From an uncultured Glaciecola sp. (lineage in GTDB: Bacteria; Pseudomonadota; Gammaproteobacteria; Enterobacterales; Alteromonadaceae), in contig CAKZLI010000059.1 in NCBI GenBank assembly GCA_937125395.1, positions 1,462 through 65,461 of the forward strand: DNA of 64,000 nucleotides, written 5' to 3'. The notes beneath the pieces were generated by a model. The model did not search any database, was not told the origin of the DNA, and was given only the letters and a program-made list of their open reading frames with translations. The position numbers were made by a program, and so were the translations under genes. Shown here piece by piece: positions 1 to 64,000 of this stretch (position 1 is its first letter; each line of letters starts with the position of its first letter).

Positions 1-75
1 TGCCAGTATTTTTTCACGTTGAGACAGCTGCTGGTACTTTTGGTTGAGTTGTTCAATACTCGATACTTGGCTCAT
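1..75 (-). CDS. mshJ: First 25 codons of the next pilus-assembly gene (PilO-like MshJ by position); runs off the window
   Basis: The reverse complement of 1-75 reads ATG AGC CAA... = MSQVSSIEQLNQKYQQLSQREKILA with no stop. An AGGAGA Shine-Dalgarno lies ~8 nt upstream and the start is 2 nt after the stop of the preceding PilN-like gene. It is absent from the ORF track because it is open-ended. The product is assigned only from PilM/PilN/PilO gene order. Confidence 0.4.
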   Translation of the reverse strand, partial: MSQVSSIEQLNQKYQQLSQREKILA

Positions 76-77
76 CG

Positions 78-665
78 TTATTGATCTCCTTTGGACGTTT
101 GTAGCTCAAAGACTAATTGCTCTTGTTGGCGAACTAATTTGGCGCTATTGAACTCCCGACCCGCAAAATACTCAGTGCTACTAAGCTGCGTTACCCATTG
201 TGGCAGCGCACTAGGAGAAGCGGCTTGACCGGTTAATAGCATATCGTCGCCGACTACTTTGATTGAGGTCAGCCATAACTCGCTGCTGTGTTTTAAGGCA
301 AGGGCTTCAAGTAAATCAGCAAAATTATGCTTGAGCATCGAATCACGCGCTTGCAACTCAGCAACTAAGCGTTTTTTTTGTTTAAGCATAGTGGCTTGCA
401 TTTGTGATGTGCGGATCAAAGATGGATCTTCGACCCGGTTTTCAAGTTCGGCATTAATCACATTTAACACGGAGGTTTTTCGATTAATTTCGCCACGTAA
501 CGTGTCCATCTCTATCACTAGTTGTCGTTTATCATGGTCCATGTAACTACTGACACCAAACATCATGACGGCGGATAACGCCATGCAAACCATCACTGTA
601 TATATGGTGAGTAATTCGAGTTGAGGTTTAAGCGTATCAGGTAATAAATTAATGGTGTGTTTCAT
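78..665 (-). CDS. PilN-like type IV pilus assembly protein (MshI C-terminal-half equivalent / MshI2)
   Basis: 195 aa. The N-terminus is MKHTINLLPD followed by one TM helix (LLTIYTVMVCMALSAVMMFGV) and a coiled-coil region, which is the PilN/fimbrial-assembly layout. Its start overlaps the stop of the upstream PilM-like gene by 1 nt. Confidence 0.6.
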   Translation of the reverse strand: MKHTINLLPDTLKPQLELLTIYTVMVCMALSAVMMFGVSSYMDHDKRQLVIEMDTLRGEINRKTSVLNVINAELENRVEDPSLIRTSQMQATMLKQKKRLVAELQARDSMLKHNFADLLEALALKHSSELWLTSIKVVGDDMLLTGQAASPSALPQWVTQLSSTEYFAGREFNSAKLVRQQEQLVFELQTSKGDQ

Positions 666-1639
666 TAGGCCGCCTCATTGTGTACACGAGACTCGGATTT
701 GTTATACGCGATCATGGCTGCACCTAAGGCGTTTAAACTAAATTCGTTGAGGTTGATATCTACTTTTATTTCCATACTGGGACTGAGTAGTGAAACCGGC
801 ATATCAATGACTTTTTCAATATCTTGAGCAACGACTTCTTGTTGTTCAATGGGGAGACGTAAAAAAATATGTTTGATTTGTGCCTGGCGAAGTTGATTAC
901 TAAAGTAGTCCAGTGAACGTTGGATTTGGATGCATAATGATTCAATGATCCCCATGCGTAACTCATCAGCTGAAAACTGACCTAAATTATCAAAACCGCG
1001 TAAACGACGAGTCAGGTATAATTGATTATCTTTTATGATATTCAAACAGACCTCACCACCGAGCTCTTGGACTAGCGTTAAGACGGCTTCTGAGTGGCTG
1101 TGAACCAACTCACACGCGGCTATTTCTTCCACGACGATTTGCTGTAGATCGAGGTTCAAATCAAACATCAATTGATTGATCCCTTCAATGTGTTCGTATT
1201 CGATCGCAACGGTGTTGATTTTGTGTTGCCCAGATAGTTGTACCGGCATATCAAAAAAATCGTAAGAGACGTCTTTATCCGTGGTTAACAATTCTTTTAA
1301 CGGCCACTGCAATGCCGCATGCACCTCATTGTCATCTACATCAGGTCGGTCAACCTGCATCAATTGATAGTATGATTCGGTATAAGAAATATAGGTTGGC
1401 GTGCCATCTAAATTGTTCGCTTTAACCCATGCACTAAATTCAGTTTTGAATGTGGCCTTATCAAATTTGCATGCGTGAGCCCAGGAAACTTCCGCACCTT
1501 GTTTGACGAGTCCCACGACATGATGAGTGTGCTTGCCAATAGAGATCCCCAGCGAAAATATCGCATTACGTTTTGCGAGTTTTAGGGTGAGATATTGACG
1601 CCAACTAATTTGCATTGTCATTCCTTTGCTCATGCACAA
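665..1639 (-). CDS. mshI: MSHA biogenesis protein MshI (PilM-like cytoplasmic pilus assembly protein)
   Basis: The 324-aa ORF is first in a PilM/PilN/PilO-ordered operon next to ssb-uvrA, as in the Vibrio cholerae MSHA locus. The listed start is TTG. The ATG at 1613-1615 (MQISWRQ...), preceded by AAGGA, is a more likely start. Confidence 0.5.
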   Translation of the reverse strand: MCMSKGMTMQISWRQYLTLKLAKRNAIFSLGISIGKHTHHVVGLVKQGAEVSWAHACKFDKATFKTEFSAWVKANNLDGTPTYISYTESYYQLMQVDRPDVDDNEVHAALQWPLKELLTTDKDVSYDFFDMPVQLSGQHKINTVAIEYEHIEGINQLMFDLNLDLQQIVVEEIAACELVHSHSEAVLTLVQELGGEVCLNIIKDNQLYLTRRLRGFDNLGQFSADELRMGIIESLCIQIQRSLDYFSNQLRQAQIKHIFLRLPIEQQEVVAQDIEKVIDMPVSLLSPSMEIKVDINLNEFSLNALGAAMIAYNKSESRVHNEAA

Positions 1640-1832
1640 TTGTGCGCGATTCCATTCGATGTTAATTACTAAAGCAATTATCCTGCCGTAATATCAAATC
1701 ACAGTAATAACTACATTCCATGACAGTTTTATCGACATCCATAGGCGTTACTTTAGTCAAAAAGACAGTAAAGATGAGTAATATAAACAGTCGAGTGACG
1801 GCATATTGGCACATGGGCATGACATGCTAGTG

Positions 1833-1873
1833 GTGAGTGAAGAGTGAAGAGTGAAGAGTGAAGAGTGAAGAGG
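1833..1873. repeat. Heptanucleotide tandem repeat (GTGAAGA) x5 perfect copies plus partial flanks
   Basis: Read directly: gtga-gtgaaga-gtgaaga-gtgaaga-gtgaaga-gtgaaga-gg. The perfect copies span 1837-1871. It lies in the 353-bp divergent intergenic region between mshI and the MCP gene. Confidence 0.95.
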
Positions 1874-1992
1874 CAGATCATTGCCACTGTGGCGGACGCT
1901 AGACTCAATGGGTATTTAATCGAAATCAATCCTCAATATCCAAGCCAATGAACCGATAATCCTTGTATCACAGACATTTACAAGGATTGAGT

Positions 1993-3984
1993 ATGTCTTT
2001 ATCAAAAAGCTTAACATTGACACGCACCACCATTATTTCTGTTTGCATCATCGTCTTACTTGTTGTCGGTTTGGCAACGACAACCCTGTCCACCAAATAT
2101 TCGACATCGCAGGATGCTAAGTATAGTGTCATGCTCAGTGATGTTGCATTAGCATTAGATAGTGTTGCTCATCAGCATTCGTTAGAACGGGGCTTATCCG
2201 CAGCGTATTTAGGCAACCCTTCAGCGTCATCGTTATCTGCATTAACGGCACAACGCGGCCTTGCTGATCGCTCCATTGAGCAATTAGAAAAGGCACTGAG
2301 TGTTGTTAATAATAGCGGCACAAAAGACGCTTTGGCTTTTTCGTTATTCTTTCAATCGCTCAATGACATCCCTAACATGCGCGCTGCTGTTGATAATGGT
2401 GCAGCCCCTAGGATGTTAATCTTTTATTCGCATATTAATCGTTTAGCGCTTGATGCGATGATTAAGATCAGTCGATTAATAACCAACCCGGCATTGAAAA
2501 AAGGCTATGTTGATGCGTACTATTTAGGTTGGTACAAAGAACGTTTAGGGCAAATTAGAGCAGGTGTAACCCAAATATTAACCACTCAAATATTGGATAA
2601 TGCGTTGCATACCCAGTTATTGTTTTTTGCCAGTGATCGCGATGTAAATCAACAGTATTTATTGGATGTATTAGACTCGCAAAGGCTACAAGAATTTAAT
2701 GCCGCCATCATTGATGCCGATGCTAAAAACATTGATGCCATGGCTGCACTCATTCGGCGTGACAATGCTGCGCTGTTAACCACACCCTTAAGCGCCCAGC
2801 AATGGTTTAATACGGCGACTAGCGCGATCAGCACAATCAAATCCATTGTGGATAATAAATGGCAAGCCAATCAACAGATAGCGAAGAACTTAACGCGACA
2901 TGCAACGTTTAGTTTATGGGCTGAGGTCGCAGTGATTATCATCGCGTTATTGATGTTGTTATTACTCAATAAACATATGATCAAATCGTTAAAATCGGAG
3001 CTGTTACATTTGACCGGTGTAATGGAGCGCGTAGCCAAAGAAGGTGACTTGATGACTAATTTTGAACAAGAATCGTCACGCGAGTTAGGTCAATTATCCA
3101 CGGCCATTATTTCTTCGTTTAGCATCTTTAAACAGTTATTAATCAAAATGGGGTTGTCGGTTGATACACAACGCTCCTTATCAGCAGATTTTAATCAAGC
3201 CACGTTAGTCGTCTCTCAAGAATCACAACGCACGCGTGACTTGACTATGAGTATGGCAGGTGCTGCGGAACAAATGTCTAAAACCAGTTTGTCGATAGCA
3301 TGCTCGGCAGTTGAAACCAAAAGTCAGTCGGACGGCTTATCTCAAGAAATTGGAACGACAGTAAAAAGTAATCTGGCTAGCAAACAATCGTTATCAACAT
3401 TATCAAAAAACATGTCTGATATTCAAGAAAAAACCCAAACTACAGCAACACATATCGATGAAATATCGGCTATTTTGCAAACCATTAATAGCCTATCAGA
3501 ACAAACTAATTTGTTATCTCTCAATGCGGCTATTGAAGCGGCAAGAGCTGGTGAGCATGGTCGAGGTTTTGCCGTAGTCGCGGATGAGGTGCGCAACTTG
3601 GCGACAGATTCACATCATTCGACGAAAAAGATCGCTGTGCTATTGCAATCGTTACAAACATCCTCTGATGATGTGCAAGATGCCGTTCATTCTGGACAGC
3701 AGAACATTGATAAAACGTTAGATGAGGTTGATCAGACTCAATCTGTATGTGATCAACTGGTCGCTCGGGCATCTGCAATGCAGGAACAAGCAGATGTGGT
3801 TGCCTCTGCTGCAGAAGAACAATCCGTGTGCTGTGAACAAATAGCCAAAGAACTCACCAGTGTACTACAGGCTTGTGACGCAGAGGTACAAGCGGTCAAT
3901 AACCTCAAATCGGTGTTTAGTGAACTTGAGTCCACTAACAACGATATGGTGGGAATGATGAGTTACTTTAAATATTCTGCTTAG
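1993..3984 (+). CDS. Methyl-accepting chemotaxis protein with a periplasmic NIT (nitrate/nitrite-sensing type) domain
   Basis: TM1 is [20 protein letters not shown]. The periplasmic region carries [15 protein letters not shown], typical of NIT domains. TM2 is [20 protein letters not shown], followed by HAMP. The C-terminal MCP signalling core is [31 protein letters not shown]. The track start at 1963 is TTG; I prefer the ATG at 1993 (MSLSKS...) with AAGGA upstream. Confidence 0.85.
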
Positions 3985-4409
3985 TAGGTACCCGATAAAA
4001 GGGCTTCAAGGCGGTCATGTATTTCCGCTTTGAGCTCTTTATCTTCAATTTTGTTGGAACTGATTTTGGCATTTTGTAGGTTGGTTATTGCCGCGTCAGT
4101 TTGTCCCAAATCAATTTGTAAAAGAGCCATCGACAGTGCGATTGAGGACATATGATCTTTTGAATTAAGCGCCTTCGCTTTGACCAATGCCTTTTCGTAA
4201 CCGGCAATCGCTTCTTCTAAATCGGCAGTAAAATCAGCCAAGGTTTCCCATTGTTCTGGGTGGTCTTTGTGGGTATCTTCGTTATCAACACAGATAGCCA
4301 GTAATTCAGCATACAAACGGTCAAAAGTCACCTTGTCATCCGAGTTTGCAGCTTTCATTAGCTGTTCAGATAAACTGTAAACGGCTTTGTATATTTTGGT
4401 ATTGATCAT
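3981..4409 (-). CDS. Small TPR-like helical repeat protein, function unknown
   Basis: 142 aa, all-helical and acidic, with TPR-like segments ([16 protein letters not shown]..., [26 protein letters not shown]). Its stop codon overlaps the MCP stop (TTAG, convergent). Confidence 0.5.
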
Positions 4410-4431
4410 GATGAATTATCTCTATTGGGTA

Positions 4432-4457
4432 ATAAAAACCCATGATATACATGGGCT
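4432..4457 (-). terminator. Rho-independent terminator downstream of ssb
   Basis: The minus strand reads AGCCCATG-TATAT-CATGGG followed by TTTTTATT, about 40 nt after the ssb stop. Confidence 0.6.
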
Positions 4458-4494
4458 TATTATTTTAAATTAACATTTTCGAGTTATATTCTCC

Positions 4495-5061
4495 TCAAAA
4501 CGGAATGTCATCGTCAAAATCAAAATCAGGTTCTTTAGGTGCCTGTGTTGCAGGAGCCGCTTGTTGTTGAGCTGGTCTACTGTATCCACCACCTTGGCCA
4601 CCTTGCTGTTGCGGCGCTTGATTGTAATTATTTTGGCCGCCACCTTGTTGCTGTGGTGCTTGGTTGTAATTGTTTTGGCCGCCACCTTGATTCATGCCAC
4701 CTTGATTACCTTGGCCACCGCCGGCACGACCACCTAACATTTGCATTTGGTCAGCGATAATTTCTGTCGTGTAACGATCGTTACCTTGTTGATCTTGCCA
4801 CTTGCGCGTTTGTAATTTACCTTCTAGATAAACTTGTGACCCTTTTTTAAGGTACTCACCTGCAATTTCGGCTAAACGACGATACATAGTGACTTTATGC
4901 CACTCGGTACGTTCTTGTGGTTGACCTTGTTGGTCTTTCCAGCTTTCACTAGTAGCAACACTGAGGTTAGCAACAGCGCCACCATTGGGCAAGTTACGGA
5001 TCTCTGGATCATTACCTAGATTACCAACGATAATTACTTTATTTACACCTTTAGATGCCAT
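4495..5061 (-). CDS. ssb: Single-stranded DNA-binding protein
   Basis: The N-terminal OB fold begins [20 protein letters not shown] and includes TEWHKV. A Gly/Gln/Asn-rich linker follows, then the canonical acidic tip [10 protein letters not shown]. Confidence 0.97.
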
Positions 5062-5075
5062 CTTCTTCCCCGTTA

Positions 5076-6422
5076 TTATTGGACTGCTTGTTCTGCTAAC
5101 GCTAAGTCAAAGGTTTTAGGGTCTACTTTGAGGTAAGCCGCTTGTTCATCTTCAACTACAGTGATGTCGATTATGCCGGTAATAGCTTGTAATCGCTGTG
5201 CGATTTCTACTACCGAATAGTTTGCTTGATTGAGCGATAGTGTAACTCTTTTTAGTTGCTGATGGTGACTTAAAGTTGAAATTATTACCAACCAAATCAC
5301 ACCAATCAAGATACATAAAGTATACAGCGCGGTTGTCGAAAATGAACTGATCATTAGTCCAGAAATAATTCCGCCTAAAAAAGCACCAAAGAATTGAAAG
5401 CTCGCATATATTCCCATTGCACTGCCTTTATTGCCTGCTGGAGCGATACTGGATACGAGTGCTGGGATGTTTGCTTCTAAATAATTAAACCCAATAAAAA
5501 ACACACTAACAAGACCAAACAAATGCCATAGGGACAAGGTTAGCGTAGGATTAACCTCCAACCCAATAAAACACAATGTCATGCATACAATACTTAATTG
5601 CATCACTAATTTAGGGTGTGTTTGGGCGCCACGCATCAAGGTTATCAGACCCAAAAGAGACACGATTAATACCGGGAAATACCACTGCCATTGCAACGCT
5701 AAAGTAATACCTGCATCCGCAAGCAATACCGGTAATTGAACAAATAATATCGTAATCAACATATGTAATATACAGACGCTAATATTCAATATACGCAGTT
5801 GTTTATCTTGTAACATAGCGCGAATATGAGTCATGCGCGGAAGGGTATCTGCACTGGGTGCTATGTTGGTTGCATTGGGCACCACAAAAATAACCACTGC
5901 AATCCCCACTACACTTAAGCCAGCGGTGAGATAAAAAATTCCACTTAGACCAGCAACACCCGAAATGATAGGTCCTAGTATGAGTGCCAAATAAAATGAT
6001 AATCCGATAGAGACACCGATAATAGCCATTACTTTTGTGCGTTGAGATTCACGGGTGACATCAGCAGCTAAAGCCATCACCGCTCCAGCAATTGCCCCAG
6101 CACCTTGTATCACACGTCCAATGATTAGCCATAACATAGAATCGGCGAGGCCTGCGATGATACTGCCAATGGCAAAACAAACTAGGCCAGCGATAATAAT
6201 CGGTTTACGGCCAATCCGATCCGACAGCATGCCCATGGGGATCTGTAAGAAGGCTTGAGTCAGGCCATAGCCACCGATTGCTAACCCCACTAACCACGGC
6301 GTATAGCCATCATAGTCAAGTGCCAGTAATGCAATCACAGGCATCACCATAAAGAGGCCGAGCATGCGCAATACATAGATAGCGGCTAGGGCAAAAGCGG
6401 CACGTAATTCAGTAGTGTTCAC
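5076..6422 (-). CDS. yajR: MFS transporter, YajR-like, with a C-terminal soluble (YAM-type) domain
   Basis: The N-terminus ([11 protein letters not shown]...[24 protein letters not shown]) resembles E. coli YajR. About 12 TM segments are followed by a ~60-aa hydrophilic tail. It ends 14 nt upstream of ssb, with GGGGAAG as the ssb SD, so the two are probably co-transcribed. Confidence 0.75.
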
Positions 6423-6491
6423 AGTAATTTAAAGCTTTTCAAAAAAGATAATCAGATAAATTATTCTATCACATTTTTGTTGAAGTAAAAT

Positions 6492-6507
6492 CTGACAAAT
6501 CAGACAG
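6492..6507. promoter_or_regulatory. Candidate (imperfect) LexA/SOS box in the yajR-ssb <> uvrA divergent region
   Basis: CTGACAAATCAGACAG fits CTG-N10-CAG, with one half-site ACAG and the other CTGA instead of CTGT. It lies 70 nt upstream of the MFS start and 155 nt upstream of uvrA. In E. coli the ssb/uvrA divergent region carries a similarly imperfect box. Confidence 0.35.
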
Positions 6508-6662
6508 GTTGTATCAACGCACATTACATCACTGCTTTTGCCTAATTAACTGTGATCGGAATAAGATATTATGCGTAACTACTTTAATCATTTTCTTACC
6601 TTTAGATGTCGTAATCAGTGATGATATGTCATACTGCGGGTTTTGCACATTGAAGCGGTTGC

Positions 6663-9494
6663 ATGGATAAAATAGAAGTTCGTGGTGCGCGTACGCACAA
6701 TCTTAAAAACATTTCCCTTGATATCCCGCGAGACAAGCTAGTTGTCATTACCGGTCTTTCTGGATCAGGTAAATCCTCTCTCGCTTTTGATACATTGTAT
6801 GCTGAAGGTCAGCGTCGCTATGTTGAATCATTATCAGCTTATGCTCGACAATTTTTGTCGATGATGGAAAAGCCCGATGTCGATCATATCGAAGGTTTAT
6901 CGCCTGCCATTTCTATTGAACAAAAATCCACATCACATAATCCCCGTTCAACAGTCGGTACCATTACCGAGATATACGATTACCTGCGATTGTTATTTGC
7001 TCGTGTTGGTGTCCCGTTGTGTCCTGAACATGATACGGTGCTTGATGCACAGACCGTCTCACAGATGGTCGACCGTGTACTGGCAATGCCAGAAGGGACT
7101 AAGCTCATGCTATTAGCGCCAGTGGTGCAAGATCGTAAAGGTGAGCATCTCAAAACTCTTGAAGGGTTATCTGCACAGGGATTTATTCGCGCTCGGATTG
7201 ATGGTGAAGTCTGTGATTTATCCGATCCACCTGCACTTGACCTACATAAAAAACACACAATTGAAGTGGTCGTTGACCGTTTTAAAGTCCGTGACGATTT
7301 GCAACTGCGCCTTGCTGAATCATTTGAAACGGCGCTAGGCTTGTCTGCTGGCAATGCCAAGATTGCGTATATGGATGACGTTGATGCTGATGAGATTATT
7401 TTCTCGGCAAATTTTGCCTGTCCACATTGTGGTTATTCAATTAGCGAGTTAGAGCCTCGTATGTTCTCATTTAATAACCCTGCTGGTGCGTGTCAAACAT
7501 GTGATGGATTAGGTACACGACAGTTTTTTGATCCCTCCAGAGTCGTCAGTAATGAAGAGTTGAGTCTTGCCGGTGGCGCAATTCGAGGATGGGATAAGCG
7601 CAGTTATTATTATTTTCAAATGTTACAAGCCGTGGCTGAGCATTATGAGTTTGATTTGAGTGTGCCGTTTAATGAGCTAGACAAATCTGCCAGAGATATT
7701 GTCTTAAATGGCTCCAAAGGCCAGTCGATCAACTTTAAATACATCAATGAACGTGGCGATATCATGCAGCGCAAGCATCCCTTTGAAGGGATCATTCCGA
7801 ATATGGAGCGGCGTTACAAAGATACTGAATCCAATGCGGTACGTGACGAATTAGCCAAATACTTAGCGCAACAACCTTGTTCCACTTGTGCTGGTTCTCG
7901 CCTGCGTCTTGAAGCAAGGCATGTATTTATCGCTGATACCAATTTACCGACAGTTGCGACGATGTCGATTGCCGACTCGTTAGCATTTTTTGAGTCGTTA
8001 GCATTAAGCGGTCAACGTGCAGCGATTGCGGATAAGATCCTTAAAGAAATCCAACAGCGTTTAACATTTTTGGTGAATGTTGGACTAAATTATCTGTCTC
8101 TAGAGCGAAGCGCCGATACTTTGTCAGGTGGTGAAGCGCAACGAATACGTTTAGCTAGTCAGATTGGTGCTGGTTTGATGGGGGTAATGTACGTGCTGGA
8201 TGAGCCGTCAATTGGCTTGCATCAACGTGACAATGAACGCTTACTCAAAACATTGCGTCATTTGCGTGATTTAGGTAATACGGTGTTGGTGGTTGAGCAT
8301 GACGAGGATGCAATTCGTGAGGCTGATTATATCATTGATATTGGTCCTGGTGCCGGAGTGCATGGCGGAGAAATTATCGCGCAAGGCTCTTATGCAGATA
8401 TCATTAATTCGGAGCATTCGTTAACTGGTAAGTATTTATCCGGTCGTGAAGGGATCGCCATTCCTAAAAAACGCAACAAAGCCAAAGCCAAAGGTTGGTT
8501 ACAATTAGACGGTGCGACAGGTAATAATCTAAAAAATGTGAGTTTGTCGATCCCGACAGGCCTAATGACTTGTGTCACTGGAGTATCAGGCTCAGGTAAA
8601 TCCACCTTAATAAATGATACGTTTTATAAAATTGCTCAACGAGAATTAAATAACGCCACCTTAGGTGAGCCTGCGCCGTATAAGTCTATGAAAGGCTTAG
8701 AAATGTTGGATAAAGTAGTGGATATTGACCAAAGTCCTATTGGACGAACCCCACGCTCAAACCCAGCTACGTACGCAGGCATATTTACGCCTATTCGTGA
8801 GATGTTTGCCGGTACACAAGAAGCGCGATCACGTGGTTATAAACCGGGGCGGTTTAGCTTTAATGTTAAAGGTGGCCGTTGTGAAGCGTGCCAAGGCGAT
8901 GGCGTCATTAAAGTAGAAATGCATTTTTTACCGGATGTATATGTGCCGTGCGATTTGTGTAAAGGTAAGCGTTATAACCGTGAAACCTTAGAAATCCGTT
9001 ACAAAGGCAAAAACATTCATGAAATCCTTGAGATGACGGTTGAAGATGCGCGGGAATTTTTTGATGCGATCCCAGCCATAAATCGTAAGCTTCAAACGCT
9101 AATGGACGTTGGCTTGTCGTACATTTGTTTGGGCCAATCAGCAACGACATTATCTGGTGGTGAAGCACAACGGGTTAAGTTAGCCAAAGAATTATCCAAG
9201 CGCGATACAGGCCAAACGTTATATATCTTGGATGAGCCGACAACAGGATTACACTTTCATGATATTAAACAATTACTTGAAGTATTAAATCGCTTACGTG
9301 ATGCGGGCAATACCATGGTCGTGATTGAGCATAACTTAGATGTCATCAAAACTGCCGATTGGGTCATTGATTTAGGCCCTGAGGGTGGTTCAGGTGGAGG
9401 TCAAATTATTGCACAAGGTACACCTGAAGATGTGTGTAAAGTGGCAGAATCTCATACGGGGCATTTTTTGCAGCCTATCTTGGCAAGAGGGTAA
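6663..9494 (+). CDS. uvrA: Excinuclease ABC subunit A
   Basis: 943 aa with two ABC modules: Walker [24 protein letters not shown] and [13 protein letters not shown], and two LSGGEAQR signatures. Zinc-finger Cys pairs are present (CPHCG..CQTCDG; [14 protein letters not shown]). Confidence 0.98.
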
Positions 9495-9496
9495 GG

Positions 9497-9898
9497 ATGT
9501 TTACTGAAGAATTCAAAATTCGTTTTTATGAAACCGATGCATTGCGTCATGTCAATAATACCGTGGTTCCGCAGTGGTTTGAAACTGCGCGTGAACCGGT
9601 TTTTAAGGTATTTAATCCTTCATTGCAACTGGATAACTGGCCGTTGATTGTTGCTGGGTTTTCGGTGGATTTTTTGGCGCAGATTCATTACGGTAAAAAT
9701 GTGACCGTGCATACTGGCATCGAACGAATTGGTAACAGCTCGTTTGTAGTGCTCCAATATGCTTATCAAGATGGTATAAAAGTGGCCAAGGGCTCAACCA
9801 CGTTAGTTAACTTTGATTATACCACTCAACGATCATCGCCTATTAGCGATGACATCAAGGCGACATTATCACAGTGGTTAGTGGAAACTCACTCATAA
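9497..9898 (+). CDS. Acyl-CoA thioesterase, 4HBT/YbgC-like hotdog fold
   Basis: 133 aa. The N-terminus FKIRFYETDALRHVNNTV is the typical 4HBT catalytic-Asp region. Confidence 0.65.
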   Translation: MFTEEFKIRFYETDALRHVNNTVVPQWFETAREPVFKVFNPSLQLDNWPLIVAGFSVDFLAQIHYGKNVTVHTGIERIGNSSFVVLQYAYQDGIKVAKGSTTLVNFDYTTQRSSPISDDIKATLSQWLVETHS

Positions 9899-10371
9899 GC
9901 GAGTACTTGCTCACCTTCAAGTCTGTAACCTACAGTCGCAATATCACCGCTCCAGCCTTTAGTTGATAGCTTGCCTACGATCCACACGGCATCGTACAAG
10001 TTATCAATTGGCACCCCATCTTTGAATGTGACATAGACAATCTGATTAGAGGGTGGGGGTGGAACGTGAATACAGGCACCAAAATAGGGCACTAATAAAA
10101 ATTCAGTGGTCAGCTCTGCTGTTCCTTCTAATGGTACAACAAAGCCTGGGATCTTGACATACTGGCCATCTAACTCAGCGAGCACTGGCGCATTTGGCGC
10201 GGCTTGTGTCATATTATTCATGTGATCGACAGTGACTTCTGGTGCAACAAATCCTTTTGGCACCATGTCTTCCCAATACAATTCTTTGGGCTGGGGTTGT
10301 GTATTGGCAAATAATCCAATACTGGTTATGGCGAGTAACCAAAGTGTTAAGCCCCACATTACACGTTGCAT
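9889..10371 (-). CDS. DUF3299-family periplasmic protein
   Basis: It contains LVPYFGACIHVPPPPSNQIVYV, the hallmark DUF3299 motif. I placed the start at the ATG at 10369-10371 (MQRVMWGLTLWLLAITSIGLFA, a signal peptide) rather than at the track start 10437. Confidence 0.65.
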   Translation of the reverse strand: MQRVMWGLTLWLLAITSIGLFANTQPQPKELYWEDMVPKGFVAPEVTVDHMNNMTQAAPNAPVLAELDGQYVKIPGFVVPLEGTAELTTEFLLVPYFGACIHVPPPPSNQIVYVTFKDGVPIDNLYDAVWIVGKLSTKGWSGDIATVGYRLEGEQVLAYE

Positions 10372-10546
10372 AGTTGTATTCTCATATAAACATTGGTGTC
10401 TGAGATAATTATACGCAGGTTCTACTTTAAACATCACTAAAAATTATTGATGTTATTGCTAATATTGACTTCCCCCGCACACTGGTTAACACTGACTCTA
10501 TAGTTCAACGGATATCCACCTCTTTACGTTAAGGAATGACGTACAC

Positions 10547-11824
10547 ATGACAACGCATACGCCTATCGTCGATAGCAAACCAGCAAGCTCAACTCACCTA
10601 TTACTGACCTGGGAACTAGGCAGTGGCTATGGGCATATTATGGGATTCATTCCATTGATTGAGGCGTTGATACCTCTTGGAGTGTCACTTTCCATCATCG
10701 CCAGAAACACCGTTGTAGCCGGCCAGCTTCTGGCTGACTATCCCGTGACGATTTACCCTTCACCGATCTTCATAGGTGATCAAGACAGACTGCGAAGTGC
10801 GACTCTCAGCTATAGCGATATTATCTATGATTTGGGTTTTGGTGATGTTGATGAGTTAACCCATACCGCTCAAGCTTGGCAAAATCTATTTGCGTTAATT
10901 AATCCCGATATGATCATAGCTGATCATAGTCCTACAGCTATCTTAGCTGCTCGCTGTAAAAGGATACCGAGTGTGACCTTTGGTACTGGATTTTTTATTC
11001 CACCATTGCACCAAAGCTTGCCCTTATTTCAACGTTTAGCGGATGACATGAACAATAAAGTCCGCAATAAAGAACAACAAGTGTTACACAATATCAACAC
11101 TATTTTGGAGACACATGGGCAGCAATCAATTGATTTTGTGAGTAATTTGTTTGCAGATTCATTAAATTTGTTATGCACACTGCATGAAACAGATCATTAT
11201 GGCGCTTATCGTGATCCTGAGATGAATGAGTATATCGGGGGGCGTTTTTGTACTTCTCAAGGTGTCACCCAATTCTATCCTGATGGAAAGGGTAAACGTA
11301 TTTTTGGCTACCTGAAAGAAACTGCTCCTGGTTTTGAGCAGATTATCGCGAGCCTGATCGCTTTAACGCATCACAGTATTGTACACGTGCCAAAACCAAG
11401 TGCAGCATTACGTGAACGTTTAGCTGACGTCGAACATATTCAATTGAGTGCTCAGCCCGTGCGGGTTGACTGCTTATTGGATAAAACCGATTTGATTATT
11501 TGTCATGCAGGTCATGGATTAGTATCAGCAGGCTTATTATCAGGGACGCGTATGTTACTGATACCGAGTCAATTAGAGCAATCATTATTAACACAACGTT
11601 TAGCTGGACAACGGCTTGTAGCGGCCATCAATCCAGCACAGCCAAACGTGGATTACATTAAAGCAATAGAGTTTGCGCTGACTTCATCTGAGTTAGCGCA
11701 GCAGATAGAGCATTACGTTGAGCATTACGCTCATATCGAACAATCCGGTTCAATGCATCGGATTGCTCAACGCTGTTTAACGTTTTTGTTGGATACGCTT
11801 TCGCAAACCAGCAATGCCAACTAA
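10547..11824 (+). CDS. GT-B fold glycosyltransferase (GT1/MGT-like)
   Basis: 425 aa. The C-terminal half LIICHAGHGLVSAGLLSGTRMLLIPSQLEQSLLTQRL resembles the nucleotide-sugar-binding signature of GT1/GT28 enzymes. Its 3' end overlaps the convergent PEP-CTERM gene by 48 nt. Confidence 0.5.
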   Translation: MTTHTPIVDSKPASSTHLLLTWELGSGYGHIMGFIPLIEALIPLGVSLSIIARNTVVAGQLLADYPVTIYPSPIFIGDQDRLRSATLSYSDIIYDLGFGDVDELTHTAQAWQNLFALINPDMIIADHSPTAILAARCKRIPSVTFGTGFFIPPLHQSLPLFQRLADDMNNKVRNKEQQVLHNINTILETHGQQSIDFVSNLFADSLNLLCTLHETDHYGAYRDPEMNEYIGGRFCTSQGVTQFYPDGKGKRIFGYLKETAPGFEQIIASLIALTHHSIVHVPKPSAALRERLADVEHIQLSAQPVRVDCLLDKTDLIICHAGHGLVSAGLLSGTRMLLIPSQLEQSLLTQRLAGQRLVAAINPAQPNVDYIKAIEFALTSSELAQQIEHYVEHYAHIEQSGSMHRIAQRCLTFLLDTLSQTSNAN

Positions 11825-12736
11825 GCCTAACCCTAATATAGCAATAGTGCCGGGGGTGCTGACGTTGACTGGATTTCTAAAAGTATTGACTGAGCTAGTA
11901 TTAAATGAGTTTGGGTCACCAAATTGAGACGAAGCAAACAAAAAGTTACCCTGTTCGATGCCCTGACCCATTTGATTAACGCCCGAAGCACCTAATGTAA
12001 CTGTATACACGAGAGAAAATGATTCGTTGGCAGCGATTTCGTCGCCTAAGCTAATCGTAAAATCCTGCTCAGCCCAGCTATAAAAATCACTATTAGCATT
12101 GTATGTGCCGAGCGTTTGAGAACCACTTTGCTCAATGCTGGCAGTATCTTGATTAAACGATAATGCAGCAAAGGAATCCCAAATAGTGGTGCCATTTAAT
12201 GTAATGCTAGCGTCATAAAATGCCTGAGACATAAGCGCTGGGGCGCAATTCCCTGAAGGTTGATCCACCTCATCAATACGCACAAATTCAATGCCATCGT
12301 TAAACTCACCATAACCATCCCCATAGCCATCATCGAATCCAGAGTTACAGCCTACGGACAAAGAACCATTGAGGATATTAAATGAAAAATCAAAAAACTG
12401 ATCAGTATCACCATTAGTCACATCATAAGATTGCACAAACGACGAGCTCGTTGCAGCAATTCCACTGATGCTTCCGTTGAGACGAAATCTACCTTCATCG
12501 TTGCCCGATGCACTGCCTGATGCAAAACTCGAATTTTCAAAAGTATTAGATGATGCACTGACAAAGCTAGGTTGGATATTTGGTGTCGCAGTGTCAGACG
12601 TGTTGGTTGTACTACTGGTCGATGCTGCATCTAAGGTTAAGTCAATAACCGTAGCTTGTGCCGGCGCTGACAATGCAAATGTTACTGCAAGTGCGCCCAT
12701 TATTTTGGAATACGAATAGTGTGTTGGGTTAGTCAT
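11777..12736 (-). CDS. Secreted Ser/Thr-rich protein with a PEP-CTERM-like C-terminal sorting signal
   Basis: The signal peptide ends SAPAQA. A Ser/Thr/Asn-rich region follows. The C-terminus VSTPGTIAILGLGLVGIAGLRKRIQQKR has the form short motif + TM helix + Arg/Lys cluster, as in exosortase substrates, with TPG in place of PEP. Confidence 0.6.
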   Translation of the reverse strand: MTNPTHYSYSKIMGALAVTFALSAPAQATVIDLTLDAASTSSTTNTSDTATPNIQPSFVSASSNTFENSSFASGSASGNDEGRFRLNGSISGIAATSSSFVQSYDVTNGDTDQFFDFSFNILNGSLSVGCNSGFDDGYGDGYGEFNDGIEFVRIDEVDQPSGNCAPALMSQAFYDASITLNGTTIWDSFAALSFNQDTASIEQSGSQTLGTYNANSDFYSWAEQDFTISLGDEIAANESFSLVYTVTLGASGVNQMGQGIEQGNFLFASSQFGDPNSFNTSSVNTFRNPVNVSTPGTIAILGLGLVGIAGLRKRIQQKR

Positions 12737-12878
12737 GATAATCCCTCATTATTTAACTAAAAAAATGGCTGTAAGAAGGGAATCCAATTTTTATGCCATA
12801 AATAAAATACGTTATTTATCAATAGTTCAGGCGCTAGTTAAGAGGCTGTTAAATGAAAAGTGTAAAAATATTGGACAC

Positions 12879-12910
12879 AAAAAAACCGCATTAATTAAAT
12901 GTTAATGCGG
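12879..12910 (-). terminator. Rho-independent terminator downstream of fbp
   Basis: The hairpin is CCGCATTAA-ttaaatg-TTAATGCGG, followed on the minus strand by a T7 run, 20 nt after the fbp stop. Confidence 0.75.
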
Positions 12911-12929
12911 CTGTTGATGCGTAAGGCAA

Positions 12930-13901
12930 TTAGTCTTTATAGTAGCTTAGACAAGTATTAACTTCGTTGGCAGAACCAATGATGACCGGGACTCGTTGAT
13001 GAATTTCGGTAGGCATCACTTCCATTATCCGACCTTCACCAGTCGACGCTAAGCCACCGGCTTGTTCAAGTAAAAAAGCCATTGGGTTGGCTTCATACAA
13101 CAAGCGTAATTTACCTGGTTTGTTTGGATTGCGTTTATCAAATGGATACGCAAATATGCCACCACGACAAAGCACTCGGTGAATATCGCCAACCATTGCT
13201 GCCACCCAGCGCATATTAAAGTCTTTTTTACGAGGGCCTTCGGCACCTAATAATAAATCTGAGACATAGGCTTGAATAGGGGCTTCCCAATGCCGTTGAT
13301 TTGAGGCATTAATCGCGTATTCAGTGGTATCTTTAGGTACTTGTAAATCCGCTTGCGTGACCAAGAAACCACCGTGGGTTTTATCGAGCGTGTATAAGTG
13401 TGTACCGCGTCCAGTTGTCATGGCAAGCATGGTGGATGGACCGTACAAGACGTAACCGGCAGCAACCATTTGTGTACCAGGCTGTAAAAAAGCCGATGGG
13501 TCATCCGCTGCCATCCATTGTGGGGCGTGCGTAATTGAAAAAATGGTACCAATCAAACTGTTAATTTCAGTATTTGATGAACCATCTAAAGGATCGAAGC
13601 TAACTAGATATTTACCTTCAGGGTTACATGCTACTACGTCATCTTCTTCTTCAGATGAGATAGCTTTTACATAACCAGACTCCATCAGCGTATCTTTTAA
13701 AATTTGGTTGGAGATCACGTCGAGTTTCTTTTGCGTCTCACCTTGGACATTTTCTGAGAGCGTTGAACCTAACACTCCTGCTAATTCGCCTTGTGATACG
13801 CGGAATGAAATCTCTTTACAACCAGCGAGCAATGTACGAATGAGCAATATCAACTCAAGTGCCGCGCCGTCCTGTTGGAGCTGTGAATTTAATCGTTTCA
13901 T
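12930..13901 (-). CDS. fbp: Fructose-1,6-bisphosphatase class 1
   Basis: 323 aa with [21 protein letters not shown], and DPLDGSSN (metal-binding motif). It is divergent from mpl, as in E. coli. Confidence 0.95.
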
Positions 13902-14131
13902 GTGTGAACAAAACCTATATTAATTAAGAAATTAAGATACAGAGGAGAATGGACTCCATTAGAAAGGATATTATTGATTTTGTACTTTCCCTGTATTGGT
14001 AGTGTACCTGTCTTTTGCACAGATGTTAAATGCGATTACATTCGCACTACGTAGTCAGTGTTTTAACCAGCAAAAACCTGCTAAAATGATTTTTGAAAAT
14101 TAATTCATACTTAGCCAAAAAAGAAATCAGC

Positions 14132-15493
14132 ATGCATGTACATATTTTAGGAATTTGTGGCAGTTTTATGGGCGGGATTGCCGCTTTAGCTAAATCACTA
14201 GGACACACAGTTACCGGTTCGGATAGAAATGTGTATCCGCCAATGAGCACGCAGCTTGAAGCACTGGGTATTACATTAACTGAAGGTTATGATGTCGCGC
14301 AGTTTACGCCCGAGCCAGATATGGTCATTATTGGCAACGCAATGTCACGTGGCAACCCTGCCGTCGAATATGTCTTGGACCGAAATTTACCGTACACTTC
14401 CGGCCCGCAGTGGTTACTGGATAATTTACTTAAAGACCGTTGGGTGTTAGCGGTTGCTGGTACACACGGTAAAACTTCGACGGCGAGTATCGTTGCATGG
14501 ATCTTAGAATATGCTGGTTACACACCGGGCTTTTTGATCGGAGGTGTACCGGAGAATTTTGGTGTCTCTGCGCGGATTGGCGAAGGTAACTTTTTTGTCA
14601 TTGAAGCGGATGAATACGACAGTGCGTTTTTTGATAAACGTTCCAAGTTTGTCCATTACCGTCCACGCACTTTAGTGCTTAATAATTTAGAATTTGATCA
14701 TGCTGATATTTTTGATGATCTTAATGCGATAAAACGACAATTTCATCATCTAGTGCGTTCGGTGCCGGCTAACGGACTTATCATTTCAGAAAAACACGAT
14801 AATAATATGCAAGACGTGTTGGAGATGGGGTGTTGGACCAAGCAAGAATTTGTCTCTAAAGATTGGACCGCCCAAAAAACACAAGCTGATGGTAGTGCGT
14901 TTGATGTGTACTACCAAGGACAATTGCAGGGCAGTGTTGCATGGCAGTTAATTGGCGATCATAATGTTCACAATGGTTTGATGGCCATTGCCGCAGCGCA
15001 TAATGTCGGTGTTACCACACAGGTTGCGATTGATTCATTACGTGATTTTGTTAATGTGAAACGGCGTATGGAAATCAAAGGCGAAGTGGCTAATATCACT
15101 ATTTATGACGACTTTGCACATCATCCTACTGCGATAAAAACCACGGTGGAAGGGCTCAAAGCAAAAGTCGGTGTGCAGCGGATTTTGGCAATATTAGAAC
15201 CACGTTCTAATACGATGAAATTGGGGATCCACAAGGATCAATTGACCGATTCATGGGCTAAAGCGGATGAAGTGTTTATTTTTGAACCAGCTAGCTTGAG
15301 CTGGTCTATTGATGATGTTACTCGTGATAGCATTGCCCCTGTGCATACTTATCAAGATGTCGATAAATTAGTGGATGCGGTTATCAAAGAAGCACAACCT
15401 TCTGATCATATATTAGTCATGAGTAATGGCGGATTTGCCGGTATTCATGGTAAATTACTGTCAGCCCTTAGCAACAAATACAAGGTAGATTAA
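14132..15493 (+). CDS. mpl: UDP-N-acetylmuramate:L-alanyl-gamma-D-glutamyl-meso-DAP ligase (murein peptide ligase)
   Basis: [20 protein letters not shown] is a Mur-ligase Rossmann N-terminus, and [10 protein letters not shown] is the P-loop. The fbp-mpl adjacency supports the call. I chose the start at the ATG at 14132 over the 13-codon upstream extension in the track. Confidence 0.9.
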
Positions 15494-15494
15494 C

Positions 15495-16136
15495 GTGAGT
15501 CATACTCCCCCCTGGGATAAGCGTATTACGCTTGCGATTACCGGTGCATCAGGCAGTCCATATGCGCTCCGTCTTTTAGAATTATTGGTTAAAGCTGACT
15601 ATCAGGTATTTGTGTTAATTTCCTCCGCGGCTAAAGTCGTTTTTGCTGCGGAAGAAGATCTCAAAATACCAAGCAGACCGGATGCTGTTAGTGCGTTTTT
15701 TACTGAGCGATTTGACGCTAAACCCGGTCAAATTATTACCTGTGGTAAAGATGAATGGTTTTCTCCGGTTGCTTCAGGTTCGGCAGCGCCTAAACAAATG
15801 GTTGTGTGCCCTTGTTCAACTGGCACATTATCAGCTATTGCCAATGGTGCTAGCGATAACTTGATTGAACGGGCTGCCGATGTGGTCATTAAAGAACGTG
15901 GACAATTGATTATGGTACCGAGAGAAATGCCGTACTCGACGATCCATTTACAAAATATGCTGTCATTGTCACAGATGGGTGTCACTATGATGCCGGCATC
16001 TCCAGGTTTTTATCACGCACCGCAAAGCATCTCTGATTTAGTGGATTTTGTGGTCGCAAGAATCTTAGATCATGTTGGTGTGGATCAATCTATTATGCAA
16101 CGCTGGGGCTATCAAAGCCCAAATAACAAAGGATAA
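15495..16136 (+). CDS. ubiX: Flavin prenyltransferase UbiX
   Basis: 213 aa with a GTG start. [21 protein letters not shown] and [14 protein letters not shown] are typical of the UbiX/Pad1 flavoprotein family. Confidence 0.85.
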
Positions 16137-16139
16137 ATC

Positions 16140-16934
16140 ATGCTTAAGAAACTATTTACAATTACCGCAATGCTCACGATCACAAGTCTGTCGTTGACCC
16201 TATCGCAACAAGCACAGGCTTGGGGCAAAACCGGTCATCGTATAACGGGTGAAATCGCAACGATGCATCTTACGCCGCAAGCGCAAGCGGCTATCCAAGC
16301 ATTGTTTCCTGATCAAAGTTTGGCGGAGATTTCTACGTTAGCAGATTTTAATCGCTCTAATCCGGCTAAATTTTGGCAAAAAGAAGCCGGAGCATACCAT
16401 TATGTGACAGTGCCAGATGGGACTGATTATGTCACCGTAGGGGCGCCCAAAAAAGGCGATGCATTCACGGCACTGAACAAATTCAGTAACATGGTAAAAG
16501 ACACGTCCTTACCATTATCACAACGTAAGACTGCCTTGCATTTTATTGTGCATATCATTGGCGATTTACACCAACCATTACACGTTGGCAATGGCTTAGA
16601 TAAAGGTGGCAATGACGTGAAATTAGAGTTTTTTTGGCAACGTTCGAACCTTCATCGGATTTGGGATAGTGGCATCATCGATCAACAAAAATTATCCTAC
16701 ACCGAATATGCTGATTGGTTAACCCAAAAAATGACAACTGCAATGATTGATACGTGGATGACGCCAGACCCACTAGTCTGGATTAAAGAAAGTTACAATA
16801 TACGTAAAGGTGTGTATACCGAGCGTAAAAAAGAAAATTACAACTATGTCTTTAAACACATCGATACGCTGAATTTACGCCTCTCTCAAGCAGGTGTGCG
16901 TATCGCCGCCTACTTGAATGCGTTGTATCGATAA
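16140..16934 (+). CDS. Secreted S1/P1-family zinc nuclease
   Basis: The signal peptide ends AQA|WGKTGH, giving an N-terminal Trp as in nuclease P1. HFIVHIIGDLHQPLH and NLHRIWDSG are zinc-ligand motifs. Confidence 0.8.
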   Translation: MLKKLFTITAMLTITSLSLTLSQQAQAWGKTGHRITGEIATMHLTPQAQAAIQALFPDQSLAEISTLADFNRSNPAKFWQKEAGAYHYVTVPDGTDYVTVGAPKKGDAFTALNKFSNMVKDTSLPLSQRKTALHFIVHIIGDLHQPLHVGNGLDKGGNDVKLEFFWQRSNLHRIWDSGIIDQQKLSYTEYADWLTQKMTTAMIDTWMTPDPLVWIKESYNIRKGVYTERKKENYNYVFKHIDTLNLRLSQAGVRIAAYLNALYR

Positions 16935-16962
16935 TTAATCAAGCGTCGAGTTTGTCGGAGTA

Positions 16963-17190
16963 ATGTGTATGAAGCAATTAATAACCGCATCGGGTTGGAT
17001 ACGCATGCTATCAATCAGTGGGTTGATATGGATGGGCTTGGTGGTATCTGGGTGTGGCCAAAAAGGCCCTTTACGGTTGCCCCCCGCACCACCTGAACCC
17101 AATCAAGCGCCAACGACCTCGACGGCGCAGGTCAATCCCCCTGTTGAGCTGGATACATTCCCGTCTGAGCAATTAGCAAAAAGAGATTAA
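16963..17190 (+). CDS. lptM: Small lipoprotein LptM (YifL)
   Basis: The lipobox is VVSGC, followed by GQKGPLRLPP. It sits immediately upstream of lysA-dapF, which is the conserved position. The true start may be an internal Met. Confidence 0.7.
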   Translation: MCMKQLITASGWIRMLSISGLIWMGLVVSGCGQKGPLRLPPAPPEPNQAPTTSTAQVNPPVELDTFPSEQLAKRD

Positions 17191-17195
17191 GTGAT

Positions 17196-18446
17196 ATGGA
17201 TTTTTTTGATTACCAAAATGGAACATTATGTGTCGAAGATGTCGCGCTAGCCGATATCGCAGCAGCACATGGCACCCCAACTTATGTGTATTCGCGTAAA
17301 ACACTTGAACGTCATTGGCATAAGTTTGATGAAGCATTAGCTAATCATCCTCACTTAATTTGCTTTGCTGTCAAAGCCAATTCTAATTTGGGTGTGTTGA
17401 GTGTGTTAGCTCAGTGCGGCTCTGGATTTGATATTGTGTCTGGCGGTGAACTTGCTCGTGTTCTGGCTGCCGGTGGTGATCCACGTAAAGTTGTTTTTTC
17501 TGGTGTAGGTAAAACGGCAGCGGAGATCGCGTTTGCATTAGAGCATGATATTTACTGTTTTAATGTGGAGTCTTTTGCGGAGCTAGATCGGATTAATGCC
17601 GTTGCACAGCAATGCAATAAGATTGCACGTATTTCATTGCGTATTAATCCGGATGTGGATGCGAACACACACCCGTATATCTCGACGGGTTTAAAAGCAA
17701 ACAAATTTGGTATTGCACACACCAAAGCGGTCGAAACCTATTTGTATGCCAAAGCGTTAACGCATTTAGAAATTAAAGGAATGGATTGCCATATTGGTTC
17801 TCAACTAACCGAGACTGCGCCATTTGTGGATGCGTTAAAACGCTTACTGGGTTTAGTGGATGAGTTAGCACAGCATGATATTCATATTAAACATTTAGAT
17901 GTAGGCGGCGGTCTAGGGGTGACATATGCTGATGAAACACCACCACAACCTGCTGAATATGCAGCGGCAATTGCCGCACAAATGGTTGGTCGAGAGCACA
18001 TGACATTGATTATGGAGCCGGGTCGAGCGATCGCTGCTAATGCAGGCGTCTTACTGACTAAAGTGGAGTTTTTAAAGCAGAATGAAGATAAGAATTTTGC
18101 CATTATTGATGCTGCAATGAATGATTTATTACGTCCAGCGTTGTACTCCGCTTGGCAAGACATAGTCCCTGTGACGCCGCGCTTAGATACGCCTAGTGCA
18201 ATTTATGATGTCGTGGGTCCGGTGTGTGAAACCGGTGATTTTTTAGGTAAAGACCGCACATTGGCAATTTGCCCAGATGACATTTTGGCGGTCAAAAGTG
18301 CTGGAGCGTATGGCTTTGTTATGGCATCAAATTATAACACTCGTGCAAGACCAGCAGAGATAATGGTTGATGGTGACAAGGTCATTGTAGTGCGTGAGCG
18401 TGAAAAGTTAGAAGATTTGTGGCACAACGAGTACAAAGTCCAGTAA
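17196..18446 (+). CDS. lysA: Diaminopimelate decarboxylase
   Basis: 416 aa. FAVKANSN is the PLP-Lys motif. HIGSQ, DVGGGLGV and CETGD are typical of group IV decarboxylases. Confidence 0.95.
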   Translation: MDFFDYQNGTLCVEDVALADIAAAHGTPTYVYSRKTLERHWHKFDEALANHPHLICFAVKANSNLGVLSVLAQCGSGFDIVSGGELARVLAAGGDPRKVVFSGVGKTAAEIAFALEHDIYCFNVESFAELDRINAVAQQCNKIARISLRINPDVDANTHPYISTGLKANKFGIAHTKAVETYLYAKALTHLEIKGMDCHIGSQLTETAPFVDALKRLLGLVDELAQHDIHIKHLDVGGGLGVTYADETPPQPAEYAAAIAAQMVGREHMTLIMEPGRAIAANAGVLLTKVEFLKQNEDKNFAIIDAAMNDLLRPALYSAWQDIVPVTPRLDTPSAIYDVVGPVCETGDFLGKDRTLAICPDDILAVKSAGAYGFVMASNYNTRARPAEIMVDGDKVIVVREREKLEDLWHNEYKVQ

Positions 18447-18487
18447 ACTAAGTACAATGAGAAAATAATAATTAATAGGTTGCCAAA

Positions 18488-19318
18488 ATGTTGGTTGATT
18501 TCACCAAGATGCATGGGCTTGGTAATGATTTTATGGTGGTGGATTGCATCACTCAAAATATTTATTTTTCTCCGGAAAAAATAAAGCAGCTAGCCGATCG
18601 TCATTTTGGTATTGGCTTTGACCAATTACTTGTTGTTGAACCTCCTTATGACCCAGATCAAGATTTTCATTATCGTATTTTTAATGCCGATGGTTCTGAG
18701 GTTGAGCAATGTGGGAATGGTGCCCGTTGTTTTGCGCGATTTGTTAAACAAAAACATTTGACCCACAAGCACAAGATATCCGTGAGCACAAAAGCCGGCA
18801 AAATCATGTTATATCTTGAAAAAGATGGTCAAGTCACTGTGAACATGGGGCGACCGAAGTTTACGCCTGAAGATATTCCCCTAAAAGCCCAAAAACAAGA
18901 AAAAACCTATATTATTCGTGCCAATGAACAGACTTTCTTTTGTGGCGCAGTGTCGTTAGGGAATCCCCATTGTGTCATGATTGTGGATGATGTTGATAAT
19001 TTTGATGTGCAAGCAGTCGGTGCATTACTTGAGTCGCACGAGCGTTTTCCTGATAATGTAAATGTCGGTTTTATGCAAATTATTGATGCAAACAACGTTA
19101 AATTGCGCGTGTTTGAACGGGGTGTTGGCGAGACCTTAGCGTGCGGCAGTGGTGCTTGTGCTGCCGTTGCAATTGGTCAAGATCAAGGTAAGTTAGGTCA
19201 AGAGGTTCATGTAAGTTTACCTGGTGGGCCGTTATTGATTAAATGGCAAGGTGCTGATCATGCAATTAAGATGACAGGCCCTGCAGAACATGTGTTTGAT
19301 GGAAAAATATTTTTATGA
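18488..19318 (+). CDS. dapF: Diaminopimelate epimerase
   Basis: 276 aa with [15 protein letters not shown], the catalytic Cys motifs [10 protein letters not shown] and ACGSGACAA. Confidence 0.97.
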
Positions 19319-20058
19319 GTGATACCCCTGCAAGTAATGGCATAACAGCACAAGATGTCGCGAATTTTTTAAGTGACAATGACACGTTTTTTGTCGATCA
19401 CCCCAGTTTGGTGGCTGATTTGATTATCCCACATCAACAACGTGGCTCGGTGTCCTTAGTCGAACTTCAAGCGGAACAGCTGCGCAGTCAATTACACCAA
19501 CAACGTCAAGAGCTCGCAGCATTAATCCGTAATGCAGATAATAATGAGCAATTATTTCGAGTTTACGCACAATTATTACAACGTCTGTATCGTTGCCAGT
19601 CATTAGTCGACGTCGAAGAAGCCTTGCAAGATTGTTTCTCAGGTAAGTTAGCACTAGCTAATGTATGTGTTCAGTTATTTGTCAAGCCCTCAGCTGTGGC
19701 TGATTTTAAACATCATGCGTTGATTGAAAAACGGTTTAAAGACTCTGATTTTTTCTTTGGTCGATTGTCACACACTGAAACTCAGCAAATATTTAATGAC
19801 ACCTCAGTGGCATCTAGCGCACTTATTCTGCTAGGTGATAAACAAGAATTAGGGTTGTTTGCAGTGGGCAGTGACAGTGCAACGCACTTTCATCCTGATA
19901 TGGATACCTTGTTTTTGTTACAGTTAAAGCAACTGTTAGAGCAGGTATTACACCATATTATGAGTCAGCCGGTTAACAGCCAGCCGGTTAGTCGTCAGCC
20001 GGACAATAGCCAGAATAGCCCTGTGGTCGCCACGTCGGCTACCGATAGTCAACTGTAG
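19315..20058 (+). CDS. yigA: DUF484 protein YigA
   Basis: It sits between dapF and xerC and overlaps the dapF stop (ATGA). The N-terminus [12 protein letters not shown] is typical of DUF484. Confidence 0.8.
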
Positions 20059-20069
20059 CGATTATTACT

Positions 20070-20987
20070 ATGCGCACCTCAGCAGTATTGGCAACTCGGT
20101 TAGCTAAAGACAGCTTAGTGAGTGCTTATGCTGAGATGCTCGCATATGAACGTCAATACTCTCCTCACACGCAAACCGCGTATTTACATAACATCCTTGT
20201 CAGTAAAGAATTACTAACGATTGAAGACTGGTCAGGTTTAACTATCCAGCAAGTAAAACGACTCGTTGCATTGTCAAAGCAAAGCGGTCTTAGCGCGCGG
20301 AGTATTTCATTGCGGTTAAGTGCGTTGCGGCAGTTTTGTGATTTTTTAATTGAACAAGATATTTTGCAACAAAATCCAGCAGATTCTGTACAAGCACCTA
20401 AAATGGGTAGGCCGTTACCTAAGCACTTGCATGTTGAACAGTTGGATGGGTTGTTGAGCTTTATTCCAAAAACAATCCATGAGTGGCGAGATAAAGCGAT
20501 GTTTGAATTAGTATATGGCTGCGGCCTGCGTTTGTCGGAAGTGACGGGGCTTAATGTCTTGGATGTGTTAGGCGATCACGTGCTACATGTCAATGGTAAA
20601 GGCGGTAAGCAACGCCGGATCCCCATTGGTAGACTAGCTTGGCAAGCAGTACAAGACTGGTTAGGCCATCGATCTCGTTGGGTGAATGTTAAAAATATGC
20701 GCCAAGAAGCGTTGTTTTTGTCGCAACAAGGTACACGTTTAGGTAATCGACAAGTGGCTAAGCGACTTTCGGCATTAGCACTGAAGCAAGGGTTAGATTC
20801 GCATGTTTCACCACACAAACTGCGCCATTCTTTTGCAACACACGTATTAGAATCAAGCGGAGATTTACGCGCTGTGCAAGAGCTACTTGGGCATGCCAAT
20901 TTAGCGACAACGCAAGTGTATACTCATCTCGATTTTCAGCATTTAGCTGGTGTGTATGACAAGGCTCACCCGAGGGCAAAAAAATGA
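20070..20987 (+). CDS. xerC: Tyrosine recombinase XerC
   Basis: 305 aa with GLRLSE, HKLRHSFATHVLESSGDLRAVQELLGHANLATTQVYTH (R-H-R-Y catalytic set). The dapF-yigA-xerC-yigB synteny supports the call. Confidence 0.93.
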   Translation: MRTSAVLATRLAKDSLVSAYAEMLAYERQYSPHTQTAYLHNILVSKELLTIEDWSGLTIQQVKRLVALSKQSGLSARSISLRLSALRQFCDFLIEQDILQQNPADSVQAPKMGRPLPKHLHVEQLDGLLSFIPKTIHEWRDKAMFELVYGCGLRLSEVTGLNVLDVLGDHVLHVNGKGGKQRRIPIGRLAWQAVQDWLGHRSRWVNVKNMRQEALFLSQQGTRLGNRQVAKRLSALALKQGLDSHVSPHKLRHSFATHVLESSGDLRAVQELLGHANLATTQVYTHLDFQHLAGVYDKAHPRAKK

Positions 20988-21700
20988 TAATGTACCGACG
21001 AGTTACTGACATACAAGCGATGACGTTTGATTTAGATGATACTTTGTATGACAACATGCCATACATATATCAAGCAGAGCGAGCACTCACTAACCATATT
21101 GAAACCCATTATCCGGCAGCCGCGAGATTGAGTAAAGAAATTTGGCTAGCGTGCAAACAACAAGCAATAAGCAATGAGCCGATGCTTAAATACGATATGG
21201 GGTTATTACGTTTAGCAACATTGCGCAATGGGTTTGCCCAATGTGAGTACAGTTTGGCAGAAGCGGAACATGCCGCACAAGACTGTTTTGCGTATTTTTA
21301 CCAGCAACGAAGTCTCTTTACCGTGACCCAACCATATTGCGACGTACTGGCGCAATTAAGCCAACGCATGCCGCTGATAGCCATCACTAATGGGAATGTA
21401 GACGTTGCTGCAATCGGCATCGGGCAATACTTTACCGCCGTGTATCGGGCGGATATGGCGCATCGTGCTAAACCTTATGCCGATATGTTTGATAAGGCAC
21501 AAGCCGCGCTTGATATTCCTGCGCAGAATATCCTACATGTTGGTGATGACTTATGCAATGACGTCTATGGTGCGTATCTCAATGGCTACAAATCGGCTTG
21601 GTATGCTGCTGATAGAAGCATGTCTTTACAGCATGAACCGGTAACCTGTTTACCAGATGTGCAGTTAAGTCATTTCAGTGATTTATTGAACTGGGCATGA
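20984..21700 (+). CDS. yigB: HAD-superfamily phosphatase YigB-like
   Basis: MTFDLDDTLYDN is HAD motif I and VGDDLCNDV is motif IV. It sits between xerC and uvrD, as in E. coli. Confidence 0.8.
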   Translation: MIMYRRVTDIQAMTFDLDDTLYDNMPYIYQAERALTNHIETHYPAAARLSKEIWLACKQQAISNEPMLKYDMGLLRLATLRNGFAQCEYSLAEAEHAAQDCFAYFYQQRSLFTVTQPYCDVLAQLSQRMPLIAITNGNVDVAAIGIGQYFTAVYRADMAHRAKPYADMFDKAQAALDIPAQNILHVGDDLCNDVYGAYLNGYKSAWYAADRSMSLQHEPVTCLPDVQLSHFSDLLNWA

Positions 21701-21762
21701 TCCGCCAAGTATGGCGTTGATGTGGCAAACAAACACGTGGCAATGTTGTCACAGCCAAAATG

Positions 21763-21778
21763 CTGTATAAATACACAG
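21763..21778. promoter_or_regulatory. LexA (SOS) box upstream of uvrD
   Basis: CTGTATAAATACACAG is a perfect CTGT-N8-ACAG with an AT-rich core, 85 nt upstream of the uvrD ATG. uvrD is a classical SOS regulon member. Confidence 0.75.
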
Positions 21779-21862
21779 TTATCCGTTATACTTGAACAGT
21801 ACTGTAACTGGTACTCAATGTGTAACCAAACTCCCCAATATAATGATTAAAAAGGCAGGTAG

Positions 21863-24031
21863 ATGGACGTTTCTCGATTAATTGATGGTTTAAATGATAA
21901 ACAACGCCAAGCAGTTGCTGCACCTGCCCAAGATATGCTGATTCTAGCCGGTGCAGGGAGTGGTAAAACACGTGTTCTGGTGCATCGCATAGCGTGGTTG
22001 ATGGAAGTTGAGAATTTATCGCCATTTTCGATATTAGCTGTGACGTTTACCAATAAAGCAGCACGAGAAATGCGTGGTCGGATCGAACAGCTCAAGGGGC
22101 AATCACTCAATCACATGTGGATTGGGACATTTCATGGTCTGGCTCATCGATTATTACGGGCGCATTATGCTGAAGCCAAGTTACCCGAAAATTTCACTAT
22201 ATTAGATTCAGATGATCAACACCGATTAATTAAACGGTTAATCAAATCGATGAATCTGGATGAAAAAGACTGGCCAGCCAAACAAGCGCAATGGTATATC
22301 AATGGCAATAAAGATGAAGGATTACGACCAAAGGACATCGAGACCTATGGTGATACTACCCAACAAAAAATGCGTGATATATACCAAGCGTATCAGCAAA
22401 CCTGTGACCGTTCCGGGTTAATTGATTTTGCTGAGTTGTTGTTACGTGCGTATGAATTGTGGCGAGATAATCCACGATTAATTCAACACTATCGAGAACG
22501 CTTTCGCGCGGTATTGGTTGACGAATTTCAAGATACCAACAACATCCAATATGCATGGTTACGTCTATTAGCAGCACCCACTAATAATATGATGATTGTC
22601 GGTGATGATGATCAATCTATTTATGGTTGGCGTGGTGCGAATGTTGAAAATATCTCACATTTTTTGAAAGACTTTCCGAGTGCTGAGACTGTTCGTTTGG
22701 AACAAAACTATCGCTCTACGGGCAATATCCTAACGGCTGCTAATGCGGTGATTGATAATAACTCTGGGCGGTTAGGCAAAGAGTTGTGGACGGAAGACGA
22801 TGCAGGCGAGAAGATAAAACTATACGCTGGTTTTAATGAGCTCGACGAGGCACGGTTTATTGTTGCACGTATTAAAGAATGGTTGGATGAAGGTAATGCG
22901 CTAGCGGATTGTGCGATTCTGTACCGGAATAATGCGCAATCACGGGTGCTGGAAGAAGCATTATTACAATCGGCTATAGCGTATCGTATTTACGGTGGTT
23001 TACGCTTTTTTGAACGGCAAGAAATCAAAGATGCTTTGTCCTATTTACGGATGATAAATCATCCACTCGATGATGCTGCATTTGAACGTGTGGTAAACAC
23101 ACCAACGCGTGGATTAGGGGATAAAACCTTATCTCAGATCCGCGAAGTTGCCCGTGATACTGAGCAATCTATGTGGCAAGCTTCGTTGGTATTACTTCAA
23201 GAAAAACGCTTATCGGGTCGAGCAGGCAATGCATTGCAAGGCTTTGTAGATTTAATCATTAACATGGCCAATACCGTTAAGCCATTACCACTCGAACAGC
23301 TCGCTGATCACGTGATCAAAACATCGGGTTTAATTGCAATGTATCAAGCCGAAAAAGGCGAAAAAGCCCAAGCCAGAGTAGAGAACTTAGAAGAATTAGT
23401 TACTGCCTGTAAGCAATTTGATGTTCCTGAAGAAGCGCAAGAGATGTCCCCTTTATCGGCATTTTTAGCCCATGCCTCTCTTGAAGCGGGTGAAGGACAA
23501 GCTGAAAAACATCAAGATGCGGTTCAAATGATGACGATCCATACAGCTAAAGGACTCGAGTTTTCATTGGTCTTTATGGGCGGAGTTGAGGAAGGCATGT
23601 TTCCTAGTGCGATGACCAATGATGAGCCAGGCCGCATGGAAGAGGAGCGTCGTTTATGCTATGTCGGAATGACACGCGCCATGCAGCAGCTATATATAAC
23701 GCATGCTGAAACTCGTCGGGTATATGGACAAGATAAGTTTCATACTGCCAGCCGATTTATCCGTGAGATCCCCAAAGAATGCATTGAAGAGATCCGCCTA
23801 CGCCAGAATGTTGCGCAACCTGTGCATAACCGATTTAGCTCGACGACGTCGCATGAAGCGTTTTCTGACAGCGGGTTTTCGCTAGGAATGCGCGTTGCAC
23901 ATAACAAATTTGGTGATGGCACAGTACTCAACTATGAGGGTTCTGGTGATAGCGCGCGCGTCCAAGTCAATTTTGATGATTTTGGCAGTAAATGGTTGGT
24001 GCTTGCTTACGCTAACTTAGCGCCTTGCTAA
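21863..24031 (+). CDS. uvrD: DNA helicase II
   Basis: 722 aa with AGAGSGKT (motif I), VDEFQDTN (motif II), YRS (motif III region) and TIHTAKGLEF (motif V). Confidence 0.97.
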   Translation: MDVSRLIDGLNDKQRQAVAAPAQDMLILAGAGSGKTRVLVHRIAWLMEVENLSPFSILAVTFTNKAAREMRGRIEQLKGQSLNHMWIGTFHGLAHRLLRAHYAEAKLPENFTILDSDDQHRLIKRLIKSMNLDEKDWPAKQAQWYINGNKDEGLRPKDIETYGDTTQQKMRDIYQAYQQTCDRSGLIDFAELLLRAYELWRDNPRLIQHYRERFRAVLVDEFQDTNNIQYAWLRLLAAPTNNMMIVGDDDQSIYGWRGANVENISHFLKDFPSAETVRLEQNYRSTGNILTAANAVIDNNSGRLGKELWTEDDAGEKIKLYAGFNELDEARFIVARIKEWLDEGNALADCAILYRNNAQSRVLEEALLQSAIAYRIYGGLRFFERQEIKDALSYLRMINHPLDDAAFERVVNTPTRGLGDKTLSQIREVARDTEQSMWQASLVLLQEKRLSGRAGNALQGFVDLIINMANTVKPLPLEQLADHVIKTSGLIAMYQAEKGEKAQARVENLEELVTACKQFDVPEEAQEMSPLSAFLAHASLEAGEGQAEKHQDAVQMMTIHTAKGLEFSLVFMGGVEEGMFPSAMTNDEPGRMEEERRLCYVGMTRAMQQLYITHAETRRVYGQDKFHTASRFIREIPKECIEEIRLRQNVAQPVHNRFSSTTSHEAFSDSGFSLGMRVAHNKFGDGTVLNYEGSGDSARVQVNFDDFGSKWLVLAYANLAPC

Positions 24032-24948
24032 ATTGTTTGCTTACGGTAATGGCGCCATGCATCGTAACTAAATACTGCTAGACCGAGCCATACAAAACCG
24101 AACGTAATCATTCGTTCAATATTGAAGGGCTCTTGATATATAACCACGGCCAAAATAAACATTAAGCTTGGACCAATATACTGAAAGAAGCCTAACGTTG
24201 AGTACAGCAAACGCCTCGCTGCGGCAGTAAAACACAAAAGCGGGGCAGTGGTAACCACCCCTGCACATACCAATAAGAGATTGAGACTCATCGGATTGTT
24301 CGCAAAATTAGCTGTAGGTGAATCAATCCACAGCCAATAGCCGATTGCTAGAGGTAGCATCATACAGGTTTCGATAAACAAGCCAGGGATAGAATCGACA
24401 TTGACTTGTTTGCGTAACAAGCCGTATAAGCTAAAACTCAGGGCGAGCGCTAAAGCGATGTAAGGAATATCGCCAAAAGAGAACATTAAAATAGCCACGC
24501 CGGTAAAGGCTAACCCCACTGCAAAGCGCTGTAATGTTCGAAATCGCTCGCCCAAAAAGATAAAACCAAATAAAACATTAAACAATGGATTAATATAATA
24601 CCCAAGGCTGGCTTCGAGTAAATGGTCGTTATTGACGGCCCAAATAAATAACCACCAATTTAACCCGAGCAATATCCCTGCACAGACAAGAATAGCCATG
24701 ACTTTTTTGTCGACTAACGCTTGGGTGATTTTGCTGATTTGTTTGAGGCCGATGACTAGCCCCAACAATACGACTGCGGCCCAAATAACCCGATGCATTA
24801 ATATTTCAGCAGCATTGATATGCACTAGCTGTTTAAAATAAATGGGTGCAAATCCCCACATCGTATACGCACAGACCGCGAATAACATGCCTGTTTGCGT
24901 AGATGACAATGATGCTGATTGAGTTGTAGGAAGTGGTGAGGAAGACAC
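24028..24948 (-). CDS. rarD: EamA/RarD-family transporter
   Basis: 306 aa with ~10 TM helices. WGFAPIYFK and the C-terminal region are RarD-like. It lies in the uvrD-to-recQ interval, as in E. coli. Confidence 0.8.
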   Translation of the reverse strand: MSSSPLPTTQSASLSSTQTGMLFAVCAYTMWGFAPIYFKQLVHINAAEILMHRVIWAAVVLLGLVIGLKQISKITQALVDKKVMAILVCAGILLGLNWWLFIWAVNNDHLLEASLGYYINPLFNVLFGFIFLGERFRTLQRFAVGLAFTGVAILMFSFGDIPYIALALALSFSLYGLLRKQVNVDSIPGLFIETCMMLPLAIGYWLWIDSPTANFANNPMSLNLLLVCAGVVTTAPLLCFTAAARRLLYSTLGFFQYIGPSLMFILAVVIYQEPFNIERMITFGFVWLGLAVFSYDAWRHYRKQTI

Positions 24949-25022
24949 GATTACTCTTAGCTAAAAACAATGATGGGGCATTGTCGTTGATTCAGCTAAG
25001 ACAATCAATGATTTACAGCGGC

Positions 25023-25385
25023 TTAAATTTCCATGGCCATTTGAGTTGCGCTACGATCAGCGGGTCGCAGTGATTTATTACCGAAATAACTTTCTGCAAT
25101 ACTCAAAATACCGGGGTGCTTACGTAATCCATTAATTAATTGTTTAGCATCGAGGCGTTGACGTGTTTTTAAATAGGCATCTAATTCCGGATGGCCGAGC
25201 ACAGTAACGTGCATTCTATTTTCGAAAATACAATTAACGAGGACTTTAACACGGGTTAATTGAGTAGTTTGCAGCGGTTCATTAATTGCCAAATCAAAGT
25301 GGATGACCACATCTGTCATCGATAAAGCATGGCTTCGTTGTTGTACATCTAATTGTATATTAGTGAGGTGTTGAGTCATTAGCAT
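25023..25385 (-). CDS. Hypothetical protein (120 aa), no recognisable motif
   Basis: It is an intact ORF in its own intergenic slot between rarD and recQ. There is no signal peptide or TM segment, and I do not recognise the family. Confidence 0.4.
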   Translation of the reverse strand: MLMTQHLTNIQLDVQQRSHALSMTDVVIHFDLAINEPLQTTQLTRVKVLVNCIFENRMHVTVLGHPELDAYLKTRQRLDAKQLINGLRKHPGILSIAESYFGNKSLRPADRSATQMAMEI

Positions 25386-25508
25386 ACATCCTTGTAGTTT
25401 TATTGACCAAGTATCCTACTATATAAATATCTGTAAGAATGTAAACCTTTAATTTGTAAATTTTGATATAATTGGGTCGCTTCATTATTTTCGGATCGCT
25501 TTTCTATT

Positions 25509-27296
25509 ATGTCCACAGAGTTATTGACCACCCTAAAACACACATTTGGTTATGACGCATTTCGTCCGGGCCAAGAGGCTGTGATCCGTGCATCACTAGC
25601 TAAACAAGATTGCGTGGTCTTGATGCCAACGGGGGGGGGTAAATCGTTATGTTACCAAGTGCCTGCGGTTATTAATGAAGGGTTAACCATCGTGGTATCA
25701 CCGCTAATTTCATTAATGCAAGATCAGATGGAACAATGCCTTGCTGTAGGTATTAAAGCAGATTTAATCAGTTCTCAACTTGATCCACAGCAAATCGCAG
25801 CGGTATATCAACGTTTACATCAAGGGGCAACAGATATTTTGTTTGTTGCACCAGAGCGGATCTTGCAGGCGCATTTTGTCGAGCGGATGCATGAGCTGAA
25901 CATCGCGTTGTTAGCCGTTGATGAGGCGCATTGTGTTTCTCATTGGGGCCATGATTTTCGTCAAGATTACCGCCAACTAGGGCGCTTACGAGAATTATTT
26001 CCGTATGTACCGATCATGGCATTAACTGCGACAGCGGATATCGCAACGCGGGAAGATATCCAAACTCAACTTCAGCTTAACGATCCGCATGTGCATCTTG
26101 CGAGTTTTGATCGACCCAATATTCGCTATACCGTCATCCCCAAATTTAAACCGGTTGATCAGATTATTAGTTTTATTCACGCCCACGAAGGCAGTGGGAT
26201 TGTGTATTGTTCTTCACGCAAAAAAGTCGATGAAGTACGCACCAAACTATATGCCAAAGGGTTTAAGTGCGGCGCATATCATGCAGGGTTATCACAAGAA
26301 GAACGGGCTCAGGCACAACGTGATTTTCAAAATGATAATTTAGATATTATGGTGGCCACTGTCGCATTTGGCATGGGGATCAATAAATCCAATGTCCGGT
26401 TTGTGATCCATCATGATTTACCTCGCAGTATTGAAGCATATTATCAAGAGACCGGACGGGCAGGTCGAGATGGATTAGCGGCAGAAGCTTTATTATTGTT
26501 TGATGAAAAAGACGCAGCTCGGATTAAACAATGGATTGAGACCTCCGAAAGTCATCGAATTGATGTTGAATTAGAAAAATTTGAAGCGATGGAGCGCTTT
26601 GGTGATGCACAAACATGTCGCCGACAAGTGTTACTTAATTATTTTTCTGAGTTGAGCCATACTCAATGCGGTAACTGTGATGTATGCCTTGATCCGCCAA
26701 AGCATTTTGACGGCTTGATGTGCGCCCAAAAAGTGTTGTCATGTATCTATCGCATGCGCCAAATTGGTACCACCAATCAAGTTGTGGATGTGTTAAGAGG
26801 AAAACGTTTGCAACGAGTCATTGAACAAGGCCACGATCAGCTATCAACGTTTAGTATCGGTAAAGCAAAACCAGATGAATACTGGGTCAATATTATCAAT
26901 CAACTGGTACATAAAGGGTATTTGTTTATTGATATTACTAACTATGCGGTATTGCGCTTAACTGAAGCGGCAAAAGGCATTCTGCGTGGTGAAGAAGCGC
27001 TTACATTGGCTATTCCGCGTTTGAGTACGACTAACAAAAAACAACAAAAACTAGCCAGTATTGATTACGACAAAGAGTTATTTGCGAAGCTTAAACATCT
27101 GCGTAAACGCTTAGCAGATGAAATTGATAAGCCACCTTATGTGATTTTTTCTGATGCGAGTTTAGTAGATATGGCACAGAATCTACCTCAAGAGCCGGAT
27201 GATTTTTTACATGTTACTGGCGTAGGGCAAGTTAAATTAACTCGATATGGTGACCAGTTTATTACACTGATCACTCAACACGTGTTATCACAATAA
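25509..27296 (+). CDS. recQ: ATP-dependent DNA helicase RecQ
   Basis: 595 aa with FGYDAFRPGQ, MPTGGGKSLCYQ, DEAHCVSHWGHDFR, and the Zn-binding cluster CRRQ..CGNCDVC. The C-terminal HRDC region is KPPYVIFSDASL. Confidence 0.97.
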   Translation: MSTELLTTLKHTFGYDAFRPGQEAVIRASLAKQDCVVLMPTGGGKSLCYQVPAVINEGLTIVVSPLISLMQDQMEQCLAVGIKADLISSQLDPQQIAAVYQRLHQGATDILFVAPERILQAHFVERMHELNIALLAVDEAHCVSHWGHDFRQDYRQLGRLRELFPYVPIMALTATADIATREDIQTQLQLNDPHVHLASFDRPNIRYTVIPKFKPVDQIISFIHAHEGSGIVYCSSRKKVDEVRTKLYAKGFKCGAYHAGLSQEERAQAQRDFQNDNLDIMVATVAFGMGINKSNVRFVIHHDLPRSIEAYYQETGRAGRDGLAAEALLLFDEKDAARIKQWIETSESHRIDVELEKFEAMERFGDAQTCRRQVLLNYFSELSHTQCGNCDVCLDPPKHFDGLMCAQKVLSCIYRMRQIGTTNQVVDVLRGKRLQRVIEQGHDQLSTFSIGKAKPDEYWVNIINQLVHKGYLFIDITNYAVLRLTEAAKGILRGEEALTLAIPRLSTTNKKQQKLASIDYDKELFAKLKHLRKRLADEIDKPPYVIFSDASLVDMAQNLPQEPDDFLHVTGVGQVKLTRYGDQFITLITQHVLSQ

Positions 27297-27336
27297 CAAT
27301 TGGTGTCTAAATAACCTTTACTTATGCGATGTCTAG

Positions 27337-28041
27337 CTAAGCAGCGTCTTTAGGGCCAAAATCGTAATCTCCTCCGCTTTGTAGTGCTTTGATGTAGGCT
27401 GGGCGTTGCTGCATGCGATCTACATAAGCCACAATGTGTTTGGGTAATGAATGGCGTTGTTGTGCAACCATCGCTTCAAGCGGAAAAATCATCATAAAAT
27501 CAACTGCGGTAAGGCGTTCACCAACAAAAAAGTCTGATCCTAGCAGCGCTTGTTGCGCCAAATGTTTCTCGACGTGTGCGATATTCTCTATATATTTGGG
27601 ACCATAGTAGGCTTGGGTAATCGCGTCGATCACTTTATCGGCAATGGCGGTCACAAAGAAGGGTTTTTTCTTGGCTTTGGCTTTACCTAGTACTAGTTTA
27701 GCAATCAGAGGTGGCATCATCGTCCCTTCTGCAAAATGCAACCAATATAGGTATGCCGCGTAATTTGCATCTCCAGGCTGAATTGCCAGTTGCGCTTGGG
27801 GTTGAGTCTGTGCAAAATATTCAATGATAGCGCCTGATTCACCTAATTGAGTCTGCGCAGCATCATCGAGCGTAACGACCGGAGATCGACCTAAATCAAA
27901 GATAGCTTTTAACGAGTTCGGGGCTAATCCCGTTTTGGGGTCACGATAATGGACCTGTACAGTGTAATCCATACCCATTTCGGCAAATAACCATAAGATA
28001 CGTTGTGAGCGAGAATTGTTTAAATGATGTAAAGTAGGCAT
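27337..28041 (-). CDS. Glutathione S-transferase family protein
   Basis: The N-terminus LHHLNNSRSQRILWLFAEMG is a thioredoxin-like GST N-domain with a catalytic Ser region. The C-terminal domain is helical. Confidence 0.75.
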   Translation of the reverse strand: MPTLHHLNNSRSQRILWLFAEMGMDYTVQVHYRDPKTGLAPNSLKAIFDLGRSPVVTLDDAAQTQLGESGAIIEYFAQTQPQAQLAIQPGDANYAAYLYWLHFAEGTMMPPLIAKLVLGKAKAKKKPFFVTAIADKVIDAITQAYYGPKYIENIAHVEKHLAQQALLGSDFFVGERLTAVDFMMIFPLEAMVAQQRHSLPKHIVAYVDRMQQRPAYIKALQSGGDYDFGPKDAA

Positions 28042-28153
28042 AAGTAATCCTTGAATTAGACAGTTTTATACTAACAACAGCCCAAAAAAGTTTAAACATA
28101 ATTGATAATAGCCACGTAATATTATATTAGACCATACAATTTATCTGAGAATA

Positions 28154-29632
28154 ATGATGCCTCCAGCACAATTTGTTAACACATATGCCGATACGCTGCC
28201 AGATTTGGTAACTGCGATAAAGCCAACAGCCGTATACCGCCCACAAGTCCAAATCATCAATCAAGCACTGTGGCATGAATTAGGTTTACCAACAGCGTGG
28301 CAGGATAATGACACGCTGATGGGGTTATTATTTAACCGCGACTCTGAGTTAACTAAACACAGTGTTGCGCAAAAATACGGTGGTCATCAATTTGGACAAT
28401 GGAACCCGCAATTAGGTGATGGGCGCGGCGTGTTATTGACCGAGCTGATTACGCCTGATCAACAGCGCATCGATTTGCATTTAAAAGGCGCAGGACCGAC
28501 CCCTTATTCGCGACATGCCGATGGCCGAGCGGTGTTGCGATCAACCATTCGTGAATACTTAGCCAGTGAAGCGCTGTATCATATCGGGATCCCGACTTCC
28601 AGAGCACTGTGTCTGATCAGTAGCGCAGAACCGGTATATCGTGAACAACAAGAATCAGCTGCATTATTGATCCGAACTGCACCAAGTCATCTGCGGTTTG
28701 GCACCTTTGAATATTTTTATCATGACCGTCCAGCAGGAAGCTCTCCAGATACCGCTCCAGATAAACTGATACAATTAATGAATTACACGCTAAACACCCA
28801 TTTTCCAGAGGCGTTAGCGGCCGATAATCCTCATTTAGCCATGCTCACATCAGTGATTAGCACGACTGCACAGTTAGTTGCTAAGTGGCAAGTAGCTGGT
28901 TTTAATCATGGTGTGATGAATACCGATAATATGTCTATTCATGGTATTACGTTTGATTATGGCCCGTTTGCGTTTTTTGACGATTTTGAGCCACACTATA
29001 TTTGTAATAAATCTGATCATCAAGGACGGTATCGCTTTTCGCAACAACCGAGCATTGGTTTATGGAACTTAAATGCTTTAGCACAAGCGTTTAGACCGTT
29101 TGTTGACGTAGCATCGCTAACCGATGCATTGGATCAATATGAATCGATTTTGATCACGCAGTATCACCAGTTAATGGTCTCTCGATTTGGACTGAATGAT
29201 GTGACAGATAGTGCGTTGGCAATGGTAGCGATGTTCATGGAGCTATTACAAAATCCAGCCAGGGATTATCACCACAGTTTTAGGCAATTATGCGGTCACT
29301 CAGATTGGCAAAGCATCAAAGCGCTGCGTGCTGAATATGTCGATATAACCTTGTTTGATCAATGGGTTGCTGCTTGGGAAAGTGAAGTGGAAGCGCAACA
29401 AATTGACTTTGCAACGTTACAAGCACGCTTGAGCGGTACCAATCCGCATACTGTGTTACGTAATCATCATGCACAGGCGGTTATTGAGGCGGCACAAGAT
29501 GGCGACTACTCATTATTTAATGCCTATTTATCTGCATTGAGCGATCCGTATAATGAGCAGAGCAAAATCGAGCGTTTTGCTTCAGCGCCGGTGGCTCAAG
29601 ATAAAGGGATAGCGTTATCGTGTTCGTCATAA
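28154..29632 (+). CDS. selO: Protein adenylyltransferase SelO (YdiU)
   Basis: 492 aa with QKYGGHQFGQWNPQLGDGRG, LKGAGPTPYSR and GFNHGVMNTDNMSI, all hallmark SelO pseudokinase motifs. Confidence 0.93.
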   Translation: MMPPAQFVNTYADTLPDLVTAIKPTAVYRPQVQIINQALWHELGLPTAWQDNDTLMGLLFNRDSELTKHSVAQKYGGHQFGQWNPQLGDGRGVLLTELITPDQQRIDLHLKGAGPTPYSRHADGRAVLRSTIREYLASEALYHIGIPTSRALCLISSAEPVYREQQESAALLIRTAPSHLRFGTFEYFYHDRPAGSSPDTAPDKLIQLMNYTLNTHFPEALAADNPHLAMLTSVISTTAQLVAKWQVAGFNHGVMNTDNMSIHGITFDYGPFAFFDDFEPHYICNKSDHQGRYRFSQQPSIGLWNLNALAQAFRPFVDVASLTDALDQYESILITQYHQLMVSRFGLNDVTDSALAMVAMFMELLQNPARDYHHSFRQLCGHSDWQSIKALRAEYVDITLFDQWVAAWESEVEAQQIDFATLQARLSGTNPHTVLRNHHAQAVIEAAQDGDYSLFNAYLSALSDPYNEQSKIERFASAPVAQDKGIALSCSS

Positions 29633-29751
29633 TTGCTCATCAATCCAGTTAATGTAATAGGCCGTGGGGACAATAACACGTGCCAAAGTCGACCTTATCC
29701 GTTAAAATATACAATTAATCAATCTATGCACAATAGTGAGAATCAATCTAG

Positions 29752-30363
29752 ATGTCAGTTTCGATGTTTGAATTTGTAAGCAAAGCTAAACTACCCACAC
29801 GTTTTGGGGATTTTATCATCCATGGTTTTGTGGACACACGAAATCAACAAGAACACGTCGCGTTAAGTTATGGTACATGGTCAGAAGATGACACGGTGCA
29901 TATTCGGGTGCATTCAGAATGTTTAACGGGTGATTCTTTGTTTTCAACACGTTGTGACTGTGGGTTTCAACTAGAAAAAGCACTCGCTAATATCGTGGAG
30001 CAAGGCTCTGGCGTATTATTGTATTTGCGTCAAGAAGGCCGAGGCATTGGTTTATTAAACAAAATCAAAGCATATGCATTGCAAGATACTGGCTTGGATA
30101 CGGTTGAAGCAAATGAGCATTTAGGATTTGATGCTGATCTTCGTGAATATGATATTTGTAAATTTATGCTGTCACATCTTGGCATCAAAACAGTATCACT
30201 CATGACAAATAATCCTAAAAAAGTCAAAGCGTTAACGACATTGGGTATTAATGTTGAGGTGCGTCTACCGATTGACCACGGCATGACAAAAGACAATAAA
30301 AAATACTTACAAACCAAGACTGAAAAACTTGGACATGAGTTTGACCCCCATTTATTTAAATAA
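29752..30363 (+). CDS. ribA: GTP cyclohydrolase II
   Basis: 203 aa. VHSECLTGDSLFSTRCDCGFQLE is the Zn site. EGRGIGLLNKIKAYALQD and LMTNNPKKV closely parallel E. coli RibA. Confidence 0.96.
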   Translation: MSVSMFEFVSKAKLPTRFGDFIIHGFVDTRNQQEHVALSYGTWSEDDTVHIRVHSECLTGDSLFSTRCDCGFQLEKALANIVEQGSGVLLYLRQEGRGIGLLNKIKAYALQDTGLDTVEANEHLGFDADLREYDICKFMLSHLGIKTVSLMTNNPKKVKALTTLGINVEVRLPIDHGMTKDNKKYLQTKTEKLGHEFDPHLFK

Positions 30364-30434
30364 TCTATTCAGTGTTCGTTAAGTTGCTATTGTATATAAC
30401 TGTTATGTCATAAAAACATTCCCGAGGAGGGAGT

Positions 30435-31745
30435 ATGTTAGTACATATATCAAATCAGTTATCTGCCTTAGCGCCTTGTCGACGCCAGTGCCGATCATTC
30501 TTGAATTTTGTTGGTATCAGTCTATCAAGTTTGGTCTTATCCGGCTGTGTGATTGCACATGATAATCACAAGCGCCAGGTAGTGACTAAACAAGTTGTCA
30601 CTTATACTTCAACGAGCGATACCCCTAAAGCCGTTCAATATGGCTTTGTTGACGGTAAACCACTTAGTGATGAGCAGGCTGCACAGCAGGCCAATCTTGA
30701 CAGTGCATTAGCGCCAATGGCGTTGTATCCTGATTCATTGCTTGAACATATTTTTGCTGCCGTCACCCAACCGATGGATCTTATTCAAGCACGTCAATTA
30801 CTCGATGCTAACCCAGATGTCCAATTAACTAGGTTGTTGGATATGGCACAAGATAAGCCTTGGGATCCAAGTGTCATCGCATTATTGCCCTTTGCCGATG
30901 TGATCATAAATCTAACGGATGATCTGGAATACCTAGAATATTTAGGTGAAGTGGTGGAACATGATTATGCGTTAGTGGCACAGCGTTTACGTTATCTGCG
31001 TGTCCAGGCGCAACAAAACGGTAATTTGAACAGTGATAAGTATGTCCAGGTTGTCGAAAAAGAAACTAAGATTTATATTCAATCGGTTCAACCTGATATT
31101 ATTTATGTACCGACATACAATCCAAGATTAGTTTATGGTAACTGGTGGCATACGCATCAACCAAGAGCATGGCATTATCGTCATGGTCAGCGTCATCGTT
31201 ATTCGCACAACCGAGGGTTAGGTGTGCATATTTCTTCTGGCAACGTGGCAATTAATTGGAATCCGTTTCGTCATGTGCGTCACAATTATTGGTCGGATAG
31301 GTATTATATCCAGCAGCGCCATCAGATTTTTGAAAACAATTTACGTAATCGCCATCGCTCACACGCTATTCATCGTCAACAGCAATGGGGAGTGAATCAA
31401 CGTCGATTACATCAGCCCGTCAATAATCATCGAAATGGCAACGCACAACGTTATAACTCTCATCGTGCTAACCCTAATCGTGAACAAGCCCATACATCGA
31501 ATAATCGCAGGCAGCAGGCGATCACTCAAACTAGACCGGTGAAACAACCACCAAAGCGGGCGATCACTCAGACTCGACCGGTGAAACAACCGCCAAAGCG
31601 GGCAGTCCGCAATACGGTTAAAACACACACGCGTTCACCGAGTCAGGTTAAGGAGCCAGTACGCACTCGACCGGTAAAGCAGCCGCCTAAAAAAGCACTG
31701 GTCAAACGGAATGTCGGTCGAATAAAAAGCGAAAGTGTGCGCTAA
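30435..31745 (+). CDS. DUF3300-family protein with a His/Arg/Asn-rich repetitive tail
   Basis: LDSALAPMALYPDSLLEHIFAAVTQPMDLIQA is the DUF3300 N-terminal signature. The C-terminal third is low-complexity (HRHG..RHR..) and includes a tandem AITQTRPVKQPPKR x2. Confidence 0.65.
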   Translation: MLVHISNQLSALAPCRRQCRSFLNFVGISLSSLVLSGCVIAHDNHKRQVVTKQVVTYTSTSDTPKAVQYGFVDGKPLSDEQAAQQANLDSALAPMALYPDSLLEHIFAAVTQPMDLIQARQLLDANPDVQLTRLLDMAQDKPWDPSVIALLPFADVIINLTDDLEYLEYLGEVVEHDYALVAQRLRYLRVQAQQNGNLNSDKYVQVVEKETKIYIQSVQPDIIYVPTYNPRLVYGNWWHTHQPRAWHYRHGQRHRYSHNRGLGVHISSGNVAINWNPFRHVRHNYWSDRYYIQQRHQIFENNLRNRHRSHAIHRQQQWGVNQRRLHQPVNNHRNGNAQRYNSHRANPNREQAHTSNNRRQQAITQTRPVKQPPKRAITQTRPVKQPPKRAVRNTVKTHTRSPSQVKEPVRTRPVKQPPKKALVKRNVGRIKSESVR

Positions 31746-31778
31746 CTAAACAATCCGAATGCAACGCCTGATAGCTGT

Positions 31779-32678
31779 TTATTGCTTGAGGGCTGCTGCA
31801 CAATATGCCATCGTCGCTTGCACAAAGCGTTCGGGTGATGTGTCATCCATATTAAAATACAAAGATGGCTCGATCAATTCGACCTCCATTAATTGCCATT
31901 GTGTATCGCTGGGTGCGTGCTCGTTATGGACCAAATCTATGCGCGCATACAGTGAGTGATGTGGTAATTGGCTTAATACAAAGTCGGCGGTGTGACGAAG
32001 GCTAGGCGTTGGTGTGATCGAGTGGAGTTGGCCACCGTGCTCTTCTTGAACGCGAAAATCACCGAGTTTAGGCACTTTTTTGATAGTGTGACTATATTCA
32101 TCATTAAAATAAAATAGCGAGTACTCACCATCGTTTACAACGCTATTTATAAAAGGTTGCACCATGCAATCTGTCTTTTCAAATAACGTATCTAATTGCT
32201 CTTGTTGGTCTTGTAATGCCACCTGATTAAGTCTGAATGTATTATCGGAGTTAGCACTAACTAACGGCTTGATAATAAGTTCATCACAACCAAAATGTTC
32301 AAACTGCGCCGCAATGGTTGCACTGTTCGTTCCAGCATAAAAAACAGATGGAATGATCGTTACACCTTGTTGTTCAAGCTCTTGTAAATACCACTTGGAG
32401 ACGTTCCATTGTAATAAAGCCAAAGGATTGACTAGCAATGTGTCACTTTGATCAATCTGTTGTAAGGTGTTAACAAATTGATCAGCGTCAGTTTGATAAT
32501 CCCACGTACTGCGAACAATAACAGCGTCATACTCATTCCAGTTAACCGGTTGAGCATGCCATGACACGACTTCAACAGCGATCCCTTGTTGTGCAAAAGG
32601 TGCAATTAATAAGTTATCCCAGACAAAATAACCATCAAGGTTGTCAGTAGATAAAAAGGCTATTTTTTTGAGGCTCAT
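31779..32678 (-). CDS. ATP-grasp-like protein (RimK/glutathione-synthetase-like), function unknown
   Basis: 299 aa. A pre-ATP-grasp-like N-terminus (IAFLSTDNLDGY...YDAVIVRSTWDY) is followed by NKWYLQELEQQGV and LIIKP, reminiscent of ATP-grasp ligases. The assignment is tentative. Confidence 0.45.
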   Translation of the reverse strand: MSLKKIAFLSTDNLDGYFVWDNLLIAPFAQQGIAVEVVSWHAQPVNWNEYDAVIVRSTWDYQTDADQFVNTLQQIDQSDTLLVNPLALLQWNVSKWYLQELEQQGVTIIPSVFYAGTNSATIAAQFEHFGCDELIIKPLVSANSDNTFRLNQVALQDQQEQLDTLFEKTDCMVQPFINSVVNDGEYSLFYFNDEYSHTIKKVPKLGDFRVQEEHGGQLHSITPTPSLRHTADFVLSQLPHHSLYARIDLVHNEHAPSDTQWQLMEVELIEPSLYFNMDDTSPERFVQATMAYCAAALKQ

Positions 32679-32756
32679 TGGGGGCTCACTTTAGTTGTAT
32701 AGATACGAAAAAATAATAATGTCAGATAACTAGATTGTAAATGCTAATACACATAA

Positions 32757-33938
32757 CTAAGCATCCATTCCTGCAACATACCCTGAGCTCCACGCCCATT
32801 GGAAGTTATAACCGCCTAACCACCCAGTTACATCGAGCACTTCGCCAATAAAATACAGGCCTTTATGGTCCTTTGCTTCCATTGTTTTAGACGAAAAATG
32901 GTCGGTATTTACCCCTCCCAAAGTGACCTCCGCGGTGCGGTAACCTTCTGTGCCATTAGGTTTGAGTTGCCATTGTTTAAAATACTCAACAATCTCAATG
33001 AGTTGTTTGGCGTGGTATTGCTTCATGGGTTTATTGTCTATGCCAAAATACCCAATTAACTGTGTGGCTAAGCGTTTTGGATACCAGGTAGAAAGCACCG
33101 TAGATAACTGTGTATTAGGTTGGTCATCTTGGGCTTGCTGTAAGGCATGCGCTAAATCCATATTGGGTAATAAATCGATTTCGACGGTGTCACCGGCTTG
33201 CCAAAATGACGAGATCTGTAAAATAGCAGGACCACTGAGTCCACGGTGCGTGAATAAGATCCCTTCATTAAAGCTGGTATGATTGCATGCGGCAGCAGCT
33301 TCAACACTGACACCACTCAGTTCAGCCAAGACTTCTTTATCATGAGTATGCAGGGTAAAGGGGACTAAAGCTGCACGCGTCGGTGTGACTTGCATTCCAA
33401 ATTGCTCTGCAATTTGATAACCAAAAGGAGTAGCACCGAGTTTAGGCATCGACAAGCCACCAGTTGCAACCACTAATGATTCACAGGTGAACTCACCTTG
33501 GCTCGTCGCTAGATGGTAGCCACGTGAGTGTGGGTTAATCGCAAGGATCTCACATGAGGTACTCACGATAACATGATGCTTAGCACACTCAGCTAATAAC
33601 ATCGCAACGATTTGTTTGGCTGAATCATCACAAAATAACTGTCCGAGCGTCTTTTCATGATAGGCAATAGCATACTCGTTTACCAGTCCGATAAAGTCCC
33701 ATTGAGTGTATTGGCTTAGCGCGGATTTACAAAAATGCGGATTGTCACACAAAAAATTCTCGTGCGACGTGTACATGTTAGTAAAATTACATCGACCACC
33801 ACCTGACATGAGGATCTTACGGCCGACTTTTTTGGCATGATCTAATACTTGAACATCTCGCCCTCTGGCAGCAGCAGTTGCAGCACAGAAAAGCCCCGCA
33901 GCTCCAGCCCCAATAATAATTACGTCGCGATGTTGCAT
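32757..33938 (-). CDS. yhiN: YhiN/BaiN-family NAD(FAD)-utilising flavoprotein
   Basis: VIIIGAGAAGLFCA and GRKILMSGGGRCNFTN match the YhiN (HI0933-like) family signature. Confidence 0.85.
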   Translation of the reverse strand: MQHRDVIIIGAGAAGLFCAATAAARGRDVQVLDHAKKVGRKILMSGGGRCNFTNMYTSHENFLCDNPHFCKSALSQYTQWDFIGLVNEYAIAYHEKTLGQLFCDDSAKQIVAMLLAECAKHHVIVSTSCEILAINPHSRGYHLATSQGEFTCESLVVATGGLSMPKLGATPFGYQIAEQFGMQVTPTRAALVPFTLHTHDKEVLAELSGVSVEAAAACNHTSFNEGILFTHRGLSGPAILQISSFWQAGDTVEIDLLPNMDLAHALQQAQDDQPNTQLSTVLSTWYPKRLATQLIGYFGIDNKPMKQYHAKQLIEIVEYFKQWQLKPNGTEGYRTAEVTLGGVNTDHFSSKTMEAKDHKGLYFIGEVLDVTGWLGGYNFQWAWSSGYVAGMDA

Positions 33939-34100
33939 TAATGTCGCCTAGCTCAATAACAAAAACGCTATTATAAAGTGTAAATACTAGATGTACAGGC
34001 AACAAATACAGAACACATCTGGTTTGTGTGGTAAAATACGGCTCGTTAAGTAAGCATTCACTTCATTGAATGCTATTAAATTCAATTATGTGAGTTATAC

Positions 34101-35369
34101 ATGTCAGTCAGTTTTTCTGAATTAGGGTTATCGCCAGAGATATTAAAAGCGATCGCCGATCAAGGTTACACCAATCCATCTCCTATTCAACAGCAAGCTA
34201 TCGGTGCGGTATTAAGTCGCAAAGATGTGATGGCTGCAGCCCAAACCGGAACCGGCAAAACCGGTGCATTTGCATTGCCGATGACGCAAATGTTGAGTCA
34301 AGCGACACAACGTCCATCACCAAACCATATACGTGCGTTGATCTTAACGCCAACACGTGAGTTAGCAGCGCAAGTCGCCCAAAGCGTTTCTGCGTGTCAT
34401 CAATACACGTCGCTTCGTTCAGGTGTAGTATTTGGTGGTGTATCGATCAATCCTCAGATGAAATTATTACGCAATGGTTGTGATATTTTGGTAGCGACGC
34501 CTGGTCGTTTACTTGATTTGTTTCAACAAAATGCAGTCAAATTTGGTCAGATCGAAATGCTAGTCTTGGATGAAGCAGACCGTATGTTAGATATGGGTTT
34601 CATTCATGATATAAAGCGGATCATCAAATTGCTACCTAAGCAACGTCAAAACTTGTTGTTCTCTGCGACGTTTTCAGATGATATTCGTGGCTTAGCAAAG
34701 CAACTCACCAATAATCCTGTTGAGATATCGGTCACTCCCAACAACACGACTGCACCGCTAGTAGAACAAGCGATTGTGCATGTGGCTCAAGGTGATAAAA
34801 CAACCTTATTAGGCAAATTAATCAAAGATAACGATTGGTTTCAAGTATTGGTATTTTCTAGAACCAAACACGGTGCCAACCGCATTGCCAAAAAACTCGA
34901 AGCAAAAGGGATAAAATCCGCAGCTATCCATGGTAACAAAAGCCAAGGGGCTAGAACCAAAGCATTAGCTGAGTTTAAAGCGGGTGAGATAAATGTCTTG
35001 GTAGCAACGGATATTGCTGCACGCGGAATCGATATTGATCAGTTACCTAACGTAATCAACTATGACTTACCGCATGTACCTGAAGATTATGTACATCGAA
35101 TTGGTCGTACTGGTCGAGCAGGCTCTACGGGTCATGCTGTATCGTTTGTGACAGGCGAGGATGTAAAGCAACTTAAAGATATCCAAAACTTAATCGGCGA
35201 GCATATTCAAGTAATGGAAGTCCCTGGATTTTCGTTAGCTGCCCTTCCTCAGGCGCCTTTAAAGAAGCCTAAACCGGCACGTCCTAAGAAGCCTAGAAAC
35301 AGAACACGTAATCGTTCTAATGGCGCAAACAATGCATCAAATGGTCAGCGCTCAACTAACGCTTCATAA
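34101..35369 (+). CDS. rhlE: ATP-dependent DEAD-box RNA helicase RhlE
   Basis: It has the Q motif ([13 protein letters not shown]), [31 protein letters not shown], and a basic C-terminal tail. The N-terminus closely parallels E. coli RhlE. Confidence 0.93.
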
Positions 35370-35416
35370 ATTAGTGAACAAGCTAGCATTTAGGTAAATA
35401 CTTAAATGTGTAGCAA

Positions 35417-35446
35417 CAAAAAAGCCACCGTGAGGTGGCTTTTTTA
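35417..35446. terminator. Bidirectional rho-independent terminator between rhlE and arcA
   Basis: AAAAGCCACC-gtga-GGTGGCTTTTTT is a perfect hairpin flanked by an A-run and a T-run, between two convergent genes. Confidence 0.85.
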
Positions 35447-35524
35447 TGGGTACTTAGTTGGCCATTGACCGTCTTGTACATGTTACTTGTTCGGAGTATT
35501 TACAGGTGTAAATAACGAAACGAA

Positions 35525-36232
35525 TTAAGCGTCTACGCTACCACAAAAACGGTAACCTTCACCGTGAATAGTAACAATCAACTCTAACTCACCTAATTCA
35601 GACTCAAAATGCTTACGGATACGTCGAATAGTCACATCAACCGTACGGTCATTCGGACGCAGCTCACGACCTGTCATTTCCATGATCAGTTGCTCACGAG
35701 TCAAAATCTTACCTGGATTATTGAGGAACAAATGCAATGCACGGAATTCACTACGCGGTAAACGGAACTCTTTACTAGATGGAGAGATAAGACTGCGACT
35801 ATCGCCATCTAATGTCCAACCATTAAAGCTGACTCGACTTGGTAAATCTTCATCATCGTTCGCATTTGACGTACGTGTTAATAAATTACGCGCGCGGATA
35901 GTTAATTCGCGAGGATTAAATGGTTTAGTAAGATAATCATCGGCACCGATTTCTAAGCCAAGAATGCGATCGACATCGTTATCACGACCCGTTAAGAAGA
36001 TTAAACCAACATTTTTACGGTCACGTACTTCACGTGCCAAGATCAATCCGTTTTTGCCGGGTAGATTGATGTCCATAATGACGAGATTAATGTTGTTGTT
36101 TTGGAAAAAGTCGTGCATTTGCTGGCCGTCTTCAGCCTCAAATACATTGTATCCTTCAGCTTCAAAAAGGCTTTTTAGCGTTGTACGAGTGACTACTTCA
36201 TCTTCAACAATTAGGATATTTGGCGTTTGCAT
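35525..36232 (-). CDS. arcA: Aerobic respiration control response regulator ArcA
   Basis: [33 protein letters not shown]...[14 protein letters not shown]...[37 protein letters not shown] is near-collinear with E. coli ArcA. It has an OmpR-type winged-helix C-terminus. Confidence 0.93.
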
Positions 36233-36372
36233 GATTATTTACTTATTTTTACGAAAGATTTATTGTTTTAATTATTTAAGAGTTTATCAGAATAATCTAA
36301 AAAATACACAAGTATATATACATTGATGAAATGGTGCTTGACGCGTTTTATTTTGACTGAATACTGTTATTA

Positions 36373-37800
36373 CTATCGAGCGTTTAGGGCACTTTTAAAT
36401 AAAGCGGTAAATTCATTCGCCGCTTTATCCCACGTAAATTTAGTTAACATTGCACGTTTTTGCATAGCCAAAAAACGTTCAGGTTGTTCAATATACAACA
36501 ACAACGCGCGGCGAATACAGACGAGTAGGGCATTAGGTTGGGGAGTTGAAAAAACAAAGCCGGTTGCCGCTTGTGGATTTTGATCCAGCCCGATAACGGT
36601 GTCACTTAACCCCCCCACATTACGGACTATCGGCAAAGTCCCATAAGCAAGCGAGTACATTTGGTTAAGACCACATGGTTCAAACTCTGAGGGCATTAAA
36701 AAGAAATCAGCACCTGCTTCAACTAAATGGGCTAATTTTGGTTCAAAACCGTGAATAAATTTAAACTTGGTTGGATGGACGAGACTCAAATCCGCTAATT
36801 GCTGGCACACATAAGGATCGCCCGTTCCGACGATGGTGAGTTGTAAATTATGCTGCATTAAATCCGCTAAGATGGGAAGTATGTAGGCAAAGCCTTTTTG
36901 TGCAGTCAGTCGACATACCATGCCAATAAGAGGTGTGGCTGGGCTATCGGCAAATCCCGACGCTATCTGTAATGCTTGTTTGCACTGTGCTTTACCGGAC
37001 AAATCATCGACTGAATAATGTGCTGGGATCAATGGATCATTGCTTGGATCCCATTGGCTGTAATCACAACCGTTGAGGATGCCCTTAAGATCAGATGAAC
37101 GATTTTGTAACACTAGGTGCAACCCATGCCCACCTAAATCCGTCAAGATTTCTTGTGCATATGTTGGACTCACCGCTGTTATTTTATCAGCGTGTGCAAT
37201 ACCGATCTTCATCATATTAATGTGCGGATTCACATCAAGATGGAGTGCATCATGATAGGGCTGGATCATCGGGATCTGATCTAATTCAAATGCACCTTGA
37301 AACGCGGCGTTGTGAATAGTGAGTACCGTTTTGGTTTGTGCATAAAAACCTTCGCTAAATTGCGCTTGGTTATGCTTAACAAAAAATGGGACAAGACCAG
37401 TATGCCAGTCATTGCAATGCATAATATCAGGACGAAAATCAGCCGCTTGCAACAAATCAATCACCGCGGCACTAAACAAACCAAAACGTTGACCATTATC
37501 GCTATACGCGATGTTATTCTCAGCGTACAGACCAGCTCGATTAAAGCTTGAATGACCCGCAAGCAAGACTGTTACCGTGCCAAGCTGATAGACATAACGG
37601 GTAAAGGTTTGTCCTGAACTGACGAATTCGCCTTGTTCTACCAATCCCAAATCATTAATTACTTGCTGATATGCAGGCATGACAATAACAACATCATGGC
37701 CTGAGGCGGAATAGGCTAGAGGCAATGCTTTGGCGACATCGGCTAGTCCACCTGTTTTAATGATATCTTCGACTTCAGAGACGATGAATGCAATTTTCAT
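36373..37800 (-). CDS. glgA: Glycogen/starch synthase (GT5, ADP-glucose type)
   Basis: 475 aa. MKIAFIVSEVEDIIKTGGLADVAKALP contains the K-T-G-G-L motif. HCNDWHTGL is present, as is the C-terminal GT-B half (PSEFEPCGLNQMY). Its start overlaps the rsmC stop (ATGA). Confidence 0.85.
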   Translation of the reverse strand: MKIAFIVSEVEDIIKTGGLADVAKALPLAYSASGHDVVIVMPAYQQVINDLGLVEQGEFVSSGQTFTRYVYQLGTVTVLLAGHSSFNRAGLYAENNIAYSDNGQRFGLFSAAVIDLLQAADFRPDIMHCNDWHTGLVPFFVKHNQAQFSEGFYAQTKTVLTIHNAAFQGAFELDQIPMIQPYHDALHLDVNPHINMMKIGIAHADKITAVSPTYAQEILTDLGGHGLHLVLQNRSSDLKGILNGCDYSQWDPSNDPLIPAHYSVDDLSGKAQCKQALQIASGFADSPATPLIGMVCRLTAQKGFAYILPILADLMQHNLQLTIVGTGDPYVCQQLADLSLVHPTKFKFIHGFEPKLAHLVEAGADFFLMPSEFEPCGLNQMYSLAYGTLPIVRNVGGLSDTVIGLDQNPQAATGFVFSTPQPNALLVCIRRALLLYIEQPERFLAMQKRAMLTKFTWDKAANEFTALFKSALNAR

Positions 37801-38861
37801 GAGTGTTTTTTTCTGGCTTTGGTTGCGCTATAAACCGCAAATTTGTTGGTGTTGGTTAACTTGTGACAAGGACCAACATGTTCTTCCAGATTATCGGCAT
37901 AATTTAGGAAGCTATTAGCGACTAACGTTAATTGACCTTGTTCTAGCAAATGCTCCGCAGCTTGAGCAAGAAAGCCATAGGCAATTGAATAATCGGTATT
38001 GACACCAGTGTGGAACGGAGGATTGGTAATGATATGACTAAATTTACCTTCCACATTAGTTAATCCGTTACTGGCAATCACGTCACCCTGGAGGTTGTTT
38101 AAGTGCAATGTGCGCTGGGCACAATACAGACTTAACGCATTGATATCGCTTAATACAAGATGTAACCAGCTTTGCGTTTCACCTTGTTCAGTGCGTTGTG
38201 CGTGTTTGGCACCAATGTAACCGGCAATCACCCCTGCGCCACAAGCAAAATCTAAGATATTGCCTTTTAACTCACTTGGTAAACTGCTGATCAATAACTC
38301 TGTACCCGGATCAAGCGCATCTTGTGAAAAGACACTCGGTAAACCAACAACTTGCCACGTAACTGAATTTAATTGATAGGTTTTGGTGGTAATAAAGTCA
38401 TCTAATACAAATGTCTTTGCGTTGGCTTTGACTGAACCAACAAACAGACCGCAATGTTTGGCTGAATCGACTTTGTTGACCGTATCACAGACTTGCTCAA
38501 GGTGTTTTACGCAGCTTTTGATACCGCTTTTGTTATGCCCAACAATAAAAATTTGTCCTTGCGGGCGCACGACACTGGCAAGGTTCGCTAATATCATACT
38601 TAAATGCGCTTTGACCTTTGGCATGTAAACAATCGCACTGTCATACAAATTATCTGGTTGGGCAAGGTGTGTGTTGAACTCATGCCGAGTAAAATCAGCG
38701 GCATAGGCTTGCTCGTAGATATCATAAAATTGGTGAAATCCAGAGACGTTACTACCGAGTTCATTAAACACCTCAGCATCGTTAGGGTTAACGACGATAA
38801 CATTACCGGATTGAAAATATTCTTGATTACGCAGGACGACCTGACTTTCTGAGCTAAGCAT
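37797..38861 (-). CDS. rsmC: 16S rRNA (guanine1207-N2)-methyltransferase RsmC
   Basis: 354 aa. NKVDSAKHCGLF, LPSVFS, LDFACGAGVI (SAM motif I) and ITNPPFH (motif IV) are collinear with E. coli RsmC. Confidence 0.85.
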   Translation of the reverse strand: MLSSESQVVLRNQEYFQSGNVIVVNPNDAEVFNELGSNVSGFHQFYDIYEQAYAADFTRHEFNTHLAQPDNLYDSAIVYMPKVKAHLSMILANLASVVRPQGQIFIVGHNKSGIKSCVKHLEQVCDTVNKVDSAKHCGLFVGSVKANAKTFVLDDFITTKTYQLNSVTWQVVGLPSVFSQDALDPGTELLISSLPSELKGNILDFACGAGVIAGYIGAKHAQRTEQGETQSWLHLVLSDINALSLYCAQRTLHLNNLQGDVIASNGLTNVEGKFSHIITNPPFHTGVNTDYSIAYGFLAQAAEHLLEQGQLTLVANSFLNYADNLEEHVGPCHKLTNTNKFAVYSATKARKKHS

Positions 38862-39580
38862 TATGTATTTGCACCAAAGATTAAGTCCCAGACACCGTGA
38901 CCTAATTTTTGTCCGCGGACTTCAAATTTGGTGATCGGACGATACTCAGGGCGAGCAACATAATCATTGCTAGCACTGGTGTTGTTAAAGTTAGGCTGTG
39001 CTTGCATCACCTCTAGCATATATTCAGCGTAGGGCTGCCAATCAGTTGCCATGTGCAGTTGACCGCCTGGGGCAAGCTTACTGTGAACTCGTTGCACAAA
39101 CTCGGGTTGCACAATTCTACGTTTGTGATGTTTTTTCTTGTGCCATGGATCTGGGAAAAATAACTGTAAGCGAGTCAATGCGCCATCAGCAATACAATGC
39201 TCTAATACCTCAATCGCATCATGTTCAAATACACGAAGATTGGTGATCTCTGCGGCTTGGGCATCGGCTAAGCAAGCCCCCACACCTGGACGGTGAACTT
39301 CTATACCAATAAAATTCAATTGTGGGGACTGTTGGGCCATTTCGACTAATGATTTGCCCATACCAAAGCCAATCTCAAGTATCACAGGATTAGTATTACC
39401 AAATACCTCAGCTAAATTTAAACGCCCCATGTCAACGGTCAAGCCCATTGTTGGCCAATTATCTTCAAGTGCTCTAGCTTGAGCCGTCGTGAGGCGACCT
39501 TCGCGTTTGACGAAACTTTTGATTTTGGAAATATATACGCCAGCGGCTTGTGCCTCGGCTAAATTTTGGAAACGGGCCAT
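38861..39580 (-). CDS. trmB: tRNA (guanine46-N7)-methyltransferase
   Basis: 239 aa with LEIGFGMG and [15 protein letters not shown]. It is divergent from mutY, as in E. coli. Its stop overlaps the rsmC start (TAATG). Confidence 0.95.
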
Positions 39581-39696
39581 AAAAATGCTCTGAATATCTT
39601 AATTGTGCGTATTATCCTGTGTTGTGTGTGGAATGTAAAACTTCTCGGGGTTTTTATTTTGTGTAAATACGCTAACATACTGTTTTTATTCTAAAG

Positions 39697-40830
39697 GTGA
39701 TGATAACGATGGCATTTGATTTTGCGCAAACGGCGCTGGCTTGGTTCGATCTGCATGGTCGCAAACATTTGCCGTGGCAACAACATATCAGTGCGTACTC
39801 GGTATGGGTGTCGGAGATCATGCTGCAACAAACTCAAGTCTCTACAGTGATTCCGTATTTTGAACGGTTTATGCAATCGTTTCCTACGATTGAAGCACTT
39901 GCTGATGCGCCACAAGAATCGGTCTTACATCATTGGACGGGACTAGGCTACTATGCTCGTGCGCGCAATCTGCATAAAGCTGCACAGATGATACAGCAAG
40001 AACACGCAGGGGTTTTTCCCTTGCAGATTGAGGACGTGATAGCGTTACCGGGTATCGGGCGCTCTACAGCCGGTGCAATACTGTCCATCGCTGAGCATCA
40101 GATCCATCCAATACTCGATGGCAATGTCAAACGGGTATTGGCGCGTTTTTTTGCAGTGGAGGGGTGGACAGGGACTAAACAAGTTGAAAATCAGTTATGG
40201 GAGTATGCAGATCAATTAACGCCCAAAGAGCGCATCGCTGATTATACTCAAGTGATGATGGATTTAGGCGCGACTTTGTGTACCCGCAGCAAACCAAAAT
40301 GTGATGATTGTCCGTTACAGCATGAATGTTTAGCGAATGCCAGTGGCAGGCAAGCTGAGCTGCCTCACAAAAAGCCCAAAAAATCCATTCCAAGCAAGCA
40401 CACCACGATATTAATCCCGATGCTACATGACAGAGTGTGGATGCAAAAACGTCCTGCTGAGGGCATATGGGGAGGACTATGGTGGTTCGCTGGTGAGTTT
40501 ACGGATAATGAGCAGGCGCTCCCGGAGCCGCTTGATTGTGATGTCCGTCCAACTATGCAATTTGCAGAGCAAACCTATCAGGTGGAGCACTATCAGGCAT
40601 TAGCGAGTTTTAAACATACGTTCAGTCATTTTCATTTGCATATCCAACCTGTGGTAGTATATCTACAACCGCTCGCAAATACGCTAGCGCATGCTGATGT
40701 TGTAGCAGAGTCACACATCCAGTCATTGGATACGACTGAGGCACAATGGGTAGATTTTCGTGAACCTGCTAATATTGGGTTATGTAAACCTGCGATAACC
40801 GTATTTAACCAACTACAGACGATGCTGTAG
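39697..40830 (+). CDS. mutY: A/G-specific adenine DNA glycosylase MutY
   Basis: It has [23 protein letters not shown], the HhH motif [12 protein letters not shown], the Fe-S cluster C-x6-C-x2-C-x5-C ([17 protein letters not shown]), and a NUDIX-like C-terminus. The likely start is the ATG at 39709 (MAFDF...), 8 nt after AAAGGTGA. Confidence 0.95.
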
Positions 40831-40858
40831 TATTTTTAATTGTATAAGGAAAACCGAC

Positions 40859-41131
40859 ATGGGCAGAACCGTTCATTGTGTTCGTTTAGATAAAGAAGCT
40901 GATGGCTTAGATTTTCAACTGTATCCTGGCGAGTTAGGCAAGCGTATCTTTGATTCTATTTCAAAAGAAGCTTGGACGGACTGGCAAAAGAAACAAACCA
41001 TGCTCATTAATGAGAATAAATTAAACATGATGGAGCCTGAGGCACGTAAATTCCTCGAAGAGCAGATGAATGGCTATTTATTTGAAGGAAAAGAACCAGA
41101 TATCGAAGGATATACTCCTCCGGCTAAATAA
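40859..41131 (+). CDS. yggX: Fe(2+)-trafficking protein YggX
   Basis: 90 aa. [13 protein letters not shown]....[21 protein letters not shown] is nearly identical in pattern to E. coli YggX. It is downstream of mutY, as in E. coli. Confidence 0.95.
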
Positions 41132-41218
41132 AAAGCTGTCTGAGAGGCTTGATTTGAGGCAAAAAAGCATCGTTTTGTGCGTTAACTAAACAAATAGTAA
41201 TTAAATGCATAAAAACAG

Positions 41219-41247
41219 TTGACTTGAAGGCCAAAAATCCGTTTAAT
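41219..41247 (+). promoter_or_regulatory. Sigma70 promoter for tRNA-Phe with a GC-rich discriminator
   Basis: TTGACT, a 17-nt spacer, TTTAAT, then ACGCCCC (a stringent-control-type discriminator), ~40 nt upstream of the tRNA 5' end. Confidence 0.55.
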
Positions 41248-41287
41248 ACGCCCCTACTTACGAAGTGCATTGCATTTTTGTCAAGTT

Positions 41288-41363
41288 GCCTCGATAGCTC
41301 AGTTGGTAGAGCAGCGGATTGAAAATCCGCGTGTCCCTGGTTCGATCCCGGGTCGAGGCACCA
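41288..41363 (+). tRNA. pheV: tRNA-Phe (anticodon GAA)
   Basis: 76 nt: GCCTCGA-TA-GCTC-AGTTGGTA-GAGC-A-GCGGA-TTGAAAA-TCCGC-GTGTC-CCTGG-TTCGATC-CCGGG-TCGAGGC-ACCA. The cloverleaf folds by hand, CCA is encoded, and the sequence is close to E. coli tRNA-Phe. Confidence 0.97.
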
Positions 41364-41373
41364 TTATTCTAAG

Positions 41374-41406
41374 AGCCCTGAGCAGAAATGTTCGGGGCTT
41401 TTTTTA
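41374..41406 (+). terminator. Rho-independent terminator after tRNA-Phe
   Basis: The hairpin AGCCCTGAG-cagaaatg-TTCGGGGCT is followed by a TTTTTTTATTT run. Confidence 0.7.
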
Positions 41407-41503
41407 TTTCAGAACCGGTATTGATTCATTCGATTTTGATTGGGTAAGGCGATGAAGATAAGCTGGTAGTTTCGATGTCAATATACTAATGACAACTCAT
41501 TCT

Positions 41504-42058
41504 TCATTTGCATGCATCGAATACTTTTTTAATTGTTGATCTTGCATCTTGTAATGAAAATGATGATTTAGTGGTTCGGTTAGAATAATCGGTTAGTTGT
41601 ACCAAAACTTTCTTTTTTCCAGCCATGATATCTTGTATGAATTCGTGACCCATATCATTGAAGTATAGCCCAGTTTCAGCTGTTAACATTTTTGATTTAA
41701 CAGCCATTTTTTTATCTACTCGATACTGTATATGGCCGGTTGCAGATTCGCCAATAAATGCGCCTGTAGACACTCTCACTTTAAAAACACGCTCAGGTAA
41801 GCAGACAACCTGAATAAAACCTTTTAAATCCTCAGACAAAACCATTGCAAAATGCTTTTCGTCATCGGTAAAATCATCAACATTCTTCTCATAAGTCCAA
41901 TTAATTGGGCCTATTCTAATGTAATCTTTAATATCTTCTGGTAAAGCCATAATGAGATCTTTTTTCATCAGCAAATCATTAAAATTAATGACTTGTGCAC
42001 CCGAAAAAGAAGAGAATGAGAAAAGAAGAACGATTAAAACAAACTTAAACATAAACAC
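41504..42058 (-). CDS. Small secreted protein of unknown function (184 aa)
   Basis: The signal peptide is MFMFKFVLIVLLFSFSSFSGAQ. The mature part has two Cys residues (VVCLPE, DACK at the C-terminus). It is AT-rich like the neighbouring giant gene, and I recognise no family. Confidence 0.55.
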   Translation of the reverse strand: MFMFKFVLIVLLFSFSSFSGAQVINFNDLLMKKDLIMALPEDIKDYIRIGPINWTYEKNVDDFTDDEKHFAMVLSEDLKGFIQVVCLPERVFKVRVSTGAFIGESATGHIQYRVDKKMAVKSKMLTAETGLYFNDMGHEFIQDIMAGKKKVLVQLTDYSNRTTKSSFSLQDARSTIKKVFDACK

Positions 42059-42226
42059 CTTATTCTATTTATATAATATGTTGGAGATTTTTAATTATTT
42101 ATCAATGTTAAGGCACAGTGCCATAAAGGTTTGACAGTCGATATGAGAATCATTTTTTCTGATTTTTAATTTCGAAATGAATGCGTAATATAAGCGATTT
42201 CAAAGTATATTAAAATTATTGAATAG

Positions 42227-42348
42227 TAAGAATATTTCGTAAGAAAAAATCTTATTGAATTGGTATTTATTTTATTATTAACGTTAAGTAAGAATATTTC
42301 TTAGTTATATATATTATTTTCTTGAATGCTTGATAAGAATATTTGTTC
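42227..42348. promoter_or_regulatory. Three copies of a TAAGAA-TAT-TTCTTA dyad (candidate operator array) upstream of the giant lipoprotein gene
   Basis: 42227 TAAGAATATTTCGTA; 42289 TAAGAATATTTCTTA (perfect 6-bp arms with a 3-bp spacer); 42334 TAAGAATATTTGTTC. The 11-nt core TAAGAATATTT is identical in all three. Spacings are 62 and 45 bp. The last copy is 41 nt before the ATG at 42389. Confidence 0.5.
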
Positions 42349-42388
42349 TGTTATATTAATTTTTATAATTAGTTTAAATGGAATTAAC

Positions 42389-45300
42389 ATGTCGTCCAAT
42401 AAATTTCACCTTGTATTTAAATTTATATTCTCCAGTTTTTTTGCTTTATCACTTCTAGCATGTGGTGGTGGCAGCGGAAACAATGAGCCTTCACAGTCAA
42501 ATACTCCTCCACCTGTTGCGGTGCCACCAGCAGTAAGTACACCAACGAATAATGGTGATCTGGACACTTCTACATCTGCAGATAATTCATCTGAAACTAA
42601 CGCACCGAACTCTTCTGTGGTTATGGCTTACAGGTTAATAGATACAGTTGATAATTGTTTAAGTGGCGGAGTTGAAATTAAAACCGGTATTGATGATAAC
42701 AATAACAGCACGCTCGAGCCATCAGAAGTAGATAACATAGATGTTGTATGTAATGGCTCAAACGGCACAGACGGTTTAAATGGTTCGGACAGCTTAATTA
42801 ATGTAGTTAATGAACCTGCCGGAAACATATGCTCCAATAGTGGCATTCATATTAATGTTGGATTAGACATTAATTTTGATGAACAATTAAACTTAGATGA
42901 AATAACACAATCGGCGACTGTGTGCTTTCCAGCTGGAGATCAAATAGAACAAATTTCTTATGCGGCGGCAAAAATAAAAGGCAATGTTAGCAATATATTA
43001 AGAGCGTCTAAAACAAGCAACAAACAAAAACTAAGAAGAGATGAGTTGCTTGCAAGCAATGCAACAGTACTAATTACACCATCACCTATTGCAGCCAACG
43101 TAGATAGACAAAGTGAAGACACTGAGGGATTACTTACTCAACCTGTCGAAGCTGTCGTCGACGAATCAGGAAATTACGAAGTAATTGTGCCCGCTGGTGC
43201 AGATTATTCAATAGTAATGACAAATAGTGCCAACGGCACTGGTGCAAAAATAGATAATATTTCTGTTGAATCGGGTGAAACCAAAACACAAGATATTCCA
43301 TTATCAAGCCAATCAGCAACGGGTGGTGTGACAATGCAAATCGCAGAGCTGTTAACCGGTTTATTGCTCGATAACGCAATAGTTGAAGTCCTCGAAATTG
43401 CGGAACAAAAAACAACATTAGAGGATGGTGTTGTTGAGTTTACAAATTTACCAGCAGGTGATTATCATTTAACAATTAATCGTAGTGATTACGTAGGTAA
43501 ATACATTGCCTTTAACGTTGTTTCTGGTTTAGTGACGGATCTCGGTACGGCCGAATTAAACAATCAAAAAGGCTCAGCGGTAGGCCAGCTTTTTTCAGAT
43601 AGCATAGATGATTTGAGTAACATTATTGTTTTTGCTCGTGCTGCTGATGATAGTGTTTATTCTACTTTAACTAACGCGAGTGGTACTTTTACTTTTAATG
43701 CTCTACCTGTAGGCGAGGGTTACCGTTTTATCGTTGTTGCGAATATCCTCGACAGCGTGAAAAGCGAGGCTGTAACTGTCGTTAAAAATGAAACGGTGAT
43801 TGTAGATTCAATTCCGGTAACACCTAGAAAAGCGAATACAGGGAGTATCGCAGGTTACGTGAAATTCGCTGAAAGAGAAAACTCATTAGACCATGCTGGT
43901 ATTATCGTGTCTGTTGAAGGGACAGACCAAGAGGCAATCACATCGAAGGATGGTTCTTATATTATAAATGGGTTAACAGCCGGTAATTATTCGTTGAATT
44001 TCACCGAAGCAAATCATCAATCACAAAACCTTGCGATAGATGTGACAGTTGGCACATCGACTATTGTAGACACTATTGTAATTGGAAGTTTGAATGGGAA
44101 TATTTCTGGCAAAGTAATTGATAATAATGACGTTGCATTAGCCAACGTAAACCTTGTTATCTTTGAAACAGGGCAAACTACACTATCTGATAATAATGGT
44201 GATTTTATTTTCTCCGACCAACCAATAGGTTCATATACTGTTTTAGCGAGTACTGACGGATACTCTACTGAGGAAATTGAAATAAGTATTGTACAGGGTG
44301 AAACAACAGTATTAGAAAATATTATTCTTACTCCCTTCGTTTTTAGTGGCGTTGTTAATACCGGAGAGCAACGTGATGATCATAGCGGTGTGACCGTTAC
44401 TTTATCCGGTACCGGCCTTACTGAGTTAACTGCACTTGATGGTTCGTTTGCGTTTAATGGAGTCGAGCCTGGCAACTACCAATTGCAAGTTGCTAAAGCA
44501 GGTTTTCAATCTCAGGCGCTTGGGATTGTCATTTCTGAAAATAGTGTTGAGTTGGGCTATGTAATCAACTTGGAAGCATTAGTTGGAGTCGTTACAGGAC
44601 AGGTGTCTTTAGATAATCGTATTGATCACTCTGGCATAATGGTAACCTTAATAGGAACAGACTATTCTACTTTCACAGACAGTACAGGCAAATGGAGCCT
44701 TAAATTACCTTTAAGGAACTATAGTCAGGGCTTAAGTTATACAAAACCTTATTACAGTGAACTTATCAATGCGTCTACTTTGACTATTATTGAAAATGGT
44801 GAGTTTACTGTAACTTCTGCGCTTCTTATTCAGAATAATGCACAAATTACTTTTAATGTTGATGCAGTGAATACTTGTTCGGGTGATTTGGTTGTAACAG
44901 CATTGGGACTAAGCGGCGACGCGTTAGGATTTTCAGGTAATTTACAAGTAAGCTCAGAGAATACTATTGAGCAAGCGTTGCCTTTGGGCGAATATCAGCT
45001 ATCAACGACCTGTAGTGACAGTGGATGGGAATCAAATGTCGTTAATGTAGATTTAACTAATGCGCAAGATAGTTATCAACTCGACAATGTTAATTTACGT
45101 CAGAGCTTTTTAGTTATTAACGACGGAGCAGAATATACTAATGAACAGCAAATAGCCCTGGCTATCGGAAATACTGATGCTGTAGAAATGAAAATCGTTG
45201 ATGGTATTAATGACACTGGCTGGTTAGCGTTGCAAAATGACTATAATTATACCTTGTCTATTGGCAATGGCCTAAAGACTGTAACAGTATATTTTAAAGA

Positions 45301-48300
45301 CATTAATGGCGTTGAACTTTCATCAGTTAGTGACACTATTCAGCTAGATACTTTCTTAAATGTGGCTTACTTCAACCAAAGTGGTGCAAATACTCGTGGT
45401 GATATACTGCATTTGTCTTTGAGTTTGGCTCAAGAGCTCGGCGCAACCGTTACAGCGACTATTCCAGGTGTTGTTGAAGCGCTCCCTTTATTAGATAATG
45501 GTTTTGGTGGTGATCAAACTGCAAATGATGGTATCTATGAGCGTGATTTTTATATTGATACACCAATCGATATCAACGCACCTGTAAATGCCACAATAAC
45601 TGATTTGGCGGGCAATATTGCAAGCACTGTATCGGATACAAATTTGGTATTAAACACCGCACCGACCATAAAAAACTTAATCAATAGTTCTAATATTGTT
45701 GCTGGTGAAATGACTATAACGTTCACTACGGATGAGCCAGCAACGGCAACTATTTTATATGGCGATAGTCTTGCAAACCTCGCCAATACTATCGTGCTTA
45801 GCAGTAATCTAACTAAAAGCCACACTGTGCAACTAGATGGGCTATCTGCCAATAGCCTTACTTATTATCAATTGTCGGTAGCTGACAGCGCTAATAATAA
45901 AACAGAACTAACAGGGCAAGGCAAACTGGCGCCCGCACCTGTTGAAGATTTAGCTGCATATCCAGGAAGTAATGAAGTAGGACTTATTTGGAGCTCAAAT
46001 GAACAAGCGGCAGGTTATCGTATTTATCGGTCAAATGATGGCGGTAATATATTTACTTTGGTCAATGCAGATGCATTGATTATAGAGCGTTTTTATATTG
46101 ATACTTTAGCAACAAACGCTACCCAGTTTCAGTACTATATTACCGCTGTTGATGCTGACAATAATGAAAGTGAAAACAGTGATACTGTTTCGGTAACTCC
46201 ATTGGTCACACTCGCAGGACCTACTGAGATAGCGGGCGGGTTGATTGATACCAACACAGTTTGGTTAAAATCACGTTCTCCTTATAATATTTCTGCCAAT
46301 ATTAAAGTAAAAAAAGATATTGAATTATTATTGTTAGCCGGCACTGAAGTGGCGTTTGCCAATGCTAATGTCGGTATTACCTTAGCCGGCTCAATGTTGG
46401 CATTAGGGCAAGAGAATATGACAGTAAAAATTAGTGCTTTTGGAGCGGATGATACCAACAGTAATAATTATTCGAATGCGATTATTTATGAACAGGGTAA
46501 CAATACTCCCAGTGTATTTAACCACACTGAATTTAATTATATTAAAGCGTACTACGACTATGAAAACAGCTATGACAGACAAAATTATATAGTCCCACTG
46601 CAACTTAATGACGGCAGTCTTAATATCTTTAGTAATGGCGGTAACTCTGATTTCTATATTCAATCAGCAAACAATACTGATATAACATTGTCGGGCTGGG
46701 GCAACGGAGGTAATTCAAACTCAGCTAAAATTAACAGTGCTAACAATATTACTGCAACCAGTGCAGATTTTGATGCCATAGGCGGTATGCCTAGTACCAA
46801 TTACTTAAATGGCTTATTTATTCGTAATATTTCTAATTCTATATTTAATCGTATTTCACTTTATATGGATAATGGCGCAATAGATGACAGTGAATTTTTT
46901 GATAGTGAAATAAACTCTGTTAATACAATTAATAATAGTACGCTGACTAATAGTAAAGTTTTAGGGTACTCTTCGTTAAATGCTACTAACAACACCTTAG
47001 TTAATACACAGATTAATTTATCCGGTGATAATACTAAGTTAGTGCTTCACTACAGTGTCATTGATACTCTATCAACGGTTGCTGCTAAACGCTTAGACGT
47101 GTCACACAACTATTGGGATACAACCGACCTGACAGAAATTACCAATAAAACAGGTTACAGCCCAGATCAAAGTAAAAACACCCATTTATATCCGATAATT
47201 ACCAGCAGTGACTTATACCTGGCTGATTGGGATGGTGATACGATCCCTGATTATCTCGATTACGATAATGACAACGACGGTTATAGTGACTTGCAAGAAG
47301 ATTGGGAGTCAGATCCTTTGTATGGCAGCATATATAATCCACTAGATGCTGATTCGCATCCAACAACGGCTAAAGATAACGATATGGATGGTTTATCAGA
47401 TGCTGACGATTTAGATGATGATAACGACGGCTTAATTGATACAGAAGAGAGCATTCGGCTAACTGATAAGTTTTTAGCTGACAGTGATGGTGATGGTGTA
47501 AACGACGGCAATGAAGTTAATTACGCGTACAATCCCTTAGATAAAGCTAACTTTCCATTAATGGGTAACATCATTGGTAAAACCATAGATAACTCTAACG
47601 TGAATAGCCAAGGTGCCGTCTATTTAGCTGGCGAAGAGCAAACTAATGACATGATGAGTTATACATCTGTTACTCCGGTTAACTTAACCAATGTGACGGT
47701 TGCCCCTGGTACGTCATTAATGATTGAAAAAGACACCACTGTGTATTTCAATGATAGTTATATTATCGGTGATGCGGCTAATGTCATTACTATCCGTTCA
47801 ACCGGGGCAGGTAATGGTAGTTTATATTTAAACAATACCACATTAAGTTACGCTAATATTAAAGGCGCTATTTCTACCTCATTTAATCGTGGCTCTGTAA
47901 TTGATCACATTGATATAAATGTGAATCAGTTAAATAACAGTGGTGTTATGAGCTATAGCGTTATTCAAAATAACAATGGTCCTTTTTATAATAATCATCT
48001 AATAAGTCGTAGTTATGTTAGTGGAAATTATTTTTATAATCAAAATGATGGCTCTGTAATTAATAGTTATATTTCTCTAATTGATCAATGGAGAGACGTT
48101 TATAATAGTGGGGAGTTATCTAGTGTTTATGTCGGTTCAAGGGTATATCAGCAAACTAACGGTACCATTTCCAATGCTGTTATTAGTAGCTTGCATTCAG
48201 AACAAGCAAACACAGTTATTAATTCAGATATTAAATTAACTTCAACGACGGTTAATGCATTATTTGACAATACCTTTATTCAAGGCCAAAACGGTAATGA

Positions 48301-51300
48301 TGCGTACACCGGCTATGGTGAGCCTGCTGACCAAATTGGAGATGGTGTCGCTGAAACGATATTTACACTCAATGAAAGTGATTATACGGTTGATGGTATC
48401 AGAAACCCTCGTGCTACAGCTAACTATCCTGACGTAATCTTTAAGCCCTATCTAGCTACTGCTAATATTTGGTCACCTGAAGATGTGGGTGCATGGTGGG
48501 ATATGAACAGTCCGAATACCTTTGCCGATAAAGATCCGTCAACCACAATGGGAACCTTGTCCGGACAAATTAAACTTGTTGGGTTTACAAACCATTCCGG
48601 CGTAACTGTTAGCGTGATCGATACTTCTTTGAGTACCACGACAGATGCGGAGGGTAATTGGTCAATTCGGTTACCAGCTCGTGATTACACTGCGGGTATT
48701 CGCTTTACCAAAGCACATATGCAAACCATTACAAAAGATCGATCTTATTCGGTATCCGCGCTACAAGATACCTCCCTAGGCTTGCTTAATATGGCACAGT
48801 TAACCGCCAGTGTAAGTGGTGTGGTCGTTATTGACGAAGCTTCAGACTATACCCAAGCGACGATTACGGCTAATAAAAATGGCCAAACAACTATTATCAA
48901 TCCTAGCGCAGCCGGTGACTTTATCTTTAAAGACCTACCTCTAGGTGATTACCGTTTTGCTGTGACTTACCCCAATGGTAGTTGGGAGACGGTAACGCGG
49001 CTCTTAACACTTGATATGGGTACTACTGAACATAACTTACCTTTAACGAGAGTGCGTAACAGTTTTGTGTATATTAACGAGGGAGCACTTTATACCAATT
49101 CAGCTGAGGTTGATTTAGCAATTACGAATGCCAATGCGACGAATATGGTGATTACAGAAGATAACATCGCCTCAGTCTCACAAAGTTTCAATACATCCCA
49201 AACGATAACCTTGAGTGGCGGTGATGGTGAAAAAACGGTAAAGATAGATTTTACAGATGAGAATGGCAATGCGCTCACTCAAGCCATTAGCACTATCACG
49301 CTTGACACCACTGTATCATTAACAAGTTTAACCTTATCTAACGTGAATAGTTTAGGTGATACATTGCACATGGCGCTAACGGCAAATGAAGCTGGTGGCA
49401 TGGCAACGGTGTCTATACCGGGTTTGTTTACTGATTTACCATTATATGATGATGGTACAAACGGCGACATGGTTGCAGACGATGGTATATATGAAACAGA
49501 TTACCTAATCAACTCTGCAGAAGATATTAATGCAGTAGCAACCGCAACATTTGTCGATAGAGCAGTAAATACTGACACTATTACTAGTATGACTACTATG
49601 GATATTGCCACTTCACCAACGATAAGTGATTTGTTAGTACAATCGAACGAAGGCAAGTTAATCATAAGTTTTGCTACCAACGAGCCAGTAATGGCTACTG
49701 TAAACTATGGCAGCAGCGCGGATAATTTAGATCAATCTTTGGATGTATCATCTACTGAAGCCCTGAACCACAGTATTGAGCTATCTGCAACCGCCGGACA
49801 AAATCTGTACTTCTCCATAATAACCGATGATGGCGTTACTACTGTAACGACTATAAGTAGTTCAGGTTTATTGGCTAATCCAAGTTTAGCTGGGCTTAGT
49901 TCGTCTGCGGGAGATGAAGAAATTGGCCTAGTATGGACAACACAGGCAGAAGCATCCGGTTACCGTATATACCGTAGCATCGACTCAAACACCTTTGGTT
50001 TGATTGATACTATATCAGCTGAAACACCCTATTATGTTGATGACAGTGTTTATAACGACCAAGCATATCATTATCGTGTGACTTGGTTAGACGAAAACGG
50101 GGTTGAAAGCGACCAAAGCCGTTCAGTAACTGCAATGGCATCGATGAACAATGCCGGTGGTACAGAAATTAATGGTGGCGTTATAGCTAATAATCAAATT
50201 TGGTTAGCATCACGCTCGCCTTATATTATTACAGCAAATATGTTGGTGAAAGCCTCTGCAACATTGAGTTTAATGCCAGGAGCTGAAATTGAATTTAACG
50301 GTGCTAAACGTCATATTATGGTGCAAGGGAATATTATGGCCTATGGTACGAGTGATGCTGTAGTTAAGATATCTACTGACCCATTATACAATACCAGTAC
50401 AGGTGAAAATGGTGGTCAATCAGCGATTATTTATGACATAGGAAATAACACGGCCAGTGAATTTATTCATACAGAGTTAAATTATATAGAAGTGTATAAA
50501 AACTACACTAATGTCGGTGATAGACGTTATAACCCAGTGCCCGTAACGTTTGATCATAGTGTGATTAACAGTTTTTATGGTAATAATTCGAGCTTTGCCA
50601 TAAGCACATTAAAAAACAGTAACTATAACGAATATAGTTATGGTGTTTATTACTACTCTACAGCACGTATTAGGAACACTAATAATACTGTGTTTAACGC
50701 TTTAGATTTATATACTAAAGAGCCTCGTGAAATTAATCAATATATTGCAAGAGTTGACCAAGCGGTTAACACAACCTTTAATAATGGTTACTTTGATTTT
50801 CAAAATGGTAGCATCGATAGCAGTGTCTTTAATCAAGCCAAAGCTTATCGAGCCGCAGAGATTAAAAATAGCCGCTTTACTGACAGTAGCATTACAGGTA
50901 GCAATTCATTGCGACTAACGGATAGCCAGTTAGTTAATTCTACAGTGTCCTTAACAGGTGATAATACTCGTTTAACCATGCACTATAGTCAACTTGATAC
51001 AGACTCAACAGTTAGTGCCAAGCTGTTAGATATTGCTTATAACTATTGGGGAAGCACTGATTTAGATACTATTGCGCTGCAATCAGGTTATAGCCCTAAC
51101 ATAGAAAAAAATACGCATTTGTATCCAATTATATCCGGTTATGATTTGTATAATGCCGATTGGGATGAAGATGGCGTACCTGACTACCTGGATTATGACA
51201 ACGATAATGATGGATACAGTGACTTGCAAGAGGATTGGGAGTCTGACCCAACATATGGTGGCATATTTAATCCTTTAGATAATAGCTCTTTCCCTGTAGG

Positions 51301-52429
51301 GGCTACTGATAACGATATGGACGGGTTAAGCGATAATGTCGACCAAGATGATGACAACGACGGCTTAAGTGATACGGATGAAGACAGTTACTCAACAGAC
51401 CCATTTCTCGCGGATAGTGATGGTGATGGTGTCAATGACGGTGATGAAGTGCGTTATGGCTATGACTCGCTTGATAAAACTAATTTTCCAATGATGGGTA
51501 ATATTACCGGAAAGACCATTGATAACAGTAATATAAATGATGACGGTGTGGTCTATATAGTCGGGTACGAGGTCTCGGGCATTACACAAGCAGTGCAGTT
51601 ACGCAATGTTACAGTAAGCGCAGGCACTTCTTTAATGTTAGAAAAAGATACGAATGTTAATTTTTATAACAGTGTGCTCGCAGGAAATGCCAATAGTGTT
51701 GTTATTGTGCGATCAACGGGTGCTGGTAATGGGGCATTTAATTTACATAGCAGCAAAGCGAGCTTTATTAATGTCAAACTGACACAAAGTTATAGTTTTG
51801 ATAATGAGACTGTGATTGAGCGTTCCGATATGTCACTTGGTCAAGGATCTAATTATGGTACTATTCAAAACAGCTACATTACTCTTAACGGTTATTTGGG
51901 TAATAAAAGTACTGGCAAGTTAATACATAATTATTTAACAGGTTCGAGCTACGTTAATAATAATGGAAACTTAGTAGGCAGTTATGTTGATACTAATGGA
52001 GCCTTGTATAACGATGATAATGTGAGTAATAGCGTCATAGTTAATCAAATATATATGAAAACGGGCTCAAGTTTAGTCGGTAGTATAGCTAATCAGATAA
52101 GTAGTGGCGGGATTAGTAGAGTTATCAAGTCTGATGTTGGACTAAGAAGTCGTAGTCTAACTTTATTTTTTGATAACAGTTACTTAGAAATGTTGGATGA
52201 TGGTTCAACTTATGATGGTTTTGGTAGCCCTGTCGACCAATTAGGTGATGGTGTTGCAGAAACTATTTTTACTATGGGTAGTGTTGACTATACAGTTGAC
52301 GGTATTAATAACCCAAGAGGCACTAAAAACTTCCCTAATGGTGCTGCCGATCTTTGGGAACCCTCTGGTGTTGGGGCATTGTGGAATAAAGATGCGGCCG
52401 ATTTAACGGCATTCCCTGAACCGTTATAA
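42389..52429 (+). CDS. Giant (3,346-aa) predicted surface/outer-membrane lipoprotein. It is a multi-domain adhesin-like protein with beta-sandwich repeats, FN3-like domains, parallel beta-helices and Asp-rich Ca-binding blocks
   Basis: It is one uninterrupted frame. The ATG at 42389 gives MSSNKFHLVFKFIFSSFFALSLLAC|GGGSG (signal peptide plus lipobox, Cys codon at 42461). The track's upstream ATG (42326) lies in the operator-like region. Domains are recognised by motif; see findings. It is followed by a strong terminator. Confidence 0.9.
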   Translation: MSSNKFHLVFKFIFSSFFALSLLACGGGSGNNEPSQSNTPPPVAVPPAVSTPTNNGDLDTSTSADNSSETNAPNSSVVMAYRLIDTVDNCLSGGVEIKTGIDDNNNSTLEPSEVDNIDVVCNGSNGTDGLNGSDSLINVVNEPAGNICSNSGIHINVGLDINFDEQLNLDEITQSATVCFPAGDQIEQISYAAAKIKGNVSNILRASKTSNKQKLRRDELLASNATVLITPSPIAANVDRQSEDTEGLLTQPVEAVVDESGNYEVIVPAGADYSIVMTNSANGTGAKIDNISVESGETKTQDIPLSSQSATGGVTMQIAELLTGLLLDNAIVEVLEIAEQKTTLEDGVVEFTNLPAGDYHLTINRSDYVGKYIAFNVVSGLVTDLGTAELNNQKGSAVGQLFSDSIDDLSNIIVFARAADDSVYSTLTNASGTFTFNALPVGEGYRFIVVANILDSVKSEAVTVVKNETVIVDSIPVTPRKANTGSIAGYVKFAERENSLDHAGIIVSVEGTDQEAITSKDGSYIINGLTAGNYSLNFTEANHQSQNLAIDVTVGTSTIVDTIVIGSLNGNISGKVIDNNDVALANVNLVIFETGQTTLSDNNGDFIFSDQPIGSYTVLASTDGYSTEEIEISIVQGETTVLENIILTPFVFSGVVNTGEQRDDHSGVTVTLSGTGLTELTALDGSFAFNGVEPGNYQLQVAKAGFQSQALGIVISENSVELGYVINLEALVGVVTGQVSLDNRIDHSGIMVTLIGTDYSTFTDSTGKWSLKLPLRNYSQGLSYTKPYYSELINASTLTIIENGEFTVTSALLIQNNAQITFNVDAVNTCSGDLVVTALGLSGDALGFSGNLQVSSENTIEQALPLGEYQLSTTCSDSGWESNVVNVDLTNAQDSYQLDNVNLRQSFLVINDGAEYTNEQQIALAIGNTDAVEMKIVDGINDTGWLALQNDYNYTLSIGNGLKTVTVYFKDINGVELSSVSDTIQLDTFLNVAYFNQSGANTRGDILHLSLSLAQELGATVTATIPGVVEALPLLDNGFGGDQTANDGIYERDFYIDTPIDINAPVNATITDLAGNIASTVSDTNLVLNTAPTIKNLINSSNIVAGEMTITFTTDEPATATILYGDSLANLANTIVLSSNLTKSHTVQLDGLSANSLTYYQLSVADSANNKTELTGQGKLAPAPVEDLAAYPGSNEVGLIWSSNEQAAGYRIYRSNDGGNIFTLVNADALIIERFYIDTLATNATQFQYYITAVDADNNESENSDTVSVTPLVTLAGPTEIAGGLIDTNTVWLKSRSPYNISANIKVKKDIELLLLAGTEVAFANANVGITLAGSMLALGQENMTVKISAFGADDTNSNNYSNAIIYEQGNNTPSVFNHTEFNYIKAYYDYENSYDRQNYIVPLQLNDGSLNIFSNGGNSDFYIQSANNTDITLSGWGNGGNSNSAKINSANNITATSADFDAIGGMPSTNYLNGLFIRNISNSIFNRISLYMDNGAIDDSEFFDSEINSVNTINNSTLTNSKVLGYSSLNATNNTLVNTQINLSGDNTKLVLHYSVIDTLSTVAAKRLDVSHNYWDTTDLTEITNKTGYSPDQSKNTHLYPIITSSDLYLADWDGDTIPDYLDYDNDNDGYSDLQEDWESDPLYGSIYNPLDADSHPTTAKDNDMDGLSDADDLDDDNDGLIDTEESIRLTDKFLADSDGDGVNDGNEVNYAYNPLDKANFPLMGNIIGKTIDNSNVNSQGAVYLAGEEQTNDMMSYTSVTPVNLTNVTVAPGTSLMIEKDTTVYFNDSYIIGDAANVITIRSTGAGNGSLYLNNTTLSYANIKGAISTSFNRGSVIDHIDINVNQLNNSGVMSYSVIQNNNGPFYNNHLISRSYVSGNYFYNQNDGSVINSYISLIDQWRDVYNSGELSSVYVGSRVYQQTNGTISNAVISSLHSEQANTVINSDIKLTSTTVNALFDNTFIQGQNGNDAYTGYGEPADQIGDGVAETIFTLNESDYTVDGIRNPRATANYPDVIFKPYLATANIWSPEDVGAWWDMNSPNTFADKDPSTTMGTLSGQIKLVGFTNHSGVTVSVIDTSLSTTTDAEGNWSIRLPARDYTAGIRFTKAHMQTITKDRSYSVSALQDTSLGLLNMAQLTASVSGVVVIDEASDYTQATITANKNGQTTIINPSAAGDFIFKDLPLGDYRFAVTYPNGSWETVTRLLTLDMGTTEHNLPLTRVRNSFVYINEGALYTNSAEVDLAITNANATNMVITEDNIASVSQSFNTSQTITLSGGDGEKTVKIDFTDENGNALTQAISTITLDTTVSLTSLTLSNVNSLGDTLHMALTANEAGGMATVSIPGLFTDLPLYDDGTNGDMVADDGIYETDYLINSAEDINAVATATFVDRAVNTDTITSMTTMDIATSPTISDLLVQSNEGKLIISFATNEPVMATVNYGSSADNLDQSLDVSSTEALNHSIELSATAGQNLYFSIITDDGVTTVTTISSSGLLANPSLAGLSSSAGDEEIGLVWTTQAEASGYRIYRSIDSNTFGLIDTISAETPYYVDDSVYNDQAYHYRVTWLDENGVESDQSRSVTAMASMNNAGGTEINGGVIANNQIWLASRSPYIITANMLVKASATLSLMPGAEIEFNGAKRHIMVQGNIMAYGTSDAVVKISTDPLYNTSTGENGGQSAIIYDIGNNTASEFIHTELNYIEVYKNYTNVGDRRYNPVPVTFDHSVINSFYGNNSSFAISTLKNSNYNEYSYGVYYYSTARIRNTNNTVFNALDLYTKEPREINQYIARVDQAVNTTFNNGYFDFQNGSIDSSVFNQAKAYRAAEIKNSRFTDSSITGSNSLRLTDSQLVNSTVSLTGDNTRLTMHYSQLDTDSTVSAKLLDIAYNYWGSTDLDTIALQSGYSPNIEKNTHLYPIISGYDLYNADWDEDGVPDYLDYDNDNDGYSDLQEDWESDPTYGGIFNPLDNSSFPVGATDNDMDGLSDNVDQDDDNDGLSDTDEDSYSTDPFLADSDGDGVNDGDEVRYGYDSLDKTNFPMMGNITGKTIDNSNINDDGVVYIVGYEVSGITQAVQLRNVTVSAGTSLMLEKDTNVNFYNSVLAGNANSVVIVRSTGAGNGAFNLHSSKASFINVKLTQSYSFDNETVIERSDMSLGQGSNYGTIQNSYITLNGYLGNKSTGKLIHNYLTGSSYVNNNGNLVGSYVDTNGALYNDDNVSNSVIVNQIYMKTGSSLVGSIANQISSGGISRVIKSDVGLRSRSLTLFFDNSYLEMLDDGSTYDGFGSPVDQLGDGVAETIFTMGSVDYTVDGINNPRGTKNFPNGAADLWEPSGVGALWNKDAADLTAFPEPL
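44582..48547 (+). repeat. Intragenic super-module, copy 1 (~1,322 codons)
   Basis: It starts VGVVTGQVSLDNRIDHSGIMVTL and ends ...GDGVAETIFTLNESDYTVDGIRNPR...WSPEDVGAWWDMNSPNTFADKDPSTT. Its domain order is collinear with copy 2. Confidence 0.85.
48548..52426 (+). repeat. Intragenic super-module, copy 2 (~1,293 codons), ending at the protein C-terminus
   Basis: It starts MGTLSGQIKLVGFTNHSGVTVSV and ends ...GDGVAETIFTMGSVDYTVDGINNPR...WEPSGVGALWNKDAADLTAFPEPL. The order of sub-domains is the same as in copy 1. Confidence 0.85.
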
Positions 52430-52465
52430 AATGCCAATTTAAAGGCGTAGTTAAATGAAATCTGT

Positions 52466-52498
52466 AAAAGGGTTAGGGTGTTGCCTAACCCTTTTTTT
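52466..52498. terminator. Bidirectional rho-independent terminator between the giant gene and phoU
   Basis: AAAA-GGGTTAGG-gtgttg-CCTAACCC-TTTTTTT, between convergent genes. Confidence 0.85.
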
Positions 52499-52531
52499 AG
52501 TTCAAGAAAACATCTCTCATTAACTATTAGA

Positions 52532-53266
52532 CTATTGCCCCAGTTTGCTCGCTATTTCTTTAATAGATGTATGTCGCACATCTAAGCCTTTAACCAAATA
52601 AATAATATGTTCGGCAATGCTACGGCTATGGTTCCCCATTCTTTCTAGTGCACGTAATGCAGTGATGATATTCATTGCTCTTTTGATAGACCTTGGATCT
52701 TCCATCATATAAGTCACGATCACACGCATTGCACTTTTAAATTCACGGTCGACCTTTTTATCCGCTTTTGCGACTGCCAGTGCTTGTGTAACGTCAAGGC
52801 GATTAAATGCGTCTAAGACTGAGTTTAGCATCGTATGCACTAGCTCACCCATGTGCCTAACTTCTTCATAACCACCCGGTGCAGCCCCTTTTTTAGCTAA
52901 TGTGAGGGACATTTTTGCTACTTTTTCGGCTTCATCCCCAATATGTTCAAGATCACGAATGATATTTGTCGCTGACAAAATCATGCGTAAATCACCTGCT
53001 GCTGGTTGTCGACATGCCAACACTTCGACACACAGTTCATCTAAACGCACTTCACGCACATTGACATCGTCTTCAATCGCGACTACTTTTTTTGCCAACT
53101 CTTTATCAACGTTGACGATTGACTCGACTGCATCCGCAATTTGTTGTTCAACCACTTCGCCCATTGCAAGAACTTGGTTTTTGATTGTTTCTAACTCTTC
53201 GTTAAAGCTTTGTGAGATATGTTTATCTAGATTTGTGTTATCCACGGTATATTCCTTCTGTGCCAT
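52532..53266 (-). CDS. phoU: Phosphate signalling complex protein PhoU
   Basis: 244 aa with two PhoU repeats (LEHIGDEAEKVAK; LERMGNHSRSIAEHI). It is the last gene of the pst operon. Confidence 0.93.
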   Translation of the reverse strand: MAQKEYTVDNTNLDKHISQSFNEELETIKNQVLAMGEVVEQQIADAVESIVNVDKELAKKVVAIEDDVNVREVRLDELCVEVLACRQPAAGDLRMILSATNIIRDLEHIGDEAEKVAKMSLTLAKKGAAPGGYEEVRHMGELVHTMLNSVLDAFNRLDVTQALAVAKADKKVDREFKSAMRVIVTYMMEDPRSIKRAMNIITALRALERMGNHSRSIAEHIIYLVKGLDVRHTSIKEIASKLGQ

Positions 53267-53307
53267 TATAAGCTTAGGTCATTACGTTAATTAGTAGTGT
53301 GGTTAAT

Positions 53308-54135
53308 TTAACCAAAACGACCCGTTATATAGGCTTCTGTTAATTCATGCTCAGGGTTAGTAAATACCTTTTTGGTGTCATTCACTTCGATTAATTTGCC
53401 CATATGAAAATAAGCAGTGCGCTGTGATACCCGAGCTGCTTGCTGCATTGAGTGGGTCACTATAGCAATGGTGAAGTTCTGGCTTAGTTCAGCAATTAGT
53501 TCTTCAATTTTTGCAGTAGCGATAGGATCAAGTGCAGAACAGGGTTCATCCATCAAAATAACTTCTGGACCAACCGCAATCGTTCGAGCGATACATAAAC
53601 GTTGCTGTTGACCACCAGATAGACCTGTTCCAGCTGCGGTTAATCGATCTTTCACTTCATTCCACAGACCGGCTCTGACCAAGCTTGTTTCTACAATTTC
53701 ATCTAAATCCGTCTTGCTCGACGCTAACCCATGAACCTTGGGGCCATAGGCGACGTTATCATAGATAGACTTAGGAAACGGATTGGGCTTTTGAAACACA
53801 ATACCGACTCTTGCGCGCAGTGCCACTACATCTTGATTGGGATGATAAATATCATCCTCCTCGAGTCGAAAATCGCCCTCAATACGACACGAATCAATCG
53901 TGTCATTCATACGATTCATGCATCGTAAAAAAGTAGATTTACCACAACCTGAAGGCCCAATCATCGCGACGACTTCATTTTTACCAATATCTAAACTGAC
54001 ATCATGGATCGCTTGCTTATCAGCATAAAATACATTGACGTTACGCATCGACATTTTTGCATGTTCAGAAAAAGCATTTCCGACAGTAATTAAATTAGTG
54101 ATGTCTTGAGATATTTGAGGATCGTTTTCGTTCAT
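53308..54135 (-). CDS. pstB: Phosphate ABC transporter ATP-binding protein PstB
   Basis: [34 protein letters not shown], and the C-terminal YITGRFG. The start is placed at the ATG at 54133-54135, preceded by AGGAGA; the track start at 54156 is TTG and would overlap pstA. Confidence 0.95.
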
Positions 54136-54149
54136 TATTATTCTCCTAT

Positions 54150-55466
54150 TTACCAACGTCGCTCAAGGCGATTACGTAGCAATATTGCAAAAGTATTCAT
54201 TGTTATTAAAAACGCGAGTAGCACCATAATCGCCGCCGATGTACGTTCAATAAACGCACGCTCTGGACTGTCTGACCAAAGGAAAATCTGTACTGGTAAT
54301 ACGGTTGAAGGGTCTGATATACCGCCCGGTATGTCGACAATAAATGCCACCATGCCGATCATTAACAGCGGTGCGGTTTCACCTAATGCTTGAGCAAAAC
54401 CAATAATCGCACCAGTCAACATGCCAGGCATTGAAAGTGGCAGTACATGATGTAATATTACTTGCATTTTTGAAGCACCTAAACCCAGCGCGGCATCACG
54501 GATTGACGGAGGCACAGATTTAATCGCAGCGCGACTTGAAATAATAATGGTCGGTAACGTCATTAATGACAATACCAGTCCACCAACGAGTGGTAATGAA
54601 CGATGCATTTCAAAATAACCAATAAAAATAGCTAATCCAAGCAACCCGAATATAATTGAAGGAACCGCCGCAAGATTATTAATATTGACTTCAATGAAGT
54701 CCGTTAATTTATTTTTGGGTGCGTACTCTTCAAGATAGACTGCTGCTGCCACGCCGATTGGAAATGACAATATAATCGTGACCAATAAGGTGAAAAGTGA
54801 ACCTGCCATTGCACCTAAGATGCCTGCTTGCTCCGGCTCACGTGAATCTCCTGAAGTAAAAAACGTAGTATTAAAGCGTTTTTTAATCTGTTGATTGGTA
54901 ATCCATGTTTCAATCCATGCCACTTGCTTGGGCACTAATCTACCCACAAAGGCATCGGCTTTATCATCGCCTCGGCTTTTGTAATAAGTGTCGACATCAT
55001 CATCAGCCAGTAGCCATACTCCTACCGTTTGATTAAGTAACGCCGGGTTATCTTCTAGAGATTCACGCAGGGTGAAACTAGCACCATTACTTACAAGTCC
55101 ATATAGATTACGGCGCTCTTTGCGGCTTTTGGCATCGGTAAATTGTTGGCGCAACGATGCTTTTACCAACGCGGAATAATCAGCTATCGCTATTTGCTGT
55201 GGATTATTGATATCATCAATCTCTAATGTATCGGCGTCATAAGTCACCTCAAGATACACATATGTTTGTAAAAAAGCAGAGTGGCCTTTACTCACAATGT
55301 CTGTGAATAAAATAACCAAACAGGCTAATCCAAATAAAATAGCAGCAATACCATACGCCTTAAAGCGTTTTTCAGCTCTGTAACGCTTGGCTAAATTCTT
55401 ATTCACTAAGTCCATTGTACTTGGTGTTTGTGCATTTGCTGCTGGTTGTGAAGATAAGTTTGTCAT
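54150..55466 (-). CDS. pstA: Phosphate ABC transporter permease PstA (long form)
   Basis: 438 aa, multi-TM, with the C-terminal permease core [14 protein letters not shown] typical of PstA. Its operon position supports the call. Confidence 0.88.
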
Positions 55467-55471
55467 GTTGT

Positions 55472-56860
55472 TTACTCGTACTGTTCGCGATATTTTTTGA
55501 CTACCATTAAGGCAATACTATTGAGTGCTAAGGTGATCAGAAACAGCATCAACCCAAGCGCAAACGCCGACAATGTTTTAGGGCTATTAAACTCTTGGTC
55601 GCCAACTAACAATGTGACAATTTGTACGGTTACTGTTGTTACAGATTCCAGAGGGTTTGCGGTCAAATTGGCTGCTAAGCCAGCCGCCATTACCACGATC
55701 ATTGTTTCGCCAATGGCGCGAGAGACTGCTAATAAAATACCACCGACTATTCCTGGTAATGCCGCAGGGATAATAACTTGTTTAATGGTTTCTGAGTGAG
55801 TAGCCCCTAAGCCAAGCGAACCATCGCGCAGAGATTGAGGTACCGCATTGATCACATCATCAGACAGTGAGGAAATGAATGGAATGATCATCACTCCCAT
55901 CACTAATCCTGCTGCTAGTGCACTTTCGGATGACACACTCAATCCAAACATGCTGCCAGTGTCACGTAAATATGGTGCAACGGTTAATGCCGCAAAAAAA
56001 CCATATACGACAGTAGGGACACCTGCGAGTACCTCTAATGCAGGTTTGACGATAGTTCTTACTTTGGGCGAAGCATATTCTGACAAGTAAATAGCAGCCA
56101 TTAAACCGGCAGGGACTGCAATAATCATGGCGATCACCGAGATAAGCATTGTTCCGGCGAACAATGGCACAGCGCCAAATGCGCCAGAGCCCCCAATTTG
56201 ATCTGCTCTGATTGCCATTTGTGGACTCCATTGTAGACCAAAGACAAAATCAAAAAACGGTACACTTTGAAAGAATTTAATCGATTCAAAGATGACTGAG
56301 AATACAATCCCAGCTGTTGTGAACACTGCAATGCTGGCGCATAGCAATAATACGATTTTAAACACGTTTTCGACTTTTACACGGGCTTTTAATTGGGTAT
56401 TTACCCGCAGCCATGAAAATAATGCCAAGCCCATCGCTACACAAAGTATCACGACACTAAGGGCCATTTGGCTTATTGATTTTAATCCATTGAGTCGATC
56501 AGCTGCCTCTATAATGAAGGGTTCAGCTACTAATGTGGAGCTGTTGTTTAGCGCAATATTTGCCACGGTATTGAGCAACAGTCCTAGTTCGGACTCAGAC
56601 AATGCCTGCGAACTTGTCGGCAGTTCTTGGATAATAATTTGTATGATAATGTAATCATCAAATATGACCCATAGTGCTAGGATAAGTAAGCTTGGAATAC
56701 CGCACCACAAAGCTGAGAGGGTACCGTAATACCCTGGCAATGAATTTAAGTTACGGATGCCATGGTTTCCGCCGGCAACAGTAATAGCCCGTTTACGACC
56801 TAAAAAAAATGCCATTGCCATCATTATGATGGCAATGACTAATAACATTGATGTATTCAT
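55472..56860 (-). CDS. pstC: Phosphate ABC transporter permease PstC (long form)
   Basis: 462 aa, multi-TM, with SRAIGETMIVVMAAG typical of PstC. It is directly downstream of pstS. Confidence 0.88.
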   Translation of the reverse strand: MNTSMLLVIAIIMMAMAFFLGRKRAITVAGGNHGIRNLNSLPGYYGTLSALWCGIPSLLILALWVIFDDYIIIQIIIQELPTSSQALSESELGLLLNTVANIALNNSSTLVAEPFIIEAADRLNGLKSISQMALSVVILCVAMGLALFSWLRVNTQLKARVKVENVFKIVLLLCASIAVFTTAGIVFSVIFESIKFFQSVPFFDFVFGLQWSPQMAIRADQIGGSGAFGAVPLFAGTMLISVIAMIIAVPAGLMAAIYLSEYASPKVRTIVKPALEVLAGVPTVVYGFFAALTVAPYLRDTGSMFGLSVSSESALAAGLVMGVMIIPFISSLSDDVINAVPQSLRDGSLGLGATHSETIKQVIIPAALPGIVGGILLAVSRAIGETMIVVMAAGLAANLTANPLESVTTVTVQIVTLLVGDQEFNSPKTLSAFALGLMLFLITLALNSIALMVVKKYREQYE

Positions 56861-56912
56861 ATTGTCTCTATCATTTGCACAATCGAATTAAACAATTGCA
56901 CCCCTAGCAAAA

Positions 56913-58010
56913 CTAGAGTGCTAGTGGCTTTAACATCTTCACATCTGCTTTGACTTGCTTGCGAAGCGTTGAATTCAAAGGGATCATTCCTTTATCAGCA
57001 AGATACCCTTCTTGTCCAGACGCTTTATTGCTAATAAATTCTGCTAAAAATTCTGCAATACCAGGTACAACACCTACATGGTCTTTTTTGACATAAAAAT
57101 ATAATGGGCGTGAGACCGGGTATGAACCGTCTGCGATGAAATCAAAACTGGGTTCAAAACCATTTATTTTAGTACCTTGAATTGTGTCGGAGTTTTGATC
57201 TAAGAAACTAAATCCAAAGATGCCTAATGCATTGGGGTTTGCATTGAGTTTTTGTACAATTAAATTATCGTTTTCACCGGCCTCGATAAATGCACCGTCA
57301 TCGCGAACACTGTGACAGATTGATTTAAACTCATATTTCAGGTCATTCGCTAAGGCTTTATTACCGCTCTTACTTGCAGCTTTTGATTGTGCGTTGATGT
57401 CGGCAATCCAGTCTATTTTTTTACAGCCGCCCTCCAATGCCAGTTCAGAAAAGGCATCGCGGGTGCCTGATGTAGGAGGTGGCCCTAATACTTCGATTTT
57501 GTGATTAGGAAAGCTCGGATTGATTTGGTCCCAGGTTGTGTAGGGGTTGGTCACTAGGGTTTGAGAACCGTCAGGGTTTGGTACTTTTTTGCCCAGCGCC
57601 AAAAATAATTCTTTAAGGGTAATCGTCATTTGCTCAGCTTGATTAGAATTCCCTAATACAATACCGTCGAATCCAATTAAGACCTCAACTACACCGGTGA
57701 CCCCATTATCTTGACACAATGTTAATTCGGAGGCTTTGATGCGGCGAGACGCATTAGTAATGTCTGGAAATTGGATGCCGACACCTTGGCAAAATAGTTT
57801 CAATCCACCACCCGAGCCGGTTGATTCTACTTTTGGTGTTTTAAATTGGGTTGATTTGCCAAACCGTTCAGCAACGACGGTTGAAAATGGATAAACTGTA
57901 GATGAGCCCACTACACTGATGTAATCACGTGAAGCATGCGCCATATTTGTAAATAATATTGAGGACAATGTAACTGATACAATTGATGCCGAAATTAATA
58001 ACTTTTTCAT
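56913..58010 (-). CDS. pstS: Phosphate ABC transporter substrate-binding protein (PstS family)
   Basis: The signal peptide is MKKLLISASIVSVTLSSILFTNMAHA. VVGSSTVYPF and GSGGG are PBP motifs. It is the first gene of pstSCAB-phoU. The start is set at the ATG at 58008-58010 with GGAAG upstream; the track start is a GTG 4 codons earlier. Confidence 0.88.
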   Translation of the reverse strand: MKKLLISASIVSVTLSSILFTNMAHASRDYISVVGSSTVYPFSTVVAERFGKSTQFKTPKVESTGSGGGLKLFCQGVGIQFPDITNASRRIKASELTLCQDNGVTGVVEVLIGFDGIVLGNSNQAEQMTITLKELFLALGKKVPNPDGSQTLVTNPYTTWDQINPSFPNHKIEVLGPPPTSGTRDAFSELALEGGCKKIDWIADINAQSKAASKSGNKALANDLKYEFKSICHSVRDDGAFIEAGENDNLIVQKLNANPNALGIFGFSFLDQNSDTIQGTKINGFEPSFDFIADGSYPVSRPLYFYVKKDHVGVVPGIAEFLAEFISNKASGQEGYLADKGMIPLNSTLRKQVKADVKMLKPLAL

Positions 58011-58062
58011 ATTCGCTTCCACAGGTTAATGATTAAACTCATGGGAAGTATATGGGTTGAAT

Positions 58063-58091
58063 ATGACAATTTTGTTAAAGAAAATTGACAG
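58063..58091 (-). promoter_or_regulatory. Pho box array (PhoB binding sites) in the pstS promoter
   Basis: The minus strand reads CTGTCAA-tttt-CTTTAAC-aaaa-TTGTCAT. These are 7-nt direct repeats at 11-bp periodicity matching CTGTCAT-N4-CTGTCAT. The array ends 10 nt upstream of a TATACT -10 hexamer (58047-58052), the classical Pho promoter geometry. Confidence 0.65.
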
Positions 58092-58115
58092 TTTTTATAT
58101 ATTTTTGTATCTATT

Positions 58116-61100
58116 TTACGCTTGATTTTTTAGTACAATGTCTTCAATTTTTTGGCGTTGTGTAAACTGTTTAGGCGTAATACCAAATAGTTTCTTGAAA
58201 CTGGTACTAAAGTAACTCGGCGATGTAAAACCCGATTCATACGCAGCTAATGACGCAGATGCTCCGGAAAGAAGCAACTCTGCCGCGCGATGTAAGCGAT
58301 AGTTACGAATAAACTCACTGACTCCAATGCCGGTGGCACTTTTGATACGACGTAATAACTGTCTATCACTGACACCAGAGATAGCTGACAGGTCTTGTAC
58401 CCCAAAATTCGGGTCTACGGATTCTTTGGCTAAAATCGTGTTGAGTAAATCGATAAAATTACTATGCTCTATCTCTTCAATATTGGGAGTGTCGCTATTA
58501 GCTGTCATCGGTTTACCCGGCACGGAGATCGTTGATGTGTAGCGACGACGAATGAGTTCTTGTTCTGCAATGATGTTGCGCGTTTTCAACCGTAGCTCCT
58601 CCTCTTCGAACGGTTTATTAATGTAATCACTGGCTGCACTTGCTAAACCTTGTATACGGGCTTCCTGCGAGTTCTTTGCTGTTAATAATATGACGGGAAT
58701 ATGATTGGTAATCTGCTGACTCTTTAGTTGCTGCAAAAATTCGATACCATCCATTTCAGGCATCATAATGTCACTGATAATCAGATCAGGCAGAATATCC
58801 TGAGCGATCGTTAATCCTGCAACCGCTGTATTAGCGGTATGCACTTGATAATCTCCGCTGAACAAGTTTTCTAAGTACATCAAAATATCATGATTATCGT
58901 CTATACAAAGCAAGCAAGGCTGATCATCGTTGACAATAATTTCTCGATAACTTTGCTCTAATGTATTCGGCAATATCACAGTAAACTGAGTTCCTTCCTC
59001 AAGTTTACTGTCTACTTTAATAATACCTTCAGCCTTGTCGACTAACTGTTCAACGATGGCGAGACCTAGACCAGTGCCTTCTTCCATTTCACTATGTTGT
59101 GATGCAGAGCGATAAAATCGATTGAAAATCATTTTGATTTCATCTTGTTTGATGCCAATACCAGAATCAATCACATGAATATTGACAAAATGCGACTCCA
59201 CTTCGATTTTAATCTCAATGTGTCCGCCCACTGGCGTATATTTTATCGCATTAGACAGTAGGTTAGAGATGATGGTCTCTAAGTTATACATCGGGACTGG
59301 TAATTTTAAAGGCGCAAATTCAGGATAAGTAAACGTTTGTTGTTTTTGCTCTAGGTAAGGTTCAAAAATGACAGCCTGTTGTTTTATCACTAAGGCAAGA
59401 TCGGTGATAGCATTATTTGCTGAAGTATCAGGCAATTGATCAGAGATAGATAATTCAAATACTTTTTTGACCAACGTATTGAGTCTATCTGCATTGCGCA
59501 CAAGAATATTGAGCATCGTCTGTGCTTCAGGCTCCATAGAATAATTGCGTAATTGATTAATAGGCCCACGTATTAGCGTTAATGGAGTGCGCAGTTCATG
59601 TGAAATCGTTTCAAATATTGTGTCCTTTTCAGCGACGATGGACTCAAGTTGCTGCGCTTGCTGGCGCGAAATTTCAGTTTGTTTACGTAAATCATCCGTG
59701 CGTTTATCGACCAATATTTTAAGCTGTTCGGCTTGTTGCTTCACTTGGTGAGTTCGATACCAGACGCTTAAGTAAATGACGAGTATGCCAATAGCGGCAA
59801 TCAATGCATACGCGTAAACGGTTTGCAAAAAAGGAATCGGATATTTAACACTCAACACAAGCGGATCAATTAAGCTTGAATTAGTATTGTTAGAAGGATT
59901 AATAATTTGAATTTGATGATTACCAGGCTCCGGAGAAAAAGCAAAGGAGAAACCATCGAATTCAGTCATGCCCTCTGGACCAACATACTCAAACTGATTA
60001 TTGGTATGAGATGTAAAGCTGGTGTCACCTAAGCGTATTTGAATCACATCTACTGCACGTTCAAAACTTAGCTTGGGTTCATGTATATTATAAAATGACT
60101 GTGTACTGCCGTCTTTAAATATGGCTTTTAACGATGCGATTTTAAGTTTGATAGGGGGTTTTGATAATGCATTGGGATTGAGTACCGTGATCCCATTGAG
60201 ACCTGAAAATACAAAATTGCCTTTGCTGTTTCTATACGAAACACCAGCATTGAACTCATTTCCTTGAAGGCCATCTGCCAGGGTATACCAAGCAAAACTG
60301 TCCATGTTGTCTCGATACTCAATTAGGCCATTTTTGAGCGTAGACCAATATGTGCCTGAGTCAGATACAAGTGTAGCCTGGATATTCATCATCATTATTT
60401 TGTGCGGAAATTGAGTTAGCACGAATTGCTTGCTGAGGGGATCAAAAATATGCATACCATTATTGGTCGATAGCACAATATGCCCTTGTCTATTTGTTGT
60501 TAGGTGGTTCACTTGGGTGATATTTTGCTGAGGCGTAAATAGAAAGTGCGTAAAAGCCCGTGTAAAAGGGTCAAAGGTATGCAGTCCAACGTTAGAGCTG
60601 ATCCAATTAATGTTATTGATTTTAATCATTTGCGAAAATTGATTGGTCATCAGTGACGAATTATTCGTTGTAAACTGAGTGAATGACAAATCGGCTAACG
60701 AGAATAACGATATTCCGTCTTCACGGTGAGTTATCAAAGCATGCTCATCATCAATTGGTAGCCAATCCACTAATTTTCCTGCTGGTAACTCGGAATTCTC
60801 AGTGGTATAGGTGGCGATGACACTGAGTTGATCAATGTCGATTTTGGTGAGTCCTTGTTCATCCAAAACCCAAGTATATTGTTCATCGATATGCAGTTTT
60901 GCTATTTTTAAGCCCGCTAATGCCTTATCAATCACTTCATTGTACTGTGTGACGGGATTGTATACAGAAATACCATCGATATTCGATGCAATCCATCCTC
61001 GAAGGTATTTGTCAGCTGCAATGGCTGTGACATCATTGCCACTTAATGGCGATTTTTCTAATACTGAGTGTTTCAGATGATAGAGTTGCTCGCTATTTTT

Positions 61101-62156
61101 ACGAAAGTGATTAATACCACCTCGTTCAGTGCCTAACCACACATCGCCATTATCTGCGACAAAAATCCGTTTAATCAAATTACTGCTCAATGAATGACTA
61201 TCGGTTTGGTCATATCGTATTTGTTTAACGATAGCGTTGTCTTGCAAAAGTTGCACACCACGAGAATAAAACCCGACCCATATACGCGCTGAATTATCGA
61301 CAGCGAGACTGGTGATGTAATTTTCACGTATTGGTATAGCTGAGGTTGTAGAGTAGTGAGCGGTTACTTCTAATTGTTGATTGAGTTCATAAAGTCCTTG
61401 ATTTGACGTCGCAACATAAATCCTGTTATTTGCGTTGAGCACTTGCGTGATGATCGCGTTCTTAGGTAATAATTGAGTAGGGATGAATTCACTTCGGTCG
61501 CTAGATAGTGCATAAAATCCACGGTCAGATGCAAATAACAATTTATTATTTGCTGTTAACGTCGCTTTTAATGGCTCAATAGTATTAATTATAGTGGGTG
61601 CTTGCATCGGTTGTTGCGGATTAAACAGATACACACCTTGAGTCGTAAGAATGCTCAACATATGTGGCGATACTTGAGATATTTGAAAGGCGGTTTTGTT
61701 GATAGAGTTAATGTCTTCAAAACCATATACATACTTAAATCGTTGCTCGTTTGGTTGGAGGACGTGCACACTGCAATCAAACGTGACCCATAGATTATTT
61801 TCTGTATCGACAAATAACTGGGTCACTTGGCTAGTTCGATTTTCTAAGCCATTAGATTGATTAAATTTGGTAAAATTAACACCATCAAAACGAACCAATC
61901 CATCATCAGTTCCAAACCAAATAAATCCCAGTCCATCCTGTGCAATAGCATTAATGGTCGAGTCAGGGAGGCCATCAGCAATCCCATATTGATTGATATG
62001 CAAAGAGTTAAGGCTGTGAGCAACAACTTGCACAGACCACACACTTAAAATAAATAATCCAACTCGCCAAAAATTCACTGAATACCTTTTCACTAATAGA
62101 TACATTAGGTTTATATGCATCATCGTTTTTTTTGAAAAAAATGCAACTATTTTCAC
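58116..62156 (-). CDS. Hybrid two-component system protein: periplasmic beta-propeller/Y_Y_Y sensor, histidine kinase, receiver, and AraC-type HTH in one polypeptide
   Basis: 1,346 aa. The N-terminal TM/signal is followed by repeated two-component-regulator propeller motifs (GLPDSTINAIAQDGLGFIWFGTDDGLVRFDG...). A TM helix (YAYALIAAIGILVIYLSVWY) follows, then HisKA (SHELRTPL), HATPase (GTGLGLAIV), REC (LLCIDDNHD...IISDIMMPEMDG...K) and a C-terminal AraC HTH (SPSYFSTSFKKLFGITPKQF). The true start may be an internal Met. Confidence 0.88.
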   Translation of the reverse strand: MKIVAFFSKKTMMHINLMYLLVKRYSVNFWRVGLFILSVWSVQVVAHSLNSLHINQYGIADGLPDSTINAIAQDGLGFIWFGTDDGLVRFDGVNFTKFNQSNGLENRTSQVTQLFVDTENNLWVTFDCSVHVLQPNEQRFKYVYGFEDINSINKTAFQISQVSPHMLSILTTQGVYLFNPQQPMQAPTIINTIEPLKATLTANNKLLFASDRGFYALSSDRSEFIPTQLLPKNAIITQVLNANNRIYVATSNQGLYELNQQLEVTAHYSTTSAIPIRENYITSLAVDNSARIWVGFYSRGVQLLQDNAIVKQIRYDQTDSHSLSSNLIKRIFVADNGDVWLGTERGGINHFRKNSEQLYHLKHSVLEKSPLSGNDVTAIAADKYLRGWIASNIDGISVYNPVTQYNEVIDKALAGLKIAKLHIDEQYTWVLDEQGLTKIDIDQLSVIATYTTENSELPAGKLVDWLPIDDEHALITHREDGISLFSLADLSFTQFTTNNSSLMTNQFSQMIKINNINWISSNVGLHTFDPFTRAFTHFLFTPQQNITQVNHLTTNRQGHIVLSTNNGMHIFDPLSKQFVLTQFPHKIMMMNIQATLVSDSGTYWSTLKNGLIEYRDNMDSFAWYTLADGLQGNEFNAGVSYRNSKGNFVFSGLNGITVLNPNALSKPPIKLKIASLKAIFKDGSTQSFYNIHEPKLSFERAVDVIQIRLGDTSFTSHTNNQFEYVGPEGMTEFDGFSFAFSPEPGNHQIQIINPSNNTNSSLIDPLVLSVKYPIPFLQTVYAYALIAAIGILVIYLSVWYRTHQVKQQAEQLKILVDKRTDDLRKQTEISRQQAQQLESIVAEKDTIFETISHELRTPLTLIRGPINQLRNYSMEPEAQTMLNILVRNADRLNTLVKKVFELSISDQLPDTSANNAITDLALVIKQQAVIFEPYLEQKQQTFTYPEFAPLKLPVPMYNLETIISNLLSNAIKYTPVGGHIEIKIEVESHFVNIHVIDSGIGIKQDEIKMIFNRFYRSASQHSEMEEGTGLGLAIVEQLVDKAEGIIKVDSKLEEGTQFTVILPNTLEQSYREIIVNDDQPCLLCIDDNHDILMYLENLFSGDYQVHTANTAVAGLTIAQDILPDLIISDIMMPEMDGIEFLQQLKSQQITNHIPVILLTAKNSQEARIQGLASAASDYINKPFEEEELRLKTRNIIAEQELIRRRYTSTISVPGKPMTANSDTPNIEEIEHSNFIDLLNTILAKESVDPNFGVQDLSAISGVSDRQLLRRIKSATGIGVSEFIRNYRLHRAAELLLSGASASLAAYESGFTSPSYFSTSFKKLFGITPKQFTQRQKIEDIVLKNQA

Positions 62157-62454
62157 CTATATGGCGGTTTAGAGCAATCGATTGTCGGGTATGTGAAAGT
62201 ATGAAAAGGCAAATGTGTGTATAGTGTTAAGTATGGATTTGGCGAGAATAGATGCTTTCTAAGTTCATACTCTAACACAGTCAAAACATTGGATGTCAAT
62301 CAACACGGATGTTGAAACCTCAAGGAAATCTAAGTTAACGGAACGGCTTGAAGTGGTATATACGGATCCTAAAACAATGATGTTTGTACACGGAAGTTCT
62401 TTATTCTCTCACTTTATGAAATAATGCGCTCGGTCTAAAGTCCTGAGCACAATT

Positions 62455-64000
62455 ATGCGCGTTATCGTTTTATTATTAAATTTGTTATTTGTTTTTTGCA
62501 GCACATCAGTCGTCGCTAATAATATTACCATTCCTTATGATGATGATCTTAACATTGTCATTGATGGTGAATTCAATCAACAAGAATGGCGCGGCGCAAA
62601 ACAGTTCGCATTAGAGTATGTCGTTCGACCACAAAACAACCTACCTGCACCTGTTCACACTACAGTTTATGTTATTGAGGATGGTGAAACATTATATGTA
62701 GCTTTTATTGCTGCCGATCCTGCACCCAATCAAATTCGCGCATCTTACCGAGACCGTGACTTGATTTGGGGGGATGATTTGGTTGGGATTAAGTTAGATA
62801 CCTTTAATGATGCACGATTAGCTTATCAATTTTTTGTCAATCCGTTTGGGATCCAATCCGACGGAATTCAAAATGAAATGACTGGCAATGAATCAGATAG
62901 CTGGAATGCGATTTGGCAATCTCAAGGACAGATAACGCCAACCGGTTATATCGTCGAGATGGCGCTGCCACTCAGTATCATGAATTTTGATGAATCTGCT
63001 GGTGACAAAACCTGGGGAGTTGAGTTTGTACGCTTTTATCCTCGCGAAGATGAGCAACGTATTTCACATTTAACGTATGATCGCGATAACGCTTGTAATT
63101 TATGTCAAATGGGTAAAGTCAACGGTTTTGCCCAAGCCACACAAGGACAAAACTTAGCGATCGTGCCCACAATTGTAGCGGCGAAAGGGCGGTCGCGAGA
63201 CATCGAAGATAATGCCGACAAAGCATGGGATTATGCTGACAATCAAGCCTTAAGCCTAGATGTTAAATGGGGTGTCACGCCAGAAGTGTCATTACAAGCT
63301 ACCTTTAACCCAGATTTTTCACAAGTAGAGTCCGACACCGGACAGCTATCTGTAAATAGTACATTTGCGCTATTTTTTCCGGAGAAAAGACCCTTTTTTG
63401 TCGAAAATGCCGATTATTTTTCATCAAATTACAATCTCGTATACACGCGTAACATTAATGCACCCGATTACGGCTTAAAACTAACAGGTCGACAAGCGGC
63501 GCATTCACTCGGTGTATTTTTTGCGAATGATCAAAGTACTAACTTTTTGATACCGGGAAATTTACGCTCAAGCGTTGCGTCGTTAACCCAATCTTCGCAC
63601 AACTTTGCAGCACGATATCGATATGACATTAACACGAGTCTCTCTATTGGTTCGATCACCACAGCACGTGAAGCAGATGAATACCATAATTGCGTTAATG
63701 GTGTCGATGTCAAATATATGCCAACCACTAATGACACTATCCGAGTGCAATATGTGCGTTCTGATACCCAATATCCAACCGACTTGTACCTTGATCTTTG
63801 CGATAATGATTGCACTGACCTCACTGATATAAACGAAAATGTGCTCAGGGTACTCAAGCAGGATAGCTTTAGTGGCAAAGCCCTGCGATTGCAGTATGCA
63901 CGTGATACAGAAGATTATTTTGTGCGGGCGTCACATTACCGTAATGGGAGTGATTTCCGTGCCGATTTGGGGTTTGTGTCTCGTGCCGATAGAAATGTAA
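62455..64000 (+). CDS. Secreted CBM9-like / DUF5916-like protein, 5' 515 codons (continues beyond the window)
   Basis: I translated this by hand. The ATG at 62455 gives MRVIVLLLNLLFVFCSTSVVANNITIPYDDDLNIVIDGEFNQQEWRGAKQF...YVAFIAADP...YRDRDLIWGDDLVGIKLDTFNDARLAYQFFVNPFGIQSDG...FNPDFSQVESD...FFPEKRPFFVENADYF. There is no stop through 64000. It is missing from the ORF track because it is open-ended. The family call is from motif memory. Confidence 0.8.
   Translation, partial: MRVIVLLLNLLFVFCSTSVVANNITIPYDDDLNIVIDGEFNQQEWRGAKQFALEYVVRPQNNLPAPVHTTVYVIEDGETLYVAFIAADPAPNQIRASYRDRDLIWGDDLVGIKLDTFNDARLAYQFFVNPFGIQSDGIQNEMTGNESDSWNAIWQSQGQITPTGYIVEMALPLSIMNFDESAGDKTWGVEFVRFYPREDEQRISHLTYDRDNACNLCQMGKVNGFAQATQGQNLAIVPTIVAAKGRSRDIEDNADKAWDYADNQALSLDVKWGVTPEVSLQATFNPDFSQVESDTGQLSVNSTFALFFPEKRPFFVENADYFSSNYNLVYTRNINAPDYGLKLTGRQAAHSLGVFFANDQSTNFLIPGNLRSSVASLTQSSHNFAARYRYDINTSLSIGSITTAREADEYHNCVNGVDVKYMPTTNDTIRVQYVRSDTQYPTDLYLDLCDNDCTDLTDINENVLRVLKQDSFSGKALRLQYARDTEDYFVRASHYRNGSDFRADLGFVSRADRNV

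What the first reader, a model, noticed from the sequence alone, without database searches (positions are those of the whole stretch)
42389..52429. 3,346-residue lipoprotein with an unusual composite architecture (candidate novel surface system)
This is one intact 10-kb frame.

Reading the translation from the N-terminus:
- signal peptide plus lipobox (LLAC|GGGSG)
- a Pro-rich linker
- two Cys-bracketed ~33-aa repeats
- about eight ~80-aa beta-sandwich repeats of the carboxypeptidase-regulatory/Cna-B kind (G-x-[IV]-x-G-x-[IV]...[DS]-x-x-G-x-[FWY]-x-[FIL]...G-x-Y)

Then comes a ~1,300-aa super-module that appears twice. Each copy contains:
- two more beta-sandwiches
- an 'IN[DE]GA-x-YTN ... G-x-KTV-x-[IV]-x-F-x-D-x-NG' domain
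- a domain carrying D-[DN]-G-x-x-GD-x-x-A-[DN]-DGIYE (reminiscent of what I recall as the 'choice-of-anchor X' motif)
- two FN3-like domains (GYRIYRS...)
- an Asn-rich right-handed beta-helix ending in NYW[DG]-x-TDL
- a 112-aa thrombospondin-type-3-like Asp-rich block
- a second Asn/Ser-rich helix-like stretch
- a conserved tail (GDGVAETIFT..YTVDGI.NPR..VGA.W)

I see no catalytic motif, no RTX nonapeptides, no autotransporter barrel and no PEP-CTERM/T9SS/LPXTG tail. Beta-helix plus Ca-binding repeats on a lipid anchor suggests a Ca-dependent glycan- or particle-binding adhesin, or a polysaccharide-active surface protein. That function is inference only.
Basis: partly seen in the sequence, partly recalled or inferred. 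Interest (0 to 1): 0.8.

Follow-up and report, generated by a model that had tools for sequence, protein, structure and literature searches.

The report
Giant calcium-binding lipoprotein, likely adhesin
This is a real, intact gene for a 356-kDa lipid-anchored protein from a small, unstudied family in marine bacteria, built from known domain types in a fixed order, and it most likely acts as a long calcium-stiffened attachment fibre rather than an enzyme.

Summary
Window 42389-52429 (+) is one uninterrupted 3,346-codon frame. It encodes a signal peptide with lipobox, two DUF7151 Cys-bracketed repeats, a stalk of CarboxypepD_reg beta-sandwiches, and a ~1,300-aa cassette present twice (40% identity).

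Each cassette has a fixed order: 2 beta-sandwiches, 2 Ig-like domains (the second carries the choice-of-anchor X motif), 2 FN3-like domains, beta-helix 1, an Asp-rich TSP3-like block, beta-helix 2 and a conserved tail.

The architecture is not unique. An exhaustive HMM search found about 30 clusters with the same order, including Vibrio fortis, Sulfurimonas aquatica, Maribrevibacterium, Psychrosphaera and Thalassotalea. Of 18 homologues with complete N-termini, 17 have a lipobox. All carry only generic database names, and I found no literature on them.

It is a stand-alone gene. The five genomic contexts examined share no neighbour, so "surface system" is not supported.

Across 32 cassette copies the beta-helices keep no conserved charged residue apart from one Asp in beta-helix 2. 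The Asp-rich block keeps 40 of 119 positions. This argues against an enzyme.

Best reading (confidence about 0.5): a Ca2+-rigidified, lipid-anchored adhesin or aggregation fibre. Surface exposure and ligand are untested. It is a new variant of a known kind, of moderate interest.

The parts
42330..42357 (+). Sigma-70-like promoter candidate (TTGATA-16-TATATT with a TG extension), ~30 nt upstream of ATG 42389
   Evidence: This is a consensus match only: 2 sites were found where 6.5 are expected by chance.
42389..52429 (+). Complete CDS: 3,346 aa; the mature protein is 3,321 aa, 356 kDa, pI 4.05
42389..42463 (+). Signal peptide plus lipobox L-L-A-C (Cys25), followed by GGGSG
   Evidence: A lipobox is present in 17 of 18 homologues with a complete N-terminus.
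42464..42649 (+). Low-complexity Pro/Ser/Thr/Asn tether (residues 26-87)
   Evidence: read directly from the sequence
42650..42928 (+). Two DUF7151 repeats, each closed by a Cys pair (C90-C121, C148-C179). Each contains an EF-hand-like loop: DDNNNSTLEPSE and DINFDEQLNLDE.
   Evidence: E=1.6e-23
42929..44581 (+). Stalk (residues 181-731): 5-6 CarboxypepD_reg / transthyretin-like beta-sandwiches
44582..45100 (+). Cassette 1: beta-sandwiches S1 and S2
45104..45655 (+). Cassette 1: two Ig-like domains. The first is the 'INDGA...KTV' domain. The second carries the choice-of-anchor X motif GDQTANDGIYE and the motif D-x-AGN.
45656..46207 (+). Cassette 1: two FN3-like domains
   Evidence: (sub-threshold). 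The second domain has low pLDDT.
46211..47203 (+). Cassette 1: beta-helix 1. Only its ends are conserved: the N-terminal cap GPT..WL.SRSPY and the C-terminal NYW.
47204..47560 (+). Cassette 1: Asp-rich TSP3-like block with five DxDxDG-type motifs. It is the most conserved part of the family.
47564..48307 (+). Cassette 1: beta-helix 2 (Asn/Ser-rich)
48311..48547 (+). Cassette 1: conserved tail (GxGxPxDxxGDG..T.F...VDGI.NPR...W.P..VG..W), which also serves as the link between the two cassettes
48548..52426 (+). Cassette 2, with the same ten domains in the same order: S1-S2 48551-49057; Ig-like pair 49061-49609; FN3 pair 49610-50146; beta-helix 1 50153-51136; TSP3-like block 51137-51493; beta-helix 2 51497-52213; tail 52217-52426
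52466..52499 (+). Intrinsic-terminator-like hairpin followed by a T-run, ~40 nt after the stop codon
   Evidence: read directly from the sequence
41288..41363 (+). tRNA-Phe (GAA), marking the upstream edge of the low-GC3 stretch that holds orf184 and the giant gene
41504..42058 (-). orf184: a divergently oriented ORF for a 184-aa protein with an N-terminal signal-peptide-like hydrophobic stretch (by eye). It has no Pfam match, its exact sequence is not in the protein collection, and its GC3 is low (0.28), like the giant gene. Any link to the giant gene is unproven.

Best explanation
**What it is.** A stand-alone gene encodes a very acidic 356-kDa outer-membrane lipoprotein. It belongs to an uncharacterised but architecturally fixed family found in marine Gammaproteobacteria and Campylobacterota.

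**How it most likely works.** I read it as a non-enzymatic, Ca2+-stiffened fibre for adhesion or aggregation.

*Shown here:*
- A Sec signal plus lipobox with Cys25, followed by a Gly/Pro/Ser/Thr tether.
- Two disulfide-capable DUF7151 repeats with EF-hand-like loops, then a beta-sandwich stalk.
- Two copies of a 10-domain cassette. Each is a string of six Ig/FN3-type sandwiches leading to beta-helix 1, five DxDxDG motifs, beta-helix 2 and a cap/tail.
- The Asp arrays and the tail are the conserved parts. The beta-helix surfaces vary freely and lack conserved catalytic residues.
- The cassette duplication predates the split of this lineage from those of P0058, P0059 and P0061.

*Inferred:*
- The N-terminal triacyl-Cys holds the protein in the outer membrane. 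Residue +2 is Gly, so Lol export is expected rather than inner-membrane retention.
- The protein reaches the cell surface by an unidentified route, for example type II secretion.
- Seawater Ca2+ orders the Asp-rich blocks and locks the two beta-helices of each cassette into a rigid unit.
- The chain extends on the order of 100 nm.
- The variable beta-helix faces bind a ligand: either particle or algal surface material, or the same protein on neighbouring cells as in Ag43.
For: **Intact frame and canonical lipobox:**

**The lipobox is a family trait:** 17 of 18 complete N-termini have one.

**The domain order is fixed** in about 29 proteins, drawn from an exhaustive search of 1.84 billion representatives.

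**Structure prediction:**
- The cassette's N-terminal half is six beta-sandwiches (pLDDT 79). Foldseek matches it to giant Ig/FN3 chains: the GhpA grappling hook, contactins, fibronectin, the Sap S-layer protein and the Bacteroides surface lipoprotein SGBP-B.
- The C-terminal half is two beta-solenoids separated by a low-confidence Asp-rich segment. The best Foldseek hit is the self-associating adhesin Ag43, E=6.7e-6.

**Conservation over 32 cassette copies:**
- TSP block: 40 of 119 positions are at least 90% conserved, 26 of them acidic.
- Beta-helix 1: only the two caps are conserved.
- Beta-helix 2: only D1947 among charged residues.

**Calcium binding:**
- Homologues pass Pfam TSP3_bac.
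- The family profile weakly matches thrombospondin-2 type-3 repeats and BamM.
- BamM is a surface lipoprotein. Its Asp-rich domain has no regular secondary structure and is ordered by seven Ca2+ ions (PMC12611786). That matches the low pLDDT seen here.

**Other points:**
- Mature pI is 4.05, with 413 acidic against 143 basic residues.
- Cassette 1 is closest to cassette 1, and cassette 2 to cassette 2, across species, so both copies have been kept for a long time.
- No partner genes are conserved.
Against: - There is no experimental evidence for any family member.
- Surface exposure is not shown. The default Lol route leaves lipoproteins on the periplasmic face, and no exporter is encoded nearby.
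- No domain of known ligand specificity (CBM, lectin, VWA) was detected.
- The beta-helix fold is also the fold of many polysaccharide lyases and hydrolases, and PL6 alginate lyases appear among the Foldseek hits.
- Foldseek TM-scores are low (at most 0.3), so only the fold class is established.
- TSP3_bac is below threshold in this protein itself.
- The structure alignments were shallow (10 and 5 sequences).
Confidence: 0.5

Rival explanations
1. A cell-surface polysaccharide-active enzyme. One or both beta-helices would be a Ca2+-dependent lyase, hydrolase or epimerase acting on algal or capsular polysaccharide, held away from the cell by the stalk.
For: - Foldseek lists the two-beta-helix PL6 alginate lyases: AlyGC (5gkd) at E=5e-4 and 8bwk.
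- It also lists phage tailspikes, a polygalacturonase, the RbmB lyase and the AlgG epimerase.
- Ca2+-binding motifs sit next to the helices.
- The host is related to Glaciecola, and a hybrid two-component sensor of the type that often controls glycan use lies ~6 kb downstream.
Against: - No Lys, Arg, His or Glu is conserved at 90% or more in either beta-helix across 32 cassette copies. Only cap motifs and D1947 are conserved.
- No lyase or glycoside-hydrolase Pfam family was detected.
- A family profile finds no beta-helix enzyme in the PDB by sequence.
- TM-scores are at most 0.24.
- There is no polysaccharide-utilisation context at any of the five loci.
Confidence: 0.12
2. A periplasmic or inner-leaflet envelope scaffold that is not exposed on the surface. 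It would be a Ca2+-binding structural protein tethered to the inner face of the outer membrane.
For: - Lol delivery to the inner leaflet is the default fate for proteobacterial lipoproteins (established knowledge).
- No dedicated exporter is encoded nearby.
Against: - The size argues against it: 3,321 residues in about 22 tandem domains, estimated at roughly 100 nm if extended, against a periplasm a few tens of nanometres wide (my estimate).
- Every structural match is an extracellular protein: adhesins, S-layer proteins, surface lipoproteins, tailspikes.
- BamM, the solved bacterial protein that the Asp-rich block weakly matches, is surface-exposed.
Confidence: 0.15
3. A component of a protective cell coat or matrix. 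It would be an S-layer-like or capsule-organising protein that binds the cell's own exopolysaccharide, rather than an adhesin for foreign surfaces.
For: - Foldseek matches include the Bacillus anthracis Sap S-layer protein.
- The protein is extremely acidic and rich in Ca2+ sites, as in Ca2+-dependent S-layers.
- The choice-of-anchor X motif is found in cell-surface proteins with varied anchors (and what I know of the NCBIfam naming scheme).
Against: - There is no evidence of high expression or self-assembly.
- A 356-kDa, two-cassette fibre is unlike known lattice-forming S-layer proteins.
- The family is patchy and rare, at about 30 clusters. That fits an accessory trait better than a core coat component.
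Confidence: 0.1
4. An artefact or pseudogene: a mis-assembled repeat, or a frame that is broken in the real genome.
For: - In Psychrosphaera algicola the homologue is split into five ORFs.
- The exact protein is not on record in the gene-position index.
- Metagenome contigs of the same strain end inside the gene.
Against: - The frame of 3,346 codons has no stop (probability about 1e-98).
- It aligns colinearly with P0058.
- The two cassettes are only 40% identical at protein level, with at most 70-74% DNA identity over short stretches. Assembly collapse is therefore unlikely.
- Homologues are intact in two large NCBI chromosome records.
- In the P. algicola record the neighbouring topoisomerase gene is also fragmented, which points to assembly errors in that record.
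Confidence: 0.02

Closest known systems
Giant RTX adhesins secreted by type I systems (Marinomonas primoryensis MpIBP, Pseudomonas LapA, Salmonella SiiE)
   Same: - They are giant, very acidic proteins.
- They have a long extender of tandem Ig-like beta-sandwiches stiffened by Ca2+, with ligand-binding modules towards the far end.
- They are found in marine and cold-water Gammaproteobacteria.
- A profile of the two Ig-like domains gives its only PDB hit on SiiE BIg domains, sharing the D-x-AGN motif. The hit is not significant (E=0.46).
   Different: - There are no RTX nonapeptides and no C-terminal type I secretion signal.
- There is no N-terminal retention plug.
- No type I secretion genes lie next to the gene.
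- Here the anchor is an N-terminal lipobox.
- The distal modules here are paired beta-helices joined by TSP3-like repeats.
Antigen 43 and other self-associating autotransporters
   Same: It is the best structural match for the beta-helices (7ko9, E=6.7e-6). In both cases the beta-helix is non-enzymatic. Ag43 uses its helix for cell-to-cell association.
   Different: There is no autotransporter beta-barrel. TM-scores are about 0.2 and sequence identity about 9%. The anchoring chemistry and topology differ.
Bacteroidota surface lipoproteins: SGBP-B (SusE/F-like) and BamM
   Same: - All have an N-terminal lipid anchor.
- SGBP-B is a chain of Ig-like domains (6e57, E=6.9e-7).
- BamM has an Asp-rich domain with no regular secondary structure, ordered by seven Ca2+ ions. 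It shows weak sequence resemblance to the block here (NCBIfam BamM E=2.1e-5; PDB 9n2d_D E=0.37).
   Different: - The phylum is different.
- There is no SusC/D or BAM context.
- The BamM model scores 23.7 bits against a cutoff of 315, so this protein is not a BamM.
- This protein is about ten times larger.
Thrombospondin type-3 repeats (thrombospondin-2, COMP) and Pfam TSP3_bac
   Same: The DxDxDGxxDxxD arrays are shared. The family profile matches thrombospondin-2 (1yo8) at E=0.043. Homologues pass the TSP3_bac threshold.
   Different: The window protein scores below the TSP3_bac threshold (15.8 bits against 25). The block contains no cysteines, whereas eukaryotic type-3 repeats are disulfide-linked. 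Here the block sits between two beta-helices.
PL6 alginate lyases with two beta-helix domains (AlyGC)
   Same: They have two consecutive right-handed beta-helices, depend on Ca2+, and come from marine bacteria.
   Different: The catalytic Lys/Arg and the Ca2+ site inside the helix are not conserved here. Sequence identity is about 10% and TM-score about 0.17.
GhpA grappling-hook protein of Aureispira
   Same: It is the top Foldseek match for the string of Ig-like domains (9flp, 9flw; E about 1e-9). It is also a giant extended surface filament.
   Different: The resemblance is at fold level only, with 12-17% identity. As far as I recall, GhpA is a type IX secretion substrate that forms multimeric hooks. 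This protein has no T9SS C-terminal domain.

Membership tests
Bacterial lipoprotein (Lgt/Lsp/Lnt substrate) | An N-terminal signal peptide ending in a lipobox [LVI][ASTVI][GAS]C | tested here: met
   MSSNKFHLVFKFIFSSFFALSLLAC, with Cys25. The feature is conserved in 17 of 18 homologues with complete N-termini.
Bacterial lipoprotein (Lgt/Lsp/Lnt substrate) | Actual acylation of the Cys and cleavage by signal peptidase II | not testable with these tools
   This needs palmitate labelling, globomycin treatment or mass spectrometry.
Pfam CarboxypepD_reg (PF13620) | HMM score above the gathering threshold | tested here: met
   181.8 bits against a cutoff of 32.3, in 7 stretches.
Pfam DUF7151 (PF23657) | HMM score above the gathering threshold | tested here: met
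   72-83 bits against a cutoff of 27.2, in 2 stretches.
NCBIfam choice-of-anchor X domain (NF041940) | HMM score above the curated cutoff | tested here: met
   37.7 bits against a cutoff of 25, in 2 stretches, one per cassette.
Pfam TSP3_bac (PF18884), bacterial thrombospondin type-3 repeat | HMM score above the gathering threshold | tested here: not met
   15.8 bits against a cutoff of 25 for the window segment. Homologues P0078 and P0061 pass at 40.8 and 44.9 bits. Five DxDxDG-type motifs per block are visible in the sequence.
Fibronectin type III (Pfam fn3) | HMM match to fn3 | tested here: not met
   There is no fn3 hit. The only hits are sub-threshold: Pur_ac_phosph_N at 21 bits against 30, and GH85_C. 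The fold-level match to FN3 arrays is strong.
Right-handed parallel beta-helix families (Pfam Beta_helix, NosD, pectate lyase) | HMM match to one of these families | tested here: not met
   No Pfam family matches either helix segment. The fold class is supported by AlphaFold2 and Foldseek.
RTX / type I-secreted giant adhesins | C-terminal RTX nonapeptide repeats and secretion signal, with adjacent type I secretion genes | tested here: not met
   There is no HemolysinCabind hit. NCBIfam Ca_tandemer scores 17 bits against a cutoff of 50. The neighbours are mutY-yggX-tRNA-Phe on one side and phoU-pst on the other.
Autotransporter (type V) adhesins such as Ag43 | A C-terminal beta-barrel translocator domain | tested here: not met
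   No autotransporter domain is present. The protein ends in the conserved tail ...FPEPL.
PL6 polysaccharide lyase | A conserved catalytic Lys/Arg pair and a Ca2+ site within the beta-helix | tested here: not met
   No Lys, Arg or His is conserved at 90% or more in either helix across 32 copies. There is no sequence match to PL6 structures.
BamM (NCBIfam NF053691) | Equivalog HMM score above the cutoff, with a PPIase-fold N-terminal domain | tested here: not met
   23.7 bits against a cutoff of 315. The match covers only the Asp-rich stretch.
The uncharacterised lipoprotein family defined here (P0058, P0059, P0062, P0078 and others) | Domain order: lipobox, then DUF7151 and CarboxypepD_reg repeats, then the cassette {S1-S2-Ig-Ig(chX)-FN3-FN3-BH1-TSP3-BH2-tail} | tested here: met
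   Per-domain HMMs built from the window protein recover the same order in about 29 proteins. The closest full-length relative is 46.5% identical over 3,158 columns.

The most novel reading that the evidence does not exclude
This family would be a distinct class of giant Gram-negative adhesins. The defining difference is that they are held by an N-terminal lipid anchor, not by a type I retention plug or a type V barrel.

If so, a 356-kDa lipoprotein must cross the outer membrane by a route not yet described for cargo of this size. The conserved unit of beta-helix, five Ca2+ motifs and a second beta-helix would be a Ca2+-set recognition module. Its freely varying helix faces would determine which particles, algal surfaces or kin cells the bacterium sticks to.
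Probability: 0.25. Interest if true: 0.65.

Novelty: new variant of a known kind. Interest (0 to 1): 0.4.

Why it matters
Giant surface proteins decide whether marine heterotrophs live free or attached to particles and algae. That choice shapes carbon turnover in the sea.

This family is found in several orders of Gammaproteobacteria and in Campylobacterota. It combines a lipid anchor with a conserved 1,300-aa cassette that no one has studied.

If it is surface-exposed, it would add a third way of anchoring giant adhesins, beside type I and type V secretion. It would also raise the question of how so large a lipoprotein leaves the periplasm. The pairing of two beta-helices through a TSP3-like Ca2+ block is a new structural arrangement.

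Cultivable carriers exist (Vibrio fortis, Maribrevibacterium harenarium, Sulfurimonas aquatica), so the questions can be tested. Equally, all the parts are familiar domain types, and nothing here overturns current understanding.

Tried and rejected
- **Whole-protein homologue search.** It timed out, so I searched with the 779-aa C-terminal half of cassette 1 instead.
- **Exact look-up of the giant protein.** It is not on record from either possible start codon, so I could not obtain an independent full-length copy.
- **Foldseek with the two-domain beta-helix model.** It returned only fold-class matches with TM-scores at or below 0.24. The model could not be cropped to search each domain separately.
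- **Family profiles against PDB sequences.** Nothing was found for either beta-helix or the tail. The Asp-rich block gave only weak hits.
- **Genomic-island test.**
  - No repeat of the tRNA-Phe 3' end is present in the window, and I noticed no integrase among the ORFs I scanned.
  - What remains is tRNA adjacency and low GC3 (0.30 and 0.28 against 0.34-0.45 in neighbours). That is suggestive only.
- **Riboswitch or leader upstream.** Rfam found only the tRNA.
- **Literature.**
  - There were no papers on DUF7151, and I found none on this architecture.
  - None of the 15 listed papers mentioning "choice-of-anchor" (33 hold the term) appeared, from title and abstract, to concern the X type.
- **Ice-binding adhesin idea.** Considered because relatives come from cold-water genera and beta-solenoids can bind ice. 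Rejected as a main hypothesis for two reasons:
  - The helices keep no regular conserved Thr/Asn ladder.
  - The family also occurs in Vibrio fortis and Sulfurimonas.
- **Multi-gene "system".** Rejected, because no neighbour is shared across the five loci examined.


Full report
**1. The observation**

The window has one ORF from 42326 to 52429 on the + strand. Translated from ATG 42389 it gives 3,346 residues with no stop. At the gene's base composition, a frame of that length with no stop has a probability of about 1e-98.

ATG 42389 is the credible start. It produces MSSNKFHLVFKFIFSSFFALSLLAC|GGGSG, a normal lipoprotein signal with Cys25. The upstream ATG at 42326 would add 21 residues. It also lies upstream of the only sigma-70-like site in the region (42330-42357), although that site is a consensus match no better than chance. 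A hairpin followed by a T-run comes about 40 nt after the stop.

- Two 32-aa Cys-bracketed repeats match Pfam DUF7151 (E=1.6e-23).
- CarboxypepD_reg matches at E=2.8e-54 in seven stretches.
- Residues 732-2050 and 2054-3345 are 40% identical over 1,334 columns.

Two corrections are needed. First, the stalk ahead of the first cassette has 5-6 sandwiches rather than eight. Second, fn3, beta-helix and TSP3 do not reach Pfam thresholds in this protein. Those three labels rest on predicted structure and on homologues.

**2. Anatomy from structure prediction**

*C-terminal half of cassette 1.* I predicted residues 1275-2053 from an alignment of 10 sequences. The mean pLDDT was 72.
- The model has two beta-solenoids, with most blocks at pLDDT 80-95.
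- They are separated by about 130 low-confidence residues, which are the Asp-rich block.
- Foldseek against the PDB returned only right-handed beta-helix proteins: Ag43 (E=6.7e-6), two-domain PL6 alginate lyases (E=5e-4), tailspikes, and the Hap and IgA1-protease passenger domains.
- TM-scores were at or below 0.24, so only the fold class is established.

*N-terminal half of the cassette.* I predicted residues 732-1278 from 5 sequences, with a mean pLDDT of 79.
- It is a string of six beta-sandwiches. The last one has low confidence.
- It matches chains of Ig/FN3 domains: the GhpA grappling hook, contactins, fibronectin, the Sap S-layer protein and the Bacteroides surface lipoprotein SGBP-B.
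- A 24-sequence profile of the two middle domains found only SiiE BIg domains in the PDB. The hit was not significant (E=0.46) but shares the D-x-AGN motif.

*Bulk properties.* The mature protein is 356 kDa with pI 4.05, and has 413 acidic against 143 basic residues.

**3. The family**

A word-indexed search with the C-terminal half gave only eight true relatives, all fragments or single cassettes. An exhaustive profile search of 1.84 billion cluster representatives found about 30 clusters that match the whole 778-position profile. Many of these proteins are 1,700-3,800 aa long.

I built per-domain HMMs from the window protein. They recover one fixed order in all of these proteins:
- signal peptide and lipobox;
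- zero to three DUF7151 repeats;
- three to eight CarboxypepD_reg sandwiches;
- the cassette S1-S2-Ig-Ig(chX)-FN3-FN3-BH1-TSP3-BH2-tail, once or twice;
- in a Vibrio-type subgroup, an extra 650-900-aa C-terminal extension.

Seventeen of 18 complete N-termini carry a lipobox.

Named carriers are Sulfurimonas aquatica, Maribrevibacterium harenarium, Vibrio fortis, Psychrosphaera algicola and a Thalassotalea MAG. There is also a Campylobacterota MAG. Database names are generic: hypothetical protein, carboxypeptidase regulatory-like domain-containing protein, or fibronectin type-III domain-containing protein.

The window organism is related to Glaciecola sp. HTCC2999, because its yggX falls in the same 90% cluster. 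The closest full-length relative, P0058, is 46.5% identical.

Cassette 1 is closest to cassette 1 of other species, and cassette 2 to cassette 2:
- The window's cassette 1 is 47% identical to cassette 1 of P0058 but 43% to its cassette 2.
- The window's cassette 2 is 50% identical to cassette 2 of P0058 and 43% to its cassette 1.
- P0059 and P0061 show the same pattern.

The duplication is therefore old, and both copies have been kept.

**4. Context**

Upstream lie glgA, two methyltransferase genes, mutY, yggX, tRNA-Phe and a divergent 184-aa ORF with no known relatives. Downstream lies phoU-pstBACS. The rest of the window is housekeeping.

Homologues sit in unrelated surroundings:
- between purL and a DUF3332 gene in Vibrio fortis;
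- among housekeeping genes in Sulfurimonas aquatica;
- next to an S8 peptidase and a MoxR/VWA/BatD cluster in an unclassified bacterium;
- near a transposase-associated gene in P. algicola.

No neighbour recurs. This is a self-contained gene, not a multi-gene system.

The giant gene and orf184 have lower GC3 (0.30 and 0.28) than their neighbours (0.34-0.45), and they directly follow tRNA-Phe. Together with the patchy cross-phylum distribution, this hints at horizontal acquisition. However, there is no att-like repeat, and I noticed no integrase among the ORFs I scanned.

**5. What it most likely does**

The decisive computation is conservation across 32 cassette copies:
- The Asp-rich block keeps 40 of 119 positions at 90% or more. 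Twenty-six are acidic, arranged as five DxDxDG-type motifs.
- The tail keeps 12 of 73 positions.
- Beta-helix 1 (331 aa) keeps only its N-terminal cap (GPT..WL.SRSPY) and its C-terminal NYW.
- Beta-helix 2 (250 aa) keeps a single charged residue, D1947.

An enzyme would keep its catalytic residues, and these helices keep none. That weakens the polysaccharide-lyase or hydrolase reading, despite the PL6 fold hits. The constrained parts are the calcium sites and the junctions. The helix surfaces are free to vary, as expected for binding faces.

The Asp-rich block is a TSP3-type Ca2+ module on the following evidence:
- Homologues pass Pfam TSP3_bac.
- The family profile weakly matches thrombospondin-2 type-3 repeats (E=0.043) and BamM.
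- BamM of Flavobacterium johnsoniae is a surface lipoprotein. Its C-terminal domain has no regular secondary structure and is ordered by seven calcium ions (PMC12611786). That is exactly what the low-pLDDT, helix-poor model suggests here.

Putting this together, I read the protein as a lipid-anchored, Ca2+-rigidified fibre. A beta-sandwich stalk presents two double-beta-helix binding units for attachment to particles or algal surfaces, or for Ag43-like cell-to-cell association.

What is shown: the signal and lipobox, the domain folds and their order, the conservation pattern, and the stand-alone context.

What is inferred: acylation, Lol sorting (Gly at +2), export across the outer membrane, calcium binding, an extended length on the order of 100 nm, and the ligand.

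I put this reading at about 0.5.

**6. Rivals**
- A surface enzyme, about 0.12. The fold and the marine setting favour it. The conservation pattern and the absence of any lyase or hydrolase model argue against it.
- A periplasmic scaffold, about 0.15. Default lipoprotein sorting favours it. The protein's size and the uniformly extracellular structural analogues argue against it.
- A coat or matrix protein, about 0.10.
- An artefact or pseudogene, about 0.02. The long clean frame, colinear homologues and intact genes in two large chromosome records argue against it. The fragmented P. algicola copy sits beside another fragmented gene, which points to assembly error in that record.

**7. Comparison with known systems**

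*What it works like.* The closest functional analogues are the giant Ca2+-dependent adhesins MpIBP, LapA and SiiE, and the self-associating beta-helix adhesin Ag43.

*What it is not a member of.*
- RTX adhesins: there are no RTX repeats and no type I secretion genes.
- Autotransporters: there is no barrel.
- PL6 lyases: there are no catalytic residues.
- BamM: 23.7 bits against a cutoff of 315.

*What it is a member of.* It meets the CarboxypepD_reg, DUF7151 and choice-of-anchor X models. It also fits the uncharacterised family defined above by its fixed domain order.

**8. Novelty and score**

Every part is a familiar domain type, and giant repetitive surface proteins are common in marine bacteria.

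What is new is the combination: an N-terminal lipid anchor on a protein of this size, and a strictly conserved 10-domain cassette in which a TSP3-like calcium block joins two beta-helices. The family is also completely unstudied.

I rate it a new variant of a known kind, with interest 0.4. The most novel reading still open is a lipid-anchored class of giant adhesins that need an undescribed export route. I give that a probability of about 0.25, and it would merit about 0.65 if true.

Noticed in passing
window 41288-42388: tRNA-Phe is followed by a divergent 184-aa ORF (41504-42058, minus strand) with an N-terminal signal-peptide-like hydrophobic stretch (by eye). It has no Pfam match, and its exact sequence is absent from the 15-billion-protein collection. 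Its GC3 (0.28) is as low as the giant gene's (0.30), against 0.34-0.45 for neighbours. This could be a small acquired islet between tRNA-Phe and phoU. No att repeat is present, and I noticed no integrase among the ORFs I scanned.
   Followed up: partly
window 58116-62156 (- strand): A 1,346-aa hybrid two-component sensor lies just beyond the pst operon. Its domains are Reg_prop beta-propeller, HisKA, HATPase, a receiver domain and an AraC-type HTH. This architecture typically regulates glycan utilisation. No link to the giant gene was shown.
   Followed up: no
L044 (Psychrosphaera algicola JAQOMS010000002.1), locus coordinates ~1648-11872: The homologue is split into five consecutive ORFs of 214, 154, 1549, 796 and 623 aa. 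The adjacent topoisomerase gene is split into three. This suggests frameshift errors in that assembly rather than a true pseudogene.
   Followed up: partly
P0078-P0082 and P0086 (e.g. Vibrio fortis, L045 10001-18775): One subgroup of the family has a single cassette followed by an extra 650-900-aa C-terminal extension that ends in a conserved 'VWL..RP' motif. The one member scanned, P0078, has no significant Pfam match there. This extension is absent from the window protein.
   Followed up: no
L046 (Sulfurimonas aquatica CP046072.1), locus coordinates 27601-31538: About 6 kb downstream of the homologue, a FecR/TbpB_B_D-domain gene precedes another giant gene (3,709 aa, with Laminin_G_3 domains). 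This may be a second large surface protein at that locus.
   Followed up: no
window 42389-42928 (residues 102-113 and 160-171): Each DUF7151 repeat contains a 12-residue loop that fits the EF-hand pattern DxNxN......E. Homologues have near-canonical versions such as DTNGNGVLDPNE. This suggests that this domain of unknown function is a disulfide-closed Ca2+-binding mini-domain.
   Followed up: partly
window 51545-58339: Contigs 99.9-100% identical to this stretch occur in several independent marine metagenome samples (SRR1873745, ERR2843943, ERZ650163, ERZ928126); four of the five end inside the 3' part of the giant gene (the fifth stops between phoU and the gene). The organism therefore recurs in marine samples, and short-read assemblers tend to break at this gene.
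   Followed up: partly
window 1963-3984 (+ strand): A methyl-accepting chemotaxis protein with an NIT (nitrate/nitrite-sensing) domain. It is unrelated to the finding.
   Followed up: no
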